64,000 bases of DNA, taken from positions 12,302 through 76,301 of the forward strand of contig CAVSOU010000005.1 in the NCBI GenBank assembly GCA_963729625.1, in the 5' to 3' direction. The notes under the pieces were generated by a model. That model was not told the DNA's origin. It ran no database searches and was given only the letters and a program-made list of their open reading frames with translations. This document shows, in pieces, positions 1 through 64,000 of this stretch (positions are counted from its first letter, which is position 1; every line of letters starts with the position of its first letter). The translations under genes and the position numbers were made by a program. The stretch is from an uncultured bacterium (GTDB taxonomy: Bacteria > Chloroflexota > UBA5177 > JANWHV01).

Positions 1-288
1 CCTCGGTCAGTGCCTCGTTGAGGTTCAGCGCCCGGGCGATCGAGCGGGCGATCTGCGCGACCTCCATCGAGTGCGTCAGGCGCGTGCGATACAGGTCGCC
101 CTCGTGGTTGACGAACACCTGCGTCTTGTAGACCAGGCGCCGGAAGGCGTTGGAGTGCACGATGCGGTCGCGGTCGCGCTGGAACTCATCGCGGTACTGC
201 GGCGGCGGCTCCGGATGGCGGCGACCGCGGGAGAGTTCACTCCGGGCGGCGTACGGCGCGAGGTTTGCGCTGTCGGTAGCCGCGTCAT
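1..288 (-). CDS. dGTP triphosphohydrolase-like HD-domain protein, N-terminal part (gene continues past the window edge); probable 1-nt indel just after the start codon
   Basis: Minus-strand reading gives [82 protein letters not shown], the conserved N-terminus of Dgt-type dGTPases. The only ATG (286-288) is in a different frame from this reading. Confidence 0.6.
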
Positions 289-291
289 GGC

Positions 292-1368
292 CTACCCGAA
301 GTGCGCAGCAAGTGTGGCGGCCAGTACGTCGTCAGGATAGTCCGCGGTAAAGCGGGCCCGGCCGAGCGCCTCAAGCAGCACGAGCCTGATCCGGCCACCC
401 TTCACCTTCTTGTCCACACTCATGTACTGGCGGGCGCGCTCGGCGCCGATCCGCGGCGGCGGCGTCGCAAGCCCCGCACGATCCAGTAGCTCCGCCACCC
501 GTTTGACGTCTGCGGCCGCGATCAGACCCAGGCGCGCCGACATGTCGGCAGCGATGACCATGCCGGCCGCGACCGCCTCGCCGTGGAGCCACTGCGTATA
601 GCCGGTGGCGGCTTCTATCGCGTGGCCGAAGGTATGGCCGAAGTTCAGCAGTGCCCGCTCGCCCTGCTCGTGCTCATCACGCAGCACGACCTGGGCCTTG
701 AGCTCGCAGGAGCGGTGGATCGCATGGGCGAGCGCCGCGCGCATCCAGGCGCAGCAGCGCATCCAGGTTCTGCTCCAGCCACGCCAGGAAGTCCGCATCC
801 AGACACGAGCCGTACTTGATGACCTCGGCAAGGCCCGCCCGCAGTTCGCGGATCGGCAGGGTCGCCAGGGTCGAGTGTCGGAGATCACCGCACGGGGCTG
901 GTGGAAGGCGCCGATGAGATTCTTGCCGCCCGGGTGGTTGACGCCGGTCTTGCCGCCGACCGAGGAGTCCACCTGCGCCAGAAGCGTGGTGGGAACCTGC
1001 GCAAAGCCGACGCCGCGCTGGTAGCAGGCGGCGGAGAAGCCCGCGAGGTCTCCAACCACGCCGCCTCCCAGGGCCAGCACGATGCTGTCGCGCCCGAAGC
1101 GGTTGGCCACCAGCACGTCGAGGACGCGCGAGACATTGTCCAGCGTCTTGTACTGCTCGCCATCGGGCAAACGCAGGTCAACGATGCGGCGGTCCTTGAG
1201 CGAGGCGGTCACCTGATCGGCGTACAGCGGACCCACGGTCGTGTTGGTAACCAGCAGGATGTCCTGTGCGCTCACGTAGGCAGGCACCGCGTGGCCTTCG
1301 GCCAGCAGCGATTGCCCGATCAGGATCGGATAGGCGCGTTCACCCAGGGCGACATCCAGCTTCAGCAC
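292..1368 (-). CDS. aroB: 3-dehydroquinate synthase, with an internal out-of-frame stretch of about 45 codons (approx 740-875) bounded by two compensating indels
   Basis: 358-aa ORF with [58 protein letters not shown] and [30 protein letters not shown]. The middle reads as junk ([20 protein letters not shown]...), while the adjacent frame gives [22 protein letters not shown]...[16 protein letters not shown]. Confidence 0.85.
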
Positions 1369-1446
1369 GGTGATCAGACTGCCTCTTAAGCCTTAAGCCA
1401 CGAACAGGGCCCCAAGTATACGGCCGGACCGCGCGATCGCGGGGAC

Positions 1447-2001
1447 TCAGGTCTCCTCGAACTCGGGGATCGGACCCTCGTGGCCGCGGACTTCCCGCAG
1501 AATGTGTTCGGCCACCTTCTGCACGCGGCGGTGATCGGTGGGCACGATGTAGTCGGCCATCTGCCGGTAGAACGGCTCGCGGTCAATCCTAAGCTTGCGC
1601 AGCCGCTCCCCCAGGTCCCCGTCACGCAGCAGGGGCCGCCCGCGGCCGCTGCCCACGCGCTGCATCTGCTGTCCCAGGGAGGTCTCAAGGTAGATGACCG
1701 TACCGTGCTGGGTCAGCTGTTCCCGGTTCGCCGCCATGAGAATGGCCCCGCCGCCGGTGGCCATGACGATCGGCTCCAGCAGCACCAGCGCCTCGATCGC
1801 CTCGCGCTCGCGCCGCCTGAAGCCCGCCTCCCCCTCACGCTCGAAGATCAGCGGGATGTCGACGCCCGTACGGCGCTCCACCTCTGCGTCACTGTCGTAG
1901 AAGGGCACCTCCAGCAGACGTGCAAGCTGGCGTCCCACGGCGGTCTTGCCCGAGCCCATGGGTCCAATGAGGTAGATGTTGCGCTTGCCGATCATGCTCA
2001 T
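1447..2001 (-). CDS. aroK: shikimate kinase
   Basis: 184-aa intact ORF with Walker A IYLIGPMGSGKTAVGRQLA and ATGGGAIL. Located immediately upstream of aroB, as in the conserved pilMNOPQ-aroK-aroB arrangement. Confidence 0.9.
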   Translation of the reverse strand: MSMIGKRNIYLIGPMGSGKTAVGRQLARLLEVPFYDSDAEVERRTGVDIPLIFEREGEAGFRRREREAIEALVLLEPIVMATGGGAILMAANREQLTQHGTVIYLETSLGQQMQRVGSGRGRPLLRDGDLGERLRKLRIDREPFYRQMADYIVPTDHRRVQKVAEHILREVRGHEGPIPEFEET

Positions 2002-2011
2002 GAGGAACGAA

Positions 2012-2036
2012 AACGGCCGCCCTTTCGGCGGCCGTT
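2012..2036 (-). terminator. perfect 10-bp stem / 5-nt loop hairpin downstream of the Ig-repeat lipoprotein gene
   Basis: aacggccgcc-ctttc-ggcggccgtt; on the minus strand it is followed by TTTCGTT. It lies 28 nt after the stop codon at 2064-2066 and 10 nt before the annotated aroK start. Confidence 0.5.
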
Positions 2037-2063
2037 CTCAGTCTAACCCGTTCTGCTGCGGTT

Positions 2064-4304
2064 TTAGTTCAGGTCGGTGCAGAGCACATCCTGTCCGTAG
2101 GGGCTGAACTCGCCCGGCAGCGCCGAGGTGGTCGTCGTGATGTAAGTGGCGAGCTGCGGCAGGTAGAAGGTTGCCGTAACCGTCGACACCGAGCCCGCCA
2201 CCTGCGTCGTGGCCGTCAGCAGCACCTCCGACCAGATGGCGTGGTCTTCCGGATACACGACGTTGAAGGTCGCGGCGCCGGTGCTGTCGGTCGTTACCGT
2301 GCCGGGGCTTACGACCGCTACATTGGGTACCGTCACCGCACCGCCCAGGCCCTCGAAGCAGGTGGCGGTGACATCGGGTGGAAGTGGGGCTGGAGGGTCA
2401 ATTGACCAGACCTGGCTGCCGCCAACGTTCTGGATAGTCCATTGGCCCTTGCGGAAGCCAATGGTCTGGACGTTCAGCGTCACGACGGCGCCGGCGACCG
2501 GGTTACCGGCGGCGTCCACCGCGAGCACCGAATACGGCAGCAGGAACTGCGTCTGGGGGGCGTTTTCAGCCAGCTTGATGCCCGTTCCCAGCGACAGGTT
2601 CACCGACTGTCCACCGACGGTGAACTGCAGCGAACTGCTGAGTGCGGTGCCACGCACCGTGGCAGCGACCATGACGCCCAGATAGGTGCTGCTGGTGCCC
2701 GTCGCGGTGTAGACGGTCTGCGCCACGCCCTGCGCATTGGTCACCGCCGAGGCGGCCGAGAGGCTGCCACCGGTGCTGTCCGTCAGCTGGAAGTCCACCG
2801 TCTGGTTGGCCACCAGGTTGTTCTGGGCGTCGGTCACGACAGCACTGATCGTGGTGGTGCCTTGCGTCTGCACAGTCGCCGGCGCCGCCTGCAGGACCAG
2901 CTTGGTCGGGTTGGTCGCAACGAAATTCAAGGGCAGCTGCGCGGAAACCGGCGAGCCGCCGGAGGTCGCGCTGGCGATAATGGTGCCGGGTCCTGCGGTC
3001 GTCGCATACACGTACACCGTGGCCATACCGGTTCCGTCCGTGGTCGCCGTCGCCGACGAGGAGAACGTATAGGGATTGGTAACCGCGGACACGGAGCCGC
3101 GCGTCGTCGTGAAGGTCACGGGCGTGTTGGCAACCGGGCCGCTCGTGGTGGTCCAGAGCACGGACACCGCGGTAAGTCCGGTAGTCGAGGGCGCCACAGG
3201 CGCCGCCGTCACGATCGGCAGCGGCGTGGCCGCCGTGGTGGTCGACGCCGCGGTAAACCCGAAACTCTGATTGCTGACGGCAACCGTCTGCTTGGCGCTG
3301 GCCCCAAGACCGGCGACCGTGATCGTGTCGGAGCTCGCGGCGTTCACGGCCTTCAGCGTGAAGGTCCCCTGGCCACCGGCGTTGGTCGTAACCGTCGCGG
3401 GCGTGATCGTGTTGCCTGCAGAAGACGTGACGGTGACTACGCCCGCCGAGATCGGCGTGCCGCCGGAATCCACCAGCGCGATGTTGTAGGTGCCGGCAGC
3501 GCCGGCCTGGATGAGGCTGGAGGGGCCACTGAGCGTGATGGCCGTGCCCGCCACATTGACGTTGATGTTCGCGGTGCTGCTGCCGGAGGTAGCCGTCACC
3601 GTGATCGCACGGTTGGTCGGGTCTCCGGCCGTGTTCAACACGATGGTCGCGGTGCCATTGGCGCCGGTGACGGTCGGATTCGAGCCCTGCAGGCCACCGG
3701 AGGTCGCCGTGAACGTGACCGGCACGCCGGAGAGGAGCTGGTTGGTGGCGCTGCGCACGTAGGCCGTGATCGTCACCGGCGAGGAACCGTTGGAGGCGGT
3801 CTGCGGGGAGCTGGTGGAAATCGTGACCGTCTGGCCGGCGCTGACCACCGATACCTGTGTGGTGCCCTTCACCGCACCGATCGCGGCGGTGACGGTAATC
3901 GTGCTGCCTGCCGCTGCGCCGTTAGAGACCAGGGTCGCGGTTGCGACGCCGCTGGCACTGGTGGTCCCGGAGGTCACCGTCAGGGCACCGCCCGTGGTGG
4001 ACGTGAAGGTCACGGTCGCGCCCGATACCGCAACGTTGCTGGCGCTCAGCGCCGTGGCCGTGATGGTCACCTTGCCGGAACCGTCGGCCGGGAGCGAGGT
4101 TGCGCTGGTAGTGACCGACACGGTGGCTACCGTTGAACTCGCCGCGCTCGACGCGCTCGTGTTGGAGAAGGAGCCGTTGGAACCGCCGCCGCAGGCGCTA
4201 AGCAGCGTGCCCGCCAGGAAAGCGGCCACCAACCAGGACGTGACCGACCGCAGTCGCGCGCTCAAGGCCACATTCCATGTAGATATACGCATCATATAAG
4301 TCAC
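2064..4304 (-). CDS. large surface lipoprotein with about 6-7 tandem bacterial Ig-like (Big_1/invasin-type) repeats and a Cys-containing C-terminal domain
   Basis: 746-aa intact ORF. Signal peptide plus lipobox (LAGTLLSAC-GGGS). S/T/A/V/G-rich repeats of roughly 85-95 aa follow the pattern ADG..VTITAT....V.GA.VTF.....G.L......T...G.A... Confidence 0.75.
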   Translation of the reverse strand: MTYMMRISTWNVALSARLRSVTSWLVAAFLAGTLLSACGGGSNGSFSNTSASSAASSTVATVSVTTSATSLPADGSGKVTITATALSASNVAVSGATVTFTSTTGGALTVTSGTTSASGVATATLVSNGAAAGSTITVTAAIGAVKGTTQVSVVSAGQTVTISTSSPQTASNGSSPVTITAYVRSATNQLLSGVPVTFTATSGGLQGSNPTVTGANGTATIVLNTAGDPTNRAITVTATSGSSTANINVNVAGTAITLSGPSSLIQAGAAGTYNIALVDSGGTPISAGVVTVTSSAGNTITPATVTTNAGGQGTFTLKAVNAASSDTITVAGLGASAKQTVAVSNQSFGFTAASTTTAATPLPIVTAAPVAPSTTGLTAVSVLWTTTSGPVANTPVTFTTTRGSVSAVTNPYTFSSSATATTDGTGMATVYVYATTAGPGTIIASATSGGSPVSAQLPLNFVATNPTKLVLQAAPATVQTQGTTTISAVVTDAQNNLVANQTVDFQLTDSTGGSLSAASAVTNAQGVAQTVYTATGTSSTYLGVMVAATVRGTALSSSLQFTVGGQSVNLSLGTGIKLAENAPQTQFLLPYSVLAVDAAGNPVAGAVVTLNVQTIGFRKGQWTIQNVGGSQVWSIDPPAPLPPDVTATCFEGLGGAVTVPNVAVVSPGTVTTDSTGAATFNVVYPEDHAIWSEVLLTATTQVAGSVSTVTATFYLPQLATYITTTTSALPGEFSPYGQDVLCTDLN

Positions 4305-4373
4305 CTAAAAAACCTTAGTGCCAACGTTCGGGTCACCAGTGGGGTCATCCGTCTTCGCGCCGTCCGGGCGCGT

Positions 4374-6581
4374 CTAGTAAACGTTCACGCCTTCACGCAG
4401 GATCTTCGGCGTGATGAAGATCAGCAGCTCGGTCTTGTTGTTGATCTTGGTCGTTGTCTTGAACAGGTTGCCGAGCACCGGGATATCGCCGAGCAGCGGC
4501 ACCTTGTTCGAGTTGTCGGTACGCGTGGTCTCGAGGATGCCGCCGAGCACCACGGTCTGGCCGTCGCTGACCAGCACCTGGTGGTGATCTCGCGGGTGTC
4601 GATCGACGGCACGTTCACGCCGCCGGAGGTCACGACCGACCGTGCCGACGCTGTCCTTCTTCACGTCGAGGTCCAGGATCACGCGGTTATCCGGCGTGAT
4701 CAGCGGCGTCACCTTGCAGCGACAGCACGGCCTTCTTGAACTGCATCGTCGTGGCGCCGCTGGAGGCCGACTGCCTGGTACGGGATTTCGATGCCCTGCA
4801 TGATGGTCGCCTGCTTCTGGTTCGCGGTGATGACGCGCGGCGAGGAGATGACCTCGCCGCGGCCTTCCGTCTGCGCGGCCGAGAGTTCCAGGTCGACGAT
4901 GTAGCTCCGACCCAGCAGCGATCAGCGCGAGGCTGCCGGCGGGGTTCGGCCACGGGCAGGTTCACCTTGTAGCGGTTGGCCGCGCTCGCGCCGGTGGCCA
5001 CGCTCACCGGGTAGGGCGACCGTTGGATGTCGAGGTTGTTCAGCGCCGAGCTCAGGATCGTGTCGGTGCCCGCCGCCGGTGCCGGAGATGGAGAGCAGGC
5101 CGTTGTTGCCGTTGGTCTGCGTCGCCGGTGATGCCGGCGCGCGCGCCGAGATCGCGCTCGAAGGTGTCGCTGACGATGACGATGCGCGCCTCGATCAGCA
5201 CCTGGCGCACCGGCACGTCCAGCGTCGCACGAGCCGGCGGACGTTGCCGAGCTGTCGGCGGTGTCCTGGACCAGCAGCGTGTTGGTGCGTTCGTCGATCG
5301 ACACGCTGCCGCGCGAGCGACAGCATCGAGTCCTTGCCGCCCCACTGCCGCCGCCTGCCCGCCAGCCTTGACTGAGCTATCAGCGAGGCGAGTCGGTGAC
5401 CTTGGCGTAGTTGACCTGCAGGAACTCGGTGCGCAGCGGCGACAGCTCCTGGATGTCCTTGCGGGCGGCCAGGTCCGCCTTCTCGCGCGTGCCGCCAGCT
5501 CCTCGGTCGGCGCCGATGATGATCACGTTGTCCTGGCGCCGCTTGTCGAGGCCCTTGGTGCGCAGCACGATGTCGAGCGCCTGGTCCCAGGGCACGTTCT
5601 GCAGGCGCAGCGTGAGGTTGCCGGTGACCGAGTCGCTGACGACGATGTTCTGGCCGCTGGTGTCGGCCAGCAGCTGCAGCACGGCGCGCGACGTCGATGT
5701 CCTGGAAGTTCAGCGTCAGGCGCTCGCCCGTGTATTCCGTCTTGTCCGCCTCGGCCTGACGCCTTGCGGCGCGCGGCTTGATCTCGACGGTGTACTGGTT
5801 GTCGGACTGGTAGGCGAGCTGCTCGAAATCGCCCTGCGCGCTGATCACCAGGCGCGAGCTGCCCTCGACGCGCAGCGCATCGACAGGTCTGCACCGGCGT
5901 CGCGAAGTCCATGACGTCGTAGCGGCGCATGCAGGTTCTTCGGCAGTCGCGTGCCGGCGAAATCGACGACGACCTGGTTGCCCTCCTGGCGCACGTTGAC
6001 CGGCGTGCGCGGATCGGTGAGCTGCACGATCACGCGGCCGGTGCCGTCGGAGCCGCGGCGGAAGTCGATGGTGCGGATCGCCGCGCTCGCGGTCGCGGCC
6101 GCACGGCGCCGGCGCAGCGGCGCAGCCGCGGCGGCCGCCGGCGCAGCGCCCGCGGCGCTTCGCCGAGCGTGACGATGATGTTGTTGCCGTCGACCCGGGT
6201 CTTGTAGGGCAGCAGCGTGGTCGACGTTCACCACCAGGCGGGTGCGGCCGTTGGCCTCGGCGGCGAGCACCGTGTCGACGCCGCCGTTGCGCACGTCGAT
6301 GCGGCGGGAGGCCAGCGCCAGCGCCGTGTTCGGCAGGTCGAGCGCGATGCGCGCCGGCTTGTCGATCGTGAACGGCAGCGGCTGGGGCGCCGGGCCGCTT
6401 AAGCTGCAGCTGCAGCTCAGACTGCTGACCCGGCAGGGTCTGCACGTCGATGGCTTCCAGCTTGTTGGCAGGGGCATCCGCCGCGCGGGCCGTCTGGACC
6501 GCGACCAATCCACCGAGAGGCGGCCGTGGCCACGAGGACCAGCGCCTGGAGGAATTTGTTAACGGCGATATAAGGCTTCAT
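4374..6581 (-). pseudogene. pilQ: type IV pilus secretin PilQ, broken by many frameshifts (at least 8 frame changes traced by eye)
   Basis: Pieces in different frames: MKPYIAVNKFLQALVLVATAAS (signal peptide); AMIN-like FTIDKPARIALDLPNTALA...GRTRLVVNV and IRTIDFRRGSDGTGRVIVQL; LTLNFQDIDV-RAVLQLLADTSGQNIVVSDSVTGNLTLRLQNVPWDQALDIVLRTKGL; SIDERTNTLLVQDT; RQVLIEARIV; and the secretin C-terminus DGQTVVLGGILE...VPLLGDIPVLGNLFK...ELLIFITPKIL. Confidence 0.85.
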
Positions 6582-6601
6582 TCGCATTGTCTCCCTGCCG
6601 A

Positions 6602-7133
6602 TCATTCGTTCAGAGCCAACGAGGCGGGTCGCTCGATGTAGCCGCCGAGACCGTCCGGGACGATTTCGATGAGATTGATTTTGCTGGCCGTGATCGCGAG
6701 CACGTTGCCGTCGTTCTGTCCCAGGTAATTGCCCGGCTGCACCTGGTGCACGCAGGCCGTCCCTCGACTGCACCAGACCGTAGATCTGGCCTCCCAGACT
6801 TGAGCGTGCCGACCATCTTCAGCGTGTCCAGCGAAAACTGCTCGAGGAACTCGCGGTTGCGGTGCGAGTCCGGGCGCAGGCTACCGGTTCGCCGCCGGAC
6901 CCGCGCCGCCCGGCAGGAACGGCGAACGCAGTCGACTGATCCGCGTAGATGAAGGTCTCGTAGGGCTTGACCTCGGGCAGCGGCTCGACGCGCCGGCCTG
7001 TTCCTTCTTGGTCTGCTTGATGCACTTCTCCAGATCCTGGCTCGCGGCTGGAGCAGCCGGCGAGCGTCGCGGCGGCCAGCACCGCTGCGAGCAGGCAGCA
7101 GCGCTTGCGTGTTCTGGTAGCGTCATGGCGCAC
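6602..7133 (-). pseudogene. pilP: pilus assembly lipoprotein PilP, frameshifted
   Basis: Lipobox LAAATLAGCSS, then EPLPEVKPYETFIYADQS, FLEQFSLDTLKMVGTLKSG and C-terminal VHQVQPGNYLGQNDGNVLAITASKINLIEIVPDGLGGYIERPASLALNE lie in different frames. Confidence 0.75.
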
Positions 7134-7781
7134 CCGGTCGCTTGTGCTTCTCGCTCTTGTCGCCGCTCGGCCTCGGCGCCTGGCAGCTCTTCCTCGTCGA
7201 GGTAGCGATAGGTCTTGGCGGTCACGTCCAGCTGCAGCTGGTCGTAGGCCGGCCTTGCCGCGACCGGCTTGATCTCGATGTCGTGCAGCGTGACGATGCG
7301 CGGCAGCGCCGCGATGCCGCTGACGAAGTCGCCGAACTGGTGGTAGCTGCCGGCCAGCCGGATCTTGATCGGCAGCTCCGCGTAGAAGTCGCTGCTCTGC
7401 TCGTGGCCGGCTGGAACAGCTTCTCCTGCAGGCCCGCGGCGAGGCCGGTCTGCGAGATGTCGACCAGCAGGTTCGGCACCTCGGTCTTGCCGGGCAGCTG
7501 GCGCAGCATCGCGCCGAAGGAGCGCTCGATGTCCGCCAGCTGCTGCTTGTAGAGCTCCAGATTCACGGCCTTGCTGCTTGTCCTCGAACTCGCTGCGCAG
7601 CTCCTGCTCTTCGGCCTGGCGGCGGTCGAGCTCCGGCCGCTGGTTCGCTCCACACGAAGAAATAGCCGCAGCGCGGCAAACACCACGAAAACCAGGCGCC
7701 GAGGCGCCCAGCGCGCACGGGCAGCGGCCAGCGGCCCGGATCGCGCGGATCCAGAGATCTTCAGTTCATCGAGAGGTTCAT
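7123..7781 (-). pseudogene. pilO: pilus assembly protein PilO, frameshifted
   Basis: MNLSMNELK..., VNLELYKQQLADIERSFGAMLRQLPGKTEVPNLLVDISQTGLAAGLQEKLFQPA, IKIRLAGSYHQFGDFVSGIAALPRIVTLHDIEIKP and TAKTYRYLDEEE are spread over several frames. ATGA overlaps with pilN and pilP. Confidence 0.75.
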
Positions 7782-8387
7782 GGCTTGGCCCCCTTCTTGA
7801 CCGCGGCCTTGCCGCTGTCTTCGCGGCTCTCGCCTCGTCATCGGTGAGCGTCGTCGCCTGATCCGCGTAGAGCGTGAAGTCGCTGCCGACGGCGTTGTCC
7901 TTGCTTGCTCTCGACCACCTGCAGCTCCGGGTTCTCCATCCACTGGGAGGCGTCGATGTTGCGCATGAAGGTCGAGACGCGGTTGCTGGACTGCGCGACG
8001 CCGTGCGAGCTTGACGCTTGTTGGTCTGCTTGATCGCCGTGAGATACGCGCCGTCGGGCATGGTCTTCACGAGCTCGTCGAACAGGTGCACGATCTCCGG
8101 GCGCGTGCGCTGCAGCTTCTCGATGATCTCCATGCGCGCGATGAACCGCTGCTTTGCGTTCTCCAGATCGTTGATCTCCTCGATCTGCGCGTCGAGCTTG
8201 ACGATCTCGTTCCGCAGCAGCTCGTTGCGCTGCTGCTGCGTCGTCGATCGAGCTCGAACATCAGGTATGCCGCGAAGGCGAGCCACCAGCGGCGGCCAGC
8301 GTCGCGCCACCGAGGGCGACGATGAAGCGCGAGCCTGCGATCTTTGCGCTGTTGCTCGCGCCAGGGAAGTAGGTTTATGCGTGGCAT
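7778..8387 (-). pseudogene. pilN: pilus assembly protein PilN, frameshifted
   Basis: MPRINLLPWREQQRK start. QQRNELLRNEIVKLDAQIEEINDLENAKQRFIARMEIIEKLQRTRPEIVHLFDELVKTMPDGAYLTAIKQ lies in another frame. Confidence 0.75.
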
Positions 8388-8388
8388 G

Positions 8389-9459
8389 TCAGTCGAAGCT
8401 TCGCAGCGCAAGGCCGCAGGCGGTGAGCAGGGCCGTGGCGTCGCGCTGCACCGCCTGGGCCTTGGCGCGGGAGGAGAGCTTCATCTGGCCGAGCGGATCG
8501 CCCTTCTCGGCGGCGACGCCGACGCGGCTGGAGATCACGTCGGCGACGCCCGGAATGTTGGCGCAGCCGCCGCAGATCAGGATCTTCTCGGGCTGCGTCG
8601 CGGCCGGCTGCCGGAGGCCAGGTAGAACTGCAGCGAGCGGCTGACCTGCTGGGTCATGTCGTCGATGAACGGGTCGAGCACTTCGGACTGGTAGTTGCCC
8701 GGCAGGCCGCCTTCCTTCTTGGCGCGCCCGGCTTCCTCCATCGACAGGCCGTAGGTGCGCATGATTTCTTCGGTCAGCTGCTGGCCGCCGAAGGCGAAGT
8801 CGCGCGTGTAGACGACCTTCAGGTTGCGCAGCACGCTGAAGGTGGTGCTGCTGGCGCCGAAGTCGACGACCGCGATCGGTGCGGTCGATGCCGCCGTCGG
8901 GCATCTGGTGGCGTCATCAGGCGCAGGCGTTCTCGAGCGCGAAGGCCTCGACGTCGACGATGCTGCGCGGTCAGGCCCGGCGGCGTGCACCGCGGCCTGG
9001 CGCTGCTCGACGTTCTCGGTGCGGGTCGCGACCAGCAGCACGTCCTTGGTCTCGGGATCCTTCTCGGACGGCCCCAGGACCTCGAAGTCGTAGCTGACCT
9101 CGTCCATCGGGAACGGGATGTACTGGTCGGCCTGCATTTCGACCTGGGCCTCGAGCTCGCTCTCGCGCAGGCTCGCGCGGCATCTGGATGACTTTGGTGA
9201 TGGCGGCGTCGCCGCTGATCGCGATGGCGGCCTCGCGGCTCTTGGCGCCGGAGCGCTTGACCGCACGGCTGATCGCCTCGCCGACGGCTTCGGCATCGAC
9301 GATGGCCTTCTCGTTGATCGCGTTCTGCGGCGTGGGCTCGGCCGCATAGGACTCGACGCGGTATTGCCCGCCCGACATCGACAGCTCGATCAGCTTCACC
9401 GAGGAGGTGGTGATGTCAAGACCCAGCAAGGGGCGGTACTTACGCGGAAATAGAAACAT
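8389..9459 (-). pseudogene. pilM: pilus assembly ATPase-fold protein PilM, frameshifted
   Basis: MFLFPRKYRPLLGLDITTSSVKLIELS...AIVDAEAVGEAISRAVKRSGAKSREAAIAISG; VVDFGASSTTFSVLRNLKVVYTRDFAFGGQQLTEEIMRTYGLS; KILICGGCANIPGVADVISSRVGV. Three overlapping ORF fragments. Confidence 0.8.
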
Positions 9460-9765
9460 TGTTTTTCCTTTCCGTGTTCAGCTGACGTCCGGCGCCGTAA
9501 ATCGCTGGTTCCACTATATACATAAGTTACGCAGAATATAGCTCAGGCAACGACGTTAAATTGAAAGTGAGCATTCAAATGCCTTCGGCGTGACACTTGC
9601 GCCACATGTCGCGCCAACATTTCGGTCCTATGGTCCATCAGCTCTGGGTGGCACCCATGGCACACTGCTGCCCGCCTCGACCACCATCGCTGGCCATGGC
9701 CGGATCGAGCGCGCAACGCACTTGTCAGTCAAATCCGTAGACCGGAAGCTTTCGTCCACCTTTCA

Positions 9766-12348
9766 GTGAGTTTGCTAAGTCGCAGTACTGCTCGCTGCTG
9801 ATCAGCGGATGCCGTTGGCGCTGTTCCCTGTGCTGGGCGTCTTCGCCAATTCTGCCTGCGCCTAGTGCTATACATCTGGCCCGTCGCTGCCCAGTGCCGT
9901 TGATCGCATGCGCAACGTGGAGATGCAGGTGCCCCTGCGCGTCTACACCCGCGACGGCGGCCTGATCGCCCAGATCGGCGAGCAGCGGCGCATCCCGGTG
10001 ACCTTCGACAGATCCCCGCCGCTGGTCCAGCACGCCTTCCTGGCGGCCGAGGACGACCGCTTCTTCCAGCACCACGGCATCGACTGACCGGGCGTGCTGC
10101 GCGCCATGGCGGTGGACCTGATCTCCGGCGACCGCGCCCAGGGCGCCAGCACCATCACCATGCAGGCCGCGCGCAACATGTTCCTCACGCTCGACAAGAC
10201 CTGACGCCGCAAGCTCCAGGAAGTCTTCGTCACCTACCGCATGGAAAGCGAGTTCACCAAGCAGGAGATCCTGGCGACCTACCTGAACGTGATCTTCTTC
10301 GGGCAGCGCGCCTACGGCGTCGCGGCAGCCGCCGAGACCTACTTCGGCAAGAGCCCTCGACCAGCTGACGGTGTCGGAGGCCGCGACCCTCGCCGGCATC
10401 ATCCAGGCGCCCTCGCGCTACAACCCCATCGATCAACCCCCAGCTGGCCAATGCCCGCCGCACCTACGTGCTGCGGCGCATGCTGGAGCTGGGCTACATC
10501 GACGCCGAGGCCGCACGGCGGCCAACGCCGAGCCGATCGACGCCCGCGGCTACGCCCCCCTGTTCGACGTGGAGGCCCCGTACGTGGCGGAAATGGCCCG
10601 CCAGGAGCTGGTGCGCCGGCGTATGGCCCCGACGGCCGTGAACTGCCGGCTACAAGGTCTACACGACCATCGACGGGCGCCTGCAGACCGCCGCCAACCG
10701 CGCGCTGCGATCGGCCTGATCGAATACGACCGCCGCCACGGCTATCGCGGGGCGAGTCGAGCACGCGACCCTGCCACCGAATCTCGAGCCGGCTCGCCCT
10801 GGACCAGCTGCTCTCCAAGCACGAGCCGGTCGGGCATCCTGCAGCCGGCCGTGGTCGCTCTCGGTGGCACCGACCGTCCGCGCGGGTCTACATCCGCGGC
10901 ATCGGGCACCGCCCAGATCGACTGGGACGGCATGGCCTGGGCCCGCACCGCTGGTCAACGGGCGCCTGGGCGGCTGCCGAAGAAGGCCGGTGACGTGCTC
11001 GCCCGCGGCGACGTCGTCTACGTGGTCACCGACCGGCACGGCAATGCCCAGCTTGCCCAGATCCCGGAGGCGCAGGTCGGCGCTGGTGGCGATGGACCCC
11101 GACGACGGCGCCGTGGTCGCCCTGGTCGGCGGCTTCGACTACTACAGCAACCAGTTCAACCGCGTGACGCAGGCCAAACGCCAGCCGGGCTCCGGCTTCA
11201 AGCCCTTCCTGTACTCCGCGGCGCTCGACAACGGCTTCACACCCGCCTCGATCATCCTGGACACGCCGATCGTGATCGAAGGCAACGGGATCGAGGGCGC
11301 CTGGCGCCCGCAGGACTTCGAACGGGAATTCGGCGGCCCGACCCGGATGCGCGAGGCGCTGGTGGAGTCGCTGAACCTGGTGTCGATCCGCATCCTGCGC
11401 GACCTGGGCACCGCGACCGCGATCGACTACATGACGCGCTTTGGCTTTGAGAAGGCGGCACTGCCCGACAACCTGACGCTGGCCCTCGGCACGACGCAGG
11501 CGACGCCGCTGCAGATGGTTACCGGCTACGCGACCTTCGCCAACGGTGGCTACAAGGTCGACGCCCTACCTGATCGAGCGGATCGAGAACTCCGCCGGCA
11601 AGGTGCTCTTCCAGGCCGCACCCGCCGTGGTCTGCCGCGAGTGCGAGAGCGCCGCAAGCTCCGCTGCGGTGCTGGAGGCCGCAGCGGCCCCTGCAACCGA
11701 CCGGGGGAGGCCGCGCCGCTCACGCTGCCGCCGCTGCCGCCGACCCCCTCGCCTGAGCTCATCGCCGCGCGCAACGCCGATGCTCCGGCGGGACTTCAGG
11801 CCCTGGCGGCACGCTCTGCGTCGGCATCGCTCCTCAGGCCTGAGCGCATCGCGCCGCGGGTGATCACGCCGCAGAACGACTATCTCATGGTCGACATGAT
11901 GGCCGACGTGATTCGCCGCGGTACCGGCCACGGCGCCATGGTGCTGGGACGCAAGGATCTGGCCGGCAAGACCGGCACGACAAACCAGGTTCGCGACACC
12001 TGGTTCAATGGCTTCAACACCAGCCTCGTCAGCACCGTGTGGGTCGGCTATGACATCGAGCAGCCGCTGGGTGAGACCGAGCAGGGCGCGCGTACGGCGC
12101 TGCCGATCTGGGTACACTTCATGCGCGAGGCCTTGAAGGGCGTGCCCGAGAAGGTGCGACCGATGCCGCCGGGCATCGTGCAGCTGCACGTCTCCTCCCG
12201 CACCGGGGCGATTGCCAACGCCAGTGACCCCGACGCGATCACTGAAGTCTTCATGATCACGCATCTGCCTGCAGGGGTCCGTGCCGGATCGGCAGATTCG
12301 CCCACGCCGCCCCCGCCGCAGCAAGGCACGGGCGAGGGCATCTTCTAG
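9766..12348 (+). pseudogene. mrcA: penicillin-binding protein 1A (bifunctional glycosyltransferase/transpeptidase), multiple frameshifts plus two apparent in-frame TGA codons; start approximate
   Basis: GT51 motifs FLAAEDDRFFQHHGID, GASTITMQAARNMFL, RMESEFTKQEILATYLNVIFFGQRAYGVAAAAETYFGK, EAATLAGIIQAPSRYNP. Transpeptidase motifs ALVAMDPDDGAVVALVGGFDYYSNQFNRVTQAKRQPGSGFKPFLY and GKTGTTNQVRDTWFNGF. Divergent from pilM as in many proteobacteria. Confidence 0.85.
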
Positions 12349-12359
12349 AGACCAGAGAC

Positions 12360-12993
12360 ATGGGCAAGAAGCCTCCGACGCGCGCGGGACCATCTGCGCG
12401 CCGCCATCGCGCAGGAGTCCGCGCGGCTCATGGCCGAGCACGGTATCCGCGACTTCGGCGTGGCCAAGCGCAAGGCCGCCGAGCGTTTCGGCGTTACCGA
12501 CGGCCCGCTGCTGCCCCGTAACACCGAGATCGAGGCGGCGCTGCAGTCCTACCAACGTCTGTTTGGCCGGGGTAGCCACGGGCAGAACCTGGAACGCCTG
12601 CGCCGCGCCGCGATCAAGGCGATGAAGCTGCTCGCAGCCTTCGAGCCGCGACTCGTGGGCCCGGTCCTGTCCGGTACCGCGACCGAGCATACGGACGTGC
12701 AGCTGCACCTGTTCTCCGACAGCCCGGAAGCCGTCTACATCAGCCTCATGGACCGCCAGCTGCCGCACGAGGTGATCGACCGGCGCGTGAAGATGCAGGC
12801 CGACCGGCAGATCACCGTGCCGGGCCTGCGATTCGCGCTCGGCGACGCGACGGTGGAGGCCCTGGTGTTCCCGAGCGACGGCATCCGCCAGGCCCCCATC
12901 AGCCCGGTGGATGGGAAACCGATGCGCCGCGCCAGCGCCGCTGAAATCGACGCCTTGCTGGATAGGGCGGGTGATGTGAATTACGCCTCATGA
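12360..12993 (+). pseudogene. conserved hypothetical protein (possible nucleotidyltransferase fold); one frameshift near codon 9
   Basis: ATG at 12360 (MGKKPPTRA...) joins the 187-aa ORF 12430-12993 (MAEHGIRDFGVAKRKAAERFGV...VGPVLSGTATEHTDVQLHLFSD...) only after a 1-nt frame change near 12385. Confidence 0.55.
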
Positions 12994-13151
12994 CGCCCCC
13001 AAATGGACCGAAGCCCGCACGGGGTAGTGGCGGCTGCGCGTTTGTTCACATTTTGCGCGGCAGCATAGGGGGTTAGGCAGGTCATTGAAGTACCATATTT
13101 GCAGCGGTCGCTGACCTGCCTGTCGCATCTTAATTTGGCCTGGGTCCTCCA

Positions 13152-16100
13152 ATGATTTCGAAAGAACAACGCGGCGTGGTAGTGGATCTTTGGAAAGAGA
13201 TTCTCAGTCTCACCGAGATTGATCTGGACCATGCATTCGCGGATCTAGGGGGTACCTCCCCTGGCGGCCAATCAGTTCGTTGCCCAGTTGGCGAGCCGCA
13301 CTGGGATCACCATTCCGGTCATCCGGGTCTTCGAATACCCAACGCTACGATCACTGCTGCACTACCTCAGCGAGGGTGCGACCGCAGCAACGGCCACACC
13401 CACACCACGTCGCCGTCACAAGACTTCTCCCGCGGGAGAGGTTCGCACGGATCACGACATCGCGATCGTCGGCATGGCCTGTCGGTTTCCCGGCGCGCAG
13501 AACCTCACCGAATTCTGGCAAAACCTTCTCGAAGGCCGCGACACCATCCGCGCTCTGTCGGACCAGGAACTCAGTCCCGAAGTGCCCCAGGAAGTGCGCA
13601 ACGACCCGCGCTACGTGCGCGCCGCCGGACTGATCGACCAACCGTATGCGATGGATGCCGCCTTCTTCGACATCAAGCCGATGGAGGCGCGGCTGACCGA
13701 CCCGCAGCAGCGCGTGCTGCTTGAGACAAGCTGGGACGCGCTCGAAAACGCCGGGCACGGGCCAGGCAGCTACGCCGGTCGCACCGCCGTCTTCGCAGGT
13801 ACCGAAGACAATACCTATTACAAGACTGAAATCAGCCCCTTTCCAGAAGCCGAAGCACGCGCCGGCCGTTTTTCGGTTATGACCGGCAACGAGAAGGACT
13901 TCTCGGCGATGCGCGTTGCGCACAAGCTCGACCTTCGCGGTCCAGCGGTGAGCGTCAACACGGCGTGTTCGACTTCGCTCGTAGCGGTCGTCATGGCCTG
14001 CAAGAGCCTGCGCAGCGGCGAGTGCGACCTTGCCCTGGCCGGAGGGGCCGCTGTCCACTTTCCAACCCCCGAGGGTTACTACTTCCAGGAAGGCGGGGTG
14101 TTCAGTTCCGACGGCCACTGCCGACCGTTTGACCAGGACGCACAGGGAACTGTCTTCACCGACGGCGTGGGCGTTGTCGTGCTCAAGCGCGTCGAGGACG
14201 CAATTCGCGACCGCAACACGATCTTTGCGGTGATTCGTGGCGGAGCCGTCAATAGCGATGGCGCCAACAGGGCCTCGTTTTCGGCCCCGAGTGTGAGCGG
14301 GCAGGCCAGTTGCATCGCTGAGGCCCTGCGTGATGCAGGCGTCGATCCGGCGACGATCGGCTACGTGGAAGCACACGGCACGGCAACGCCGGTGGGCGAC
14401 CCCATCGAGCTCGAAGGGTTACGGCAAGCCTTTGGCAAGCAGTCCGGGCGACGGCAGTACTGCGGGCTGGGTTCGGTCAAGAGCAATATCGGTCACACCA
14501 CGACGGCAGCTGGCGTCGCCGGCTTGATCAAAGCCGCCCTGGCATTGAAGAACGGCGTGATTCCGCCCTCGCTGCACTACCGACGCCCCAATCCGGCGCT
14601 CGATATCGAGAATTCGCCGTTTTACGTTGTCGATCGCAAAACCGATTGGCCTCCCGGGCCAGCGCCGCGCCGCGCCGGCGTCAGTTCCTTTGGTATCGGT
14701 GGAACCAACTCGCACGTCGTGCTTCAGGAGCCGCCGGCGATGTCGCCAGCACCCAGCCCGGCCATCGATCGGCCGTTTGAGATCCTGCCGGTTTCCGCGC
14801 GCACCGCCACGCAGCGTGACGCGCTGCTACAGTCGCTCTCGAGCCGAGATCCAACTCCTTGCGCGGGATCTGGCCTACACATTGCAGCATGGTCGCTCAC
14901 GTTTCCCGCGCCGGGGTGCGGCGATCCGCCTGCCGCGATGGCCCGGCGTTGACACGCAAATTAAGGCGACCCAGGCCGCACTGGACGAACCCAGCCTCGT
15001 TCTTCTGTTCCCTGGCCAAGGATCGCAATACATCAAGATGGGACACAGCCTGTATGGCGAGTTTCCCGAATTCCGTCAGACATTCGACCCATGCTGCGAC
15101 TGCTGAGTCAGGAGACTTGGTTTTGACTTCAAGGCCTTTATTTTCGACGAGGCGAACAAGGAAACGCTCGAAAACACGCGCTATACGCAGCCGGCGCTGT
15201 TCGCGATCGAAATTTCGATCGGCCGCATGCTGCTCGACTGGGGCTTGCGGCCGCAATTGATGGTTGGCCACAGCATCGGCGAATTCGCCGCGGCGCACCT
15301 GGCCGGCGTCTTCTGCGCTGGAGGACGGGATCAAGATGATCGCGGCGCGCGGCAGACTGATGGCCGATTGCCGCAAGGACGCATGCTTTCGGCGCGAGGC
15401 CCCCAGGACACCATGCTCGCCGCGGCCGGCGAGACGGTAGACGTTGCGTCGGTAAACGGTCCGGTCCACAGCGTGCTTGCCGGTGCCGACGAGCTGATCG
15501 CGCGGGTGCAAGAGCGCCTGGAGTCCGCGGGCATCTCGTGTCGGCCGCTGCATACCTCGCATGCGTTTCACTCGGCGATGATGACGCCGGTCATCGAGCC
15601 TTTCCTCGAAATTGTGCGCAGCGTGGAACTGCACGCACCGGACCGGACCATCGTGTCCACGGTTACCGGCGAGGTGCTCACGGCAGCCAACGCCACGGAT
15701 CCGATGTACTGGGCCAATCACCTGCGGTCGACCGTGAACTTCAGCGGCGCCGTGTTCAAGGCCCTGGACCTGGGCGGTAACATCTTCCTGGAATGCGGCC
15801 CGCGCACAACCCTAACGACGCTCGCCGTACAGCACTTTGCCAAGTCCCAGAACGCATCGGCGTCGCACGTTGCCATTTCCATGCTCGGCGACAATCCCGA
15901 GATGCAGACGGAACTGGGCGGCATTGGCAGTGCCTTGGCACGACTGTGGTGTGCCGGCGTGGTGCTGCAGTGGGACAGAATCTGGTCGCCGGGCCGCAAG
16001 GTTCCGCTGGTTACCGGCTACCCTTTCAATCGCAAGAACTTCCTATTCTCGGAAGGCAGGCAGCCGGAGCTGCGCTCTGCCCCAATACCGCATAACGCCC

Positions 16101-17218
16101 CTGCTCATGCACCGAGCCTGCAACGGATGGCCACCGCGCCAGCTGCCACCGGAACGGCGGAGGCAGCCCTGTCTGCCGCGCCTGTCATGGAACAGCGCGC
16201 GCTATTGCTTGCGCAGCTTGAGGCGCTGTTTAGCGGGTACGCTGGCGTTTCGGTATCCGCCAGCCAGGCGACCTTCGTTGAGCTGGGATTCGACTCACTG
16301 GTGTTGGTGCAGATCGGCGTGGAGATCAGCAAGACTTTCGGTGTTTCCATCGCGTTGCGCGACCTGATGGAACGCCTGAATACGCTACCGCTACTCGCAG
16401 GCCACCTCCTTGAAACGTCTTCGCCCGACAGGCTGCCGCGGGAGCTGCGCGCCCCTTCCGCCCCGATTGCTCCTGCTTACCAGCCGTCTCCCGCGCCACA
16501 TTCGCCGGCCTACGGTGCTGCGCCGGTGCCCATTACTGCCGAGCCCGTGCCCGGCACCGCCACCCAGGTTCGCGAGCTACTCCTTGCCGGCCTGGAAAGG
16601 CTTTTTGCCGCGCACTCCGGACTTGATATCCAGGCCAGTCCGTCAACATTTCTGGAGCTCGGACTCGATTCCCTGGTCTTGGTGCAGATTGGCGTGGAGA
16701 TCAGCAAGACTTTCGGTGTTTCCATTGCCTTGCGTGACTTGATGGCGCGTCTCAACAGCCTGCCGGCCCTGGCGGACCACATCCTCTCCTCTGCGCCACC
16801 TGACCGACTGCCACGCGTGGCCCGGCCGATGCCGATATCCGCAATGGCGCCGCCCTCTCCTGTTCCTGCAATGCCTGCATCCATTGCCGCGGCACCGACC
16901 CTTAGCTCGCAGGCGGTGGCTGCGGCACTGGCGGCGGCGCCCGCCGATGCTTTGCAGGTCATGCAGCAGCAACTTCGGGCCATGCAGGCTTCCATTGCCG
17001 AGCAGCTGACGCAGCTTGAAAAGATGACTCCCCTGTTGCAGGACGCCGCCCGAGCAGCCCGGAAGCCCGATGCGCCTGCCCCGTCAGCGCCCGCGCTGAT
17101 TCGTGCACGGCATGCACAGCCTCCACAGGAGGGAGCCTTCAGGGCGGCAGACAACGCGGGTGACAAGTGGGTCGCCTATGACGTGAATCGTCGCCGCTAC
17201 GAACTGATCACACGGTAG
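13152..17218 (+). pseudogene. type I polyketide synthase module: carrier(T0)-KS-AT(malonyl type)-ACP-ACP plus a Pro/Ala-rich C-terminal tail; frame disrupted as sequenced (near 13260, 14845, 15100 and 15310-15365)
   Basis: T0: DLGGTS...FEYPTLRSLLHYL. KS: DIAIVGMACRFPGA, VNTACSTSLVAV, EAHGTATPVGDPIE, GSVKSNIGHTTTAAG. AT: LLFPGQGSQY, GHSIGEFAAAHLAG, HTSHAFHSAMM (HAFH = malonyl type). Two ACPs: ELGFDSLVLVQ and ELGLDSLVLVQ. No KR, DH or ER motif seen. Confidence 0.85.
16270..16750 (+). repeat. tandem duplication of the ACP-coding unit (about 100 nt cores at approx 16275-16375 and 16650-16750, roughly 90 percent identical)
   Basis: Both copies encode (F)DSLVLVQIGVEISKTFGVSIALRDLM(E/A)RLN(T/S)LP. 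The nucleotide strings ggtgcagat(c/t)ggcgtggagatcagcaagactttcggtgtttccat are almost identical. Confidence 0.9.
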
Positions 17219-17228
17219 CGCAACCATC

Positions 17229-20200
17229 GTGCCAGATGAGTCCCGTGCGAATGCGGCCGAAGGTATGGATTTAGCGGCGAAACACTTCGGCGCAGAGATC
17301 CGTGTCGCATCCTCAGCCGCGCAGCGAGAGATATTCAGTGCATCCTGCTGCAGCCCCGATGCCTCGCTCGCCTACAACCAGTCCATCTCGCTGTTCTTCA
17401 GCGATCGGCCGGATCCGGATGCCCTGTATTCAGCGCTGCTGAATCTGCTGCATCGCCATGAAGCGTTGCGGGGCCACTTCAGCACCGACGGCATGTCATT
17501 CATCATCCGCGAACGCATAGCGTTCGAGTTGCCGCTGATCGAGCTGGCGGGCGAAACGGCGCTGGAGCGCAAGGCCAGCTACGACCGAGCCGTGCAGGAT
17601 GAGCTGGGACATGTATTCAACCTGACAGAAGGTCCGCTGTTTCGCGCCCTTCTCTTCAGTCGCGCCCCCCAGGGATGGGTTCTGCTCTTCAACTGCCATC
17701 ATGCCGTGGTCGACGGCTGGTCGTTGAACATCATCCTGCGCGAGCTGCCGGCGCTGTACAGCGACCTTGTGAGCGATCGTAGCGTTGCCAGCCTCCCTTC
17801 GCCGGACTCCTTCGCGGCACATCTGGCCTATGCCGTAGCGCAGGAACGCAAGCTTGGCCCGGCCGCATACCGCTATTGGCGGCAGACCTTTGCGGATGGG
17901 GTTCCGGTACTGGATTTGCCACTGGATCGAATTCGGCCCAACACACGCACCTACCAGTCGAGGCGGGAAGACTACAAAGTTGAGCGCTCGGTTTACGAGA
18001 ACCTCAAGCGCGCCGGTGCCAAGGGGGGAACCACTCAATTCGGCACCTTGATGGCCGTATACGCGCTGTATCTGGCGCGGATCTCCGGTCAGCAGGACTT
18101 TGTCATCGGGGTACCTGCGTTCGGACAGGTCACCGCCGGCAAGGGAAATCTCCTGGGACACGACGCGCGGCTTATCCCTGTTCGCTGCGTGATCGAGGAA
18201 CAGGACAACTTCACGGATTTTGCGGCGCGGTTGCGGCGGCGCTTTCTGGAGGCCTACGACCATCAGTGGGTGAGCATACCTGGCCTGATCCGAGAACTCG
18301 GCGTGGATGTAGATCGTGCCCGCGCGCCCCTGGTATCGGCGATCTTCGGCTTCGACCCCGGTATGGAGACGCCATTTCGGTTTGGCGATCTGACCGCCAG
18401 GCACCATTACAACGAGCGGCTTGGCGAGACCTTTGAGATTCAGCTCAACGCCGTCGTGGAAGATGGTGAGTTGATTCTGGAGTGGAGTTATAACGCCGCG
18501 CTGTTCGACCGTGAGCAAATGCATGCGCGCCTCATGCAGTTTGAACATCTCATGCGCGCCATCGCTGAGCAGCCCGATTGCAAGGTGCTCAGTCTGCCGC
18601 TGCTGCCTGGACCTCAAGTCCGGGAAATGGAGATGCTGCTCAATCAGACCGCCTTTCCTTTCGAACGGGAGTTGTGTGTCGACCAATTGGTTGAGCGCAG
18701 CGTCGACGCGCATCCGCAGGCCATTGCTGTGGAGTTCGGGGACCAGCGGCTCAGTTACCGGCAGCTGTGGGACAGATCAGGCCAGGTCGCCAATGCGCTG
18801 GCCTCCGCAGGTGCGGGTGCCCGTTCGCTGGTTGGCGTGATGCTGGAGCGATCCGCGGATCTAGTAGCCGTTCTTCTGGGCGTGTGGCGCGCTGGCGCGG
18901 CCTTTGTTCCGCTGGATCCGGCCTATCCCGCGGATCGCCTGGACTACATGGTCGAGCATTCCGGAATGCGCGTGCTTCTCACCGAACGTGCGCTGGAACG
19001 CCCCGAGGATGCCCAGCGGCTTAAGTGCATCTACGCCAGTGAGATTGCGCCTGAGACCCCGTCGACCTTCCCGTGGCGCGCCGGACGCAACTCGGAAGAT
19101 CGCGCCTACGTAATCTACACCTCAGGATCCACGGGGAAGCCGAAGGGTGTACAGGTACCGCATCGCTCGCTCAACAACTTCCTGACTTCCATGCGTACTC
19201 GGGAGCCTGGATTTGCGCCCGCAGGACGCCTGTTGGCGGTTACAACACTCTCGTTCGATATTGCGGAGCTTGAGCTGTGGCTGCCGCTGGTGTCTGGGGG
19301 TACGACAGTCATCGCTGACCGCGCCACTGCCTTTGACGGCGCGGCTCTGATTCGATTGCTCAGTTCGGCGCGAATCACCGTACTGCAAGCCACGCCCGCA
19401 ACCTGGCGTCTGCTCCTCTATTCAGGCTGGGCAGGCGATCGTGATCTAACCGCACTGTGCGGGGGCGAAGCGCTTCCGCGCGACCTTGCTGACGCGTTGC
19501 TTGAGCGCGTAGGCATACTTTGGAACGTCTACGGACCTACGGAAACAACCGTGTGGTCCACCATTGATCGCGTCGGACCTGGGGCCATCGCCGTTGGGAA
19601 GCCCATTGGCAACACGCAGACGTACATTCTCAACGGCAACAATGAGTGGGTGCCGCGGGGAAGCGTCGGTGAACTGTGGATCGGCGGGGACGGCGTTACC
19701 GCAGGCTACCTCGGGCGCGAGGATTTGACGCGTGAGCGCTTCCTGCCCAATGTGTTTACCGGCCACGGCCTGATGTACCGAACTGGCGATTTGGTGCGGT
19801 TGCGTCTTGACGGCCGGTTGGAATACATCGGCCGAAATGACTTCCAGGTGAAGGTCCGTGGTTACCGGATCGAGCTCGGCGAGGTCCAACACACCCTCGC
19901 GCGCCTACCAAAGATCAGACAGTGCATAGTCGTGGTAAAGGAACGTGAGCCTGGCGACAGCCATCTTGTCGCCTACTACACGCTGCACAGCGGCCGACAG
20001 ACTGACGCCACAGAGCTGAAGGATGAACTGCGCCAGAGCCTGCCGGACTACATGATCCCTGGCTGGTTCGTAGAGCTTGAGAGCCTTCCCCTTACGGATA
20101 ATGGCAAGATCAACGTCAAGGCTTTACCGGATCCGTTCGCATCGGCCCCAGATAACTCAGCCGAATCTGACAAAGGGCTTCACCTCGTCGAGGACATTCT

Positions 20201-20702
20201 TAGGGGAACCCCCACAATCACCGAATGTGCGCTACTAGCCAGCTCTCCAAACGAGCCTGATCGTCGGCCAGTGGCCTTCCTCGTGCGGCACGGACCCCAT
20301 CAGCCGACAGTCATAGCTGTTCGCAAAATGCTGGTCGGCAAAGTTCCCGAGGCATTGATTCCAGATACCGTAATCTCGCTGGCGGAACTTCCACTTAGCA
20401 AGTCACGGCAGGTGGATCGCTCTCGCCTGGGTCGGCTTATCCCGAGCCAAGGCATCGAACCCACTACGGACACGGAAAGACTGCTCATGTCGACGTGGCG
20501 GACGCTTCTAAACATCAAGGCAGTCCATCGGGACGACAGGTTTTTTGACCTGGGCGGTGACTCCTTGCTGGCTGTCCAACTAGTTCAAAGAATTTTGGAG
20601 ATCACAGGTTTCGGTCTGGAGCCTCGCGACATCGCCACCGAGAGTCTGTGGAAGTTGGCGCAGAACATTTTGCCTACCCGTGCGGTCGGGGAAGGACAAT
20701 GA
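17229..20702 (+). CDS. non-ribosomal peptide synthetase module C-A-(second AMP-binding_C-like subdomain)-T; A-domain pocket residues resemble the glycine code
   Basis: 1157-aa intact ORF. C domain HHAVVDGWS. A domain LSYRQLWDRSGQVA, YVIYTSGSTGKPKGV, FDIAELELW, NVYGPTETTVW, GELWIGGDGVTAGYLGR, YRTGDLVRL, VKVRGYRIELGEV, PLTDNGKINVKAL. T domain FFDLGGDSLLAVQLV. Confidence 0.9.
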   Translation: MPDESRANAAEGMDLAAKHFGAEIRVASSAAQREIFSASCCSPDASLAYNQSISLFFSDRPDPDALYSALLNLLHRHEALRGHFSTDGMSFIIRERIAFELPLIELAGETALERKASYDRAVQDELGHVFNLTEGPLFRALLFSRAPQGWVLLFNCHHAVVDGWSLNIILRELPALYSDLVSDRSVASLPSPDSFAAHLAYAVAQERKLGPAAYRYWRQTFADGVPVLDLPLDRIRPNTRTYQSRREDYKVERSVYENLKRAGAKGGTTQFGTLMAVYALYLARISGQQDFVIGVPAFGQVTAGKGNLLGHDARLIPVRCVIEEQDNFTDFAARLRRRFLEAYDHQWVSIPGLIRELGVDVDRARAPLVSAIFGFDPGMETPFRFGDLTARHHYNERLGETFEIQLNAVVEDGELILEWSYNAALFDREQMHARLMQFEHLMRAIAEQPDCKVLSLPLLPGPQVREMEMLLNQTAFPFERELCVDQLVERSVDAHPQAIAVEFGDQRLSYRQLWDRSGQVANALASAGAGARSLVGVMLERSADLVAVLLGVWRAGAAFVPLDPAYPADRLDYMVEHSGMRVLLTERALERPEDAQRLKCIYASEIAPETPSTFPWRAGRNSEDRAYVIYTSGSTGKPKGVQVPHRSLNNFLTSMRTREPGFAPAGRLLAVTTLSFDIAELELWLPLVSGGTTVIADRATAFDGAALIRLLSSARITVLQATPATWRLLLYSGWAGDRDLTALCGGEALPRDLADALLERVGILWNVYGPTETTVWSTIDRVGPGAIAVGKPIGNTQTYILNGNNEWVPRGSVGELWIGGDGVTAGYLGREDLTRERFLPNVFTGHGLMYRTGDLVRLRLDGRLEYIGRNDFQVKVRGYRIELGEVQHTLARLPKIRQCIVVVKEREPGDSHLVAYYTLHSGRQTDATELKDELRQSLPDYMIPGWFVELESLPLTDNGKINVKALPDPFASAPDNSAESDKGLHLVEDILRGTPTITECALLASSPNEPDRRPVAFLVRHGPHQPTVIAVRKMLVGKVPEALIPDTVISLAELPLSKSRQVDRSRLGRLIPSQGIEPTTDTERLLMSTWRTLLNIKAVHRDDRFFDLGGDSLLAVQLVQRILEITGFGLEPRDIATESLWKLAQNILPTRAVGEGQ

Positions 20703-21478
20703 CCCCTTTCTTCTTTGGTGCTCGCGCAAATCCCCTATACGGCGTCTATCACGCCCCCAGAGCTTCCGTCGCCAAGAACTCTGCTGTACTTCTATGCGCC
20801 CCGGTTGGCATGGATTACATGTGCTGTCATCGCAGCCTTGTGTCGCTCGCATCGTCACTATCGGCTCTCGGCCATCATGTTTTGCGATTCGACTATCAGG
20901 GCACCGGAAATTCCGCTGGCACGATTTCTTCTGGACAATTCCTGCGCTGGATGCGCGACATAGACAGTGCCATCCTGGAATTGTTGGACCTGTCCGGCCC
21001 GGCGCGTATATCGGCTGTTGGCCTGGGTCTCGGCGCGCTTTTGGCAACTACCGCCTTGGCGACAGGTACTGCCTCCGTCGATCATCTCGTGTTGTGGAAT
21101 CCCGCGGTGTCTGGCGCAGCGTACCTGGCCGAGATTTCGGCACAAGACAGGGAGTTCTTTGGCCGGTCGAGGGATTCTCGCGCTCATCACGACGACCTGA
21201 TTGGCTTCCCGTTTCCCTCCGACCTGCGTCACAGCCTAGAACTGCTGGACTTGCGCCGAAACCTCCTTCCGCAACCCCCGACTGCAATCTCACTGGTCGC
21301 GTCGGAGAGAACTTCGGACTATCTGGAATTGGAGGCCGCGCTTTTTGCCAGATCGCCGCCTTCAACCATCGAGTTTGCTGCAGATCCAGCAGCTGCCGCC
21401 GCCGCAGAAGGGTTGAGCATTGAGAGCCTCGCAGATGCGGCTTTCGCCGCCGTGGTTTCCGTGGTGGACAGACAATGA
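20699..21478 (+). CDS. alpha/beta-hydrolase fold protein (candidate exosortase-A-associated hydrolase 2 type)
   Basis: MTPFFFGARANPLYGVYHAP...AVLLCAPVGMDY...HHVLRFDYQGTGNSAG...ISAVGLGLGALLA...LVLWNP. The start ATG overlaps the NRPS stop (ATGA). Confidence 0.7.
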   Translation: MTPFFFGARANPLYGVYHAPRASVAKNSAVLLCAPVGMDYMCCHRSLVSLASSLSALGHHVLRFDYQGTGNSAGTISSGQFLRWMRDIDSAILELLDLSGPARISAVGLGLGALLATTALATGTASVDHLVLWNPAVSGAAYLAEISAQDREFFGRSRDSRAHHDDLIGFPFPSDLRHSLELLDLRRNLLPQPPTAISLVASERTSDYLELEAALFARSPPSTIEFAADPAAAAAAEGLSIESLADAAFAAVVSVVDRQ

Positions 21479-22326
21479 GCGAAGTGGTCATTCGCTTCGG
21501 CAGAAGTCTTCATCTTTCTGGAATTCTCACGGAACCAGAAGGGGCCGATCAATCACTGCCGACCGTGGTTATTGTCAGTTGCGGGCGCACGCACCACGTG
21601 GGTCCGTACCGCCTGTATGTGAACCTGTCGCGTGCGCTTGCCGAGCGGGGGATACGAACGCTGCGTTTTGACGTGGGGAACACTGGAGACAGCCAGTGCG
21701 CATTGCCAGCCGAGCCGGATTCAGGCGGCCTCGGATACGACATCCAGGACGCCTTGGACCACTTGAGTCGAGGTGCACCTGAAGCCCGGTACATTCTTTT
21801 CGGTCTACTTTCGGCCGCGGATCTGGCCTTTGCCGCTGCCACGCGCGACAAGCGCGTCATTGGCGCGATCCTGGTGGACCCGAGCGGATACAGGACTTTC
21901 GGATACCACCTGCGTCGCAGCCTGCAGTGGGCGGTCGCGGCATCTTTCTTACGCCCAATCTTAACTCGGAAACCGAAGTCGACCTGGCAGCGCACCCACA
22001 TTGGCAGCCTGGATTCACAAAGGCCGGTACCGCACGAGCGCGACGCGACACAACGACAGATTCAAGAACTCATTAAACGCGGCGTTCGCCTCCTATATGT
22101 GTATGCCGGCCAGGGCCCTGAGGCAACGGTAAATCACGCCAGCCAGTTCTGGCGGATGTATCCGCAATTGCCGCGCGTTGGCGCCATCACTGTTTCCTGT
22201 TTTCCACGAGCTGACAACGGTTTCTCTAATAGAGAGGATAGAACCCAATTGAGTTTGCTGTGCGAACACTGGGTGCTGGTGACATTCGATAGTTATCGCG
22301 CTCATGTAATTCGCCCATCTGCCTAG
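21475..22326 (+). CDS. second, unrelated alpha/beta-hydrolase fold protein (candidate exosortase-A-associated hydrolase 1 type)
   Basis: 283-aa intact ORF: LSGILTEPEG...PTVVIVSCGRTHHVGPYRLYVNLSRALAERGIRTLRFDVGNTGDS...YILFGLLSAADLAF...AILVDPSGY. ATGA overlap with the preceding gene. Confidence 0.7.
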   Translation: MSEVVIRFGRSLHLSGILTEPEGADQSLPTVVIVSCGRTHHVGPYRLYVNLSRALAERGIRTLRFDVGNTGDSQCALPAEPDSGGLGYDIQDALDHLSRGAPEARYILFGLLSAADLAFAAATRDKRVIGAILVDPSGYRTFGYHLRRSLQWAVAASFLRPILTRKPKSTWQRTHIGSLDSQRPVPHERDATQRQIQELIKRGVRLLYVYAGQGPEATVNHASQFWRMYPQLPRVGAITVSCFPRADNGFSNREDRTQLSLLCEHWVLVTFDSYRAHVIRPSA

Positions 22327-22392
22327 ATGCTCGAATAGATTTCTTGCCTTGCGCTTAGCGTCTTTAAGCCAAATGGTGTATTTAGCCAAATC

Positions 22393-23378
22393 ATGAATTC
22401 AGGTTTTCGGCCATCCCGCCTATCAGATCTGCTGCAGATCAAGTTGCTTGGCATCAACGCGTTCAATGCGAGCGGAAACTCGCCGTTTATCGGCGATGAT
22501 GCGCTGCAATGGAAATATTGGCAGCATCGAGCTGATTTCGAGGCGCCCAGGAGTTTTGTAATTGAGCACCGGGGCCGCGTGGTCGCACATGCCGGCGTAT
22601 GGCCAATAACTCTCAACGGCGAGCGCGGCGCACACATCATCGACTGGATGGCGGCGATAGATGCCCCGGCGCCGGCGTCTCTTTGCATCAGGCCATACAG
22701 AGCCGTTTTGATTTTCTGTATTCCATCGGCGGCGCTCAAGAGGCTCTTGATATTTTGCCGGCGCTTGGCTTTTCCGCCGTCGGCACCGCCTATACATGGG
22801 CCCGTCCATTGCGTCCGCTCCGGCAAATGTTCCACCACCAACGGCGCAATTGGCGACTTGCACCCAGATATCTTCGCAATCTCTGGCTTGCGAATATTCC
22901 TCCCAGAGCGGCTGTCACAAACTGGTCGACATCGCTTGCGACTGAATACGCGACCCCTCAACGGGAAGCTGGCTTCTTTGCTTACCTTGGTGTTTGCAGT
23001 GAAGCCAAGGTTCTTACCTTTAGGATTCTAAACAAGGGTCGTGACGAAGGCTGCATCACCTTGGCCACAGCGTCACTTCAAGCAAGGATTGCCGGAATTT
23101 GGCTTAGGGACCCATCGGTTCAAAATTGGAGCGTAGCTCTGGCTCTGGCAGAGACAATGGCAGTCGAGCACACGAACGCCTGCGAGATACTTTTTCGAGG
23201 TTCGTGCGAGAACAGTGTACTGGCGGCAAAGTCAGCGGGGATGCTTCTGGTCCGGAAAGAAGAAGTTGCCGTTCGCCGAAGCAACGGCTCTGTGCATCCA
23301 GTTCCAATTAGTGATCAGCTGTGGGACAACGACGCGTTCTTCCTGTCAGCAGGAAGGCGGCCGGAATTTGCCACTTAA
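22393..23378 (+). pseudogene. GNAT/FemAB-like acyltransferase-fold protein, one frameshift near 22665
   Basis: ORFs 22393-23031 and 22599-23378 join as ...FVIEHRGRVVAHAGVWPITLNGERGAHIIDWMAAIDAPGAGVSLHQAIQSRFDFLYSIGGAQEALDILPALGF... The family call is weak and rests on length, pattern and position beside a NodB deacetylase. Confidence 0.45.
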
Positions 23379-23448
23379 TGCGCCACCCCTTTTGCCAGAA
23401 AAGGGATTACGGCCGCCGGAAATCCCCGCGAAATTCCAGACCAGTCAT

Positions 23449-24273
23449 TAAGCCGCAGTCAGAGTCTTACCCATAAGCAGCTCGGCGCCAAACTGGTGTG
23501 GGTCACAATGCCATTCTGCGATTCCGATTCGTCGAATCTCGTATCGATCGTGTCATTGGTATTTGTGCCTCCGTGGCAGGACGCACAACACACAAAGCCG
23601 GCCTCGCGAACCAGCTGTCGGGAGACGGCATTGATGTTTCTTCGCCCCCCAAACGGATACGCAAACAGATCTATCGGCTTACCCACGACTCTCTCAAGAA
23701 CCTCTCGCGAGGACTTAAGCTCCGCCTGAATGAGCTCTGGGGATGCCACGCCCATATCGAGATGTGAAGCTGTGTGACAGCCGATTTCAAAGCCCTGCCG
23801 GGACAGTTCCTGCACTTGATTCCAAGTCATCCAACTCTGCGGCTTCAGTAGCCCTCGATCCCAAGGAGGAACAACTGCCCCCCCAACGAAACCCGTCGTA
23901 AGAAAAAAGGTAGCGGGCGGACCGTGCTGCGAAGAATTGGAGCAGCCACCTCGAAATTATCCAGGTAGCCGTCATCAAACGTAATTGAAAGCGTACCCCC
24001 CATGTCCTGGCCGTCTCGTAGTCCTCTCACCTGCTCCGAGAAAGGCAGAACGCGGAAGTGCTTACGAAAAAACAGGCAGAACGCATCGAACTTTTCAGAC
24101 GAACACGTCAGACCATCTTCCGGAATGGAATCGTTGACTCGGTGGAAAGCCGTAACGGTCACGAGCGACCCGAAGCCACGCTCATACAGGCCGGTGACCG
24201 AAGCCACCTTTCCCACTGCCGTCTTTATGCTTTTGTTGAACTTCAACATCTCTGAGCAATGCCCGGGAGACAA
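23449..24273 (-). pseudogene. NodB-type polysaccharide deacetylase, frameshifted (near 23830-23900 and possibly near the 3' end)
   Basis: VTAFHRVND..., LSITFDDGYLDNFEVAAPIL, then in another frame WMTWNQVQELSRQGFEIGCHTASHLDMG...REVLERVVGKPIDLFAYPFG. Alternative 3' frame ...WHCDPHQFGAELLMGKTLTAA stops at 23449. Confidence 0.7.
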
Positions 24274-24341
24274 AGGATGAGTCTACAGGATGAACTCCGA
24301 AAGCCCAGCGCAAATACCGCCCGCTAACGACCCAATTGGGG

Positions 24342-25420
24342 CTAATGCCTCGCAAATTTCATCATTTTAGGTCGGCGAGAACCGACGGCACGCAGGCAAT
24401 ACCCTACCGGCCGATGACGACAATGTCCATATGCGAGCTCTGGTGGTGCTTTGGCCCACCATTCACATGGTCTTCTATGAAAGGACTTGAGGCAAGAGAC
24501 AGTATATGTCCAGCGCCAATCGAGTCCAGCTTGTGATCCGTCCACGGAGGTTACTACCCACAATCGATAGGTGCCGTCCCTACTGCCTAGACCATTCAAC
24601 TTAAACGGGGGCTCGACGCCCAAGCACCCACCCACATTTACCGGTGCCCCAAAGTCTGTCCGTACAGCTCGGTGACCCCGGAATATGAAATGCCCGAAAT
24701 CGTTGTATCTTGTAATTAATGCAACGTTACCCGATACACCACACATTGGGTCCGTCCACAGCCCAAACCATGAACGCTGTCCTTCCAAACCGGACGGACG
24801 ACCACTTCCGACATAATCTTGCTGCCAGATACCAGGGCTCTTGAGGTCTTCGAACCATTGCCCACGCAGCCCCTTTTTTCGATTGCATATAGCGATACCA
24901 GCAGGGTACATGACGCTTTTGATGCGTGCACAGCTGCGCACTTAATGGTGTTGGGCCGAAGCCGATCTTTGCGGCGCCGCATTGCCTCTTTCCCGACGTG
25001 TAGCTTGCCTTGCGTGCGACCCTCCACGACTGAAATCCAATGACTAAATCCGCAGCGCGCTCCCGCACGGGCCAACTCAAGACATTTCGTTGCAAGCAGA
25101 GCATTCGACCTGAAGTCATCGCGCCAGATGCTGCGTGGCTAGCGCCTTTCCCACCCAGGCCACTTGGGGCCACCAATAGCTCCTCAGCCTGATCGAGATA
25201 TCGCTATCACCAGTGCCCTCAAACAGAGAACTGGCACGGGTAACGTCAGGAATCCCATCCTCCACAATGAGGCGCCATATTGCGAACACGCACGAGTCCG
25301 CATCGATGTGACGCGGGCCGCCGCGCGACCGCGAGAGGCGACTTGCGTGCCGCTATGAAATGACCAAATGTATATACTCCATGGTTCCCATCTGTAATGG
25401 AACTCTTTGAGTTTCGCCAT
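24342..25420 (-). pseudogene. FGE-sulfatase (SUMF1/EgtB/PvdO) domain protein, heavily frameshifted; boundaries approximate
   Basis: Scattered over three frames: VIGFQSWRVARKASYTSGKR (compare PV.GVSW.DA.AY..W.GKRLP), VMYPAGIAICN, DYVGSGRPSG...SWFGLWTDPMCGVSGNV (compare PVGS.P.G.S.FGL.DM.GNV), IFRGH, RDGTYRLWVV (compare GFRVV). Confidence 0.4.
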
Positions 25421-26574
25421 GCAAAGCTCTCCACGCCCCCGTCTCCTAGAAGTGCTTTACTCTTTCAATGTCGGTGGTTCCGAGCTTCTCGGCTTAGAGC
25501 TGGCCAGCCAGCTTCAAGAGAGCGGAATTGATGTTCTCTGCACGGCGCTGCAGGGCATTTCCGGCCCGCTTGCTCATAGGTGCATCGCTCGCGGCATCGA
25601 AATCGTTGACCTAGGACTACCAAAACACGGGTTGTTCACTCGCAATGGGCTTAGTTTAGATTTAATTCGGCGCCTGAGAGAGCTGGAATTGGATGCCATC
25701 CACCTGCAGCACTTCCTCGGCCTCAACAAGATGGGACTTGCAGCAAACATTGCCGGAATACCTCGAGTTGTTGTTACGGAGCATTCATTGCTCGACGTGA
25801 GCCAGTCATTCGCGGGGAAGCTTCGCATTCGCCTAAACTGGCGTTTGGCTGACACGATAACGACCATTCACCCGCAGATAACCGACTATCTAATATCCAA
25901 GCTAGGCGTGAAGTCCGAGCGGGTGATCACCGTGCCGGTCGGCATAGAAGTGCAACGGTGGCACCGTACAGACCGGGCAGAACGACGTTTGGACTTCGGT
26001 TATGGCGCCGAGGACTTTGTATTTGCGTTCGTCGGCCGATTCGCTGCTGTAAAGAATGTCCCCGGCCTCGTCGAGGCATTTCTGAATATCAGTCGCGTAC
26101 TCCGTTGCCGTCTCGTCTCGTGCTGGTTGGCGACGGCGCCGACATGCAACCTGTTTTAGAATTGCGGACCGTCATCCAGCAGGTTCACGCATACGATTTG
26201 CCGGTGAGCTTGACGATGCGCGTCCGGTGTTGGCTGCCGCAGATGCATTCGTGATGAATTCAATTCCGGAAGGCACGCCCCGCTCGTTATTGGAGGCCAT
26301 GGCCATGGGTCTGCCCTGCGTCTGCCCCGCGGTCGGCGGCATCCCTTCAATACTGGCGTCTCGCGGCTGGTTATTTCCGAGCCAAGATTCTGTAGCGTTA
26401 ATCGATGCCCTCTTGGCAGTTTCGCGAAATCCAGCCGAGTCGCGTCTAATCCGGGGAACGTGGCCGTGATTTCGTTGTAGATAACTCGACTCCCGGAGGA
26501 TTTGTGATCAATATCGTTCGCTGCTCTTCCCCGGTATCTCTAATGATTTTGCACAACGACGTGGGGATGTCTAA
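25419..26574 (+). pseudogene. GT4-family glycosyltransferase, 3 or more frameshifts
   Basis: PRLLEVLYSFNVGGSELLGLELASQL..., FVFAFVGRFAAVKNVPGLVEAF, RLVLVGDGADM, AADAFVMNSIPEGTPRSLLEAMAMGLPCVCPAVGGIPSIL (E-x7-E region) and C-terminal ICDQYRSLLF lie in different frames. Confidence 0.7.
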
Positions 26575-27674
26575 ATGGTATCGAGCGACCTAAAAACCTG
26601 CCTCCATATCATTAGCACTGGCGGCTTCTACGGCGCGGAGCGCGCCGTGATAGAGATTTCCGCGTACATGGCCGAGCACGGGTGGCGGCCACACATCGTG
26701 GCGCTTGAGGGTAGAGGCGCCTCGGTGCTCGTCGAGCGCGCGCACGCAATGGGTCTGTTGGCAGACTCGTTTGGCGCGGATCGCATTGGGCTTTTCGAAA
26801 TGCGTCGGCGACTCGCTGCCATCGCCGGACGCTATTCTGAGCGGGATCATTCATTCACACGGCTACAAACCGGACATTCTCTTAGCACTCTCGTCCTTCT
26901 CACGTCAGTGGGTCCGATTTTCCACTTGTCACACCTGGTATAGCGATACTTGGCGCATGGAACTTTGGGATACATCGACAAACGTGTGCTTCGAACGTTT
27001 GATTGTGTGGTGCCCGTCTCGGGTTTCTTGGAGCGGGAGTTGCTTGAGAGTGGCGTTTCTGCGGACCGAATTGTCCGCATTGATAATGGCATTGATGCTC
27101 CGCCCAGGAGCCCGGCCGATGGCATTGCCATACGTCAGGAGCTCGGACTGTCGGCGGACGATGCCCTAATTGTCCAGATTGGGCGGCTCGCCAAGTCTAA
27201 ACGAAATGATCTATTGATTGAGGCGCTCACCCATCTGCCCAATTTTCCACGCCTTCATATCGCGCTCGTAGGAGACGGGGAGCAACGTGGACTTCACAAA
27301 TGGTTCATCACGAACGTCTCGATGGTCGCGTGCACTTTATGGGTTATCCGCCGCATGCCAATAGGTTTTTGAGTGCTGCCGATATATTGGCGATCACGTC
27401 AGATCACGAAGGACTTCCGATTGTTCTACTCGAAGCTATGGCAGCCCATTGTCCGGTAGTTTCGACCGATGTTGGTGCGATCGGTGATGTGCTTAAGAAC
27501 GGGGAAAGCGCTTGGCTAGTACCGCCCAACAACGTTGAAAGCCTGGCGGCGTCACTTTCTGAGGCACTAGCAAGTCCCGCAGAGGCGATACGTCGCGCAA
27601 CGCGGGCTCGAGCAGTGTTCGAGCTCAAGAACTCACGAACGTCCATGGGTTCTCACGTATCTTTCTCTATATGA
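26575..27674 (+). pseudogene. GT4-family glycosyltransferase, several frameshifts
   Basis: LHIISTGGFYGAERAVIEI..., IIHSHGYKPDILL, VVPVSGFLERELLESGVSADRIVRIDNGID, LIVQIGRLAKSKRNDLLIEA...HIALVGDGEQR, VHFMGY...ADILAITSDHEGLPIVLLEAMAAHCPVVSTDVGAIGDVL. Four overlapping ORF fragments. Confidence 0.7.
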
Positions 27675-27789
27675 GCAGGCTTGGAATCTTCGCTATAAAG
27701 ATGCGGGGAAGCACTAACGGGCTCTCGCTTCGCGCGCCTTCGCGAACCAAACGTTCCTCCTGTCAATTCAATGTTGAATACACCAGTTT

Positions 27790-28745
27790 TCGCGATTGGT
27801 GGAGGGCGAGCCTTGCAGATCAATAAATTCTTATCGGTTTGCGGTCGTGAACAACCGATGGATCAATAACGGAGCAATCCGCCAACTAGAGCAGGTCAAT
27901 TGTAAACGCTCGATCTTGTTTCCCCGACTTCCTTGGGCCAAGACGGCCCAGAATTTCGAGGCGTTTCCACCTAGGAACATGAAGGCAGCCCCGTCGACTG
28001 CGCATCGCAATTGGCAGGGACACCAGGGCCCCAGCGCTGCGACTGACCTAGGATTCTCATGGCGAACGCCTTGATTGACCCTTAACCAACCCCTGACACC
28101 GGCCGATCTAGTCCCGATATGCCCAGCCTCGCCCAGATGCTGGCCCAGCACTCTGCCAGCATCGCCGACGATCGTCCCGTCAACACAGACGAGCAGCAGA
28201 CTGCCCGCTGTCGCTGCCACCTAGGCCATCGGCGCTGCACCGGCCCTGTCATGTCCTATCGCGCCAGCGATTCCGCAGACACATCCGTTGGTACTGCTAT
28301 GTATGCGATGGGCGCGGTCTCATCCGCGGGTGGAACAGGACGCTCCAGGACGGCTACGCGCCAACCAGGCAGATCGCTTAACACTGCGTAAATCACGCGG
28401 TTACCCTGATTACCGACCTATCGGCTGCGGGTAACCGCGGCGTGCAGCACGTGATGACCGATAACCGCGTCCCGCACCGTTCCAAGGCGTTCAAATGCCT
28501 CCTTCGCGGACCGCGACATCCGCGCCCTGCGAGCCGCCGTACACGCCCAATACCACGGCGATGCCGGGCGCTCTCCGGACCTACCTGATGAGTGGGCCAG
28601 TACCGCGGCCTACCGGCGCTCAGAGCGGCGGAGCCAGGCACAGAAGGCCTGGACCCGACACTGCAACCGCGACCGTCCGCACTCCACGCTAGCCCCAGCC
28701 ACCCGCCGTAAAATTCGGTCTGGATGGGAAAACCTACTAAACATC
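27790..28745 (+). mobile_element. decayed IS481-family transposase remnant (rve/DDE), boundaries approximate
   Basis: Frame-hopping matches to the IS481 core: ...GHR..G..., VQHVMTDN...RSKAFK, (T)RPYTPNT(NGKAERF)..TLL.EW read as EPPYTPNTTAMPGALRTYLMS, and C-terminal HCNRDRPHSTL. No intact ORF. Confidence 0.5.
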
Positions 28746-28749
28746 ACAA

Positions 28750-30311
28750 CTAGGTCACCTGCAACAGGGCGGGCGGCAGAGGCGCCACAGACGCAAAATT
28801 GCAGCCAATCCGCGTTGGCGGAGAAGCACCGCCCCATGCGCCCATGTCGCAAGCAGCGCCGCTGCTCACGCCGCCAACTCTCCCAGGACTGGAACTAGTT
28901 GCGCTACCTGCCGTACCTGCTACCAATGCGTAGCCAGCGGGATTAAGCGACGTGGCACTCAATGTGGGCTTCACGAAAGTTGGTTCGAGGGCCACTGAAT
29001 GCGTGTCAAACCCGAGTGCGCTCTGGGCTTGAGATAGCGTGTAGGAGCTAGACGGTGTGCCAATATTGCTGGTCGGCGCCAGGGTCAAGTACTTGCCGTT
29101 TGCCGCAACCACACCGTAGAGGTTGTAGTCCGATTGCAGGATGGAATTCGCCACCAACCCCAAGATACCCTGATACCCCAGCGACCCACTGCTTAGGTGA
29201 TATACATTGTTGTAGTTCGTGACCATCGCGCCGGGCGAGGTCACGTACCTGCGGCAGGATAGTAGATTCCTTGACCACCAGGACCGAAAACGAATGTGTT
29301 GTTGTAGAAGACGAGATTCTGCGACGAGAGCGTGTTCGACAAACTCCCATCCCATCCATTCGCGTTGGGGCAGAGCATGACGTTATTGTGGACGGTCAGC
29401 GTATCGCCCGCCATCTTGCCACCAGAAGCCCCGTGGACTGCGTTCTGCGGATACAAACCCGCTGACTCGATATAGTTATATCGCCAAGTGTGGTTTCCGT
29501 TCGGATAGTACTTGTCGAAGATCCCATTATTGCAATCGTAGATCGTATTGTATTCATATACATTCGAACGGCAATAATATGAAAAGATGCCCGCGACATC
29601 ATCCGGGTTCTGGCCATTAGTCGGTGGCTGAACGCCATGAAACCTGTTGTTGTGAATCCAGGCACCGGTGTAGCCCTGCATGAAGATAGCGGCCACGTTG
29701 TCATTGTCGGTGCCGCCGATGTCGTAGACCTCGCAGTTACGTACTTCAAGTCCCGTCGCGCCGCCTTCGACCCCCGCGCCACCACTCACCCCGCTTGGGC
29801 CAGCGAGATAGAACGCGAAGCCGTACTGATAGGCTCGGGTTATATATAGCCCATCGATAATGACGTTCCCCAAGTTAGGTGGACTTTTCGTATATTGCCC
29901 CTGCCCAATGATTCCACACTCGGTCGTTGGATACCCTCCTCCCGAAGGATTCGCAGCGGTCAAAATGGCGGCACGCGGAGTCGTAGATTGGATGAGTGTG
30001 GGGGAGGCCGATGTCCCGCCATTAACCGACAACGCAGGCTGATTAAATGAACCCGCTTGGCACAACGAATAAACGTTGTATGTGCCCGGAAGAATGCCTA
30101 CCGCCTTCCCGGCATATGTGCTCCACTTTGAGTTTATCGCCGTGATCGACCAGGGACTAGCAAGCGTTCCCGGGTTGGAATCCGAACCTGTAGGCGAAAT
30201 ATAGAAATCGTAGCTCGTAGACTGAGCAGAAGCTGTACGAATAAGTCCTGGTACTGCCGTGGCCAGAATGGCGCAACCGCCTTGTTTCAGCAGCGTTCGT
30301 CGTGTGAACAT
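28750..30311 (-). pseudogene. Tat-signal secreted right-handed beta-helix protein (pectate-lyase/polysaccharide-depolymerase-like), one frameshift near 29250-29355
   Basis: MFTRRTLLKQGGCAILATAVPGLIRTASAQS (twin-arginine signal), SPTGSDSNPGTLASPW, repeated ...NN.F...N.I.D.. turns (VRNCEVYDIGG, IHNNRFHG, YEYNTIYDCNNGIF, VHNNVML, FYNNTFVF). The C-terminal 200 aa are in another frame. Confidence 0.65.
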
Positions 30312-31005
30312 GCGTGTAATTCCTCGCTAGAGCAAGTGCCCGTGTCCGGCAAATTCGTCCCGGGCGGTGGGGCCTGTGATTGAAGACAGCGTACCCTATG
30401 GACCATGATTGTCACCCGATGGCAAGATTCAGCTCCATTGCGCCGTCGGGATGGTTCGTTCCTGGCGTCTCGTGGACGCCGAGGAGTGATTGCCTAATGT
30501 ACCGTCGGTACGAGTGGATTGGGAGTCGCCCCGGTCGGTCCCGAGCATCAGCCCGGGCGAGCTGGCGAGCGTGATTCACCACCAACTGTGCGCCACAATT
30601 ACGTCGCATACCAACGCCTGGAAAACGATAAGCGCGGCCCCACCAGGGCGCAAGCTGTCTCCCGATCACGACAGCGATTACCTTGTACGCGCTAAACACG
30701 GCGTGGAATGGCCGGATTGTGTTGCCGCGCATCGTCGACCGATAGCGAATGTCATAAGTGAAATTGGGACGCGTTTCTCGTCTGCCCGGCTACGAGAAGC
30801 CCCTATGGGCGATTCGCTCGGAGTTTACGGCATGTGGCGCTTCCGCCGGCCAACTGGACTCCTTGTCCTGGTTGCTTTTGGAGGGCCGCTAGCGCCGCGG
30901 TCGCTGCAGGCGATCCGGCGTCAATGCAGTCAGACGTCCCAACGCCCTCCGCTACGGTGTTCTTTGGAGGCTGGGCTCGTCTGGCTGGCCTTCGGCAGGA
31001 CCGGG

Positions 31006-32201
31006 CTAGGCCTTGCGGGTAGTTTTCCATGTGAACGCAGTCGTCATGGCGTAATTGAATACGGCGCCGACCACTACACCGGCGACGGCCGAGGGAATCC
31101 ACCCAAATCTCGTCTGGAATAAGTACGATGCAATGCCGACGTTTGCTAGAGCGCCGACACTGCACGCCAGCGCAAAGGTCACGAGGCCTCGCATCCATTT
31201 CCACCCTCGCAAACGCATGTCGCGATAAGTGAGGACGTTATTAACGGCGAAGTTGAACGTCATCGCCACAAGAGCGGCGACGGCCTGCGCTTCAATGAAG
31301 GAGGTCCCGAGGACCTCAAACAACAGCGTCAGCACCAAGAAATGCACGGCGACACCCGCACCGCCGACGATAGAGAAGGCAACAAATCGTGCGGGTACGA
31401 TGTGCCCAAACCGCTTATCCAGTAGCAGCATGACGTATTCCCAAGCGGCGGCTGGTCGAGCTTGCTCTCACCGGCATGCCGTGTTCTGAACTCGTAGGGC
31501 AACTCAGCGAAACGCAGGGTACGCGGGGACGACGCGAACACATCCAACAAGATCTTGAATCCGATCCCCGATAGCTTGCGTACACTCGCGTTCAGTACTT
31601 CCCGCCGCAACATGAAGAAGCCACTCATCGGGTCTGTGAGCTCTGCAGGAACGACCGCGCGGCTCAATCGGGTTGCCAGTCTGCTAATAGACGCACGTGA
31701 AGAATCCCAATTGCCGATTCCACCGCCACTCACGTAGCGACTACCGACCACGATATCCGCCTTGTCATCGCGCAACAGCTGCAGCATCCGTGGCAACAGC
31801 GTCTCGTCGTGCTGCAGATCGGCGTCGATCACCGCGAGGTATGGGGCGGAGCTTGCGAGCATGCCCTCCACGCATGCGGAGGAGAGCCCACGGCGCCCAA
31901 TCCTTTGAATGCATCGCACGCGCGTGTCAACGCAGGCGACGGCTCGCACAGCATCTGCCGTCGTATCGGGAGAATCGTCGTCCACGAATATAATTTCCCA
32001 CGCGTACCCCGCGAGGGATTGCCTTAACCTTTCGATCAGCTCCAGAACGTTTTCACATTCATTAAACGTTGGCGCGATGATCGATAGTTCCGGCCCCACA
32101 CGTGACTGCATCTCGCGCCCCTTGACGCTCGACTCGCGGGTGAGCGGCTCGAGGATCGCACCGGGTACTGGAGAAGCTTCTGTCATGTGTTCTGTCTTCA
32201 A
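31006..32201 (-). pseudogene. polyprenol-phosphate glycosyltransferase (GT2, GtrB/DPM1/ArnC-like) fused to a GtrA-family membrane domain; one frameshift near 31470
   Basis: LSIIAPTFNECENVLELIERL...EIIFVDDDSPDTTA...AVIDADLQHDE...DIVVGSRY...DPMSGFFMLRREV...GFKILLD...HAGESKLD, then after a frame change AAAWEYVMLLLDKRFGHIVPARFVAFSIVGGAGVAVHFLVL...NFAVNNVLTYRD (GtrA). Confidence 0.75.
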
Positions 32202-32232
32202 AGTCGCCGCCGTGTCTGCGCCGACGGGCCCA

Positions 32233-33675
32233 CTATGCCTTTGGCCTACATTGTGTTGGGAGCGGCGGGGAGCTGAGATAGACCTCTACCTTAAACTCCG
32301 CCTCATCGAATCGCCGGCCGCCGACCGAGAGCTTGTGGACCGCGCAATCGAATAGCCAGCGCTGTGTCAGCGGCTCAAGACCCCAGCGGGTATTCTCCAG
32401 AACAATCCAAAGCCGCCCGCTCTCTGCGCCGAGGCGCTCAAGCTGGGGAACTGCGGTTGTGCTCAGCGGGATCTGCGGCTCGCAGCAGCCACGACTGTAG
32501 AATCGAAATAATCCAATCGCATAACCAGTCACGCGGTCGCCGGGCGACCAGTGCTCGCGTACATAAGCCGCCGCGCTACGCTCATCCCGGCGGGAACCGT
32601 CGACATAGTGGCTAGCGAGACCTGGCAGATTCGCCAGACAGATCAAGCCAACCCAGGCCCACGCTGCCACCACGCTCCGAGTGACCAGCAGCTCGTAGAT
32701 GACCGAGATCGCATAGCCGGCGACCACGATGCCGCCAAGCACCAGAGGGAACACGTATTCATCATGGTAGACGACTACGAGTGGCAGCATCAGGCTGGCA
32801 CCGCCCCACCCCAGACAACAAGTCAGCCAGTACCAGTTCTGCGCCGTGCGGTCCCGCAGCATTAGCGCCAAGCCGACCAACGCCAGCAATGCAATCGGCC
32901 AACCGATCATTGCAATCGAGCCGACAAGCGCATGAAGGGGCGAGTAACCCCAGGTTTCGCCCTGGTTCCAGCCATGCACCAGCGGCCTAACGTACAGCGC
33001 CAAGAATGCGGCCGCTACCGCCGTGGCTATAAGGAAGGGAAGCCAAATGGCACGCAGAATCGGTCGCTTCTCCGCGTAGGCGCCGGCGCACACGGCCACG
33101 AAGACGAGCGGGAGCAGGATGACCAGCAACGTATGGGTGAGAACCGCTACCAAGGCGAGGCAACACGCCAGTGTCGCGAACAAGTTGCTTCGACGATTCC
33201 AGAGGATTCGGGCCCCGACGAGAAGACAAGCAAAGGAGAAGAACGCCGCCACCATGTAGAAGCGGGTCTCCTGGCTGTGCGCCACATGCTGCGGCATGAG
33301 CGCGACGAGCAGCGCCGATGCGATTGCTGCCGGACGCGGCATCGGTCCGTCCAACAGCACAAACACCAGCACTGCGCTTAAGGTGCCAAGCGCCGCGATC
33401 AATACACGCGTGCCCCACTCGTCGAGTCCAAAAATAGTATGACTGATGTGCAGCACAAGATAGCTGGCGGGAATCAAATGCGGCAGACGATATGCCTGGC
33501 TATCGTGAGAAACATCTTGCCCGTGAAAGAGCACGCGCTCTTCCTCAAGCGACGCCGGTTCATCGCCGGAAAACGGCCATGCGCCTAGACTATGGAAGCG
33601 CAATGCGGCAGCGAGAATCGTCAGGCCGAGCACGATGGCGACGGTAATGAGCCGAATGTTTCTTTCTTTTGCCAA
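32233..33675 (-). CDS. polytopic GT-C fold glycosyltransferase (ArnT/PMT/GT39-GT83-like)
   Basis: 480-aa intact ORF with about 11 predicted hydrophobic helices. N-terminal LRFHSLGAWPFSGDEP motif region typical of ArnT/PMT-type enzymes. Directly upstream of the GtrB-GtrA fusion. Confidence 0.7.
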   Translation of the reverse strand: MAKERNIRLITVAIVLGLTILAAALRFHSLGAWPFSGDEPASLEEERVLFHGQDVSHDSQAYRLPHLIPASYLVLHISHTIFGLDEWGTRVLIAALGTLSAVLVFVLLDGPMPRPAAIASALLVALMPQHVAHSQETRFYMVAAFFSFACLLVGARILWNRRSNLFATLACCLALVAVLTHTLLVILLPLVFVAVCAGAYAEKRPILRAIWLPFLIATAVAAAFLALYVRPLVHGWNQGETWGYSPLHALVGSIAMIGWPIALLALVGLALMLRDRTAQNWYWLTCCLGWGGASLMLPLVVVYHDEYVFPLVLGGIVVAGYAISVIYELLVTRSVVAAWAWVGLICLANLPGLASHYVDGSRRDERSAAAYVREHWSPGDRVTGYAIGLFRFYSRGCCEPQIPLSTTAVPQLERLGAESGRLWIVLENTRWGLEPLTQRWLFDCAVHKLSVGGRRFDEAEFKVEVYLSSPPLPTQCRPKA

Positions 33676-34025
33676 AAAGGGGCCGCCTTATTCGAGCCTG
33701 TCTACCGCCAGACCCATAGTGCATCACACTGTTGTCGCAGGCAAGTCGACTGCGTGTCCTGCGTAATTTCAGCTGGAATCTCTGCGATGTCCGACATTGG
33801 TCGGAATACCTCGCTTTAGGTGTTTTACCTGATGTCGAAGATGCGTTCTCTATTTGGTCTCGATTTGTACGTGGGGCGGGCACGCGTACCGTGACCGTGG
33901 TTACCGCCGGTGGGTCGATGCATTATGACCAACCAACCTGAACCGGCCTGCGATTGCATTCGTTCCAGCTGCCCCAGAGCCATGCCTGTTCCAGCGCCCT
34001 ATTCTTGGGAATTGAGAAGTGGACG

Positions 34026-34196
34026 TTACGCCGCCGTGGCCAGTCTCTGTTTGGGTTGTATACCGCCCAAGGTCATGTTTGGGCGTTCGCAAGTATAGGT
34101 CCAGAGCCACTTCTTGGCGCATTCCTGGACTTCACTCAAGCTGTCGAACGAAGTCTGGTCCAACCAGTCATAGAGCTGGCTTTGGATTTCCGGACA
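34026..34196 (-). mobile_element. C-terminal fragment of an rve-type transposase, truncated by the IS3-family insertion at 34201
   Basis: ...LDQTSFDSLSEVQECAKKWLWTYTCERPNMTLGGIQPKQRL, compare the ...F.SL.E.Q....W...YN.ERPH.ALGG.TP pattern of DDE/rve transposase C-termini. Confidence 0.45.
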
Positions 34197-34250
34197 GGGG
34201 TGTAAGTGGATTTCTGCCGGGGCAATATAGCAACCGGAGGGCAGAGATTC

Positions 34251-34556
34251 ATGAGGAAGCCAAGACGTAACCACTCAGCGGCATTCAAGGCGCGGGTGGC
34301 CCTGGAGGCGATCCGGGGTGAGAAGACGGTGGCGCGAGATTGCGGCCCACCACGAGGTCCATGCGACCCAGGTGAGCGGCCTGGAAGACGGAGCTGCTGG
34401 AGAACGCTGGCGGCGGTCTTTGGCGGGGATGTGCTGGCTGCGGACGGCAAGGAGCGGATCCGGGAGCTGCAGGCGAAGATCGGGCAGCTGACGATGGAGA
34501 ATGATTTTTTAGAAAGCGCGCTCGGGAAATTCCCCGGCCTGAGCGGCAAGCGATGA
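34251..34556 (+). pseudogene. IS3-family orfA (HTH transposase subunit), about 3 indels within roughly 100 nt
   Basis: MRKPRRNHSAAFKARVALEAIRGEKTVA / EIAAHHEVHATQV / AWKTELLENA / AVFGG...ERIRELQAKIGQLTMENDFLESALGK are read in three different frames. Confidence 0.75.
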
Positions 34557-35378
34557 TTGAGCGGGACGGTGAGGTCCCGGTGAAGCGCCAGGCACAGATG
34601 CTGGATCTGAGCCGCTCGAGCGTTTACTACGTGGCGCGGGGCTTGCCGGAGCGGGATCTGAAGCTGATGCGGATCCTGGACGAGCTGCATCTGAAGTGGC
34701 CCTTCTACGGGTCTCGCAAGCTGACCCGAGAGCTGCAGAACCAGGGGCACGAGGTCGGCCGCCGGCATGTGACACGCTGATGCGGCGCATGGGCATGGAG
34801 ACGATCTACCGCAAGCCGCGCACGAGCATCCCGGCGCCATTATCGGCGATCTACCCCTACCTGCTCGCGGGCCTGAAGATCGAGCGGCCTAATCACGTCT
34901 GGGCGGCCGACCTGACGTACCTGCCGATGGCGCATGGGTTCCAGTACCTGGTGGCCATCATCGACGTGGGCAGCCGCAAGACGCTGTCCTGGAGGGTGTC
35001 GAACACGATGACGCCGGACTTCTGCGTCGAGGCGCTGCAGGAGGCACTGGAGAAATACGGGAAGCCGGAGATCTTCAACACGGACCAGGGATCTCAGTTC
35101 ACCAGCGAGGAATGGATCGAAACGCTCAAGGCGGCGGGCGTCCAGATCAGCATGGACGGCAAGGGACGATGGATCGACAACGTGTTCATCGAGCGACTGT
35201 GGCGCAGCGTCAAGTACGAGAACATTTACCTGCGCGCCTACGAGAACGGAACGCAGCTACGGCAGGGGCTGACCGAGTACTTCGCCTTTTACAACGCCAC
35301 GCGCCCGCACCAGGCGTTGGACTACCGGACCCGGAGGAGGTCTACTACGGTCGTGCAGAGCTCAGGCTTGCGGCATGA
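34553..35378 (+). pseudogene. IS3-family orfB (DDE/rve transposase), frameshifted
   Basis: SRSSVYYVARG..., WPFYGSRKLTRELQNQGHEVGRRHV, NHVWAADLTYLPMAHGFQYLVAIIDVGSRKTLSWRVSNTM, IFNTDQGSQFTSEEW, ISMDGKGRWIDNVFIERLWRSVKYENIYL, FYNATRPHQALDYRTPEEVYY. Three ORF fragments. Confidence 0.8.
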
Positions 35379-35623
35379 TGAACGTAACGGAACACGGGAT
35401 TCGAGAGCTTCTGACGCTGCGCGTCAGACTGCGTGTGTTGGGAAGCGTTGAGAAGAGACCGAGAGAAGAGACCATCAAAAAGGTCGGCAGATCCACTTAT
35501 CCCAGTAAGAAATCTGTCCTAAGAACCGAAGCCACCCGTGTCATCGGGCACTGTAGCCGCGTTCGCCATCTGCGTATTATATCGCAACGATACGCACGAA
35601 GTACCGTAAATACCGGCACTTCG

Positions 35624-36176
35624 TCACGCGACCACGTGTGGCGCATCGGTTGCTCTCTTGGGCGCTCGCCAGTCGATCCCCTCCAGCAGCATCGAGAGCT
35701 GTGCAGCGGAGAGTGCGACGCTACCGTGCGTGGCCTGCGGCCAAACGAAGCGCCCGCGCTCTAGCCGCTTGGCGAAGAGGCACATCCCATCGCCGCTCCA
35801 CCAGAGGATCTTCACCCGGTCCCCGGCCCGCCCCCGGAACACGAACCGCTACGCCACCCGGAAACTCGACGACAACATGGCCGGCAGGATCAGGATGCGT
35901 GATGCGTGTCCGCGGTGCCGGGCGACTGGCCGGATCGGGAAGAACCGTTGCCATCGTGACCTTCACCGGCAGCAGCGGCGCCGGCGCCGTGCTCTTCTCC
36001 AGCAGCCCCGCCCTGCGCAGGCGAAGCCAGCCAAACACCAGGTTGGCGTTCACCCCGTGCTTGCGGGCTACCGCTGCAATGGAGACACCGGGCGCCGTCG
36101 CGTCGGCGAGGATCTGCTGCTTCTCCTGCGCCGTTTAATGCCGACGCTTAACAGTCGTATGAGTGGACGTGTCCAT
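35624..36176 (-). mobile_element. IS66-family remnant: orf1 (TnpA) with an in-frame TAA, fused by an internal deletion to the C-terminal half of orf2 (TnpB); no orf3 transposase
   Basis: MDTSTHTTVKRRH*TAQEKQQILADATAPGVSIAAVARKHGVNANLVFGWLRLRRAGLLE (orf1 type) and FVFRGRAGDRVKILWWSGDGMCLFAKRLERGRFVWPQ...LSAAQLSMLLEGIDWR (TnpB type). Confidence 0.65.
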
Positions 36177-36189
36177 CCGCGCTCCAGGC

Positions 36190-36522
36190 GCACACATACA
36201 TTTTGCCACCACAACACCGATAATCAGGTCAACTCAATGCGCAAGCTAGGGTGCCCAGACCGGACGCCTGCGTGGAAGTCGGGCAAGTACGAAGAGCTCT
36301 GCCTGCACGCCCACGAGAGCGTCCGGGCCGCTCAGGCGAGCATTTGCCGATACTTGGTGCTGTACAACGCTGCCGATCCCGCACGCCCTTGACCACCAAA
36401 CGCCGATCACGTCTATTTCACATCGGGCGCACCGCTGTCCCTCGCCGCGACGGCCTAAGAGTTGCTGGCTACCACATATCCAGACCGCGTTAACTGCCCA
36501 AGCCAGGCAGTCCGCTCATTCT
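36190..36522 (+). mobile_element. 3' fragment of a second IS3-family element (orfB C-terminus plus right inverted repeat), truncated on its 5' side by the IS66 remnant
   Basis: WKSGKYEELCLHAHESVRAAQASICRYLVLYNAA(R)P... parallels WRSVKYENIYLRAYENGTQLRQGLTEYFAFYNATRPH of the complete copy. ggcagtccgctcatt (36506-36520) resembles the right IR ggcagatccacttat. Confidence 0.5.
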
Positions 36523-36864
36523 TCTTTATGGCGAGCGCATGTCTCCCACACACTCAACGCCCGTCTCTGAAATGCGACGGTGTACTACAATTAATGTTGA
36601 GACTCAGCGGCCAGAGTGCCCCCGCGATATTGCAAGCGTGAGTTCCTCCCTTGACGTATTGGTTGAGCCAGCGAAGACCAATTCCGTGAGATGCCGGCTC
36701 GCCCGTTCATACCGCAAAAATATTCCTGTTAGCACCGTTGGCGGGTCCACCATGCCGCACGGGTAAGTGACGTAAGTTATTGGATCATCGGGAAAATCAT
36801 GCTAAAAGCATAGCGCGCGATCGGTCTGGAACACTTCGAACGATCACGACAAAATCGAGGATAA

Positions 36865-37971
36865 GTGACGGACACAATGACATCGACCATTAGGCAAGAT
36901 CTACAGCGGCCCTATCTAGTGCTTCTAAAGGAAGGACCATCCCACTTCCTGGACGACATACAGCCGCACTGTGCTGTATTGGCTCAGCGCTTTAGGGGTG
37001 AGCTATGGACGTACGGAGGATATAACGCTGACCTCTCCATAGGAGACATGCAGCTGCACGTCGTTGGGCCACCGTCCAGAAACAAGTTTCTTCAATATTT
37101 CGCATTGTGGCGTACGTTAATGAGGCGAGCAAAGACCATTAAGCGAGATGCGCAGGGCCCGATAATTGTGGTGTCGTATGATCCATTCAAAACCGGCTTA
37201 TTGGCCCAGCATTTTGCCCGAGCGGTCGGCGGGCTCTTTGTCTCTGAAGTGAATGGTGCATACGGGGACCCCGATACGTTTGCAGACATCAAGTCCAAGC
37301 TCTGGAGGAGTGCGAGGCTTCTGCAGATGCGAATGCTTGGAACATATGTCCTTCGTCGTGCGGATGGCATAAAGCTACTTTTTGACGAACAACTTGAGCA
37401 GTTTGTCACGCCGCCCAAGTCTGCGCTGATCCGTCGTTTCTATGATATTGCGTACGTTGATCGCTTCCACGTTGGGGCAGAGCAACCCATTATTCTCTTG
37501 GCGGGGTACCCCTTTCGTCGCAAGGGTGCGGATATGCTTTTTGAGGCATTCGTCGCAATTGCCCCTCGGCACCCAAAGTGGAGGCTGGTCATGATTGGCC
37601 ACCAGCTAAAGGAGAATTTTGACGCGGCTGGATTGCGGCATCCACAGGTCGAGATCTACGCGGGCATGCCACAAACCGCACTAGTAGAATGGGTGGCTCG
37701 CTCGAGCATTGTCGCGCAGCCATCCCGCTCGGAAGCGATGGGCCGGATCTTAATGGAGGCCGCCGCGGCCGGGAAATGCCGCGTCGGAAGCTCAGTCAAC
37801 GGCATACCCACCGTAATTGCCAACAATGTAGACGGCATACTTGTTCCGAAGAACGATGTCCAAGCGCTCGCCGTAATTCTTGAGAAACTCATTACTGACC
37901 CTGCACTTCGTGCACGCCTAGCAACCGAAGCCAAGGCCAGAGCGGCACGTGAGTTCACTGCCGAAGCCTGA
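36865..37971 (+). CDS. GT4-family glycosyltransferase
   Basis: 368-aa intact ORF with C-terminal GT-B signature ...ILLAGYPFRRKGADMLFEAF...RLVMIGH...SSIVAQPSRSEAMGRILMEAAAAGKCRVGSSVNGIPTVI. Confidence 0.8.
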   Translation: MTDTMTSTIRQDLQRPYLVLLKEGPSHFLDDIQPHCAVLAQRFRGELWTYGGYNADLSIGDMQLHVVGPPSRNKFLQYFALWRTLMRRAKTIKRDAQGPIIVVSYDPFKTGLLAQHFARAVGGLFVSEVNGAYGDPDTFADIKSKLWRSARLLQMRMLGTYVLRRADGIKLLFDEQLEQFVTPPKSALIRRFYDIAYVDRFHVGAEQPIILLAGYPFRRKGADMLFEAFVAIAPRHPKWRLVMIGHQLKENFDAAGLRHPQVEIYAGMPQTALVEWVARSSIVAQPSRSEAMGRILMEAAAAGKCRVGSSVNGIPTVIANNVDGILVPKNDVQALAVILEKLITDPALRARLATEAKARAAREFTAEA

Positions 37972-38139
37972 TGCTTGATCACTACTCCGAGTTCTTCGAA
38001 GCGTTATGTCGGTCTCCGCCGACCTAGACCAGAAGATTGCGGCAGGTCTAGGCAGAAGGTACCAAACTTCATCCCGCTAGTGCCCGACTGAAGTAGCATC
38101 AGGTGTCCTGGCAATCACCTACAAGAGGATAAGTATTCC

Positions 38140-39404
38140 GTGCAGCGTTTACGATTGCTCTGGGTCTCTCATCTAGTTCCTTATCCCCCGAAGTCTGGGG
38201 TTCATTTGCGGGCCTTTAATCTCTTGAAGGCCACTGCCGAGAGTCAGGATGTCGACTTGGTGGCATTCATCCAACCGCAATGGATGAAGATGTTCTTCGC
38301 AGACGTAGAGACAGGCCTGCAGGAGTGCCATGAGCAATTGATGAAGTATTGCAAGAGCGTAGCATTTCTGCCAATTGAGTCGCAGGACAGATCATACGGC
38401 AAACTGCGCACTGCGATTGAAAGCCTTCTGCCCGGGCCTTGCTACTCTGTTCGATGGCTGCAGGGGCGCAAAGCCGCGGCAATAATCAGCTCAATCTACC
38501 AGCGCGAGGAACATGACCTTGCCCACTTCGACACCATCGGACTTGCGCCATATAGAGCGCTGATGCCACGCGCGCCAGCTACCCTCGGTCACCACAACAT
38601 CGAATCCCACATGCTCCTGCGCCGCGCTGGAAATGAATCAAATCTCCTTAAGAAAGCCTACTTCCTTCAAGAGGGATACCGACTGAGGGAATTCGAACGG
38701 AAGGTGGCCGACCAGTTCACGCGCCATATAACATGTTCGGATCTCGATTCCCAGAGACTGCGAATGATAGCGCCAGCGTGTCACGCCGTGACGGTGCCAA
38801 ACGGCGTGGACACCAAATACTTCCAAGCCTCCGGCGCGGCAGTTGTTGAAAACTCCGCGATATTTGTCGGTAGCTTTAATTGGTACCCGAACGCAGCTGC
38901 TGCTGAATATTTGCTCACCGCCATATGGCCGCTTGTTCTGGCTGCCGCACCGGAAGCGCGACTGGATCTCGTGGGTTCGGGACCTAGCGAACGCCTTCGC
39001 GCACTCGCCGGCGGTTTGCGGGGCGTTAAAGTGCACGGCTTTGTTGACGACGTGCGTCCATTTATCGATGCAGCCGCCGTTTACGTGTGTCCGATACGAG
39101 ACGGTGGTGGACTAAGCTAAAGATCCTGGACGCATTCTCTATGGGGAAATGCGTTGTAGCCGATCCGATTGCCTGCGAGGGAATAGACGTGGTCGCCAAT
39201 CGCAACGTCATTCTGGCCTCGACGCCGGAAGAGTTTGCCGGTGCCATCAGCCAGGCAATGGCCGACCCCTCAAAGCGGTCAAGCATCGGTGCGGCGGCTC
39301 GCGAATTGGTTACCGAGAGGTATACTTTTGAATCAATTGGCAAGGCATTACAAGACGTATTCCATGCATGTGTTAACTCTCGGTTGAGCTCAGAGGGCGA
39401 ATGA
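38140..39404 (+). pseudogene. GT4-family glycosyltransferase (resembles the PEP-CTERM/EpsH1-associated sugar transferase type), one frameshift near 39110
   Basis: LRLLWVSHLVPYPPKSGVHLRAFNLLK..., AIFVGSFNWYPNAAAAEYL, VYVCPIRDGGG then after a frame change TKLKILDAFSMGKCVVADPIACEGI. Confidence 0.75.
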
Positions 39405-40727
39405 TAAGGCGAAAACTTTCGCAGTCCGCAACTAGCGGCGAATCGTCTACCAAGGTCGGCGGTGGCCAAGCAACACCGATATCGAAGATCATGTCGCTCT
39501 ATATTGTTGTAGCTGCAGGGCGCGTGGGAGAGCTATTTCCTTTTCTAAAGGGCGTCCCGCTAGCAAAGCTTCTTATCGCAATGGCGATAATGTCACTCTT
39601 TCTTTATCCGAAGAAAGTTGCGTCAACGCGTCTTTGGTCTGTCGGACTTGCGCGGGCGTCCATCCTCTTCTTCGCGCTAATAGTAATTAGCTTGAGCTTC
39701 TCATTCCTGCGCAGCATGACATACGAAGTGATAGTGGGCAGTGCCGCCGCCTCGCTCGTTGCATTGGTGCTCATATTTAAGGGCGCAAGTAATTGGCCAT
39801 CCGTGCGCGTGATGCTGGCGGGTTGTGCTCTGTCTACCGCCGTTCTGGTCATACATACGGTGTCTGGTTATGCTGGACGGCCTACAGATGTCGGGGGGTA
39901 CGATCCCAACGATCTGGCATTTGTGCTAGTGGCACTGCTTCCAGTCACGATAGTATTCGCGATAGTTAGCTCGGGCTGGCGGCGTTTATTTTTTGCAGTT
40001 CTGTCGATGTCCTCACTGCTCGTTGTGCTCCTAACGGAATCACGGGGAGGATTGCTGGGGCTCTTGTTGGTACTCTTCGCCTTCGCGCTAAGATACCCCG
40101 CGTCCAGCGATGGCAAGCTCAGGAGCGTGACCCGGATTGGACTGAAGACTAGGCTTGCGGCCCTAACTGTCTTATTTGTTGTCGCTTGGGTTTCCGTCCC
40201 GCAGACGGCGCGAGACCGTCTCTCGACGCTGCTCTCCCCCCACATCGGACTACAACATCACCTCTAAAGAAGAGGGGCGGTTCCTGATTTGGGGACGAAA
40301 TCTGCCGCTTGTTCTCAAGCGACCTTGGGGCTATGGGGCCGGCTCGTCAGAAGCGGTGGATGGAATATTGGCTGGTGGGCGTTACCGCGTGCTCCACAAT
40401 ATGTATCTACAGGTGCTCGTCGAGCTAGGTGTGTTGGGTTTGACCCTATTCCTGACGACGTTTGTGCTGGCGTGGCGAACCTTGCTAGATAGGAAGCCGT
40501 TGGAAACCAAGACAGCTCCTCCGGAGTCGGCATCGCGGGAAGTTGTTCTATTTTCCTGGGCACTAGCCGTTGGCTTGGCCGCCGCAGCCGTGTCTGGGTT
40601 CTTTCTTTCACTATGTTACTCAAACGCCCTTTGGATCCTGTTCTCACTGGCGTGCGTAACGGCTCCGGCGGCAAATGCTAGGCTCTGGATGACACGCGAG
40701 GCCATAGCGACTTCAAATCGTAAATAG
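39401..40727 (+). pseudogene. O-antigen ligase/polymerase-like (Wzy_C) polytopic membrane protein, one frameshift near 40240
   Basis: Multiple hydrophobic helices. LLTESRGGLLGLLLVLFAF (Wzy_C signature region), then in another frame GRFLIWGRNLPLVLKRPWGYGAGSSE...VLHNMYLQVLVELGVLGLTLFL. Confidence 0.7.
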
Positions 40728-40740
40728 CGCGGCACCAACG

Positions 40741-41892
40741 TCACCTCACAGGTTTCCAGGTCACCATTCGTTCGCCCCGAACATAACGCACTGTGGCGAG
40801 CAACGATGCCAAGTTGGTCAGAACGAAATAGTATGGCTTTCCCAATAGCTTCGCGCGCCCACCGCTGCGCTGAGCGCGAAATCCGGCGGCACCAAGTGCT
40901 AGGAATAACAACTGGCCGGCGAAGAATACCTGGTATAGCCACGTTTCTAAAATGAAGAGATTTGCGCAGAGCATCACTAGCCAAATGAAAGGGGAAGCGT
41001 AGCGCAGCGCCTTGTGCGACCAGAGTTCCCATGCAAACACACGGAAGCGGAGAGGGTTCAGGAATCGCCGCTCTGTTACCAGTGCATTGATGCTTCGTAT
41101 GCCAACACGGACCCGCATAGCCAATTCACTTCCCGGGCGCTCCAGCGTATCTTCAAAACATACTGCTTTGGGCTCAAGGACTGTACGAAGGCCGATTTCC
41201 CGCATGTGAAGGGCGATAACGAAATCACTTATGAGTTCTGGAGGTATTGGTCGGTACGCACGCCGCCTTACCGCGTAGAGACAACCACTTACGCCAACTA
41301 AGGAGCCCATCGCACTTTCTGCACGTCTAAGTCCGAGTTCATATTGCCAATACTGTGTTCCTCCCTCACCCGTGAGGCTGTCGCCACGTGCCTCGTAAAC
41401 CAGAGCCCCGGCGACACAACCTATGGCCTCATCCGCAAAATTCTCTACGAGCGCAATCAATGCATCGTGTGCTAACCGAGTGGTCGCATCCGTAAAGATG
41501 ACGACTTCGCCCGTCGCCGCTCGGACCGCCTCATTTTGGCAGGCAGTCTTACCCCGCCTTCCTTCCACGCGAAGCAGTCGCACTTGTTCCTGTCCATAAC
41601 CAGAAACTATGGCATCAGTCCCATCGATGGAGCCGTCGGACGCAACGATAATTTCAAGTAGAGATTTTGGGTATTCGAGACTCGTGATGTTATCCAGCTT
41701 GGATCGAATCCCGACTTCCTCATTGTAGGCAGTGATTACCACCGAGATACGCGGGCGTATCGGCGCCTTTCGTACGGGTATGTTCTTTAGGCTTGCTACG
41801 CAGCGCGCCAAAAGTGGGTACCCCACGTAGACGTAAACCAAGAGAAACCCAGACAACCAAAATGTAATAGTCGGCATCATCATTCCGTACAA
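40741..41892 (-). CDS. GT2-family glycosyltransferase with N- and C-terminal membrane helices
   Basis: 383-aa intact ORF: ISVVITAYNEE..., EIIVASDGSIDGT, IFTDATT, GSLVGVSGCLYAVRR, plus C-terminal hydrophobic segments. Confidence 0.85.
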   Translation of the reverse strand: MYGMMMPTITFWLSGFLLVYVYVGYPLLARCVASLKNIPVRKAPIRPRISVVITAYNEEVGIRSKLDNITSLEYPKSLLEIIVASDGSIDGTDAIVSGYGQEQVRLLRVEGRRGKTACQNEAVRAATGEVVIFTDATTRLAHDALIALVENFADEAIGCVAGALVYEARGDSLTGEGGTQYWQYELGLRRAESAMGSLVGVSGCLYAVRRRAYRPIPPELISDFVIALHMREIGLRTVLEPKAVCFEDTLERPGSELAMRVRVGIRSINALVTERRFLNPLRFRVFAWELWSHKALRYASPFIWLVMLCANLFILETWLYQVFFAGQLLFLALGAAGFRAQRSGGRAKLLGKPYYFVLTNLASLLATVRYVRGERMVTWKPVR

Positions 41893-41948
41893 TTTTCACC
41901 AATCCGGAAAGCATCTAGGGGGCACGGCCAAAACCTATGGCAGCCCAA

Positions 41949-42749
41949 TCAGGCAGCCTTGCGAGCAACCAATAGCACAACGTGCTTGCCAGCCAGCGGC
42001 GCCTCCGGAGATGACAGCCGCGTTATCGTCTGTATGACAAGGAACCCGGCTCTTTTTAGGCAGTCCTGAGCACTAGCTATTGTATAGCTCCGTCTCATCG
42101 GCTGGCGAATGGGCTTGTGGATCTTCTTCCAAGCCCATCTTGCGAACGCAACGGGCCTGAATTTTGGGAAGAAATACTCTCGTAGCTTTAGTTGCAAACG
42201 GTCGGCTAGCCCCATGTCAGTGTGTATAAGCGCCACGTAAGCACCGCCCTTCTTTAGGACACGAAAGATCTCACGTGTCGCCAGATCAGGATCGGAAAAG
42301 TGCTCCATGACACCAACGGACGTGACGGCAGCAAAATATCCATCAGCGAAGGGCAGAAATTCCGCTTGGGCAGCGGCACACTGAGCGCCCGACAATTGGC
42401 GAGCCCGCTGAAGGGCTTGAATCGAGGGGTCAACACCGAACCGCTCATCGCTACTCATGGCGGCCAACAACAACCCCTCGCCGCAGCCAACTTCCAGCAG
42501 GCGGCCGGGAGCGAGTGCACCTACTAGGGCTGAAAAATATTTCCGGAAGCCTTCCTCCCGGCCCTGATCTTCCCAGACATTTGAATGTTCCGTGTAGATG
42601 GCGTCATAAACTGCACCAACTGCAGACTTCGCGCCCGTCCCCTTTGGGGTCAAGAAGTAGGGAACCTCCCCAAACACTTCGTACTCGACGTTGCACGATC
42701 GACATGCAAATGAATCCAACGTTCCCTTACACCGCGGGCAGACATACAT
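41949..42749 (-). CDS. class I SAM-dependent methyltransferase with an N-terminal Cys4 zinc-ribbon
   Basis: MYVCPRCKGTL..FACRSCNVEY, then LLEVGCGEGLLL (motif I), FAAVTSVGVMEHF, VLKKGGAYVAL. 266-aa intact ORF. Confidence 0.8.
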   Translation of the reverse strand: MYVCPRCKGTLDSFACRSCNVEYEVFGEVPYFLTPKGTGAKSAVGAVYDAIYTEHSNVWEDQGREEGFRKYFSALVGALAPGRLLEVGCGEGLLLAAMSSDERFGVDPSIQALQRARQLSGAQCAAAQAEFLPFADGYFAAVTSVGVMEHFSDPDLATREIFRVLKKGGAYVALIHTDMGLADRLQLKLREYFFPKFRPVAFARWAWKKIHKPIRQPMRRSYTIASAQDCLKRAGFLVIQTITRLSSPEAPLAGKHVVLLVARKAA

Positions 42750-43401
42750 AGCTCACCTATTCAACATGCCAATTGGTACTCAGAGATAACAGCTCCCGCC
42801 CCAAGGGACGGACTGATTGACACAATCGTCGCGTTCCGCGACGAGCACCCGTTCTAGAGTGGCAACCTACAAGGCTAAGAATACACCGGACGATCAAGAA
42901 CTTGCGAGAATCCCTGCTCAGTTAGGATCCGTCCGGTAAGGCGGAACTCCTTTCTCCCCCAGCCACGGGCTGGATTGCCCCGCGATGGACGAGGTACATA
43001 TGGCATGTGCAATAGCAATCCTCGCAGCGATGCCTAGCGAATCGCAACGACCCCCAACACCGGCCAAGTATTGCCTTCCAGGAGCGAGCTCAGTTGTGCA
43101 CGCTAAACGAACATGGCGTTAAGCAACCATAATATCCACGCTTATCTCATGCGCTTTCGTGAAGTTGATTGAGCAACTCGGCGTGTTATGAATAATTTAG
43201 ACAAGATCTCTGATCACAGACGGACGTCTTGCGCCGCGGCTCCGGCAGCCCGAGAGCAGGCCCCCGTCGAATGCAACCATGAACTTGCTGTACTGGGCGG
43301 CAGGATTCTATGCCGATAACCGGACCACCAACGCTGCCGCCCGCGGACGTGGAAATTGATACGAGCCACGACGCCCGCAATATCAACTGCCCCGCAAGAC
43401 G

Positions 43402-44877
43402 TTAAGCCAGACCTAGCACTCTTGCCGCAATCCCGATAAGCATAAGCAGACGGGCTCGGCAGAACAGCCACAAACCAGCAATGTAGACGACCCCGCCAAG
43501 CAATACTTCTAAAGGTGCCAGCACCAGCAGCGGCAGGCGACCCTCACACGCAGACGCAAATCCATTGATTAGAAGCCACATCGCGGCAGCGACTAACGCA
43601 GGCACCGCCGGGGGACCTAGGATATCCAGCCAGCCAATTTGTAATTTTCTTGCTATACGCCAGGTGGACGCGAGGTACACCAGCGGGAAACCAACTGCCC
43701 AAGCGCCCGCCATAGCGACAACGCTTATCTGTGATGCGATATAGAGCAGTGGACCTACAACTAGCGCCCACACGAGCACATTTCCGAAGGACAAGCCGGT
43801 GTAGCCGCTACCCACGAGGACCGCATCGCTGATCGAGTAGCTGACACGCAACGGCATAATTAGGCAAAAGAGCGAGAATGGTATTGCCGCATTCGCCCAG
43901 CGCTGACCTAGAAGCAGCGGGAGGATAGTCGGACCTATCGCCGCGAGCCCCCAGAACACCGGGAAGGTAACGCACGCAGCAAGCGCCAGCATCTGCTTGA
44001 ATCCGCTGAGCCATGCGCCACGGTCTGCGACCTTTGCAGAAAACGTAGGCATTGAAACCTGATTCACTATCTCAGCAATTCGATCCAAGAGCGTATGCGA
44101 GAGTGTCTTCGCAGTCGAGTAAACGCCAAGCGGCGCGGCTCCCAGGGTCCGTCCAATCAGAAATGTGTCGAACTCCTGTATCGCAAACCACGTTATCTTT
44201 TGTGGAATCAAGTGGCGGGATGTCGCCATGTAGGGTCGTAGCAGAGAGTACGAAGTACACATCGCCATCGGCGGCCTAGCGTACCAGTGCAACAGCGCAG
44301 CGCGACCAACAAGACCAAGCAAGGTCGACACGACCAGCGCCCAGTAGCCGAAGCCCTGCCACGCCATGACCACCGTAACCAGCCCCTGAGTAATACCAAT
44401 AGATGCTTGAGTGATCGCGAGCTCCCGGAAGCGCAGCCCCATAAGAAGCATTGCGTTCGGCACGATGCACAAGGCCGTTAATGGCAGCTGCAAAGATGAT
44501 GCCCGCAGCACCTCGGTCAGTCTCGGCTGGTGAAAGAAGTGAGCCATAGTCGGCGCGATAAAACATAGCCCCACTGCAGTAACCGAAGATGCGATCAGCA
44601 GAAAGGTTGCTACCGTTGCCAACACTTCCCGTGAGTCCGGCCTTTTGTGCACGAGCGCCGCGGTCATACCGCCTTCGAGAATTAGCGTAGTAAGCACTGT
44701 CACCAATCCCGAAAGCGCGACAAGGCCATAGTCGGCAGGCAGGAGAAATCTCACCGACAGGATTGTTAGCAGCCACGTGGAAGCTTGGAGAACAATCCGA
44801 GATAGCCCAATCCAGCGCAAGCCCAGCACGGCTTGGTGCAGGTGGCCCGACTTGGGTGAAGTTTCCTTTGATGTCAA
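43402..44877 (-). CDS. Wzx-like polysaccharide flippase (MOP/PST superfamily)
   Basis: 491-aa intact ORF with about 12-14 hydrophobic helices. N-terminal ...RIVLQASTWLLTILSVRFLLPADYGLVAL pattern typical of polysaccharide biosynthesis/export (PST) proteins. Confidence 0.75.
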   Translation of the reverse strand: MTSKETSPKSGHLHQAVLGLRWIGLSRIVLQASTWLLTILSVRFLLPADYGLVALSGLVTVLTTLILEGGMTAALVHKRPDSREVLATVATFLLIASSVTAVGLCFIAPTMAHFFHQPRLTEVLRASSLQLPLTALCIVPNAMLLMGLRFRELAITQASIGITQGLVTVVMAWQGFGYWALVVSTLLGLVGRAALLHWYARPPMAMCTSYSLLRPYMATSRHLIPQKITWFAIQEFDTFLIGRTLGAAPLGVYSTAKTLSHTLLDRIAEIVNQVSMPTFSAKVADRGAWLSGFKQMLALAACVTFPVFWGLAAIGPTILPLLLGQRWANAAIPFSLFCLIMPLRVSYSISDAVLVGSGYTGLSFGNVLVWALVVGPLLYIASQISVVAMAGAWAVGFPLVYLASTWRIARKLQIGWLDILGPPAVPALVAAAMWLLINGFASACEGRLPLLVLAPLEVLLGGVVYIAGLWLFCRARLLMLIGIAARVLGLA

Positions 44878-44988
44878 TTCAACTGATTCCTAGTGGTCGC
44901 CCGCGCCGGGCACCGCAACGATTACGCCCTTCCAGCGGTTCTTGTGTCTTTACTGAGCCATCTTTCGATAACGTTCCTGAAGCGACTC

Positions 44989-45991
44989 TCAAGACATCAG
45001 GCGCGGAAATAGGCCAAGGCGTTTGGCATCAAAGATAGCGATGCCTGCCCGCGGCCACTGCGTAAGTTCATGCAGAACTCGATATACGGCCTTACCGATC
45101 ATATTGTGGAACCGATATAGCAAACTTTTCAGCGCACCCAACCGGTACAGTATGATGCAGTACGGCAACTGATTGGGGCGCAGTCCTGTGGCCAGCAATA
45201 TCGCATAGAACCAAATAGCAATGCCCGCGACTACCAGAGACTCTGCTACCTGGGGGCATTCGTGAACCGGAGGCGGCCCGGCATGGCGACGAATATTAAC
45301 GCTACTAGGCAGGCAAACAGCATCGCAGCACGTGACCAAATACATCCCCGAGCCCGTCCCAGATAGCAGGCGCCACTCCAACAAAGAATAGATCATGTGG
45401 CATGAGAGCGAGCGACTTCAGGATTGGTGAGGTTGAGCAGGCAACCGCCGCCAGCAGAGGTAATAGCCAACTCACAAGAACTGCTCGGCATTTCGCATCC
45501 GCTCAACAAGGATTGTGACAAACACGGGCAGGCAGAACTTCATTTCCATGGCTAGTGTCCAAAATACGCTGTCGACGTTGCCACACCGAGGTACGCCCGC
45601 ACCAGTGTCTAGTTTGCCAATAACGTGCTTGCGTACGGCAAAGCATTACCCTGAAAAGACGGGATTGTCGTTGCAAACGCGCACGTCACGCCTATCCCAT
45701 GCATTGGGTATTGCCGAAGGAATCTATATGATACGAACGCGCGTCCCGCACGCTCTTCAGCGCTCCACAAAATGACAAATCCGCTAACAGGGAAGACCAG
45801 GCGCATGCTCAAGTGGTCGTATCAGGGCGCCTCCTGTAGGTCCCTGTACGCCCAAACTTGTGGGCGGCGTCCGGCCGTCGCTGAGCGGCAGGTAAGCGGT
45901 ACAGGACAACGCGGGTGGCTGCTACAAACCTCAGTAGATCCAATACGGGAACTCGCTCATGTTTGTCGCGGGCAACGCTCCCCACCCGCAC
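44989..45991 (-). pseudogene. acyltransferase family 3 (membrane O-acyltransferase), heavily frameshifted with stops
   Basis: ERVPVLDLLRFVAATRVVLYRL (compare R...LD.LR..AA..VV..H), GFVILWSAEERAGRAFVSYRFLRQYPMHGIG (compare FF.LSGF....R......F...R..RI.P) and hydrophobic C-terminal pieces, each in a different frame. Confidence 0.55.
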
Positions 45992-46084
45992 CCCCAGTTC
46001 CGCCGGAACTTTTTTAAGTCACACCATGGCGCATGGCAACAGCAGGCCATGCCACAGAACCTCCGGCACCGTGCTATCTAGCGT

Positions 46085-47388
46085 TTATTGCTTGGGGGTG
46101 GTGGAGCCATCGTAGCGAAGCTTCGCCCAAATTCGGGTCTCGCTCATGCTCGTAGCCGATATCGGCGTCGCGTAGCTGTAGTGTGCCGCCGAAATATCTG
46201 CAAAGAGATGCCTTCCAAGTCGCCAGGAAACGCCTGCCTCGAGGTCCCTTTCCTTACTATCATTCAATGACAGGTCGTAGTCAGCGCGTGTATAGGAATA
46301 AGAAGCCCGGGCACGGAGGAGTTCCGTAAATGATCGTTCGAGCCTTATCGAGCCTATGTATCGCTTGCGATCATTGGTCGTGCTGACCTTGTAGGTCTCG
46401 TCGTACCACCCAGCGCCAATCGCCAGCAGGGTGCGCCGTCCAGTTATTGTCCAGTCAAGCCGGGCGTATTGGCTGAGAAATGCGTCGGTGGTTTGCGTTA
46501 GGCTTTGAATATCATGCGCCGCCACCGGCAGCGGTTCGCCACCGCTCCAACCCATGGCAACTTCGCTGGATCGGCACAATTGTGTCCCGCTCGCAGACTA
46601 ATCGTAGAGAGGTCACCGATCTTGCGGCTGATCTCGAGCCTCAGGAGGGGGCTAGACTCGGCGACGGCGGAGCCCGTAATTCGATTCACGCCGATATCGA
46701 GACTGCCCTTCGTGTGAGCGCCGTCGAGCGCGTACTCCAGATGTGCTTCCTGTCGGTCGTAGGCACTGAATAGCGACTCGCTTTGCGGCTCCACTCGCTC
46801 CGTCCTACGCCTAGCGAGACTCTGCTCGTGTTCGACAGGTTTCGCTCCAGAGCCAGTTCTCCACTGTAGCGCTGGCTGTCCAGCGGACTCCACCTGATAG
46901 TCGACACGACCATACCGTGCATTCGCCAGAATGCGCATTTGGCTATCGAGTTCAAATCGAAAATCAGGTCCGGTAGACAGGGAATTAATGTTCTCGCGAT
47001 TTAGGGGCGAATCTACGGTAAACAGATCGCGCCGGGTCTGGCCAAAGCTATCGTCCAGAGACCAATGTATCCGGTCCTGCCAGAGTTCCAACTTCAGAGC
47101 CGCGCCAGCGTTGCCAAGCAATTCGGAACCGTAGGTGCTATTCGCGTAGTTCAGATACGCCAGATCACCACGCACGTCGGTTGAGAGTAGACGGGACTGG
47201 TCGATATACAAGAAGCTTGCGCCCAGCTCACTTATCGTGTCGCGTTGCTCGTTCGTTGCCGTTCGCCCAATATTATTCGACGTTCCTACACCTGCATCGC
47301 CAGACAACGAAAAGTCCGCGGCGTTCACCAATGGACTGGCCAACAGTGACAGACCAAGAATGGTTGTTTTAGTTATTTTGATTCGCAC
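46085..47388 (-). pseudogene. outer-membrane beta-barrel protein of the EPS-export operon (EpsL / PEP-CTERM-associated OMP-like), frameshifted
   Basis: Signal peptide MRIKITKTTILGLSLLASPLVNA. Alternating beta-strand pattern with aromatic ends (..LAYLNYANS.., ..ARYGRVDYQ.., ..ASYSYTRADYD.., ..SAAHYSYA.., C-terminal IWAKLRY). Two large ORF fragments plus an internal shift near 46800-46900. Confidence 0.55.
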
Positions 47389-47454
47389 TTACGTCACCAT
47401 TACCCGAGGAGTAATCGCCATATGCCCCATAGCCGTAGGGCCCTTCGGCCAATC

Positions 47455-48305
47455 CTAACGCCCTTGGTTCAGAACCAAGCCAATAGACTTGCCATTACCC
47501 AGGCTCGTGATGGAATCGAGCACAGCCTGACGTGGCGTCCTGCCCGCCCTCACGACCAGCACTACCTGTCCGACCACGGCCGCAAGGGCCCTGGACTCGC
47601 TGGAAGCCAGCAGGGGCGATGAGTCGAACAACGCGATACGCGAGCGGTCGCGCGAGATTATGCGGGTTACAATTTCCGTCATTCGCCCGCTAGACATGAG
47701 CTCCGTGGCATTTTCGTTTGGCCTGCCCGATAACAGTATTGACAGGCCGCGGACGTCCGTTGGCAAAATCAGCGATTCCACGTCGATCGTGGAATCGCCA
47801 GCGCCTCTAAGCAACCCCATTTCCTTATCTACGCCGAAGATTCGGCTGATGTGCGGCTCTGTGATGCTGGCGTCGATCAACAACCGAGGTATCGCGCTCG
47901 CGCGCCATACTGAGTGCCAGGTTAATGCTCGTAAACGTCTTTCCGTCACCCGGCAACGCACTCGCCATCATAATTAGACGAGGATTAGCAGCCAGCGCCG
48001 CACCAGATGGTCTCGCCGAGTATGCAGCAGCAATTAGCGGTCGCTTAATTTGACGGTACTGATCTGCAAATCGCCGGTCTTGCTGTGTTTCCGGCAAGTA
48101 GCCCGCGGCGCGCAGCGCAGCTCTGTCGATGAGTACACGTTGAGCATTTGTGGGTACCGCAGTGCCTGAGGCCCCGACTTCTTCCGATTTATAGGGTGCA
48201 AGTGCTCCAATATTTTCAGGGGGCGCTACGCCCCCCGTGGGTGACGCAGGAGCGATGGCACCGGCACTGCGGCGCAGCTTGTCAATGGTTCGTTACGACA
48301 CTCAT
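47455..48305 (-). pseudogene. BY-kinase-like P-loop ATPase (EpsG-type chain-length-determinant tyrosine kinase), frameshifted
   Basis: ETQQDRRFADQYRQIKRPLI, RLIMMASALPGDGKTFTSINLALSMARE (Walker A), LLIDA, IALFDSSPLL, VVLVVRAGRTPRQAV, GLVLNQ. Fragments in at least 3 frames. Confidence 0.7.
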
Positions 48306-48314
48306 GGGTCACCC

Positions 48315-49931
48315 TTAGCCTGCACTTGATATTGGTAAGGCAATCCGCAGGTTTGCCCAGTTGAGAACAAGCACGGCCAAGAAGATACCCGCGAGGCCCG
48401 CTGCCGCCATGATTAAGCGCGTCAACTCCCCTTTTGCTGCGGCCTCCTGCTCTTGTGGGAAGGCAGGACTCACAACGCCCAATACGGGCAAGTCGGTTAA
48501 TTCGCTCAAGCTTCTAACCGACGACACGACCGGCGCAAGTAGATTCAGCAGGTACGTCAGGCCAGCACCTGCGGCCAGCGCGACAAGCAATACGGCTGAC
48601 AGGAGCACAAGTCGTCGGGGAAAGACCGGAGCGTAGGGCGCAGTCGTCGGTTGGATTACCTCGAAGCGCACTGAGCCGGCATTGTCAGCCTGCTCTCCTA
48701 GCCTAGCCTTCTCATAGTTCCCGAGCAGCGCGGTGTACTGCGCCTTGTTGGTATCGTAGTCGCGGTTTAACTGCGCAAATTCGGCCTCGACCTTCGGAGC
48801 AGTGTCCAGGCGCTGCCTTAATTCTGCTGCCTTGCCGCGGTGCTGCGATAACTCGCCCCGAAGGGACGCTATGTCTACGTCAGCCTGGTTTAGCTGTAAC
48901 TGGATACTTTGGTACACGGGGTTGCTGCTAACGCCGCTTGCTGCGACTGCTCCCACGTCACCACGACGAAGACTTTCAATCTCCGCTTCACGTCGGACCT
49001 TTAGTTCCGCGAGCGTTGCACGCGCCGCCATGACGTCGGGATGCTTGTCCGTATAGCGCAGGAGCAACTCGTCCAGACGGGCCTGGGTTTCCTTAATGCG
49101 GGACAGCGTGTCGCCTCCTCCAGCCGCAGCTCCCCTAATAGCCACGGTGCCTGTTGATGCTGACACTACCGATTCGCCATGCAACTGACGTGCCAACTCC
49201 GCGCGTCTCGAGACCGCAACATTCAGGTCATTCTCGGTCTTCTTCGCCGCATCTATTTCAGTCTGAAGCTGTGAAAAATAGCCGCCCTGCTCGGTTGGCA
49301 TCAAACCAATATTGTTCTTCTTGAAGTCGGCCAGCCGACTCTCCGCGTCCTTTAGGCGCCGCTCATAGAGGCTGATCTCGGTCTCAAGAAATTTCTGAGC
49401 GCTCTGGGAGCCGGCCCGCTTTCCCCCGAGCGTCTGCTCTACGAACGCATTGAGCACAGTATCGGTAACTTTCAGGCTTCGTGCGCGATTCCTGTCTTGG
49501 TAGGTAAAGGTATAGACGCTTCCGCCTGTGTCGCGGTCGCTGTCATGACCGCTGGCGCGACGCACAGCGATATTGAGGCGTTCAGCTAGGGCGCTAAGAA
49601 TTTCCGCCTTCCGGCGCGGGTCCTGTAGTGGTCGGCTTTAGAATGCCGCTTTCGATTGCAAGCTTCTCGAGCTGATCACCCGATAAGAGAGACTGGCGCA
49701 CATAGTTGAGCTGGACACTGACGTCCTGCTCCATGGTCAGCCCCGAAGCACGGGTTTGAGCGCTGTGCGTGTGTCGACAAATATACTCGCGGTCGCCTCA
49801 TACCGGTCCGGCAGGGCAAAGACCACGACCCAACCAACGATTGCCAGCGCAGCCGCGGCCGCCATACCAAGCCAGCGGAAGCGCCAGCAACTCCTGACTT
49901 CATCTATCACTTGACTGAGGATTTGGTGCAT
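48315..49931 (-). pseudogene. polysaccharide chain-length determinant (Wzz/PCP, EpsF-type), frameshifts between approx 49565 and 49740
   Basis: MHQILSQVIDEVRSCWRFRWLGMAAAAALAIVGWVVVFALPDRYEATASIFVDT. Long coiled-coil region (...LADFKKNNIGLMPTEQGGYFSQLQ...AQYTALLGNYEKARL). C-terminal TM segment LVLLSAVLLVALAAGAGLTYLL. Confidence 0.75.
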
Positions 49932-49935
49932 CGGA

Positions 49936-50521
49936 TCAGAACCTTGACTCGGGTATGAGCAGCACGTCGCCTGGCAAGAGTGGGATGTTTTGACTCATGT
50001 CGCCATCGTCCAGAAGCCTACTGATCTTCAGATGAATCTCGGTCTGCTTGCCATTGATGTTGCGTATGACTTTTGCTCGGTTGGCTGCCGCATACTGGGC
50101 AAGACCGCCTGTTGCCAATACGGCGTCGAGGACGGTCATGCCATCCCGGGACGCCAGGGCCTGAGGCCTTAAGAACCTGCCCCATCACTTTCGACTTGAT
50201 TTATGGCGCCAATAGGTTGTGTAACAATGACATTGACCTGTGGTGACTTTACGTACTCGCTCAGGACGCGCTCGATATCGCGCGCTAGGGCCGTTGGGTT
50301 CTTTCCACGGCCACCATGTCTTCAACGAGTGGCGTGGAGATCTTGCCATCCGGGCGGACCGGCACGGTGCTTGTCAGCTCCGGGTTCCTCCATACGAACA
50401 CCTGCAGAATGTCGCCCGGCCCTATGATGTAGTCGGGTGACACGGATGGCGCAGCGGGCTCCGCTGCGGAACCTAGCGTTACCATTCCGAGGCCAAGCAA
50501 ACACAGAATAAGTCGCTTCAT
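49936..50521 (-). pseudogene. short Wza-like polysaccharide export protein (Poly_export + SLBB, EpsE-type), frameshifted
   Basis: Signal peptide MKRLILCLLGLGMVTLGSA, DYIIGPGDILQVFVWRNPELTSTVPVRPDGKISTPLV, GKNPTALARDIERVLSEYVKSPQVNVIV, MTVLDAVLATGGL...RAKVIR.....IHLKISRLLDDGDMSQNIPLLPGDVLLIPESRF. Confidence 0.75.
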
Positions 50522-50528
50522 AGGCTGG

Positions 50529-51252
50529 CTATCTATTTACGGGCTGGCCGTTCAGTGTAACAGAGGGGGCTTTCAGTTCGCCGCCGAGGTGCTCGGCGCA
50601 TATGGGGTTGCCAAGGGGAGTCTGGGCCGGGGTCGGTTTCGTCACCTGCTGTAATACCTGCAGGAGGTCGCCGGGTCGCAACCAAGACAGCAACCAGATG
50701 AGCACGCGACCTGATAGCCGCAGGCTCGACCTGGCCGGTGGTCCTGAGCGTGGGCAGCGACGGCACTGTCGAGCTGCCCTCAGCAAGGGGCCAACCGTAC
50801 GGGATGGAATGGGTGCCGACCTGGGTACTCTGTGACGAGCTTGCTTGGCCGCTATGGGCACCGGCGTTGCCGGTGCGGCTCGCATTTCCACGCGGGGTCG
50901 TCCGTTGCGGCGCGCCCGTACGTGAGAATTTCGCTGCCTTTTTGATCTCTGCGGCGTCGAGCCGTCCCAACAACCCGCCGATTTGAGGAGTGTCGCGATT
51001 TTTCGGTGTGCGAGCGCCGCACACGTGCCTTCGGCCTCTGACACATCGCCCTGCCGCAAAGCACCAAGATCCCCCCAGCGCGGTCGCCCTGAACTGCTTT
51101 TCCGGCAGTTGCCGCCACGATATGGCCGCGTCGCGATAAAGCCCCGGCGCCATCAGGACCGCGGCGATCGGGGCCAGAACCACCGAGTTCGGCGCACGGC
51201 AAGACTCAGAAATTCCAAGGGACGTTTCGACACAGCCTGACTCATAACCCAC
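50529..51252 (-). other. unassigned coding potential at the head of the export operon (two overlapping long frames; likely a frameshifted gene of unknown family)
   Basis: ORFs 50533-51252 and 50529-51059 overlap. The N-terminal hydrophobic stretch VVLAPIAAVLMAPGLY and the C-terminal ...RPGDLLQVLQQV...GELKAPSVTLNGQPVNR look protein-like, but I cannot assign a family. Confidence 0.25.
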
Positions 51253-51774
51253 CCTGTGAATGCTCGCACGCGAGGTTTACGTTCAGGCGCGCGGCGGGAG
51301 CAGGACCCGGCAGTGCGCCGGGGCCCACGTTACGTTCGCAGACTAGCGCCCATTGATATTTTAAGGCGCTAGCCGGAGGAGCTCTGTGCACTGGCGCTCA
51401 GTTGGGCCACTTGCTGGCCTTTCCGGACCCTTGGTCGGGACTTCCGCGTTCACCACCAAAGCACCTTGAACGAGGACGCATCCACAGCCTCGTCGCTCCT
51501 TCCCGTGTCCTGCCGGGCGTACAGGCCCTCGCACAACCGCGCCACTGCTCCGTCGCCGCCCGATACAGCGGCAGTTGTACTGCGCCCCTTCGCATCGAAT
51601 GGCATTCATCAGTCTGGCTAGGGTTGAGCAGGATGCGCTGGACACCACCAGTGCCAATTGCGCGCATCGGGCAGGCATTGAAGGGGAAAGTAATGGATCT
51701 GCGGCACATCGTCGGCCTGATCCATTTTAGGGCTCCCGGGGATCGGGGCCAGATGTCGTCGCCACAGAGAGCCA

Positions 51775-51804
51775 TCTGGCGCGCTGACGTATCAGCGCGC
51801 CAGA
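51775..51804 (-). terminator. perfect 13-bp stem / 4-nt loop hairpin 8 nt downstream of the gltA stop (no U-tract after it on the gltA strand)
   Basis: tctggcgcgctga-cgta-tcagcgcgccaga. A T-run (ATTTTGCG) precedes rather than follows the stem on the minus strand. Confidence 0.35.
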
Positions 51805-51811
51805 CGCAAAA

Positions 51812-53116
51812 TCATCGCTTGTTGACGTCCGTGTAGTCGCGCTTCGCCGAGCCCGTGTAGAGCTGCCGCGGGCGACCGATGCGCATGGCGGGATCGGAGA
51901 TCATCTCCTGCCAGTGCGCGACCCAACCGACGGTACGTGCGATAGCGAACATCACCGTGAACATCGAGCGGGGGATGCCCAGCGCGCTGTAGATCACGCC
52001 GCTGTAGAAGTCCACGTTCGGGTAGAGCTTGCGCTGGATGAAGTACTCATCCTGCAGGGCAATCTCCTCCAGTCGCAGCGCCAGCTCGAAGAGCGGGTTG
52101 TCCGTACGCCCAAGCTTCGCCAGCACCTTGTGACAGGCACCGCGGATGATCTTGGCGCGCGGGTCGAAGTTCTTGTACACGCGGTGACCGAAGCCCATGA
52201 GCCTGAAGTGGCTGGACTTGTCCTTGGCCATCGCCAGGTACTTGGGAATGTTCTCCACGGTGCCGATCTGCTCGAGCATCGCCAGGACCGCCTCGTTCGC
52301 ACCGCCGTGCGCCGGGCCCCAGAGGGCGGCAACGCCTGCCGAGATCGCGGCATAGGGGTTCGCGCCGGTGCTGCCGGCCAGGCGCACGGTGGAGGTGCTC
52401 GCGTTCTGCTCGTGGTCCGCATGCAGGATGAACAGCAGGTCCAGCGCCTGGGCGGCAACCGGATCCACGACATAGTCCTCGCAGGGCACCGAGAAGAACA
52501 TGTTCAGCATGTTCGAGGTGTAGTCGAGGTCATTGCGCGGGTAGACGAACGGCTGGCCCAGCGAATGCTTGTGCGCGGCCGCTGCGATGGTCGGTAGCTT
52601 CGCGATGATGCGGTGGGCGAAGATCTCGCGGTGCCGCGGGTTATTGATGTCCATCGAGTCGTGGTAGAAGGCCGACATCGAGGCCACCACCGCCGACACC
52701 ATCGCCATCGGGTGGGCGTTGTGGTGGAAGCCGTTGGTGAACCGCAGCAGCGATTCGTTGATCATCGTGTGGCGGCGGATGCTGCTCGTGAAGTCCACGA
52801 GCTCTTCCTGCTTGGGCAGCTCGCCATTCAGAAGCAGGTAGGCGACCTCCATGAAGGAGCTCTTCTCGGCCAGCTGCTCGACGGGGTAGCCCCGGTGCAG
52901 CAGGATGCCGGCGTCCCCATCGATGTAGGTGATCTTGCTCTCGGTGGCGGCGGTGACACCGAATCCGGGATCAAAGGTGAATACGCCGTGGTCCTTGTAG
53001 AGGGACGCGATGTCGAGGACATCGGGGCCGATGGAACCGGACAGGACGGGCAGGAGGGATTTCTTGCCGGAGCTCAGGTCGGTGAGCTCGAACTTCTTGT
53101 CTGACATTCGCCGCAA
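51812..53116 (-). CDS. gltA: type II citrate synthase
   Basis: 434-aa intact ORF: ...[33 protein letters not shown]..., [57 protein letters not shown]. Confidence 0.97.
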
Positions 53117-53225
53117 ACCTTATAAAAATGCCATGCCGCAGGACGCAACATACCTGTCACGAGCCTACACGGTCCGGCATCCAAATCAAGGCAAGGCGGC
53201 GTGCATGCTGCACGTTCCTTGAAAG

Positions 53226-53256
53226 TTGCAGGCACCCATCGCTTCGGTGCCTGCAA
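53226..53256 (-). terminator. rho-independent-type terminator hairpin after rpmE (11-bp perfect stem, 9-nt loop)
   Basis: ttgcaggcacc-catcgcttc-ggtgcctgcaa, beginning 16 nt downstream of the rpmE stop; followed on the minus strand by CTTTC. Confidence 0.55.
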
Positions 53257-53271
53257 GCCAACCTTCCGTAT

Positions 53272-53502
53272 TTAGGAAGCCTTGGCGCCCACAGCCACCG
53301 CGGCAGCGGCGTACTTCTTGCGGAACTTGTCGACGCGGCCCGCGGTGTCGACGATCTTCTGCTTGCCCGTATAGAACGGATGGCAGGCGGAGCACACGTC
53401 CAGGTCCAGGTTCTGGCCCAGCGTGGAGCGGGTCTTGAAGACGCTACCGCAGTTGCAGGTCACCGTGATCTCGGCGTACTCGGGATGGGTATCGGCCTTC
53501 AT
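53272..53502 (-). CDS. rpmE: 50S ribosomal protein L31 (zinc-binding C+ form)
   Basis: [64 protein letters not shown]. Confidence 0.95.
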
Positions 53503-53643
53503 GTCGCTCTCCAGTAGTCAGGGTGGTTCTGGCGAATCGGTGCGCGGGCCTAGCTTCAAGGCCTTGTCGAACCGCCGCCAAAGGGCCGGGGAGTCTAGCC
53601 CCAGCGTGCGGGACTCACAACCCCCTGTTTTTACGGGGTCGCC

Positions 53644-53666
53644 TTATCCACATTTTCTGTGGATAA
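53644..53666. promoter_or_regulatory. two consensus DnaA boxes in inverted orientation separated by 5 nt
   Basis: TTATCCACA (53644-53652) - ttttc - TGTGGATAA (53658-53666). Related motifs tttcTGTGGCATT (53721-53729) and ttttcgcTGTGGATAG (53848-53856) lie in the same AT-rich spacer upstream of rpmE. Confidence 0.5.
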
Positions 53667-53883
53667 CTCTGTGAGTAGTCCTGCTGCCGGATTTCCAAAA
53701 CGCTGGCAAAACAGCATTTCTGTGGCATTGATCAAATTATGACCATTGCATTTCCATCTGGTATATCAATGGGTTACAGATACTTCATGCCGCAGTGGGG
53801 GCGATGTGAGTCGTAATGCCTTAATAGTCAGGAGATCGGATTTTCGCTGTGGATAGAAACGCCAGACGCTGCGGGAGAATGTC

Positions 53884-55053
53884 CTAAGCCCTCGCCGCAG
53901 CTTGCGATTTTTCGCCATCCAGAAAGCTTCCCACCACGTCGTTGAGGAAGGAAAAGCCCCGCTCGGTCGCCTGCCAGCGCCCGTCCCGCTCCTCCAGGAG
54001 CCCCCGCCGGGCCAGCCCTTCAAGCCGCGGCATGAGGTCCGCTGCGGCAAGCCCGGTGCGCTCCGCGTAGCTCGCCAGCTCAAAACCCGCCTTGAGCCGG
54101 AGCGCGTTCATCGCGAACTCGAACGGCAGTTCCGCTGCGGGCACCGTGCGACGCGCAAGGCTCGCCAGCGGGTCCGCCTGATAGCGGCGCGGCTCGCGCT
54201 GGTGGGTCGTGCGCTCGATGAGCCCAGTCTCGGGGAAGCTGAGCTTGCCATGGGCCCCGGCGCCCACGCCCAGGTAATCGCCAAAGCCCCAGTAGTTGAG
54301 ATTGTGGCGGCACTGGCGGCCGGTGCGTGCGAAAGCGGACACTTCGTACTGCTCAAAGCCCTGCTCGGCCAGCACGGCGTGGCAGTCAGTCTGCATGTCC
54401 CAGGCCATATCCTCATCCGGGATGCCGGTCGGCGGCCGCGCGGCGAACACCGTTCCCGGCTCCAAGGTGAGCTGGTAATGGGAAAGATGCGCGGGCTGGA
54501 GCTTCAGCGCCTCGCGAAGGTCCCGCAACGCCCCATCGCGCCCCTGCGTCGGCAGGGCGTACATCAGGTCCAGGTTGAAGTTCTCAAGGCCCGAGGCGTG
54601 CAGCTCCTCGGCCGAGCGGTACACGTCGGCCGGTACATGGATGCGGCCCAGAATCTTGAGGATCGCCGGATCAAAGCTCTGCGCACCCAGGGACACGCGG
54701 TTCACCCCGGCCGCGCGGTACTCGGCAAAACGCCCGCGCTCAACGGTGGCCGGGTTGGCCTCCAGGGTCACCTCCGCATCCGGCGCCAGGGGCAGATGGG
54801 CACCCAGGTACTCAAGCACCCGCTCGATGGCCGCCGGCGCGAACAGGCTCGGCGTGCCGCCACCCAGGAACACGCTGGATACGATCCGCCCGGCAAGCCC
54901 GGGGGCCTGCGCGGCGATATCGGCCTTAAGCGCCGCAAGGTAGCGCTGCTCCGGCAGCGGTTCGCTCAAGGTGAAGGAGTTGAAATCGCAGTACGGGCAT
55001 TTCTGCACGCACCACGGAAAGTGCAGGTAGACCGCAAGCGGCGGCGTGATCAC
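53884..55053 (-). CDS. hemW: radical SAM heme chaperone HemW (coproporphyrinogen III oxidase-like)
   Basis: 389-aa intact ORF: [21 protein letters not shown] (CxxxCxxC), [26 protein letters not shown]. Confidence 0.9.
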
Positions 55054-55643
55054 CGGCTTCCCGGCAGCTGTTCCAGAAGGAGGCCCAGCGCGATCGCGCG
55101 GTGACTGATCGCGTTCTTCTCCCCGTCCGTCATCTGGGCGGCCGTAAGAGGCGACCCTGCCGGCACGAATACGGGGTCGTAGCCAAACCCACCCTGCCCC
55201 CTGGGCGAATGGGCGATGTGCCCCTCCCAGTCACCGTGGGCGATTACAGGCTCGGTATCGTAGGCATCGCGCACGAACGCGATCACACAGCGGTAGCGTG
55301 CGCTGCGGCGTGCCTCCGGTACGTCCACCAGCTCGCGCAGCAGCAGCTGCAGGTTCTCAAGGTCCGTCGCTTCCTCCCCGGCATAGCGCGCCGAACGCAC
55401 GCCCGGGCGGCCGCCCAGCGCGTCGACCTCAAGGCCGGAGTCATCGGCGAGCGCGGGCAGTCCCGTGACCTTCGCCGCGTGACGGGCCTTTAACAGCGCG
55501 TTGGCCTCAAAGCTCTCGCCGGTCTCCTCGACGCTGGCCACGCCCAGCTGCGTCTGCAGCAGCAGCTCAAAGCCGCGCGGCGCCAGCAGCGCCGCGAGTT
55601 CGCGCTGCTTGCCGGCATTGCCCGTGGCGAGCACGACGCGCAT
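55050..55643 (-). CDS. rdgB: dITP/XTP pyrophosphatase (HAM1/RdgB)
   Basis: [20 protein letters not shown]..., [34 protein letters not shown] overlap with hemW. Confidence 0.9.
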
Positions 55644-55654
55644 GGGTAGCTCCC

Positions 55655-56407
55655 TTATCCGGCCAGTGGAAGCGGTAGCGAGAGCGCCTGCGTCTGAAGC
55701 TCAAACAGCCTCGAAGTTCCCTGGGAGGCCAGCTCCAGCAGCTCATCCAGCTCGCTGCGGCGCAGCGGATGGCCCTCAGCCGTGCCCTGCACCTCGATGA
55801 AGCCGCCGCCGGAGTTCATGACGACATTCATGTCCGTCTCGGCGCCGGAGTCCTCGACGTAGTCCAGGTCCAGCACCGGGCGGCCGCCTACGATCCCCAC
55901 GGACACCGCGGCGATCTGCCCGTGCAGCGGGCTCTTGATGCCCCGCTTGGCCACCAGCTGGGCGCAGGCATCGGCGAGCGCCACATAGGCGCCGGTCACC
56001 GAGGCGGTACGCGTGCCGCCATCGGCCTGCAGCACATCACAGTCCAGCGTCACGGTGCGCTCGCCTAGGGCGGTCAAGTCCAGGGCCGCGCGCAGCGAAC
56101 GGCCGATCAGTCTCTGGATCTCCTGCGTCCGTCCCGACTGCTTGCCGCGGGCGGCCTCGCGGGCACCACGCGTGTGCGTGGCCCGGGGCAGCATGCCGTA
56201 TTCGGCCGTGACCCAGCCCTGACCCTTGCCGCGCAGGAAGGACGGCACCCCCTCCTCGATGCTCGCCGTGCACAGCACGCGGGTGTTGCCGAATTCCACC
56301 AGCACCGAGCCTTCGGCGTAGCGCGTGAAACCGCGGGTGAAACGCACGGCGCGCAGCGCATCGAAAGCGCGGCCGTCATGGCGCAGCGCAGGGGCAGTAT
56401 CGGTCAT
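55655..56407 (-). CDS. rph: ribonuclease PH
   Basis: [69 protein letters not shown]...[23 protein letters not shown]. Confidence 0.95.
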
Positions 56408-56417
56408 GGGGTGAAGT

Positions 56418-57161
56418 CTATTCCTTGATCCGCAGCAGCGCCGCGGTGGTGTTGTCGCTGCCCAGGCCGCCGCGTTGCACCGCGAGCCGGGCCAGCATTT
56501 CCAGCGACGGCGTCAACGGTCCATCCGTCGACAGCGCGCTGGTGATGTCCTCGTCAGTCAGGTTCGCCCAGAAACCATCTGTGCAGACCAGCAGGATGTC
56601 GCCGGGCTGCACGCGCTGCAGCCGCCCGATGCTCATCTCCGGCAGCATCGGGTCACCGCCGATGCAGACCTCGACGAAGTTGCGCAGCGGATGGGTCAGC
56701 GCCTGCTCGGCGCTGATGAGCCCTTCCTGCAGTAACAGCTCCACGTGGCTGTGGTCGCGCGTGCGCCGGTGCACCCGGCCGCCACGCAGCAGGTAGATGC
56801 GCGAGTCACCCATGTGCCCGAACCACGCCGTGCCCTCCTGCACCAGGCAGACGGCAACCGTGGCCCGCGGCCGCCGCTCGATCGCAACGCCTGCGCCCAG
56901 CAGGGTGACCTCCTCGTGCGCCCGGCCCAGCGCCAGGTGCAGGAAGCCCATCGGATCCAGCAGCGGCTGCAGCGGCTGGCCGAAACGCTCGACCAGGACC
57001 TTGGCGCCCAGCTCCGCGGCGCGCTCCCCGTGCGCATGCCCGCCCATGCCATCCAGCACCACCAGCAGCGCGGCGTGCGGCGACACGACCGCGGTCGCGC
57101 GGTCCTGATTGTCCTCGCGCGCTCCCAGCAGGCTGACTTCGGCGTAATCGACGCGCAACAT
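56418..57161 (-). CDS. PP2C-family Ser/Thr protein phosphatase
   Basis: [56 protein letters not shown]. The track ORF extends to 57197, but MLRVDY at 57161 is the likelier start. Confidence 0.85.
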
Positions 57162-57301
57162 CCTTCTCCCGCGCGACCTGATCCGCGCGATGGGCAACAG
57201 CCTTGGGGGCCGGTGCGATTGGGCTAAACTGGCCGCGCTTTATAACACCCGGGCACCAGTACCGGAAATTCCTACATTCACGACCAGACTTAACCACACC
57301 C

Positions 57302-58177
57302 ATGATCGCCAGCATGACGGGCTTTGCCCGCCGCGAAGCAGCCCTTGCCCAGGGCACCCTGGTCTGCGAGCTGCGCAGCGTCAACCACCGCTACCTTGAG
57401 GCCGGCCTGCGGCTCCCGGAGGAGCTGAGGAGCCTGGAGGGGGAGTTCCGCGCCCAGCTGCAACGCGACCTGCGCCGTGGCAAGGTCGACTGCACCTTCA
57501 CCTACCGCAGCGCAGGCCCGTCGGACCGCAAGCTGGAGCTCGACCCCGCCCTGCTGGCCCAGCTCACCGAGCGGCTGGCCCAGGTCGCCGCGGCGGTCCC
57601 TGCGGGCGGCGCCCAGACGAGCGTGGACCTGGTGGAGCTGCTGCGCTTCCCCGGGGTGCTGCGCGAGGCGGCCAGCGACAATGAGCCCCTGCTCAAGGCC
57701 GCCCGCACGCTCTTTGGCGAGGCGATCCGGGACTTGTCGGCGATGCGCTCGAGCGAGGGCGGCCGCCTGGCCGAACTGATCCTCACCCGCTGCACGCAGC
57801 TGGAGGAGCTGGTCGGGCGCGTGCGCACGCGTCTGCCTGAGGTGCACGCGCTGATCCGCGCCCGCTTCAACGAGCGCCTGGGGGAGCTGCGCAAGGAGCT
57901 GGATCCGGATCGCCTGGAGCAGGAGGTCGCCTTGAGCCTGCAGCGCCTGGACGTGGCGGAGGAGATGGATCGCCTCGCCGGCCACCTGACCGAGACGCGC
58001 AAGATCATCGCAAGTCCCGAGGCCGCCGGGCGCAGGCTGGATTTCCTCATGCAGGAGTTCAACCGCGAGGCCAACACGCTCTCCTCCAAGTCCCAGGACC
58101 TGGAGACCACGCGCGCCGCGGTCGACATGAAGGTGCTGATCGAACAGATGCGCGAGCAGGTGCAAAATTTGGAGTGA
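57302..58177 (+). CDS. yicC: YicC-family stress-induced protein
   Basis: MIASMTGFARRE......CELRSVNHRYLE...EGGRL...RLDVAEEMDRLAGHL...GRRLDFLMQEFNREANTLSSKS...KVLIEQMREQVQNLE. Confidence 0.9.
   Translation: MIASMTGFARREAALAQGTLVCELRSVNHRYLEAGLRLPEELRSLEGEFRAQLQRDLRRGKVDCTFTYRSAGPSDRKLELDPALLAQLTERLAQVAAAVPAGGAQTSVDLVELLRFPGVLREAASDNEPLLKAARTLFGEAIRDLSAMRSSEGGRLAELILTRCTQLEELVGRVRTRLPEVHALIRARFNERLGELRKELDPDRLEQEVALSLQRLDVAEEMDRLAGHLTETRKIIASPEAAGRRLDFLMQEFNREANTLSSKSQDLETTRAAVDMKVLIEQMREQVQNLE
58157..58175 (+). repeat. copy 1 of the 19-nt direct repeat caggtgcaaaatttggagt (the authentic last codons of yicC)
   Basis: Exact string; its last base is the first base of the yicC TGA stop. Confidence 0.95.
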
Positions 58178-58384
58178 TCTGCGGCGGAAACCGCCCGCAG
58201 ACGCCTGCGGTGGTGGCGCACGGACAGGGGCGTCACGATATTGCCCAGAGCACCAACGGCTGGTCGATCGCGTATTTACGCAACTCGCGCCTGAGTAAAA
58301 GTGCTGAACGGGTAGCTACGCTGCCATCGCTGGCTGCGCCGCGCTGAACTAGGATCAAGCGGGGTTGACGGGGGCGCAGCGACT

Positions 58385-59017
58385 ATGGACAGACTCAGGG
58401 TCGGTATCCTGATCTTCGACGGCGTCGAGGTGCTGGATTTTTGTGGCCCGTTTGAAGTGCTATCCGTGACTCGTCTCGATGAGGCCACCCGACGCGAGCA
58501 ACCCTCACCCTTCGAAGTCTCGCTGCTTGCCGAGACGGATCAACCGGTGGTGGCCACTGGCGGACTGCGCGTGCTGGCCGACTACCAGCTCGCCAACTGC
58601 CCGCCCTTGGACGTGCTGCTGGTGCCCGGCGGCTGGGGGACCCGCAGGGAAATGAACAAACACCGTCTGCTCGAGTGGATCGCGCAGCGTGGCGCACAGG
58701 CCCGACTGCTGACCTCGGTGTGCACCGGCGCCCTGTTGCTCGGCTAGGCTGGCCTCTTGGACGGCAAGCGCGCGACGACGCATTGGCAGGCCCTGAGCCT
58801 GAAGCAGAAGCGGTTTCCCAATACCTGCGTCGAGCACAATCTGCACGTGGTCGAGGACGGTAATCTATTAACGTCGGCGGGCATTTCGGCCGGCATCGAT
58901 ATGGCGCTGCGTGTCGTCTGGCGCTACTGCGGTGAGTCCGTGGCTCGGGCGACCGCGCGCTATATGGAGTATCCGTTCCCGGAGAACAATGCGCGCCGCA
59001 TCGCGCTGGACGAGTGA
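58385..59017 (+). pseudogene. DJ-1/PfpI (class I glutamine amidotransferase-like) family protein with an in-frame TAG at 58745-58747
   Basis: RVGILIFDGVEVLDFCGPFEVL..., DVLLVPGGWG, LTSVCTGALLLG*AGLLDGKRATTHW, LLTSAGISAGIDMAL. The two ORFs 58385-58747 and 58757-59017 are in the same frame. Confidence 0.75.
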
Positions 59018-59085
59018 ACTGTTCCTGACCACCGGCCCGTTCCAAGGGGCTTCCAAGCGGTCACGAGCCGAACAAGTTCCGGGGC

Positions 59086-59364
59086 CTACCGTGACCGCAA
59101 TTCCTGGCGCAACACGTCACGCAGCCTACGCACCGTAAGCGGGGCGTCGTCCGCATTCATGGCAGCGCGCAGCGTGTCGTTGATGAGCGTCTGGTAGTTG
59201 CCGCCGCCCTTCACTTGGGCACGGAACCACGCCAAGACATCCGCGTCGATGCGGATCGTGATGCGCTCCTTGCTCTCGTTCTCCTTCTGGATGCGGGCAA
59301 GGTGGGGAACATCCTTCGCCCGCTTTGCACGGCTGAAATCAAGCTCGGGCATTTCCGTCTTCAT
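59086..59364 (-). CDS. brnA: BrnA-type antitoxin (ribbon-helix-helix/CopG-like)
   Basis: MKTEMPELDFSRAKRAKDVPHLARIQKE.....ITIRIDADVLAWFRAQVKGGGNYQTLINDTLR. The ATG overlaps the stop of the upstream brnT-like gene (ATGA). Confidence 0.7.
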   Translation of the reverse strand: MKTEMPELDFSRAKRAKDVPHLARIQKENESKERITIRIDADVLAWFRAQVKGGGNYQTLINDTLRAAMNADDAPLTVRRLRDVLRQELRSR

Positions 59365-59636
59365 GGCAGCTCCTCGTATTGACGCGCTGCGCCTGCGCTC
59401 GCCTTGCGGGCCGAAATGATGCGCGTAACATCCGGGCCGCGTTCCGTCCACACCACATACAGCAGCCGATCAGAGAAGGCTCTGCCCAGCGTGACAAACC
59501 GGGCTTAATCTTCGGCCGTCGGGTCATCACGTGTCAGACCGAGCGGGTCTTCGAGCGCACCCACAGCATCCGCGAAATCCACCTCGTGCTTGCAAATGTT
59601 CTCCTGCCGCTTGGCTTCGTCCCACTCGTTGCGCAT
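59361..59636 (-). pseudogene. brnT: BrnT-type toxin (DUF497) with an in-frame TAA
   Basis: MRNEWDEAKRQENICKHEVDFADAVGALEDPLGLTRDDPTAED*ARFVTLGRAFSDRLLYVVWTERGPDVTRIISARKASAGAARQYEE. Confidence 0.65.
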
Positions 59637-59760
59637 AGTCTATTGTATGCACGTCGTGCATACAGTCAATACCGCTACGCTTCACCGGGAGATGTATAGC
59701 TGGCCCTAAAACGCGTCAAAGTTTTTATCATTATCAACGCGATACGAGCACCGTAAATTG

Positions 59761-59779
59761 CAGGTGCAAAATTTGGAGT
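59761..59779 (+). repeat. copy 2 of the 19-nt repeat caggtgcaaaatttggagt
   Basis: Exact string. The roughly 30 nt upstream (ttatcaaCgcgAtacgAgcaccGTaaattG) are about 75-80 percent identical to the region upstream of copy 3. Confidence 0.95.
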
Positions 59780-59865
59780 CAATTTGAGGTAACAGCTGGA
59801 GAGCCAACATCCGGTTACTCCGGATGGTCCTGTACGGTAAAATGCCGTATCTTCTGGAGGCGCCC

Positions 59866-60141
59866 ATGCCCACCACCACCGCCCGTTTCGATCTCAAACT
59901 GGATTCCGGCGAAAAGGAAATCATCGCGCGGGCAGCTGCCCTCATGGGAACAACCATGGCCGGCTTTGTGCGAGCGGCAGCCAAGGAGAAAGCGCAGACA
60001 TTGCTCGAACGTGAAACCCGCGTTGTACTCAGCGAACGCGATTTCGCGCGTTTTGCAGCGGCCGTCAGCGGACCTTTCGAACCAAACGCGCACTTGTCGC
60101 GGGCGCTGAAGGAGGCACGGCGGAAAGTGCGTCGTGCTTGA
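59866..60141 (+). CDS. tacA: DUF1778/TacA-type antitoxin (RHH)
   Basis: MPTTTARFDLKLDSGEKEIIARAAALMGTTMAGFVRAAAKEKAQTLLERETRVVLSERDFARF. Overlaps the downstream GNAT gene by 8 nt. Confidence 0.75.
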   Translation: MPTTTARFDLKLDSGEKEIIARAAALMGTTMAGFVRAAAKEKAQTLLERETRVVLSERDFARFAAAVSGPFEPNAHLSRALKEARRKVRRA

Positions 60142-60619
60142 GGAACGCGCATTCGATATCGGTGTACATGACCGCGGCGGTTTCGATTGCGGTGTTCCCG
60201 AACTCAACAATTACTTGAGACGCTTCGCGGAGCAGCATCGCCGCAAAGGTATCAGCACACCGTTCGTGCTGGTGGATGTCGATACGCCGCACGAGATCTT
60301 GGGCTACTACTGCCTTAGCGCAGCACAAGTAGACGCGACAGAATTGGGGGAAAGTGCCCGCAGGAAACTGCCACGTTATCCGGTGCCGTGCTTTCGTCTC
60401 GGTCGGCTGGCGGTGCACAAGCGCCTGCGCGGGCAGGGCATAGGGAAACTGCTGCTAGCCTGCGCCATCGATCGCTGCCTGAAGGCACGGAGCGACGTGG
60501 CAGCCTACGCGCTGATTGTCGATGCCAAGGATGAAAACGCCAAGCAGTTCTACGAGCGCTACGGATTCGCCGTGCTTGTCAGCGCGCCGATGACACTCTA
60601 CCTGGGGCTTGGCCGATGA
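60134..60619 (+). CDS. tacT: GNAT-family acetyltransferase toxin (TacT-type)
   Basis: [16 protein letters not shown]..., [35 protein letters not shown] (acetyl-CoA binding R/Q-x-x-G-x-G), [16 protein letters not shown]. Confidence 0.8.
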
Positions 60620-61509
60620 TGGACGTGGACGGGCTCATCGCCTCGATCATCCGCGACGAGGATCGCGTGCCACGTGAAGTTATCGAAGAGTGCGCACGTT
60701 GGGGACCCGCGATGGTCGAAGCCTTGGACCGAATCGTCGGTCCCGCAGCGGACTGGAGTTCCTGTGCCAGTGATGGCCACTGGTGGCTGCGGCTGCACGC
60801 GGCGTTCATTCTCGGCCTGATGGACGATACAGAGTCAGGCCGCCTGCTCGCACACCTGATGCGACGGCTTGCGGCCAATGAAGACGAGAACATCGAAGAC
60901 TGGCTGGCCGGCTACTGGCCTGCCCTGTTCCGCAACAAGCCCGAGGAAGTTCTTCCGGACATCGAAGCCATTGCATGGACTGACTTCGCACAACCCTACT
61001 TCCGTGTGCATGTGCTGGAAGTTTTGCTGGCAGCGGCTCTGCGACGAGGCCCCGGGGAACTCGATGCACTCCTTGCACACATAGCGGAGTGGATCGCGGC
61101 CGCACCGGATCAGGAGGAGCGCGCGCTGACTGCCAACATCCTGCTGGATTTTCCGCGCTCCGCCCACCGAGCCTTGCTGAGTGATATGGCGGCACGGCAG
61201 AAGGGCATGTTCGGCTTGTTTGACGAATCCGATGTCGAATGCTCGTATGCCAAGGGCGACCAACCCGGCTGGTTGCGCTTCGAGGATCCCTGGAGGTTTT
61301 ATTCACCTGATCAGATCGACGCCCGACAAAAACGCTGGGCCGAGGAGGATGAGAGGCGCTCGCGGAACGCTGTCGCCGAAGCCGCAGGGATCGACGAATC
61401 CCTTTACGAGCAGGAGCCGTATCTGCGCAATACGCTCAAAGTGGGTCGCAACGATCCGTGCCCGTGTGGCAGTGGCAAGAAATACAAAAAATGCTTGAGC
61501 GGCGTGTAG
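60616..61509 (+). CDS. SEC-C-motif protein (DUF1186-like N-terminal domain)
   Basis: 297-aa intact ORF ending ...[18 protein letters not shown]. The start overlaps the tacT stop (ATGA). Confidence 0.75.
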
Positions 61510-61582
61510 CTGGCGGTGCAGCTATTATCGGATGCCGACCATTTCCGTAAATTTATCAATGCGCTACGCGCACCAGAAATTC

Positions 61583-61601
61583 CAGGTGCAAAATTTGGAG
61601 T
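61583..61601 (+). repeat. copy 3 of the 19-nt repeat caggtgcaaaatttggagt
   Basis: Exact string followed by ag (TAG), so the local frame reads MRYAHQKFQVQNLE*, a degenerate YicC C-terminus. Confidence 0.95.
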
Positions 61602-62022
61602 AGTTAGCATAGCGAACTACTTCCAGCACCCTGACCTGCCGTCTCTTTACCGCACTGAATTCATGCGGAGAATGGGCTCGTCGTCGCAACAATCGTCTGC
61701 TCAAGGCGCCCTGCAGACAACACGAGTATCAGGGCGATCCACCCCGAAACACTCTGGTCGCATTGTCGACGTTGAGTCCGGAGCTGACTGTGCGCTAGGT
61801 CAACCCACACTCAACTAATATTTGTATAAGAAGGAAAGGTGTGTTTGCGCCGATTGACTCTCCGGCGTGGCGACTGCGACGGCGACTTCGGAGCGTGGTG
61901 AGTCGCCCGCAAGAAGAATGGAGGTGGCCCCATGGACATCCCTTCGTCCTCTTGCCGGGGCCTTGTGCCGGCCCCGTGCAACCCCCTGATGGCCAAGCCC
62001 CGGGCGGGGCAGGCTCTGCGCC

Positions 62023-62802
62023 TCAGCCCTTGCAGGGGTGCGGCGCCCACTTGGAGCCGTCGGGCTCCTTGCGAAAATGCGAGCTGGTCATGAACTGGCG
62101 CTGCAGGTATTGCGGGTCGTCGACCAGCGTCGTGACCACGAACCACTGACTGCCATCGGCGACCGGGAACGTGTCGTAGTACTCGGTGATCTTCGCGTTC
62201 TCGCTGTAGGGCACGCCATTACGTCGCAGCCAGCCTGCCGTGTGGTTATCGGTCACCACGTGCAGCGAACCGTTCGGTGGGAGCCTGCTCGGGTCGGCGG
62301 CCGGGCCAGCCAACAAGTCGGTTGGGTCGACGGAGTATTCCCAGTTCGCAAGCGAGTTGCCCTGCAGCGTGCGCGGACCGGCCTTGATGTCGGCCTTGTC
62401 AAAGTTCAGCACGCGCGTCTGCTGGCCCCAGTCGGACTCGATCTTCAGCGTCTGGTCGTCGACCCAGGTGATGTGCAGGCGCGTGGGCATGCGCAGCAGG
62501 TTGCCGACGCCGTAGGCCTTGCACGAGCCGTCGTTGGCGTCCGTCCAGGTGTCGGCCTGCTTCTTGCCCTCGGGGTTGAGCGGCACGCTCTGGTAGTCGC
62601 CCTTGGCCGGCGTGACCATGCGGTAACGCCAGTCCTCGTTGACGATCGAGACCCAGTAGCCGGCCAGGTCGATCGGGGCTGCAACCTTCGGGGCCGGCGG
62701 CGGGCCGGTCGGACCGCGCGGGGCCTGCTGCGCAGTGGCCATCTGCCCCAGCGTAAGCAGTGCCACCGCGAGGGTGATGCTCTTAACGGCGCTGATCTTC
62801 AT
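62023..62802 (-). CDS. secreted protein of unknown function
   Basis: MKISAVKSITLAVALLTLGQMATAQQ signal peptide followed by 230 aa of non-repetitive sequence. The track ORF extends upstream, but that part overlaps the MBL gene and looks non-coding. Confidence 0.65.
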   Translation of the reverse strand: MKISAVKSITLAVALLTLGQMATAQQAPRGPTGPPPAPKVAAPIDLAGYWVSIVNEDWRYRMVTPAKGDYQSVPLNPEGKKQADTWTDANDGSCKAYGVGNLLRMPTRLHITWVDDQTLKIESDWGQQTRVLNFDKADIKAGPRTLQGNSLANWEYSVDPTDLLAGPAADPSRLPPNGSLHVVTDNHTAGWLRRNGVPYSENAKITEYYDTFPVADGSQWFVVTTLVDDPQYLQRQFMTSSHFRKEPDGSKWAPHPCKG

Positions 62803-62875
62803 GAGATGCTTTCTCCAGGACTGTTCGTTCAGCCGTGCGCTGCCTGGGCCCGGGCCCCGCGGCGGCGCCGGGTGC

Positions 62876-63952
62876 TTACTTCTTGCCCTTCGGGGCAGGC
62901 CTGAGCGAGTTGTAGATGGCTTCGATGAACTTGTCGGTCGTCCAGAAGCCCGTGGTCGCGCCGAATCGACCGTCGTAGTCGGACGAAGGCTTGGCGGCCT
63001 TGACCTGGTCGAGGGTCTTGCCGGCCTTGATGAGCACCGCGACGCGGTCACGGATGATCGTGAGCATATCGCGGTATTCGACCAGGTCGGACTGGTCGCC
63101 GATGCGGCCGTGGCCCGGGATGATCAGCGTGCCGCCTTCCTGCTGGTGGTCGGGAACCGCGTAGTCGATGATGTCGTTCACCGCAGCCAGCACGCCATTG
63201 ATGTTGCCGCCATTGGCGGTGTCGATCACCGGGTACATGTCGGTGAAGTAGAGGTCGCCGGTCGCCACCACGTCGGAGCGCCGGAAGCTGACCCAGTAGT
63301 CGCCATCGGTGTGCGCGTTCTTCGGGTGCACCATCTGCACGGCCTCGCCGTTGAAGTGCAGGCTGTAGATGGGCTCGAGGTGCGTCTCGGAAGGCCACAA
63401 CTCGCGGTCGGCCTTGAAGCCGCCCGGGCCCTTCGCGTCGGGCTCGGTCATGTAGATCATCACCGTCTCGTGCGCCATGACAGTCGCGCCGGTCGGGATA
63501 TTGCCGCGATCGCGCACCACGTTGCCGTCGAGGATGGTGTCACCGGCCTTGCGGATCACCTCGTTGCCGCCGGTGTGGTCGGCATGCAGGTGGGTGTTGA
63601 TCACGTAACGGATCGGCTTGTCGCCGGCGAGCTTCTTGATCGCCGCGAGCAGCTGCTCGGCGAGCGGGCGGATGCCGGTGTCGACCACCAACACGCCTTC
63701 ATCACCGAGCTGCACGACCACGTTCGAGGGCTCGCCCGTCATCGGCCAGACGTTGCCGGCGACGTGGTAGGGCACGATCTCGACGGCCGGGCGGGCCGCA
63801 GGCGCGGCGCCCGCGGGAGTGGCGGGCTCGGCCGCGAGGGCCGTGCCACCGGCCAGGGCCGCGACGAGGCCAAGGAGGCTCAGCGCCGAAGCCTTGCGAT
63901 TGCCGTGCATGCTGCACTCCATACCAGTATTGATTGCGTTGGATCGGGTCAT
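62876..63952 (-). CDS. secreted metallo-beta-lactamase-fold hydrolase
   Basis: Signal peptide ...ASALSLLGLVAALAGGTALA, VLVVDTG, YVINTHLHADHTGGN (HxHxDH), AHTDGD, IIPGHG. The true start is probably the MHG... codon near 63910. Confidence 0.85.
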   Translation of the reverse strand: MTRSNAINTGMECSMHGNRKASALSLLGLVAALAGGTALAAEPATPAGAAPAARPAVEIVPYHVAGNVWPMTGEPSNVVVQLGDEGVLVVDTGIRPLAEQLLAAIKKLAGDKPIRYVINTHLHADHTGGNEVIRKAGDTILDGNVVRDRGNIPTGATVMAHETVMIYMTEPDAKGPGGFKADRELWPSETHLEPIYSLHFNGEAVQMVHPKNAHTDGDYWVSFRRSDVVATGDLYFTDMYPVIDTANGGNINGVLAAVNDIIDYAVPDHQQEGGTLIIPGHGRIGDQSDLVEYRDMLTIIRDRVAVLIKAGKTLDQVKAAKPSSDYDGRFGATTGFWTTDKFIEAIYNSLRPAPKGKK

Positions 63953-63965
63953 GGCGTTGCCTGCT

Positions 63966-64000
63966 TACTTCTTCTTCGCCGGCTTCTTGGCCGAGGCTTG
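63966..64000 (-). CDS. 3' end of an unidentified gene running off the window (Lys-rich C-terminus)
   Basis: The reverse complement reads ...QASAKKPAKKK-stop. Too short to classify. Confidence 0.25.

Follow-up and report, generated by a model that had tools for sequence, protein, structure and literature searches.

The dense frameshifts in the type IV pilus genes (pilMNOPQ) and mrcA of the window (the whole stretch of 64,000 nucleotides that was analysed), together with the in-frame stops produced by paired indels, are very probably technical errors of the assembly consensus and not mutations. There is a strong case that the cluster they form is not a genuine biological feature and, since the lesions appear to be technical, we are confident that they provide no evidence for a true loss of pili or cell-wall functions.

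Reading frames were followed with a codon-usage Viterbi trace, and indel events were scored per gene against intact copies in independent assemblies. When the 5.4-Mb assembly was scanned, the region from 4.4 to 12.35 kb was the densest frameshift cluster genome-wide, with 20 frameshift-like junctions in 7 kb compared to a large-contig background of about 0.6–0.85 per 10 kb. In the trace, the frame changes all along positions 4377–12343, and the Ig-repeat gene (2067–4242) and aroK (1450–2005) each remain in one frame. Scored against the closely related strain A (see below), about 88 frameshifting indels lie between approximately 4395 and 12.4 kb (8.6 kb); the 3.3-kb clean block, comprising the 5' end of aroB, aroK and the Ig-repeat gene, has none, against about 33 expected from the rate in the adjoining DNA. 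These data agree with the uneven distribution of lesions reported in a preliminary description of this DNA, including the intact state of aroK and the Ig-repeat gene, the lesions in aroB and dgt, and the several frame changes in each of pilP, pilO, pilN, pilM and mrcA (see table). Its figure of at least eight frame changes in pilQ proved to be an underestimate, as 30 events were counted. Also, the apparent TGA stops at 10085 and 10202 are indeed indel pairs: in comparison with the intact copy and with relatives, both lie inside short out-of-register stretches, each with one base lost at one edge and one gained at the other, fewer than 10 nt away.

Features of the window, with positions in nt and the state of each feature
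Feature	Position	Strand	State
dgt (dGTP triphosphohydrolase), 5' part	1..289	-	body intact; sole nearby ATG out of frame with body
aroB (3-dehydroquinate synthase)	292..1375	-	out-of-frame stretch ~704-876; diverges from strain A below ~1120
clean block	1120..4395		0 lesions; 100% identical to JGI 3300044796 contig L094 and Logan ERR11594402 contig L095
aroK (shikimate kinase)	1447..2001	-	intact; exact protein in two other public assemblies
Big_1 / Ig-repeat gene, 746 aa	2064..4304	-	intact
pilQ (type IV pilus secretin)	4374..6581	-	30 frameshifting indel events
pilP	6602..7126	-	8 frameshifting events
pilO	7123..7781	-	10 frameshifting events
pilN	7776..8387	-	9 frameshifting events
pilM	8389..9459	-	8 frameshifting events; 1/257 family-invariant residues altered
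mrcA (PBP1A)	9737..12348	+	22 frameshifting events
210-aa gene	12360..12993	+	1 frameshift near 5' end; 99.4% identical to L096
second clean block	41407..45255		100% identical to Logan ERR11594402 contig L177

The dgt product is 71% identical to the Dgt of locus L054 over 389 residues in a single frame. Compared with other Steroidobacteraceae, the Ig-repeat gene is an extra gene inserted between pilQ and aroK. The exopolysaccharide (EPS) genes at 45–50.5 kb are fragmented, and the region of 40.7–44.9 kb that had previously been traced as clean overlaps the second clean block. An exact look-up of a 187-residue ORF of the window gave no match, and no further copies of the window's putative IS elements were found elsewhere in this assembly.

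A near-identical strain, here called strain A, is present in three independent public assemblies (a JGI contig, and Logan contigs from ERR11594402 and SRR35360338), in which pilM, pilN, pilO, pilP, pilQ and mrcA are intact. An exact look-up with AroK retrieved the JGI contig L094, encoding intact PilN, PilO, PilP and PilQ (734 residues), and the Logan contig L095, and a look-up with PilO retrieved the Logan contig L096, encoding intact MrcA (852 residues), PilM (354 residues), PilN, PilO and PilP. The intact strain-A genes carry the Pfam domains PilM_2, PilN, PilO, PilP and AMIN/STN/Secretin_N/Secretin, matching the pilMNOPQ architecture, and the window follows the same gene order, with pilMNOPQ beside mrcA and aroKB. 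Each of the six genes is also intact in 51–75 of 80 related loci, and the lesioned fragments are collinear with these as well as with strain A. The lesions are therefore dominated by indels in otherwise full-length, conserved and collinear coding sequence, as expected of consensus errors. Programmed frameshifting or recoding was considered and rejected, as there are dozens of sites and none of them is found in 15 aligned relatives or in strain A.

The lesion density in the window coincides with the divergence from strain A. Identity is complete throughout the first clean block and falls to 88–90% at about 4395, i.e. within pilQ, which has 88% nucleotide identity to the intact strain-A copy. 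The segment 4396–10900, with 88–92% identity, contains about one indel per 100 nt, and the segment 11000–13400, with 99% identity, has about four lesions. The gene mrcA extends over both: its 5' half shows about 89% amino acid identity to strain A, and its 3' half (beyond 11000) shows 99% nucleotide identity and still has three frameshifts. The change in identity across 10–11 kb is gradual. Block boundaries fall within pilQ, mrcA and aroB, and none falls between genes. Farther along the window, the identity of 41407–45255 to an independent Logan contig lasts until that contig stops (~45255), where the fragmented EPS-export genes start. A PKS block at 13.4–15.6 kb has few lesions despite being 30% divergent from L096, which is a point against the consensus-error explanation. 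Contig L095 carries the identical block and then branches off on either side.

Purifying selection on the encoded residues is strong despite the lesions. In a codon-by-codon comparison with strain A, 10 of the 936 family-invariant residues (the same residue in at least 95% of relatives) were changed, mostly conservatively, compared to 223 of the 925 variable residues. A PilM piece of 89 residues is 100% identical to PilM from several other species, and the 3' half of mrcA has 13 synonymous changes and one non-synonymous change in addition to its frameshifts (dN/dS 0.027). Conserved residues have thus not changed at the neutral rate expected of pseudogenes, and the relaxed divergence of the broken genes, proposed earlier as a sign of decay, is not seen in the substitution pattern. 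The overall dN/dS of the divergent part relative to strain A is 0.17–0.45, which is not very low, and 58 private amino acid changes were found in the window, where about 24 were expected from relatives whose nearest neighbour is about as distant. This modest excess could mean a slight relaxation, and unresolved loss/gain pairs together with a few substitution errors would be expected to have the same effect.

In mutation-accumulation studies, base substitutions are about ten times as frequent as small indels, and bacterial genomes show a deletional bias. In the lesioned genes, one-base insertions outnumber one-base deletions by about 3:1 (61 versus 20), and the inserted base is G or C in 80% of cases. 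Slippage does not explain the insertions, because 49 of the 61 are not in contact with an identical base (about 52% expected by chance). In 13 of the 20 one-base deletions the removed base lies outside a run, the deletions being weakly run-associated. The homopolymer context suggested in the preliminary description hence does not apply to the insertions, 12 of which touch an identical base, and applies weakly to the deletions. Neither the concentration at homopolymers expected of long-read errors nor the natural small-indel spectrum expected of pseudogenes was found, and the insertion-rich, non-homopolymer spectrum, which is unlike the classic nanopore error pattern, is a point against consensus errors. 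No large deletions or IS insertions were found in the lesioned genes.

We propose that the contig is a mosaic relative to strain A, which is present in three or more further public datasets and would be well supported. Blocks identical or 99% identical to strain A would have a well-supported or polished consensus and so be clean or nearly so. The remaining backbone, from a haplotype B that is about 10% divergent, may have had few or mixed reads for support and polishing, and a raw long-read-type consensus with about one indel per 100 nt would survive there. Possible causes of the poor consensus are a low depth of haplotype B, a mixed pile-up of A and B, or short-read polishing that was effective on A-like blocks alone. 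The artefact or mosaic-polishing option raised in the preliminary description is supported by the base-for-base match of clean blocks with independent contigs, the start of dirty blocks at the onset of divergence, and the intact selection. The public data searched yielded no intact haplotype B copy: scanning metagenomes with part of PilQ gave 87% amino acid identity at best, and a read-through PilN, used as a protein query, matched strain A best (77%). One candidate for haplotype B, P0003, was discarded, as it is merely a PilN with an internal duplication.

Two other technical scenarios were considered. The consensus could have been built from strains about 10% apart piled on one backbone, with both or neither allele kept at variable sites, giving one-base gains, losses and pairs; this sub-variant of the consensus-error explanation is a tentative possibility. 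The inserted bases, mostly unlike their neighbours, the loss/gain pairs a few bases apart, and the branching of strain A on both sides of the identical block in L095 would fit, but alleles of relatives at adjacent sites are not significantly over-represented among the inserted bases (p ~0.07), sites flanking insertions are no more variable than controls, and the distance of the window to the family consensus is not smaller than that of real sequences. The idea of a consensus of many species was dropped for the last reason. It also seems unlikely that clean regions are short-read contigs and dirty regions are bridges made from a few uncorrected long reads by hybrid assembly or gap filling. The sharp transitions at ~4395 and ~45255 and the termination of independent k-mer contigs near such transitions would agree with this, but the transition at 10–11 kb is gradual, and uncorrected long reads would be expected to show more indels than the rate of about 1% seen here.

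Real pseudogenisation, with the type IV pili, PBP1A and adjoining functions of a Steroidobacteraceae strain lost as small indels accumulated in the decaying genes, is very improbable. A whole operon and adjoining genes are affected, and the dN/dS of the divergent part, the excess of private residues and the missing intact copy of the exact haplotype in the public data searched could all be read in its favour. However, family-invariant residues are hardly touched, about 88 frameshifting indels are too many, given that no more than about 40 substitutions could be neutral, and the mostly non-slippage excess of insertions runs contrary to the bacterial deletional bias. Moreover, identity to independent assemblies is lost at the block boundaries, which lie within genes, and similar clusters affect unrelated genes in other parts of the assembly. 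Genuine decay in a lineage restricted to a host or niche, the other option of the preliminary description, is not supported in view of the absence of relaxation, the unnatural indels, lesions that track blocks and not functions, and the mis-binning of the contig (see below). We regard it as extremely improbable that haplotype B is real as assembled and reflects +1 insertions that arose very recently, in a burst and not by slippage, in a soil Steroidobacteraceae strain. It is equally hard to credit that such a burst, due to e.g. an error-prone polymerase or mutagenic repair, was limited to tracts not overwritten by strain-A recombination, and there is only the slightest chance that pili and PBP1A were inactivated before substitutions could build up.

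Consensus indels in long-read assemblies are documented to cause frameshifts in low-coverage metagenome-assembled genomes (MAGs), as detected with IDEEL-type tests for truncated genes (Sereika et al. 2022, PMC9262707). The window resembles these cases in that one-base indels fragment conserved genes, that this is worse where coverage or polishing is poor, and that essential genes of related MAGs are hit and completeness is depressed. It differs in the extreme clustering of lesions instead of an even spread, in an excess of insertions, and in errors that lie mostly off homopolymers, in contrast to the homopolymer deletions emphasized in the classic description. The window also resembles strain-collapsed or chimeric metagenome contigs, as blocks identical to strain A alternate with blocks about 10% divergent, and independent k-mer contigs break close to the switch points; the presence of two haplotypes in the source sample is presumed. 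With pseudogenes from reductive evolution in host-restricted bacteria it shares many adjoining genes broken by frameshifts and stops, but it differs in the unrelaxed conserved residues, the lack of a deletional bias and of large deletions or IS insertions, and lesions that follow DNA blocks and not functions.

Based on gene content and identity, the contig (C5) is a fragment of a soil Steroidobacteraceae genome mis-binned into a non-proteobacterial MAG. The case rests on these two properties because C5 could not be told apart from the main MAG contigs by tetranucleotide composition. A DNA search for the pil region in the GTDB relatives of the MAG gave no match; given the mis-binning, these genomes are not the true relatives of the contig. 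No paper was found for the sample and run accessions. Read literally, the lesions would imply that an uncultured soil lineage has lost twitching motility, PBP1A and exopolysaccharide export, an inference that would very probably be doubly wrong, because the lesions appear to be technical and the contig is foreign to the organism of its MAG. In long-contig MAGs from complex soil, frameshift clusters may thus flag strain-divergent, poorly supported blocks, which can be recognized without reads by exact-protein look-ups in independent assemblies followed by a check of family-invariant residues.

Finally, the lesion distribution follows assembly blocks and recurs elsewhere in the assembly, as expected of consensus errors. 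A further cluster on the same contig affects genes for an ABC ATPase, a GDSL esterase and fadD. Other clusters lie at C10:1249556-1254295 and C14:9745-12298, and an exact look-up of a LacI-type regulator beside the C10 cluster gave no match. The main MAG organism also has clusters, e.g. a xylose-isomerase-like gene split across two frames, and in a long-contig MAG of the same genus rpoB is spread over three frames. The completeness estimate of the MAG is depressed, at 87% in a 21-contig assembly.

The preliminary description had noted that frameshifts are crowded into pilMNOPQ and mrcA, leaving neighbouring genes clean. This uneven distribution is real and far beyond chance, as borne out by frame tracing, genome-wide ranking and the clean neighbouring block. 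A codon-usage model was trained on the assembly's long ORFs, and a seven-state Viterbi path gave the likeliest frame along every contig. About 30 frame changes were found across the pil-mrcA stretch, the fragments of which translate into clean, identifiable parts of PilQ, PilP, PilO, PilN, PilM and PBP1A; the same trace follows aroK and the Ig-repeat gene in a single unbroken frame each. The stretch is the top frameshift cluster of the whole genome, with 20 frameshift-like junctions in 7 kb (background on megabase contigs: 0.6-0.85 per 10 kb). At the local density, roughly one indel every 100 nt, some 33 lesions would be expected in the 3.3-kb clean block, against none observed.

Several lines of sequence evidence indicate that contig C5, which holds the window, is a Steroidobacteraceae (Gammaproteobacteria) contig mis-binned into a MAG of another lineage. 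A search with a PilM fragment returned 80 loci, nearly all labelled as Steroidobacteraceae or Gammaproteobacteria soil MAGs, the nearest of which has about 75% DNA identity to the window. The pilM, pilN, pilO, pilP, pilQ and mrcA genes are each intact at 51-75 of these 80 loci, and aroK directly follows pilQ in all three loci inspected in detail. The sole rpoB of the MAG sits on another contig (C10), is of a short, non-proteobacterial type and is 85-97% identical to that of same-genus genomes of the MAG, in which the best match to the window AroK has only 41% identity and a DNA search gave no match to the pil region. Moreover, second copies of aroK, aroB and dgt, about 40-45% identical to those of the window, are present on other contigs of the MAG. 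Tetranucleotide composition did not separate C5 from the rest of the MAG, which may be a reason for the mis-binning.

Exact look-up of the AroK sequence identified a JGI metagenome contig (L094, 3300044796) and a Logan contig (L095, ERR11594402), and look-up of the PilO of L094 identified a second Logan contig (L096, SRR35360338). Jointly, these contigs of a near-identical strain, here called strain A, encode intact PilM (354 aa), PilN, PilO, PilP, PilQ (734 aa) and MrcA (852 aa). Compared with strain A the window is a mosaic (see table), in which identity drops abruptly at about 4395, close to the 3' end of pilQ (some 20 nt upstream of its stop codon). L095 matches the window exactly only over the clean block, and beyond either edge it equals strain A, unlike the window. 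Look-up of the methyltransferase at 42 kb identified another ERR11594402 contig (L177), which is 100% identical to 41407-45255 and ends at the start of the fragmented EPS-export genes. As this mosaic and these end points show, lesion density follows divergence from the independently supported strain A, with block edges that disregard gene borders.

Segments and features discussed (window coordinates unless a contig is given)
Location	Feature	Identity to strain A	Lesions
1120-4395	clean block	100%	none
1450-2005	aroK		single unbroken frame
2064-4304	Ig-repeat gene		single unbroken frame (2067-4242)
4377-12343	pil-mrcA stretch		~30 frame changes
4396 to ~10000	divergent segment	88-90%	dense one-base indels
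~10000-11000	transition	climbs gradually	decreasing
11000-13400		99%	a few indels
13400-15600	PKS	~70%	few
15600-16300		100%	none
34400-35451	IS3-type transposase (rve core)		read in three frames
58400-59014	DJ-1/PfpI-like ORF		lone in-frame TAG (58743-58745)
C5:5063-7464	ABC ATPase, GDSL esterase, fadD		similar frameshift cluster
C10:1249556-1254295 (L178)	unrelated genes		dense frameshift cluster
C14:9745-12298 (L179)	unrelated genes		dense frameshift cluster
G001 C14:448517-449778	rpoB, codons 1-420		spread over three frames
L094:4147-8227	region with Ig-repeat gene and group II intron (RVT_1 + GIIM)

The PKS segment, about 70% identical to L096 without gaps and flanked on both sides by 99-100% identity, resembles the replacement of an allele or module through recombination. 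The Ig-repeat gene (746 aa, Big_1) is inserted between pilQ and aroK, is missing from the related loci and is 100% identical in two further public assemblies; in L094 a group II intron, not present in the window, separates it from aroK.

If a restricted lineage were losing pili, PBP1A and EPS export through decay, the other reading that had been left open, the record would look different. From what mutation-accumulation studies have established, substitutions in decaying genes should exceed indels several-fold and should hit conserved residues; the opposite is observed here. About 88 frameshifting indel events relative to strain A were counted in the six genes pilM, pilN, pilO, pilP, pilQ and mrcA and a 210-aa gene. 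In a codon-by-codon comparison without repair, only 10 of 936 family-invariant residues (defined as identical in 95% or more of 50-75 relatives) depart from strain A, mainly by conservative changes, versus 223 of 925 variable residues. PilM has 1 of 257 invariant residues changed despite 8 frameshifts, and the 3' half of mrcA, with three frameshifts, carries 13 synonymous and 1 non-synonymous differences (dN/dS 0.027). In the divergent part dN/dS relative to strain A is 0.17-0.45, and private residues in the window are about twice as numerous as in comparable relatives. Some of this is expected where loss/gain pairs align as mismatches and where a few bases are substitution errors, and a slight relaxation of selection may also contribute. 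Searches of public metagenomes and proteins for the divergent haplotype (B) in intact form were negative. The decay reading is unsupported.

The indel spectrum is likewise unnatural. Bacterial genomes have a deletional bias; the one-base events here comprise 61 insertions versus 20 deletions. G or C makes up 80% of the inserted bases, and 49 of the 61 insertions lack an adjoining identical base (chance expectation 52%), and therefore did not arise by replication slippage. This insertion-rich, non-homopolymer spectrum also differs from the textbook nanopore pattern. The two TGA codons singled out in mrcA (10085 and 10202) indeed lie within short out-of-register stretches, each flanked by a lost base and a gained base that are separated by less than 10 nt, which is typical consensus displacement. 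With lesions tracking divergence from strain A, and selection intact, the evidence favours an artefact, essentially the mosaic polishing considered in the preliminary description, and the frameshifts do not represent a genuine trait of the organism.

As to the exact technical cause, we infer that low depth of the minor haplotype, a mixed pile-up, or polishing effective only where reads of the abundant strain align could be responsible; a test for enrichment of both strain-SNP alleles kept in the consensus was not significant. Frameshifting indels are well documented in low-coverage long-read MAGs (PMC9262707). Similar clusters occur in unrelated genes elsewhere on C5 and on other contigs of the MAG, and several of the further ones lie no more than about 50 kb from a contig end; one of those belonging to the main MAG organism splits a xylose-isomerase-like TIM-barrel gene over two frames. 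In the same-genus long-contig MAG G001 (8 Mb, 20 contigs) the essential rpoB is affected, and these frameshifts are technical. The results are of use as a warning about the quality of this assembly and for diagnosing such error patches without reads.

One of the shifts in the IS3-type transposase may be the normal programmed -1 frameshift of this family rather than a lesion. The lone TAG of the DJ-1/PfpI-like ORF lies in a conserved segment just past the nucleophile cysteine, with no change of frame.

Follow-up and report, generated by a model that had tools for sequence, protein, structure and literature searches.

Layout of the locus

The window, that is, the whole 64,000-nucleotide stretch of DNA that was analysed, contains a cassette of PKS, NRPS, two alpha/beta-fold proteins (hydA and hydB) and a tandem-GNAT acyltransferase gene (p328), followed by a polysaccharide deacetylase gene and an EPS locus (Table 1). 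A first-pass annotation had listed these elements, and all are found in their places, with matches far beyond chance. The chaining of NRPS, hydA and hydB by ATGA overlaps is seen at both junctions.

Table 1. Features of the window
Feature	Position	Strand	Basis or remarks
Portable cassette region	13152-23378	+	PKS, NRPS, hydA, hydB, tandem-GNAT p328; CE4 deacetylase next to p328
Type I PKS, T1-KS-AT(malonyl)-T2-T3	13152..17218	+	Pfam, NCBIfam, tblastn against intact relatives, motif alignment
PKS T1 carrier domain	13152-13377	+	tblastn with intact relatives
KS domain	13441..14730	+	Cys-His-His intact: TACSTS, EAHGTAT, NIGHT
AT domain	14951..15898	+	GHSIGEF, malonyl-type HAFH; stop codon and out-of-frame stretches inside
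Tandem carriers T2 (16175-16435) and T3 (16580-16819)	16175..16819	+	GxDSL in each
NRPS module C-A-T	17229..20702	+	one intact ORF, 1157 aa
NRPS C domain	17376-18626	+	HHAVVDG
NRPS A domain	18657-20138	+	code DILQLGVVWK (Gly)
NRPS T domain	20496-20645	+	LGGDSL
hydA, alpha/beta-fold, hydr2-like family	20699..21478	+	ATGA overlap with NRPS stop
hydB, alpha/beta-fold, hydr1-like family	21475..22326	+	ATGA overlap with hydA
p328, tandem-GNAT acyltransferase gene, 328 codons	22393..23378	+	one frameshift, 22665
CE4/NodB polysaccharide deacetylase	23451..24249	-	convergent with p328
EPS locus with XrtA-type markers, many fragmented	25407..51252	.	lower GC
stp2-like GT4 genes	25407-27674		profile matches
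stp1	38140-39120		profile match
O-ligase-like gene	39401-40727		profile match
Wzx	43402-44877	-	
Outer-membrane protein	46085-47388	-	profile match
Tyr kinase	47455-47961	-	profile match
Chain-length determinant	48315-49565	-	profile match

A PKS-NRPS assembly line for a predicted 3-oxoacyl-glycyl thioester

The PKS matches the Pfam models ketoacyl-synt (E 4e-74), Ketoacyl-synt_C, KAsynt_C_assoc and Acyl_transf_1 and has two PP-binding stretches; its domain borders were set by tblastn with the intact relatives at loci L004, L001 and L006. The active-site motifs of KS and AT are complete, as is the serine of all three carriers. T2 and T3 contain duplicated 152-nt cores with 78% identity, the C-terminus is a conserved tail of ~100 aa, and there is no space in the protein for a KR, DH or ER domain. 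Its frame is broken by frameshifts near 13259 and 14860 and by an in-frame stop at 15104-15106; inside the AT domain, two further pairs of indels (about 15095-15115 and about 15314-15378) each shift the frame and restore it.

The NRPS matches Condensation, AMP-binding, AMP-binding_C and PP-binding, and its glycine specificity code, DILQLGxxWK, is shared with all ten sister cassettes described below. No space for a TE domain is left between its carrier and hydA, and tblastn with reference sequences finds neither a PPTase nor a second adenylating enzyme in the window. Pfam matches, motifs, specificity code and spacing agree with the first-pass annotation on domain order, on glycine, and on the lack of reductive and TE domains, and the tblastn result agrees with it on the adenylating starter enzyme and the PPTase.

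From these domains, T1 would carry an acyl starter, which the KS would elongate by a single malonyl unit, left unreduced, and the C domain would couple the 3-oxoacyl chain to glycine loaded by the A domain on the last carrier. The predicted product of the line is a 3-oxoacyl-glycyl thioester; domains, catalytic motifs and glycine code all fit the (3-oxo)acyl-glycyl thioester predicted earlier. The PKS resembles the Pks13-type condensing PKS (ACP-KS-AT-ACP) in its carrier N-terminal to the KS, its lack of reductive domains and its single condensation, and the Pks13-type model NF040607 aligns across T1-KS, at 435 bits far below its cut-off of 2100. It differs in that it has a malonyl-type AT and hands its product to an NRPS module, with no TE in the line and no FadD32-like FAAL nearby; among relatives, a FAAL is not a conserved companion of the cassette.

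A two-protein family in place of the release domain

hydA and hydB belong to a very large, undescribed two-protein family that stands in place of the usual release domain of PKS/NRPS lines. A search with the hydB profile yields 5,907 clusters at E<=1e-10, with GxCxG in 143 of its 149 best matches, and relatives of hydA occur in 407 species genomes. hydB follows hydA in 80 of 82 cases, and a carrier domain ends no more than 400 nt upstream of hydA in 57 of 76. In most relatives the pair sits after the last carrier of TE-less NRPS/PKS lines, to which it is translationally coupled, usually behind a glycine module (about 30 of 47 terminal A domains preceding the pair have the glycine code). Fusions of the form A-T-hydA-hydB (P0169, P0230), A-T-hydA (L017) and hydA-hydB (Azospirillum brasilense Sp7, Mycetohabitans rhizoxinica HKI 454) are also found. 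In hydB, a Cys at the nucleophile elbow and a His are both conserved; its paralogue hydA has Arg at the elbow and no conserved His. Neither Pfam nor NCBIfam has a model for the family, and the PDB has no entry closer to it than generic S33 hydrolases.

NRPS/PKS lines can also be off-loaded in trans by enzymes of the alpha/beta fold, among them the stand-alone Dieckmann cyclases. Position right behind the last carrier and an alpha/beta-hydrolase fold likewise relate hydA/hydB to TE domains and trans release enzymes, and the elbow Cys and His of hydB recall Cys-containing TEs such as SulM (PMC11298585). Unlike TEs, they form a two-protein unit in which a dead paralogue, with Arg at its elbow, is obligatory. 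In the family as a whole, hydB is predicted to accept the chain as an acyl-S-enzyme and to hand it on to an acceptor, with hydA as the predicted docking partner of the carrier domain.

Some members of the family lie among polysaccharide genes. In Variovorax paradoxus VAI-C an NRPS-PPTase-hydA-hydB run is followed by co-directional genes for Wza, Wzc, a sugar transferase, glycosyltransferases and a flippase, and the arrangement near hydA at L017 resembles this layout. Such a setting is the minority case: by a strict criterion only 7 of 80 hydA loci have EPS markers at a distance of 10 kb or less, and 21 of 80 do if any marker is counted.

The same cassette in other genomes

The combination of PKS, glycine NRPS, hydA and hydB recurs in at least ten other loci (L001, L004/L018, L006, L016, L024, L027, L028, L083, L085 and L097), from Acidobacteriaceae, Burkholderiales, Steroidobacteraceae, Rhodospirillales and gammaproteobacterial MAGs. 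These sister cassettes often include their own PPTase, which is the only conserved flanking gene, and none has an EPS locus within 10 kb. Such recurrence as a self-contained unit argues against the first-pass proposal that the cassette stands in for the ligase/ACP/decarboxylase arm of an XrtA locus; it is not a remodelled form of that arm.

Loss of catalytic residues and gain of p328

In the window, the position of the hydA nucleophile is Gly (Arg in 88 of 90 relatives), and hydB has Leu at the elbow (Cys in 86 of 92) and Asn in place of the His (His in 84 of 92); the structure model of hydB is of low confidence, with pLDDT 57.6. With Arg, Cys and His all gone, release by the usual chemistry of these two proteins, as first proposed, is ruled out here. 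The companion suggestion, transfer of the product onto the polymer, is plausible.

All exceptions at the hydB Cys and His positions are cassettes that carry p328. These form one clade in a neighbor-joining tree of the NRPS (the window, L002, L097 and L004/L006), every member of which has lost both hydB residues and gained p328; loss of the hydA Arg is confined to the window and L002. The L002 orthologue of p328 is modelled as a tandem GNAT (pLDDT 93). In the window, L002, L009 and L010, p328 lies next to a deacetylase gene. The more distant members of its family also belong to EPS loci, where their neighbours are CE4 deacetylases, FkbH-domain proteins (above cut-off) and small ACP-like genes, in modules of the type FkbH-ACP-p328-deacetylase.

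Release in this lineage is probably taken over by p328 as a carrier-dependent acyltransferase. Judging from gene context, p328 would off-load the chain by N-acylation, with the carrier-bound thioester as donor, and the likeliest acceptor in the window would be a sugar amine in the neighbouring EPS, exposed by the CE4 deacetylase with which p328 is paired. Elsewhere in the clade, the cassettes of L004/L006 and L097 (three of the four lineages with p328) lie apart from any deacetylase or EPS genes and have lost the NRPS carrier Ser (GGDP, GGDQ), and in L004/L006 the C domain is also without its catalytic His, so the logic of the clade may differ from this proposal.

We therefore read the window cassette as a portable, TE-less hybrid PKS-NRPS operon that adjoins an XrtA-type EPS system but is not derived from it, and put the probability of this reading, jointly with off-loading by p328, at about one half.

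Alternative readings

A 3-oxoacyl-aminoacyl thioester, as predicted here, is the textbook precursor of tetramates, and the operon may be an ordinary secondary-metabolite cluster with a free product, such as a lipoamino acid of the N-(3-oxoacyl)glycine type or the 3-acyl-tetramic acid that Dieckmann cyclisation would make of it, its place beside the EPS locus being the accident of an island insertion. The unit is self-contained, often to the point of bringing its own PPTase; in other genomes it is flanked by transporters, TonB/ExbBD and regulators; and its GC content is 0.61-0.64, against about 0.55 for the EPS locus. We nevertheless find this reading unlikely, though deserving of some weight: pairs of p328 and deacetylase recur in EPS loci with dedicated ACP donors, hydA and hydB are repeatedly co-oriented with polysaccharide genes, and in this lineage the Cys-His enzyme that could release the product by cyclisation or hydrolysis is inactive.

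It is improbable that the operon is a decaying remnant, with the PKS a pseudogene, the hydrolases dead and no product made. The PKS does have at least six indels, some outside homopolymers, in addition to its stop codon (the NRPS has none), and these may reflect genuine decay of that gene; relative to L002, p328 is one base short at 22665 and the deacetylase is one base short at each of 23549 and 23928; catalytic residues are gone from hydA and hydB; and an IS3 transposase lies inside the EPS locus. However, the p328 and deacetylase frameshifts are probably sequencing or assembly errors, since they are single-base gaps against intact L002 orthologues and the deacetylase region is otherwise 94.5-99% identical in nucleotide sequence. 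The core gene PBP1A is fragmented in the window as well, which points to assembly error, and the sister cassettes are unbroken. With dN/dS against L002 well below 1 (0.08-0.20 for p328, 0.22-0.29 for hydA, 0.42-0.45 for hydB), these three genes are still under purifying selection.

The EPS locus carries XrtA-type markers: the XrtA chain-length determinant model TIGR03007 is matched at 317 bits (cut-off 278.85), and five further markers (TIGR03018, TIGR03087, TIGR03097, TIGR03016 and TIGR03088) are matched by gene fragments only. The arm of hydrolases, ligase, ACP and decarboxylase had been credited to Haft et al. 2006, a paper that makes no mention of any of the four (PMC1569441); the actual source is the TIGRFAM/NCBIfam model descriptions. 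A distant kinship to the XrtA-associated pair does hold, as TIGR03101 (hydr2_PEP) is the best match of hydA and TIGR03100 (hydr1_PEP) that of hydB, for the window proteins as well as for all relatives tested, and these are their best or only specific NCBIfam families. Both pairs are dissimilar alpha/beta-fold proteins from adjacent genes near an adenylating enzyme and a carrier. Membership in hydr2_PEP and hydr1_PEP, as first suggested, fails: the window proteins score 79.4 bits against a cut-off of 202.75 (hydA) and 69.9 against 168.45 (hydB), far too low for members, an outcome that the first-pass annotation itself had named as refuting its proposal. Model scores run from 37 to 112 bits against cut-offs of 168-203; the partner here is a PKS-NRPS rather than ligase, ACP and decarboxylase, and most members of the family lie outside XrtA loci.

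A variant of the XrtA arm, with hydrolases that release the product or transfer it to the polymer or to a PEP-CTERM protein, is accordingly very improbable: for all that the cassette abuts a locus with TIGR03007 above cut-off, and keeps that adjacency in L002, and that PEP-CTERM ORFs lie close to hydA/hydB in L007/L008 and L078, its hydA and hydB score below half of the curated cut-offs and lack the family-marking Arg, Cys and His, the same unit occurs elsewhere apart from EPS genes, the window yielded no xrtA, decarboxylase or PEP-CTERM protein, and two canonical XrtA loci inspected contain no such hydrolases.

Comparable systems

The off-loading proposed for p328 has a parallel in VimA/VimE of the Wbp/Vim pathway and the XrtA FemAB-deacetylase pair, in which a CE4 enzyme frees a sugar amine, a GNAT-fold enzyme adds glycine or serine, and the glycyl sugar so made is the anchor for a sortase-like system (PMC7468200); glycine, the residue added there, is also the one activated by the window NRPS. 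The likeness stops short of p328 being FemAB-like, as first supposed: TIGR03019 is not matched, and hhalign against a canonical XrtA FemAB protein gives a probability of 0.1%. The glycine amine here would also be blocked by the 3-oxoacyl group, and a carrier thioester presumably takes the place of aminoacyl-tRNA as donor.

The amino acid:[carrier protein] ligase operons (the system of Mocibob et al. 2010) likewise charge a carrier with an amino acid, and they are associated with genes for glycosidases and surface polysaccharides; a gene-neighbourhood note predicted that the amino acid is ligated to an amino sugar (PMC2922099). There the donor is loaded by an aaRS-like ligase, of which the window has none, and here by an NRPS A domain. 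The fused hydA-hydB of A. brasilense Sp7 and M. rhizoxinica is the last gene of such an operon, and at L097 a ligase gene of this type lies directly behind p328.

The cassette and its setting

The elements listed by the first-pass annotation (a PKS, an NRPS, a pair of hydrolases, a GNAT-like gene, a deacetylase and an EPS locus) are all found in the window, and that observation is confirmed. Its interpretation, as an exosortase-A (XrtA) locus whose ligase/ACP/decarboxylase arm has been replaced, is only partly supported. Coordinates are collected in the table; loci from other genomes and MAGs are numbered L001 to L098.

Features of the window (window positions), with the ACP-like genes of four other EPS loci (positions within each locus)
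Feature	Position	Strand	Remarks
PBP1A-family penicillin-binding protein	10241-12348	+	core gene, fragmented; split over at least 3 frames
Type I PKS	13152-17218	+	read in three frames
NRPS, C-A-T	17229-20702	+	one intact ORF
hydA, hydr2-like	20699-21478	+	ATGA overlap at 20699, after NRPS
hydB, hydr1-like	21475-22326	+	ATGA overlap at 21475, after hydA
p328, tandem-GNAT gene	22393-23378	+	328 codons; one frameshift
CE4 (NodB-type) deacetylase	23451-24249		convergent with p328; lacks two single bases
EPS locus	25-51 kb		TIGR03007 above cut-off; several other XrtA-associated families matched by fragments
IS3-family transposase	34696-35451	+	inside EPS locus; 188.5 bits, cut-off 160
Citrate synthase, HemW, RdgB, RNase PH	51.8-56.4 kb		core genes, all intact
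ACP-like gene, L009	11147-11398	-
ACP-like gene, L010	11446-11718	-
ACP-like gene, L011	9604-9846	+
ACP-like gene, L098	10647-10904	-

By motif criteria, and with its frames restored, the cassette is a hybrid type I PKS-NRPS, with the KS Cys-His-His residues, AT GHSxG, the carrier Ser, C-domain HHxxxDG and the A-domain core motifs. Pfam models find the N- and C-terminal KS domains, the KS-associated linker, an acyltransferase domain (its match beginning at profile position 81) and two PP-binding stretches in the PKS. A tblastn comparison with intact relatives restores the order T1-KS-AT-T2-T3 and places the lesions: frameshifts near 13259 and 14860, a stop codon at 15104-15106 within a short out-of-frame stretch, and a second out-of-frame stretch of about 20 codons directly after GHSIGEF. 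Every PKS catalytic motif is present once the frames are restored, the AT is of the malonyl type (motif HAFH), and alignment to the intact relatives leaves no room for reductive domains, as had been noted. The NRPS carries the motifs HHAVVDG and LGGDSL, and its A-domain code, DILQLGVVWK, is the classical glycine code, which bears out the earlier description of the module as glycine-like.

A tandem duplication has given the PKS its two C-terminal carrier domains (152-nt cores at 16259-16410 and 16634-16785, 78% identical); all relatives inspected have a single carrier domain there. After the last carrier domain comes a conserved tail (about 16900-17218, LIRAxHAQPPxxGAFR...W..YD...RRYxxI) that matches no family and that every sister PKS shares at its C-terminus; the NRPS may dock there.

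GC content is 0.64-0.70 in both flanks and 0.54-0.62 at about 20-52 kb of the window. The adjoining EPS locus passes TIGR03007 (317 bits, cut-off 278.85), while TIGR03018, TIGR03087, TIGR03097, TIGR03016 and TIGR03088 match frameshifted fragments only, each below cut-off. No exosortase A gene was matched among the window ORFs scanned, and a pattern search of the window found no PEP-CTERM C-terminus. The reported absence of a TE domain and a PPTase from the window is borne out, and no FAAL was found there either. Rfam gave no matches in the window, and promoter-like and terminator-like sites showed no enrichment.

A sister group of the XrtA hydrolase pair

The first-pass annotation had likened the two alpha/beta-fold proteins to hydr2_PEP and hydr1_PEP. 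They are relatives of those families and not members. The hydA protein scores 79.4 bits against TIGR03101 (hydr2_PEP, cut-off 202.75), aligning to profile positions 2-142 of 266 only, and hydB scores 69.9 bits against TIGR03100 (hydr1_PEP, cut-off 168.45) in a full-length match (13-272 of 274). Every hydA relative scanned is likewise below cut-off, at 75-112 bits; hydB relatives score 37-87 bits. The hydA/hydB proteins make up a large family that is sister to the hydr2/hydr1 proteins of XrtA loci, with the hydr2-like gene preceding the hydr1-like one.

The neighbours of the XrtA pair, a TIGR03098 ligase, an ACP and a TIGR03099 PLP decarboxylase, do not accompany this one: the NRPS A domain is the sole AMP-binding protein (206.8 bits against the TIGR03098 cut-off of 592.35), and TIGR03099 has no match among the window ORFs scanned. 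Two canonical XrtA loci, in Vibrio alfacsensis and Alteromonas mediterranea, located through the chain-length determinant, lack such hydrolases. No gene annotated as exosortase-associated occurs among tblastn matches of hydA/hydB in PLSDB plasmids. The hydrolase arm had been ascribed to Haft et al. 2006 (PMC1569441), a paper that makes no mention of it; the epsSMASH preprint does not mention NRPS or PKS.

A proposed off-loading unit for carrier domains

Many genome-mined NRPS/PKS clusters have no TE domain. We propose that hydA and hydB form a carrier-domain off-loading unit in such lines. Relatives of hydA occur in at least 407 species in a genome scan, and in the 80 loci fetched hydB follows hydA for 80 of 82 hydA genes. 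A carrier domain ends no more than 400 nt upstream of hydA in 57 of the 76 cases with enough upstream sequence, and NRPS/PKS domains of very varied architecture are found in the loci of 71 of the 82 genes. A TE domain would not fit in. The window shows the same order, with hydA straight after the last carrier domain and hydB next. Among 47 terminal A domains preceding the pair, about 30 have a glycine code and 8 an Asn-like code.

Gene fusions point the same way. The arrangement A-T-hydA-hydB is a single polypeptide in two proteins from the hydB profile search, P0169 (1225 aa) and P0230 (1188 aa), A-T-hydA is fused in L017 (8069-10783), and the hydA-hydB fusions of Azospirillum brasilense Sp7 and Mycetohabitans rhizoxinica HKI 454 retain Arg, Cys and His; it follows that the fused parts work together. 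In the A-T-hydA-hydB fusions, hydA and hydB hold the place of a TE domain. Some loci, among them L080 (Hydrogenophaga intermedia S1), L087, L020 and L034, have two separate megasynthases, each with its own terminal hydA-hydB; those of L080 and L087 run convergently.

The nucleophile elbow of hydA reads G-x-R-x-G in 88 of 90 relatives, and a conserved His is absent; that of hydB reads G-x-C-x-G in 86 of 92, with the His of a "DH" motif in 84 of 92. An exhaustive hydB profile search gives 5,907 clusters at E<=1e-10, a number that rises to 9,798 at E<=1e-3 and falls to 1,879 at E<=1e-30, and the Cys motif is present in 143 of the best 149 matches. In a low-confidence hydB model built with four sequences (pLDDT 57.6), the secondary structure sets the Cys at a strand-helix turn. 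We infer that hydB works by way of acyl-S-Cys, an intermediate more suited to transfer than to hydrolysis, and that hydA serves for docking and takes no part in catalysis. As to similarity to solved stand-alone Dieckmann cyclases or type II thioesterases, PDB sequence searches returned generic S33-type hydrolases only. Pfam and NCBIfam hold no model for the pair, and full-text searches of one paper library found no description of it or of the cassette. The pair is a candidate release unit for TE-less lines; it is marked by a clear signature in its sequence, and the module ahead of it is usually a glycine one.

Portability of the cassette

From look-ups of contigs, and from a scan that took one genome for each GTDB species, the window cassette emerges as a new member of a recurrent, undescribed family of glycine-terminated, TE-less PKS-NRPS systems. 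The array PKS(T-KS-AT-T), NRPS(C-A-T), hydA, hydB occurs in L001, L004/L018, L006, L016, L024, L027, L028, L083, L085 and L097, and partially in L013, L014 and L019, the hosts being Acidobacteriaceae, Burkholderiales, Steroidobacteraceae, Rhodospirillales and Gammaproteobacteria MAGs. The glycine code is found in all sister cassettes. When all flanking ORFs are clustered, a PPTase is the only flanking gene in common; no common FAAL, transporter or regulator was found among them. None of the sister cassettes lies within 10 kb of an EPS locus; L028 has an isolated sugar transferase and a galE nearby. Judged by the second refuting condition of the first-pass annotation, the EPS adjacency seen here is therefore not a feature of the cassette in general.

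A probable switch of release enzyme in the window's lineage

In the window the elbows read GLGLG in hydA and GLLSA in hydB, and ADN stands where relatives have ADH, so that the Arg and Cys/DH-His signature of the pair is missing. The unit of this lineage is a catalytically dead variant. The sole exceptions to the hydB Cys and His are the window, L002, L004/L005/L006/L018 and L097, which are exactly the cassettes that bear p328; the hydA Arg is additionally lost in the window and L002. The p328-bearing cassettes form one clade in a neighbor-joining tree of the NRPS (drawn with no support values), which implies that p328 was gained once and that the active site of hydB was lost once. Values of dN/dS are 0.08-0.20 for p328, 0.22-0.29 for hydA and 0.42-0.45 for hydB, and 0.13 (PKS) and 0.17 (NRPS) for the L004/L006 pair, an indication that these genes are not drifting freely.

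Within the clade, the NRPS carrier Ser is replaced by Pro or Gln (GGDP, GGDQ) in the L004/L006/L097 branch, and the C-domain catalytic His is lost in L004/L006 (HATVVDG). The NRPS ORFs of that branch are intact despite the loss of the Ser (L004 6552-10004, L006 6552-10004, L097 5030-8473). In L097 an amino acid:[ACP] ligase, above cut-off, directly follows p328.

The p328 protein is, on the evidence of fold modeling, a GNAT-fold acyltransferase with two GNAT domains in tandem. It has 69 relatives, weak matches to Pfam Acetyltransf_9 only, and no sequence match in the PDB. The AF2 model of its L002 orthologue is a tandem GNAT (pLDDT 93.1) whose best fold matches are Eis-like proteins, the clavulanate tandem GNAT, N-myristoyltransferases and VipF (Foldseek hits 2ozg, 2wpx, N-myristoyltransferases, Eis and VipF, E 1e-13 to 1e-10). 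An assignment to FemAB (TIGR03019), proposed earlier, fails: p328 has no NCBIfam match at E<=0.1, and hhalign against the FemAB of the Vibrio alfacsensis XrtA locus gives a probability of 0.1%.

Distant relatives of p328 (30-46% identity) sit in the EPS loci L009, L010, L011 and L098. They are immediately adjoined there by CE4 deacetylases, and have beside them FkbH-domain proteins in three of the four loci (215-231 bits, cut-off 146.65) and, in all four, small ACP-like genes with a WDSxAQVTLL motif in common. FkbH enzymes charge an ACP with a glyceryl unit. The simplest reading is that the p328 family passes a carrier-bound acyl group to the amine that the deacetylase exposes. The FkbH-ACP-p328-deacetylase module would then probably perform ACP-dependent N-acylation, perhaps N-glyceroylation, of amino sugars, and such modules define a second unannotated family, in which no p328-type protein has been assigned to a known family. 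A PEP-CTERM-type protein lies a few kb from the p328 homolog in L098, at 5195-6001(-).

The strongest reason to think that the assembly-line product is put on polysaccharide here is a pairing seen in both the window and L002, where p328 stands with a CE4 deacetylase at the EPS-locus border. In the window lineage, the carrier-dependent tandem GNAT, paired with the deacetylase, probably couples the product to the EPS; product, starter unit and acceptor are putative. A related route has been described by Veith et al. (PMC7468200), in which a deacetylase and a GNAT-type enzyme build the N-glycyl or N-seryl sugar that anchors T9SS cargo; the same authors speculated that PEP-CTERM systems use it too. 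The present case differs in that the glycine amine would be capped by a 3-oxoacyl chain, which would make the product a lipid-like decoration rather than a nucleophile.

Links to surface glycans

Members of the pair from other genomes also occur next to glycan genes. The Variovorax paradoxus VAI-C locus has two NRPS genes, a PPTase, hydA and hydB, and continues in the same orientation with genes for Wza, Wzc, a priming sugar transferase, glycosyltransferases and a flippase. In L017, an ETF pair, an acyl-CoA dehydrogenase, A-T-hydA and hydB come before an EPS priming transferase that scores above cut-off (TIGR03025), a CE4 deacetylase, a GT2 and an O-ligase-like gene. In Azospirillum and Mycetohabitans, the fused hydA-hydB is the last gene of an operon with an ACP, an acyl-CoA dehydrogenase, an amino acid:[ACP] ligase, DUF1839 and GH2; for the neighborhood of such ligases, Aravind and colleagues (PMC2922099) predicted the attachment of an amino acid to a cell-surface amino sugar. 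The pair connects three systems that have until now been considered apart, namely TE-less assembly lines, operons of aaRS-like amino acid:[carrier protein] ligases, and EPS loci, and their common logic would be the delivery of carrier-bound acyl or aminoacyl groups to surface glycans.

Across the family, polysaccharide markers lie within 10 kb in 21 of 80 hydA loci, or 7 of 80 by a stricter rule (reference-based tblastn). The EPS link of the whole hydA family is suggestive, not demonstrative, and the glycan link of the pair is either recurrent and not general, or else invisible at a range of 10 kb. PEP-CTERM pattern matches near hydA/hydB occur in only three loci, two of them with the same contig sequence, a count within what chance would produce. 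In L007/L008, at 14049-14939(-), and in L078, at 13826-14668(+), a PEP-CTERM-type protein is found a few kb from the pair; together with L098 these cases are too few to count as an association.

A tentative reading, to which we give roughly one chance in four, is that hydA/hydB, and by homology the exosortase-A hydr2/hydr1 proteins, are carrier-protein-to-glycan transacylases and not hydrolases, with a takeover by the GNAT in the window lineage and N-acylation of its EPS. The Cys enzyme and its Arg-bearing dead paralog would shift an acyl group from the phosphopantetheine thioester to a surface polysaccharide. The cargo would be a (lipo)peptidyl-glycyl or aminoacyl group, either made by an NRPS/PKS or loaded by a ligase. 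In the window lineage, the carrier-dependent tandem GNAT would have taken over, which would leave the EPS N-acylated by a polyketide-glycine lipid. If this is true, assembly-line "natural products" are covalent decorations or anchors of EPS and not free metabolites. The hydA/hydB unit also gives a concrete, testable idea of what the exosortase-A hydrolase 1 and hydrolase 2 genes, labeled so far by context only, may do. Strains that bear hydA/hydB and can be cultured include Variovorax paradoxus VAI-C, Azospirillum brasilense Sp7 and Mycetohabitans rhizoxinica HKI 454.

Gene integrity and a mosaic of identity to L002

Compared with L002, the frames are broken by single-base deletions at 22665 in p328 and at 23549 and 23928 in the deacetylase. 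Since the PBP1A gene and most EPS-locus genes are fragmented too, assembly error is the likelier cause of these frameshifts; the split PBP1A fits window-wide assembly errors better than decay specific to the island. The PKS has at least 6 indels and the NRPS none, so real decay is possible for the PKS.

Over the compared span (20270-24255), nucleotide identity to L002, a metagenome relative, changes sharply from segment to segment. It is 98-100% at 20270-20870 (the NRPS end and hydA start) and 65-90% at 20870-23457 (most of hydA, with hydB and p328 in full); in the deacetylase it is 94.5-99%. Values of dS between the window and L002 are 0.35 for hydB and 1.2-1.5 for p328. The off-loading module looks like a divergent allele brought in when otherwise near-identical genomes recombined.

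Follow-up and report, generated by a model that had tools for sequence, protein, structure and literature searches.

Direct repeats of the yicC 3' end and a probable tandem array of two integrase-less CIME-type islets in a Steroidobacteraceae-like bacterium

The 3' end of yicC is a published attB for mobilizable islands (PMC8409611, PMC5704250, PMC8978831), so the idea of insertion at this place is not new. Islands and IMEs specific for yicC include MGIVflInd1, MGIVchUSA1, MGIVchMoz6, MGIVmi1, IEEcoMOD1 and the Shewanella elements GI21/GISpuPO1 (PMC5704250, PMC8409611, PMC8978831). CIMEs arise via decay, which is followed by tandem accretion (PMC5704250, PMC8409611, PMC8978831); as PMC5704250 summarises from Pavlovic 2004 and Bellanger 2011, both have been described in Streptococcus thermophilus for elements related to ICESt1/ICESt3. 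The window analysed here is a 64-kb stretch of DNA. Its yicC-downstream region is probably a tandem array of two integrase-less CIME-type elements at an attachment site formed by the yicC end, and would then be a clean, essentially ordinary case of site-specific island stacking and decay in the setting of a little-studied soil bacterial family.

The yicC gene and its repeated 3' end

The target gene yicC (57302-58177, + strand) belongs to the YicC/YloC endoribonuclease family. Both YicC domains are present (Pfam PF03755 and PF08340), and the match to TIGR00255 is full-length (276 bits). The gene, its reading frame restored, ends within the first copy of a 19-nt repeat, CAGGTGCAAAATTTGGAGT, and direct copies of this repeat flank the inserted DNA on either side. 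Exact copies of this core were found on the + strand at 58157-58175, 59761-59779 and 61583-61601, as the earlier note had stated, with start-to-start distances of 1604 nt (copies 1-2) and 1822 nt (copies 2-3). No fourth match was present in the 64 kb with up to 3 mismatches allowed, and 100 shuffles yielded no chance match. Copy 1 forms the final six yicC codons, the last base of the repeat being the first base of the TGA stop. These terminal codons (CAA AAT TTG GAG TGA) are AT-rich, while the rest of the gene is very GC-rich, and island-free relatives end their yicC with CAG AAC ATC GAG. Across positions 58050-61950 the GC content drops to 0.50-0.63; the upstream flank, from yicC outwards, has about 0.65-0.74 and the downstream flank 0.63-0.73. 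A TAG located directly 3' of core copy 3 is probably the original yicC stop.

Copies 1 and 2 have 20 nt in common, starting at the G in position -1. Copies 2 and 3 are 88% identical across 49 nt, core included (59731-59779 and 61553-61601), in line with the imperfect upstream similarity of about 30 nt that had been reported. The interpretation of this similarity as degenerate YicC-like C-termini was wrong, since it corresponds to the conserved right (P) arm of the attachment site. In the alignment, GTAGCT repeats of arm type, then an IHF-like ATCAA motif and finally the core follow one another in both copies. The architecture of copy 3 matches that of L009, L020, L043, L051, L135 and L136 among the related loci, and is also found in L085, L102, L110, L115 and L118. 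Copy 1 is an attL-type junction (yicC arm, core, islet 1 left end), copy 2 a hybrid junction (islet 1 P arm, core, islet 2 left end) and copy 3 an attR-type junction.

Local duplication of the yicC 3' end, homologous recombination or a REP-like intergenic repeat could also place such copies without site-specific recombination. A yicC 3'-end duplication of at least 50 nt indeed flanks a 1-kb insert in L042, and the window and L147 differ in a way that takes one or more events outside the core. This origin is nevertheless very improbable: the three copies in the 64 kb all lie at the yicC locus, the sequence 5' of copies 2 and 3 is the GTAGCT/ATCAA arm common to integrase-bearing islands and not yicC, and exact metagenome matches to the 19-mer are mainly yicC 3' ends (about 35 of 53). 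A dispersed repeat of REP/BIME type, which would have contradicted the earlier note, fails with just three copies in the window at up to 3 mismatches.

A separate JGI contig of 5.5 kb (L001) shows the array with 99.7% identity, and the TacAT/SEC-C/downstream portion of the array is also present in L146, a Logan contig from another run; an assembly artefact is therefore excluded. Neither excision products nor empty sites or circular junctions were observed; all three independent contigs of the organism carry the same array.

Contents and ends of the two islets

Islet 1 (1.6 kb) contains a DJ-1/PfpI pseudogene, BrnA and a BrnT pseudogene. Its non-coding left end (58176-58384, + strand) is 85.5% identical to L147 from the first post-core base, and the junction of copy 1 type, with homologous sequence directly 3' of the core, is shared by L147 and L148. 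A GC-rich hairpin, CTGCGGCGG-aaa-CCGCCCGCAG, is located just 3' of the yicC stop. A single GTAGCT lies at 58312-58317, about 135 nt past the stop, near the position that the GTAGCT array (3-4 repeats) occupies in integrase-bearing islands. The DJ-1/PfpI family pseudogene (58385-59017, + strand) carries an in-frame TAG at 58745-58747, with PF01965 detected by Pfam in both halves; intact homologues with 90-92% amino-acid identity follow yicC cores in L147 and L149. BrnA (59086-59364, - strand; PF14384, E=3e-17) is an intact antitoxin gene with 92.1% nucleotide identity to L147. The adjoining BrnT toxin gene (59361-59636, - strand) is interrupted in translation by an in-frame TAA at 59505-59507; its family was recognised by PF04365 on a 43-aa fragment in L001, and L147 has an intact 89-aa version. 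Thus, of the content first listed for this islet, the DJ-1 pseudogene and BrnA stood, and BrnT has to be entered as a pseudogene. From the adjacency of the small antitoxin and toxin genes and their family domains, BrnTA would be a type II toxin-antitoxin pair. The two nonsense mutations of islet 1 point to decay. Its right end, or P arm (59674-59760, + strand), includes a degenerate arm-type repeat, GATGTATAGCTGG, and an IHF-like TTATCAACGCGATA about 29 nt 5' of the core, and is homologous to the P arm of L147 core 3 (89% over 47 nt).

Islet 2 (1.8 kb) consists of genes for TacA, TacT and a SEC-C protein, a content that Pfam confirmed. The TacA-type antitoxin gene (59866-60141, + strand; PF08681, E=6e-19; longest ORF from 59824) is overlapped at its end by that of an intact TacT-type GNAT acetyltransferase toxin (60134-60619, + strand; PF13508, PF13673, PF00583). 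With its adjacent genes and family domains, this is likewise a predicted type II pair, and the TacAT operons of L011 and L136 show 80-81% nucleotide identity to it. The SEC-C-motif protein gene (60616-61509, + strand; PF02810 by Pfam) has homologues of 72-83% identity that are the last gene before the right-hand att site after yicC in L135 and L136-138; the P0004 contig agrees with these loci in gene order, which was the only feature compared. The P arm of islet 2 (61503-61582, + strand) bears arm-type repeats GTGTAGCTGGCGGTGCAGCT (GTAGCT at 61506) and an IHF-like TTATCAATGCGCTA. Overall, islet 2 is collinear with the right end of the large island L136, which carries relaxase and restriction genes.

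The last core is directly followed on its right by about 156 nt of conserved non-coding sequence (61602-61757, + strand) that includes four hairpins. This module is 77-92% identical in L117 and L131, where it follows an intact yicC, and in L115, L085, L118 and L102, where it follows a P arm and core. The variable sites of the module display no codon periodicity (24/22/25), and it has no Rfam match. It is probably the chromosome-side (B') flank.

The islets had been described as devoid of a recombinase gene, and this was borne out. Neither tblastn nor profile HMM searches against the six-frame translation (E≤10) detected an integrase in the window, and Pfam detected no recombinase, relaxase, excisionase/RDF or mobilisation domain in the islet ORFs. 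A relaxase (PF03432) was confined to the larger related island L136.

Capture of the units by an integron integrase through attC-like hairpins, or by host XerCD at dif-like sites, as in Xer/dif-type arrays, would be suggested by their small size, their promoter-proximal and head-to-tail arrangement, their richness in toxin-antitoxin genes and the conserved site at the end of each, a surface resemblance to chromosomal integron cassettes or IMEX arrays. It is hardly credible here: intI and attI are absent, folding of the repeat regions is not stronger than that of shuffled sequence (z = -0.7 for copy 2) and gives no attC-like hairpins, and the GTAGCT repeats that make up the conserved arm are direct ones, of the lambda/P4 attP type. 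Moreover, the site lies inside a coding gene instead of being a terminus dif site, and in relatives a dedicated P4-type integrase is located at it. An integron gene-cassette array was rejected on the lack of any kind of integrase and of an attC-like fold, and on the direct-repeat arm.

The integrase of related islands and the spread of integrase-less units

In 10 related loci (L009, L014, L015, L017, L024, L043, L051, L068, L033 and L029) a P4-type tyrosine integrase of 414-427 aa begins about 180-250 bp past the yicC stop, which answers the search for a cognate recombinase. It comprises the domains Arm-DNA-bind_3, Phage_int_M and Phage_integrase. At their ends, these islands of Steroidobacteraceae-like relatives carry a repeat of 20-30 nt that matches the yicC end, and both att sites are in view in five of the ten loci. 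Between core and int, GTAGCT occurs 2-4 times in direct orientation (3-4 times, spaced by 11-13 nt, in closely related islands, and twice in L017), and the right-hand core is preceded, at about 30 nt, by the ATCAA motif together with two GTAGCT. In L009 and L043 the final codon and stop are GAA TAG at attL and GAG TGA at attR, a difference which indicates that the island supplies the gene end.

Direct repeats of the yicC end were also found 1-8 kb downstream of the gene in L003, L009, L017, L020, L024, L042, L043 and L051. The comparison of relatives, as had been proposed, disclosed alternative cargo and presence/absence polymorphism downstream of yicC. Together with the integrase of the relatives and the shared att layout, this supports successive site-specific insertion at the yicC 3' end, the central claim of the earlier note.

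The units of the window recur in other genomes, there too devoid of an integrase. L147 has four cores and three units, that is, a DJ-1+BrnAT unit after yicC and two more; the first has the same left boundary as the window, straight after the core. L149 has an extra PIN/MazE unit ahead of its DJ-1 unit, and L135 an ATPase+SEC-C unit. Between genomes, the cargo is 80-93% identical, whereas yicC, rph and PP2C reach just 64-75%. Against L147, the values are 92.9% for DJ-1 and 92.1% for BrnA, but 67.5% for yicC, 64% for PP2C and about 75% for rph. SEC-C is 80.9% identical to L135 (yicC 67.9%), and TacAT 80.2% identical to L011 (yicC 66.8%). As the cargo is much more alike than the backbone, the units have moved horizontally: integrase-less units spread between genomes. 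The P arms 3' of the DJ-1+BrnAT cargo are not alike in the window and L147, a difference beyond what a crossover in the core only would produce, which points to some rearrangement outside the core, probably recombination between neighbouring P arms.

The attachment site would be the last ~20 bp of yicC, used by an element family driven by the P4-type tyrosine integrase. The N-terminal arm-binding domain of this enzyme is predicted to recognise GTAGCT repeats on both attP arms, with a putative contribution of IHF. Strand exchange would take place inside a 19-25-bp core overlapping the final yicC codons, so that each integration would rebuild the gene end and leave a direct repeat. Copies 1, 2 and 3 would then represent attL, a hybrid junction and attR. 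Each islet has kept its right arm (arm-type repeats, IHF-like site, core); the integrase gene and the array of left-arm repeats would have been lost from both. Their movement would require the integrase of a related island, either adjacent, the composite excising via the outer sites, or acting in trans; mobilisation by such a helper is hinted at indirectly by the occurrence of one integrase-less unit in hosts with cargo at 92-93% and yicC at 67.5% identity, and may persist today. The toxin-antitoxin pairs probably help the islets to persist.

A rather unlikely alternative, which still has several observations in its favour, is that both islets decayed where they stand and are now dead. In this case two full-size islands, each with its integrase, would have integrated one after the other, and each would then have lost integrase and left arm through deletion in this lineage, the islets never having been mobile without an integrase and being immobile now. 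The nonsense mutations in DJ-1/PfpI and BrnT are consistent with this. Both islets lack the left-arm GTAGCT array, with just the one copy at 58312, and the right-arm repeats are partly degenerate (no perfect GTAGCT in copy 2, one of two in copy 3); for these reasons excision may by now be impossible. The decay route itself exists: in the tandem array of L020, an intermediate state with the integrase partly lost, the first unit retains just integrase residues 156-267. The collinearity of islet 2 with the right end of L136 is what a left-side deletion predicts, and the three contigs of the organism are without polymorphism. On the other hand, the DJ-1+BrnAT unit of L147 is also integrase-less and has the same left boundary, with cargo at 92-93% and yicC at 67.5%, and two hosts are unlikely to have gained the unit separately and then undergone the very same deletion. 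In the multi-unit arrays seen (the window, L147 and L149), integrase-less units are furthermore the rule, and one occurs singly in L135. We therefore favour two CIME-type elements that would have travelled without an integrase of their own.

A bolder and distinctly doubtful extension is that the yicC 3' end of Steroidobacteraceae-like bacteria is an integron-like stockpiling platform for integrase-less cassettes. If so, cassettes of 1-5 kb, mainly of toxin-antitoxin or defence genes and each with an arm-type, IHF-like and core site, would be inserted, shuffled and exchanged between genomes in trans by a P4-family integrase encoded elsewhere. Arrays would reach three units (four cores, L147), and the integrase-less state would be the normal functional form and not decay.

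Comparison with known elements

Pseudo-SCC elements at the 3' end of rlmH (orfX) in staphylococci are recombinase-less cassettes between direct repeats of the target end, and are stacked in tandem with recombinase-bearing relatives, as in the family of the window. Unlike the latter, SCC elements depend on the serine recombinases CcrAB/CcrC and are not known to possess arm-type sites. P4-like/CP4-57-type islands, integrated at tRNA/tmRNA 3' ends, have in common with the present family an integrase with an N-terminal Arm-DNA-bind_3 (DUF4102) domain, an int gene adjoining the target gene, a regenerated target 3' end and arm-type direct repeats on both attP arms. They differ in that the target here is protein-coding and the window contains no integrase.

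The yicC-specific islands resemble the present family in site and enzyme class, integrating at the yicC 3' end by a tyrosine recombinase. Toxin-antitoxin cargo (two systems in MGIVchUSA1, hipAB beside attR in GI21) and composite or tandem structures are further likenesses to the window. In contrast, these islands measure 20-37 kb, compared with 1.6-1.8 kb for the islets, and encode an integrase, an RdfM-like excisionase and mobilisation tied to SXT/R391 or IncC helpers. Among the attributes of an MGI or IME, the window shows integration at the yicC 3' end; it lacks a tyrosine integrase of its own, and the domains of the islet ORFs include neither an excisionase/RDF nor mobilisation functions.

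The CIMEs of S. thermophilus differ from the islets in host, the window belonging to a Gammaproteobacterium (Steroidobacteraceae-like), and in target gene. The units of the window are also very small (1.6-1.8 kb) and toxin-antitoxin-rich, and their mobilisation by a helper is suggested by sequence comparison only. Going by the summary in PMC5704250, both CIMEs and the islets are without integration and transfer genes, both form head-to-tail stacks where a conserved gene ends (3' side), and in both the same site is used by related integrase-bearing elements. The window displays three features of CIMEs: shared cores and right arms, units without integration or transfer genes of their own, and autonomous relatives at the same site.

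Core repeats and islet genes at the yicC 3' end

The 19-mer CAGGTGCAAAATTTGGAGT, termed the core here, was found in three exact copies on the forward strand of the 64-kb window, at 58157-58175, 59761-59779 and 61583-61601 (copies 1 to 3), as had been claimed in the earlier note. No further match with up to three mismatches was detected in the window, nor any in shuffled sequence. Copies 1 and 2 have 20 nt in common, and copies 2 and 3 have 49 nt in common at 88% identity. Copy 1 corresponds to the last six codons of yicC (57302-58177), and its final base is the first base of the stop codon. The gene is full-length, with both Pfam domains and a TIGR00255 score of 276 bits. It ends in CAA AAT TTG GAG, codons atypical of a gene as GC-rich as this one; the end in island-free relatives is CAG AAC ATC GAG. 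The GC content of the array was 0.50-0.63, against ~0.65-0.74 in the upstream and 0.63-0.73 in the downstream flank. Since the same order was present in two other assemblies, in contigs L001 (99.7% identity) and L146 (a different run), the array is not an assembly artefact.

Islet 1 (1.6 kb, between copies 1 and 2) carries a DJ-1/PfpI gene, BrnA and BrnT. The previous description of the first as a pseudogene (in-frame TAG, 58745-58747) and of BrnA as present was correct; an in-frame TAA in BrnT (59505-59507) had been missed. Both stops recur in L001, an independent contig, and intact versions of the two interrupted genes exist in contigs L147 and L149. Judged from the reading frames, the BrnT toxin would be inactivated with the antitoxin BrnA still intact, and islet 1 is visibly decaying. 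Islet 2 (1.8 kb, between copies 2 and 3) encodes TacA, a GNAT TacT-type toxin and a SEC-C-motif protein of 297 aa, in line with its former description. For the function of the latter, PADLOC and NCBIfam returned nothing past the C-terminal motif.

The islets had also been described as free of recombinases, and all searches agreed. No match to five yicC-linked integrases was obtained in the window by tblastn, a profile HMM of six such integrases found none in its six-frame translation at E<=10, and no recombinase domain was detected in the islet ORFs.

Two other features were observed in the window. A 57-aa ORF across the yicC stop (58174-58347), called as a gene in L001 and without a family match, is probably spurious; it lies across the non-coding left terminus of islet 1. 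A 152-nt direct repeat (16259-16410 and 16634-16785, 78% identity, 375 nt apart) probably represents domains repeated within a coding sequence and has no connection with the yicC array.

Related islands and their attachment sites

The closest genomes to the window were uncultured Steroidobacteraceae-like Gammaproteobacteria. The region downstream of yicC was scanned in 80 related loci, and a repeat of the gene end was found 1-8 kb downstream in eight (L003, L009, L017, L020, L024, L042, L043 and L051). In L009, L017, L024, L043 and L051 the island opens with a tyrosine integrase of 414-427 aa, ~180-250 bp past the yicC stop; both integrases scanned (L009, L051) contain Arm-DNA-bind_3, Phage_int_M and Phage_integrase domains. 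The integrase of L020 is reduced to residues 156-267. A homologous integrase lies directly after yicC also in L014, L015, L029, L033 and L068 (44% identity in the last). In L009 and L043, yicC closes with GAA TAG (last codon and stop) at attL and with GAG TGA at attR. The island therefore supplies a new yicC end. None of the 80 related genomes had, up to 10 kb from yicC, a counterpart of the window genes that lie right of the array (62023-63952), and no exact empty site for the window organism could be defined from downstream synteny in this set.

A protein starting with (M/V)RYWWVNQNQTFRQE is a recurrent cargo of the yicC islands in L009, L011, L017, L020 and L024, beside RhuM/Fic proteins. 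The truncated copy of L009 has no Pfam domain; the full-length copy of L011 has a C-terminal motif in common with HNH_2 proteins of related arrays. The protein may be a defence nuclease.

In integrase-bearing islands, GTAGCT is directly repeated on the stretch from the core to int. Closely related integrase islands have three to four, spaced by 11-13 nt and ~110-150 nt past the stop; L017 has two. In an alignment and five more examples, two GTAGCT at about -85 to -60 were common to all right-hand junctions, as was ATCAA or TTCAAnnnnTTA, a motif located ~30 nt ahead of the core. The latter is a candidate IHF-like site, resembling the IHF consensus WATCAANNNNTTR. From these comparisons, the att grammar of the local island family consists of a core of 19-25 bp, GTAGCT on both arms and ATCAA ~30 bp from the core.

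Copies 2 and 3 of the window display exactly the right-arm layout of the integrase islands, with partly degenerate arm-type repeats. The ~30 nt upstream of them is therefore the P arm, the element-side right arm of an att site. The earlier note had read this similarity as degenerate YicC C-termini, a reading that was rejected on account of the GTAGCT and ATCAA layout. Between 58000 and 62100 GTAGCT occurs only twice, at 58312 and 61506. The GTAGCT array is missing from the left ends of both islets, where the single copy at 58312 is left. The integrases and yicC-end repeats of relatives, together with the common layout of att arms, support the proposed successive insertion at the yicC 3' end. 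Integron, Xer/dif and REP readings of the repeats failed on the features tested, and attC-like folding was rejected by a folding test.

Both P arms contain a promoter-like TTTACG-16-GATAAT pair on the minus strand (59730-59757 and 61524-61551), directed from the right end of the islet to its interior and, in islet 1, toward the brnTA operon. The pair may be a mere reflection of the AT-rich IHF-like region.

The exact 19-mer was found at 53 loci in a metagenome scan, ~35 of which are yicC 3' ends with a host YicC only 31-60% identical to that of the window. One of these, L096, has a P4-type integrase after it, and a few look native, such as L119, with gmk directly after yicC. The low-GC matches are chance occurrences. 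No credible extra core copies were found in the 53 loci with up to four mismatches.

Integrase-less units in divergent hosts

The alternative cargo expected downstream of yicC in relatives was found, besides the repeats in 8 of 80 loci, in L135, L147 and L149. Downstream of yicC, SEC-C homologues (72-83% identity) repeatedly occupy the final position ahead of a right-hand att site. In L135 (GCA_049964755.1), two cores enclose a 2.2-kb integrase-less unit made up of an AAA_14/DUF4143 ATPase and SEC-C; the contig of the SEC-C homologue P0004 shows the same order at the level of genes. In contigs L136-138, SEC-C closes a large island. This island further encodes a methylase, a ResIII helicase and a relaxase, along with several TA pairs and a TacAT operon that shares 81% identity with that of the window. 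The gene order of islet 2, with its TacAT and terminal SEC-C gene, is thus collinear with the right end of this type of island, and homology begins 36 nt past copy 2. Behind distant SEC-C homologues (59% in Dokdonella, 51% in Povalibacter) no yicC-type core is present, so the link between SEC-C and attR is limited to close homologues only.

Contigs L147 and L149 were reached via intact homologues of the DJ-1/PfpI gene. In L147 (GCA_037975565.1), four cores lie downstream of rph-PP2C-yicC and bound three integrase-less units (9781-18397): DJ-1 with BrnAT, whose left boundary coincides with that in the window; a middle unit of 5 kb with an AEP primase-helicase, Abi_2 and AbiEi; and a unit with a SEC-C fragment, an HNH protein and a DUF5615/DUF433 pair. 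In L149 (GCA_030038755.1), a PIN/MazE unit lies between yicC and the DJ-1 unit. Neither array encodes an integrase. After the fourth core of L147, GAGGTCCAGGCATTTCCAGAGACGTCC is similar to the left arm found in integrase-bearing islands, although there is no integrase behind it. In contig L110 (216-980), a P arm and exact core are followed by ~17 nt of the module described below and by another DJ-1/PfpI-family gene, rejected as the window unit because it is only 29% identical to the window gene. A DJ-1-like gene first after a yicC-type core was thus seen twice, in the window-type unit and in L110.

The cargo proved better conserved than its surroundings. Between the window and L147, identities were 92.9% (DJ-1), 92.1% (BrnA) and 85.5% (post-core non-coding sequence), against 67.5% (yicC), 64% (PP2C) and ~75% (rph). 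The SEC-C gene of L135 was 80.9% identical, against 67.9% (yicC), 66% (PP2C) and 72.5% (rph), and the TacAT of L011 80.2%, against 66.8% (yicC). Therefore, the transfer of the cargo is much more recent than the divergence of its hosts. Islet 1 cargo reached one and the same site in the window and in L147, abutting the core at an identical boundary, with no integrase in either host. One observation complicates this picture: the P arm behind DJ-1 and BrnAT differs between the two; that of copy 2 in the window matches the arm of the third core of L147. A crossover in the core alone cannot explain this difference. Loss of the sequence that separates the conserved GTAGCT regions in two neighbouring arms would account for it.

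Immediately after copy 3 lies a non-coding module of ~156 nt (61602-61757). Six other contigs contain it at 77-92% identity, and the YicC proteins of the hosts are <60% identical; a seventh copy, in L146, belongs to the organism of the window. The module follows an intact yicC in L117 (6083-6238) and L131 (1288-1443), and a P arm and core in L115 (2947-3098), L085 (245-400), L118 (5932-6087) and L102 (388-543). As it is always right of the last core, it was read as the chromosome-side flank (B'). No counterpart was detected in the 80 related genome loci. It has four hairpins and no GTAGCT repeats; RNAalifold gave hairpins on both strands and almost no covariation. At a permissive threshold, Rfam returned for 57000-62600 only a sub-threshold sRNA match inside the PP2C gene, and none at the repeats or the module. 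A coding region was rejected, as variable sites showed no codon periodicity (24/22/25). Candidate roles for the module are those of a 3' UTR, a small RNA and a B' core-type site. In L117, a partial second copy (5951-6036, minus strand, model positions 74-153) stands in tandem directly after the full one.

Comparison with known yicC islands

On sequence grounds, the array is best explained as two islets of the cis-mobilizable element (CIME) type, belonging to a family of islands with a P4-type integrase and the yicC 3' end as their target. A helper integrase would have carried the units horizontally between hosts. Tiny integrase-less TA/defence units accumulate here in tandem and are exchanged between divergent hosts. 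The array is a tractable case for how integrase-less elements spread. No new mechanism is revealed; the interest of the array lies in the clean att grammar, the recurrent multi-unit integrase-less arrays and the conserved module. The att grammar is useful for MAG annotation because such islets otherwise look like ordinary chromosomal genes.

The yicC 3' end is the attachment site of mobilizable genomic islands, among them MGIVflInd1, MGIVchUSA1 (two TAs listed), MGIVchMoz6, MGIVmi1, IEEcoMOD1 and Shewanella GI21, which has hipAB beside attR (PMC5704250, PMC8409611, PMC8978831). The window differs from an autonomous yicC-specific island in having no integrase, RDF or mobilisation genes, and it has the structure of a CIME array. 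A three-step history of the same kind has been reviewed, in which integration comes first and, last, a further element enters the att site to give a tandem (PMC5704250). The present array and its relatives extend the known hotspot past Vibrio, Shewanella and enterobacteria to an environmental, mostly uncultured gammaproteobacterial family.
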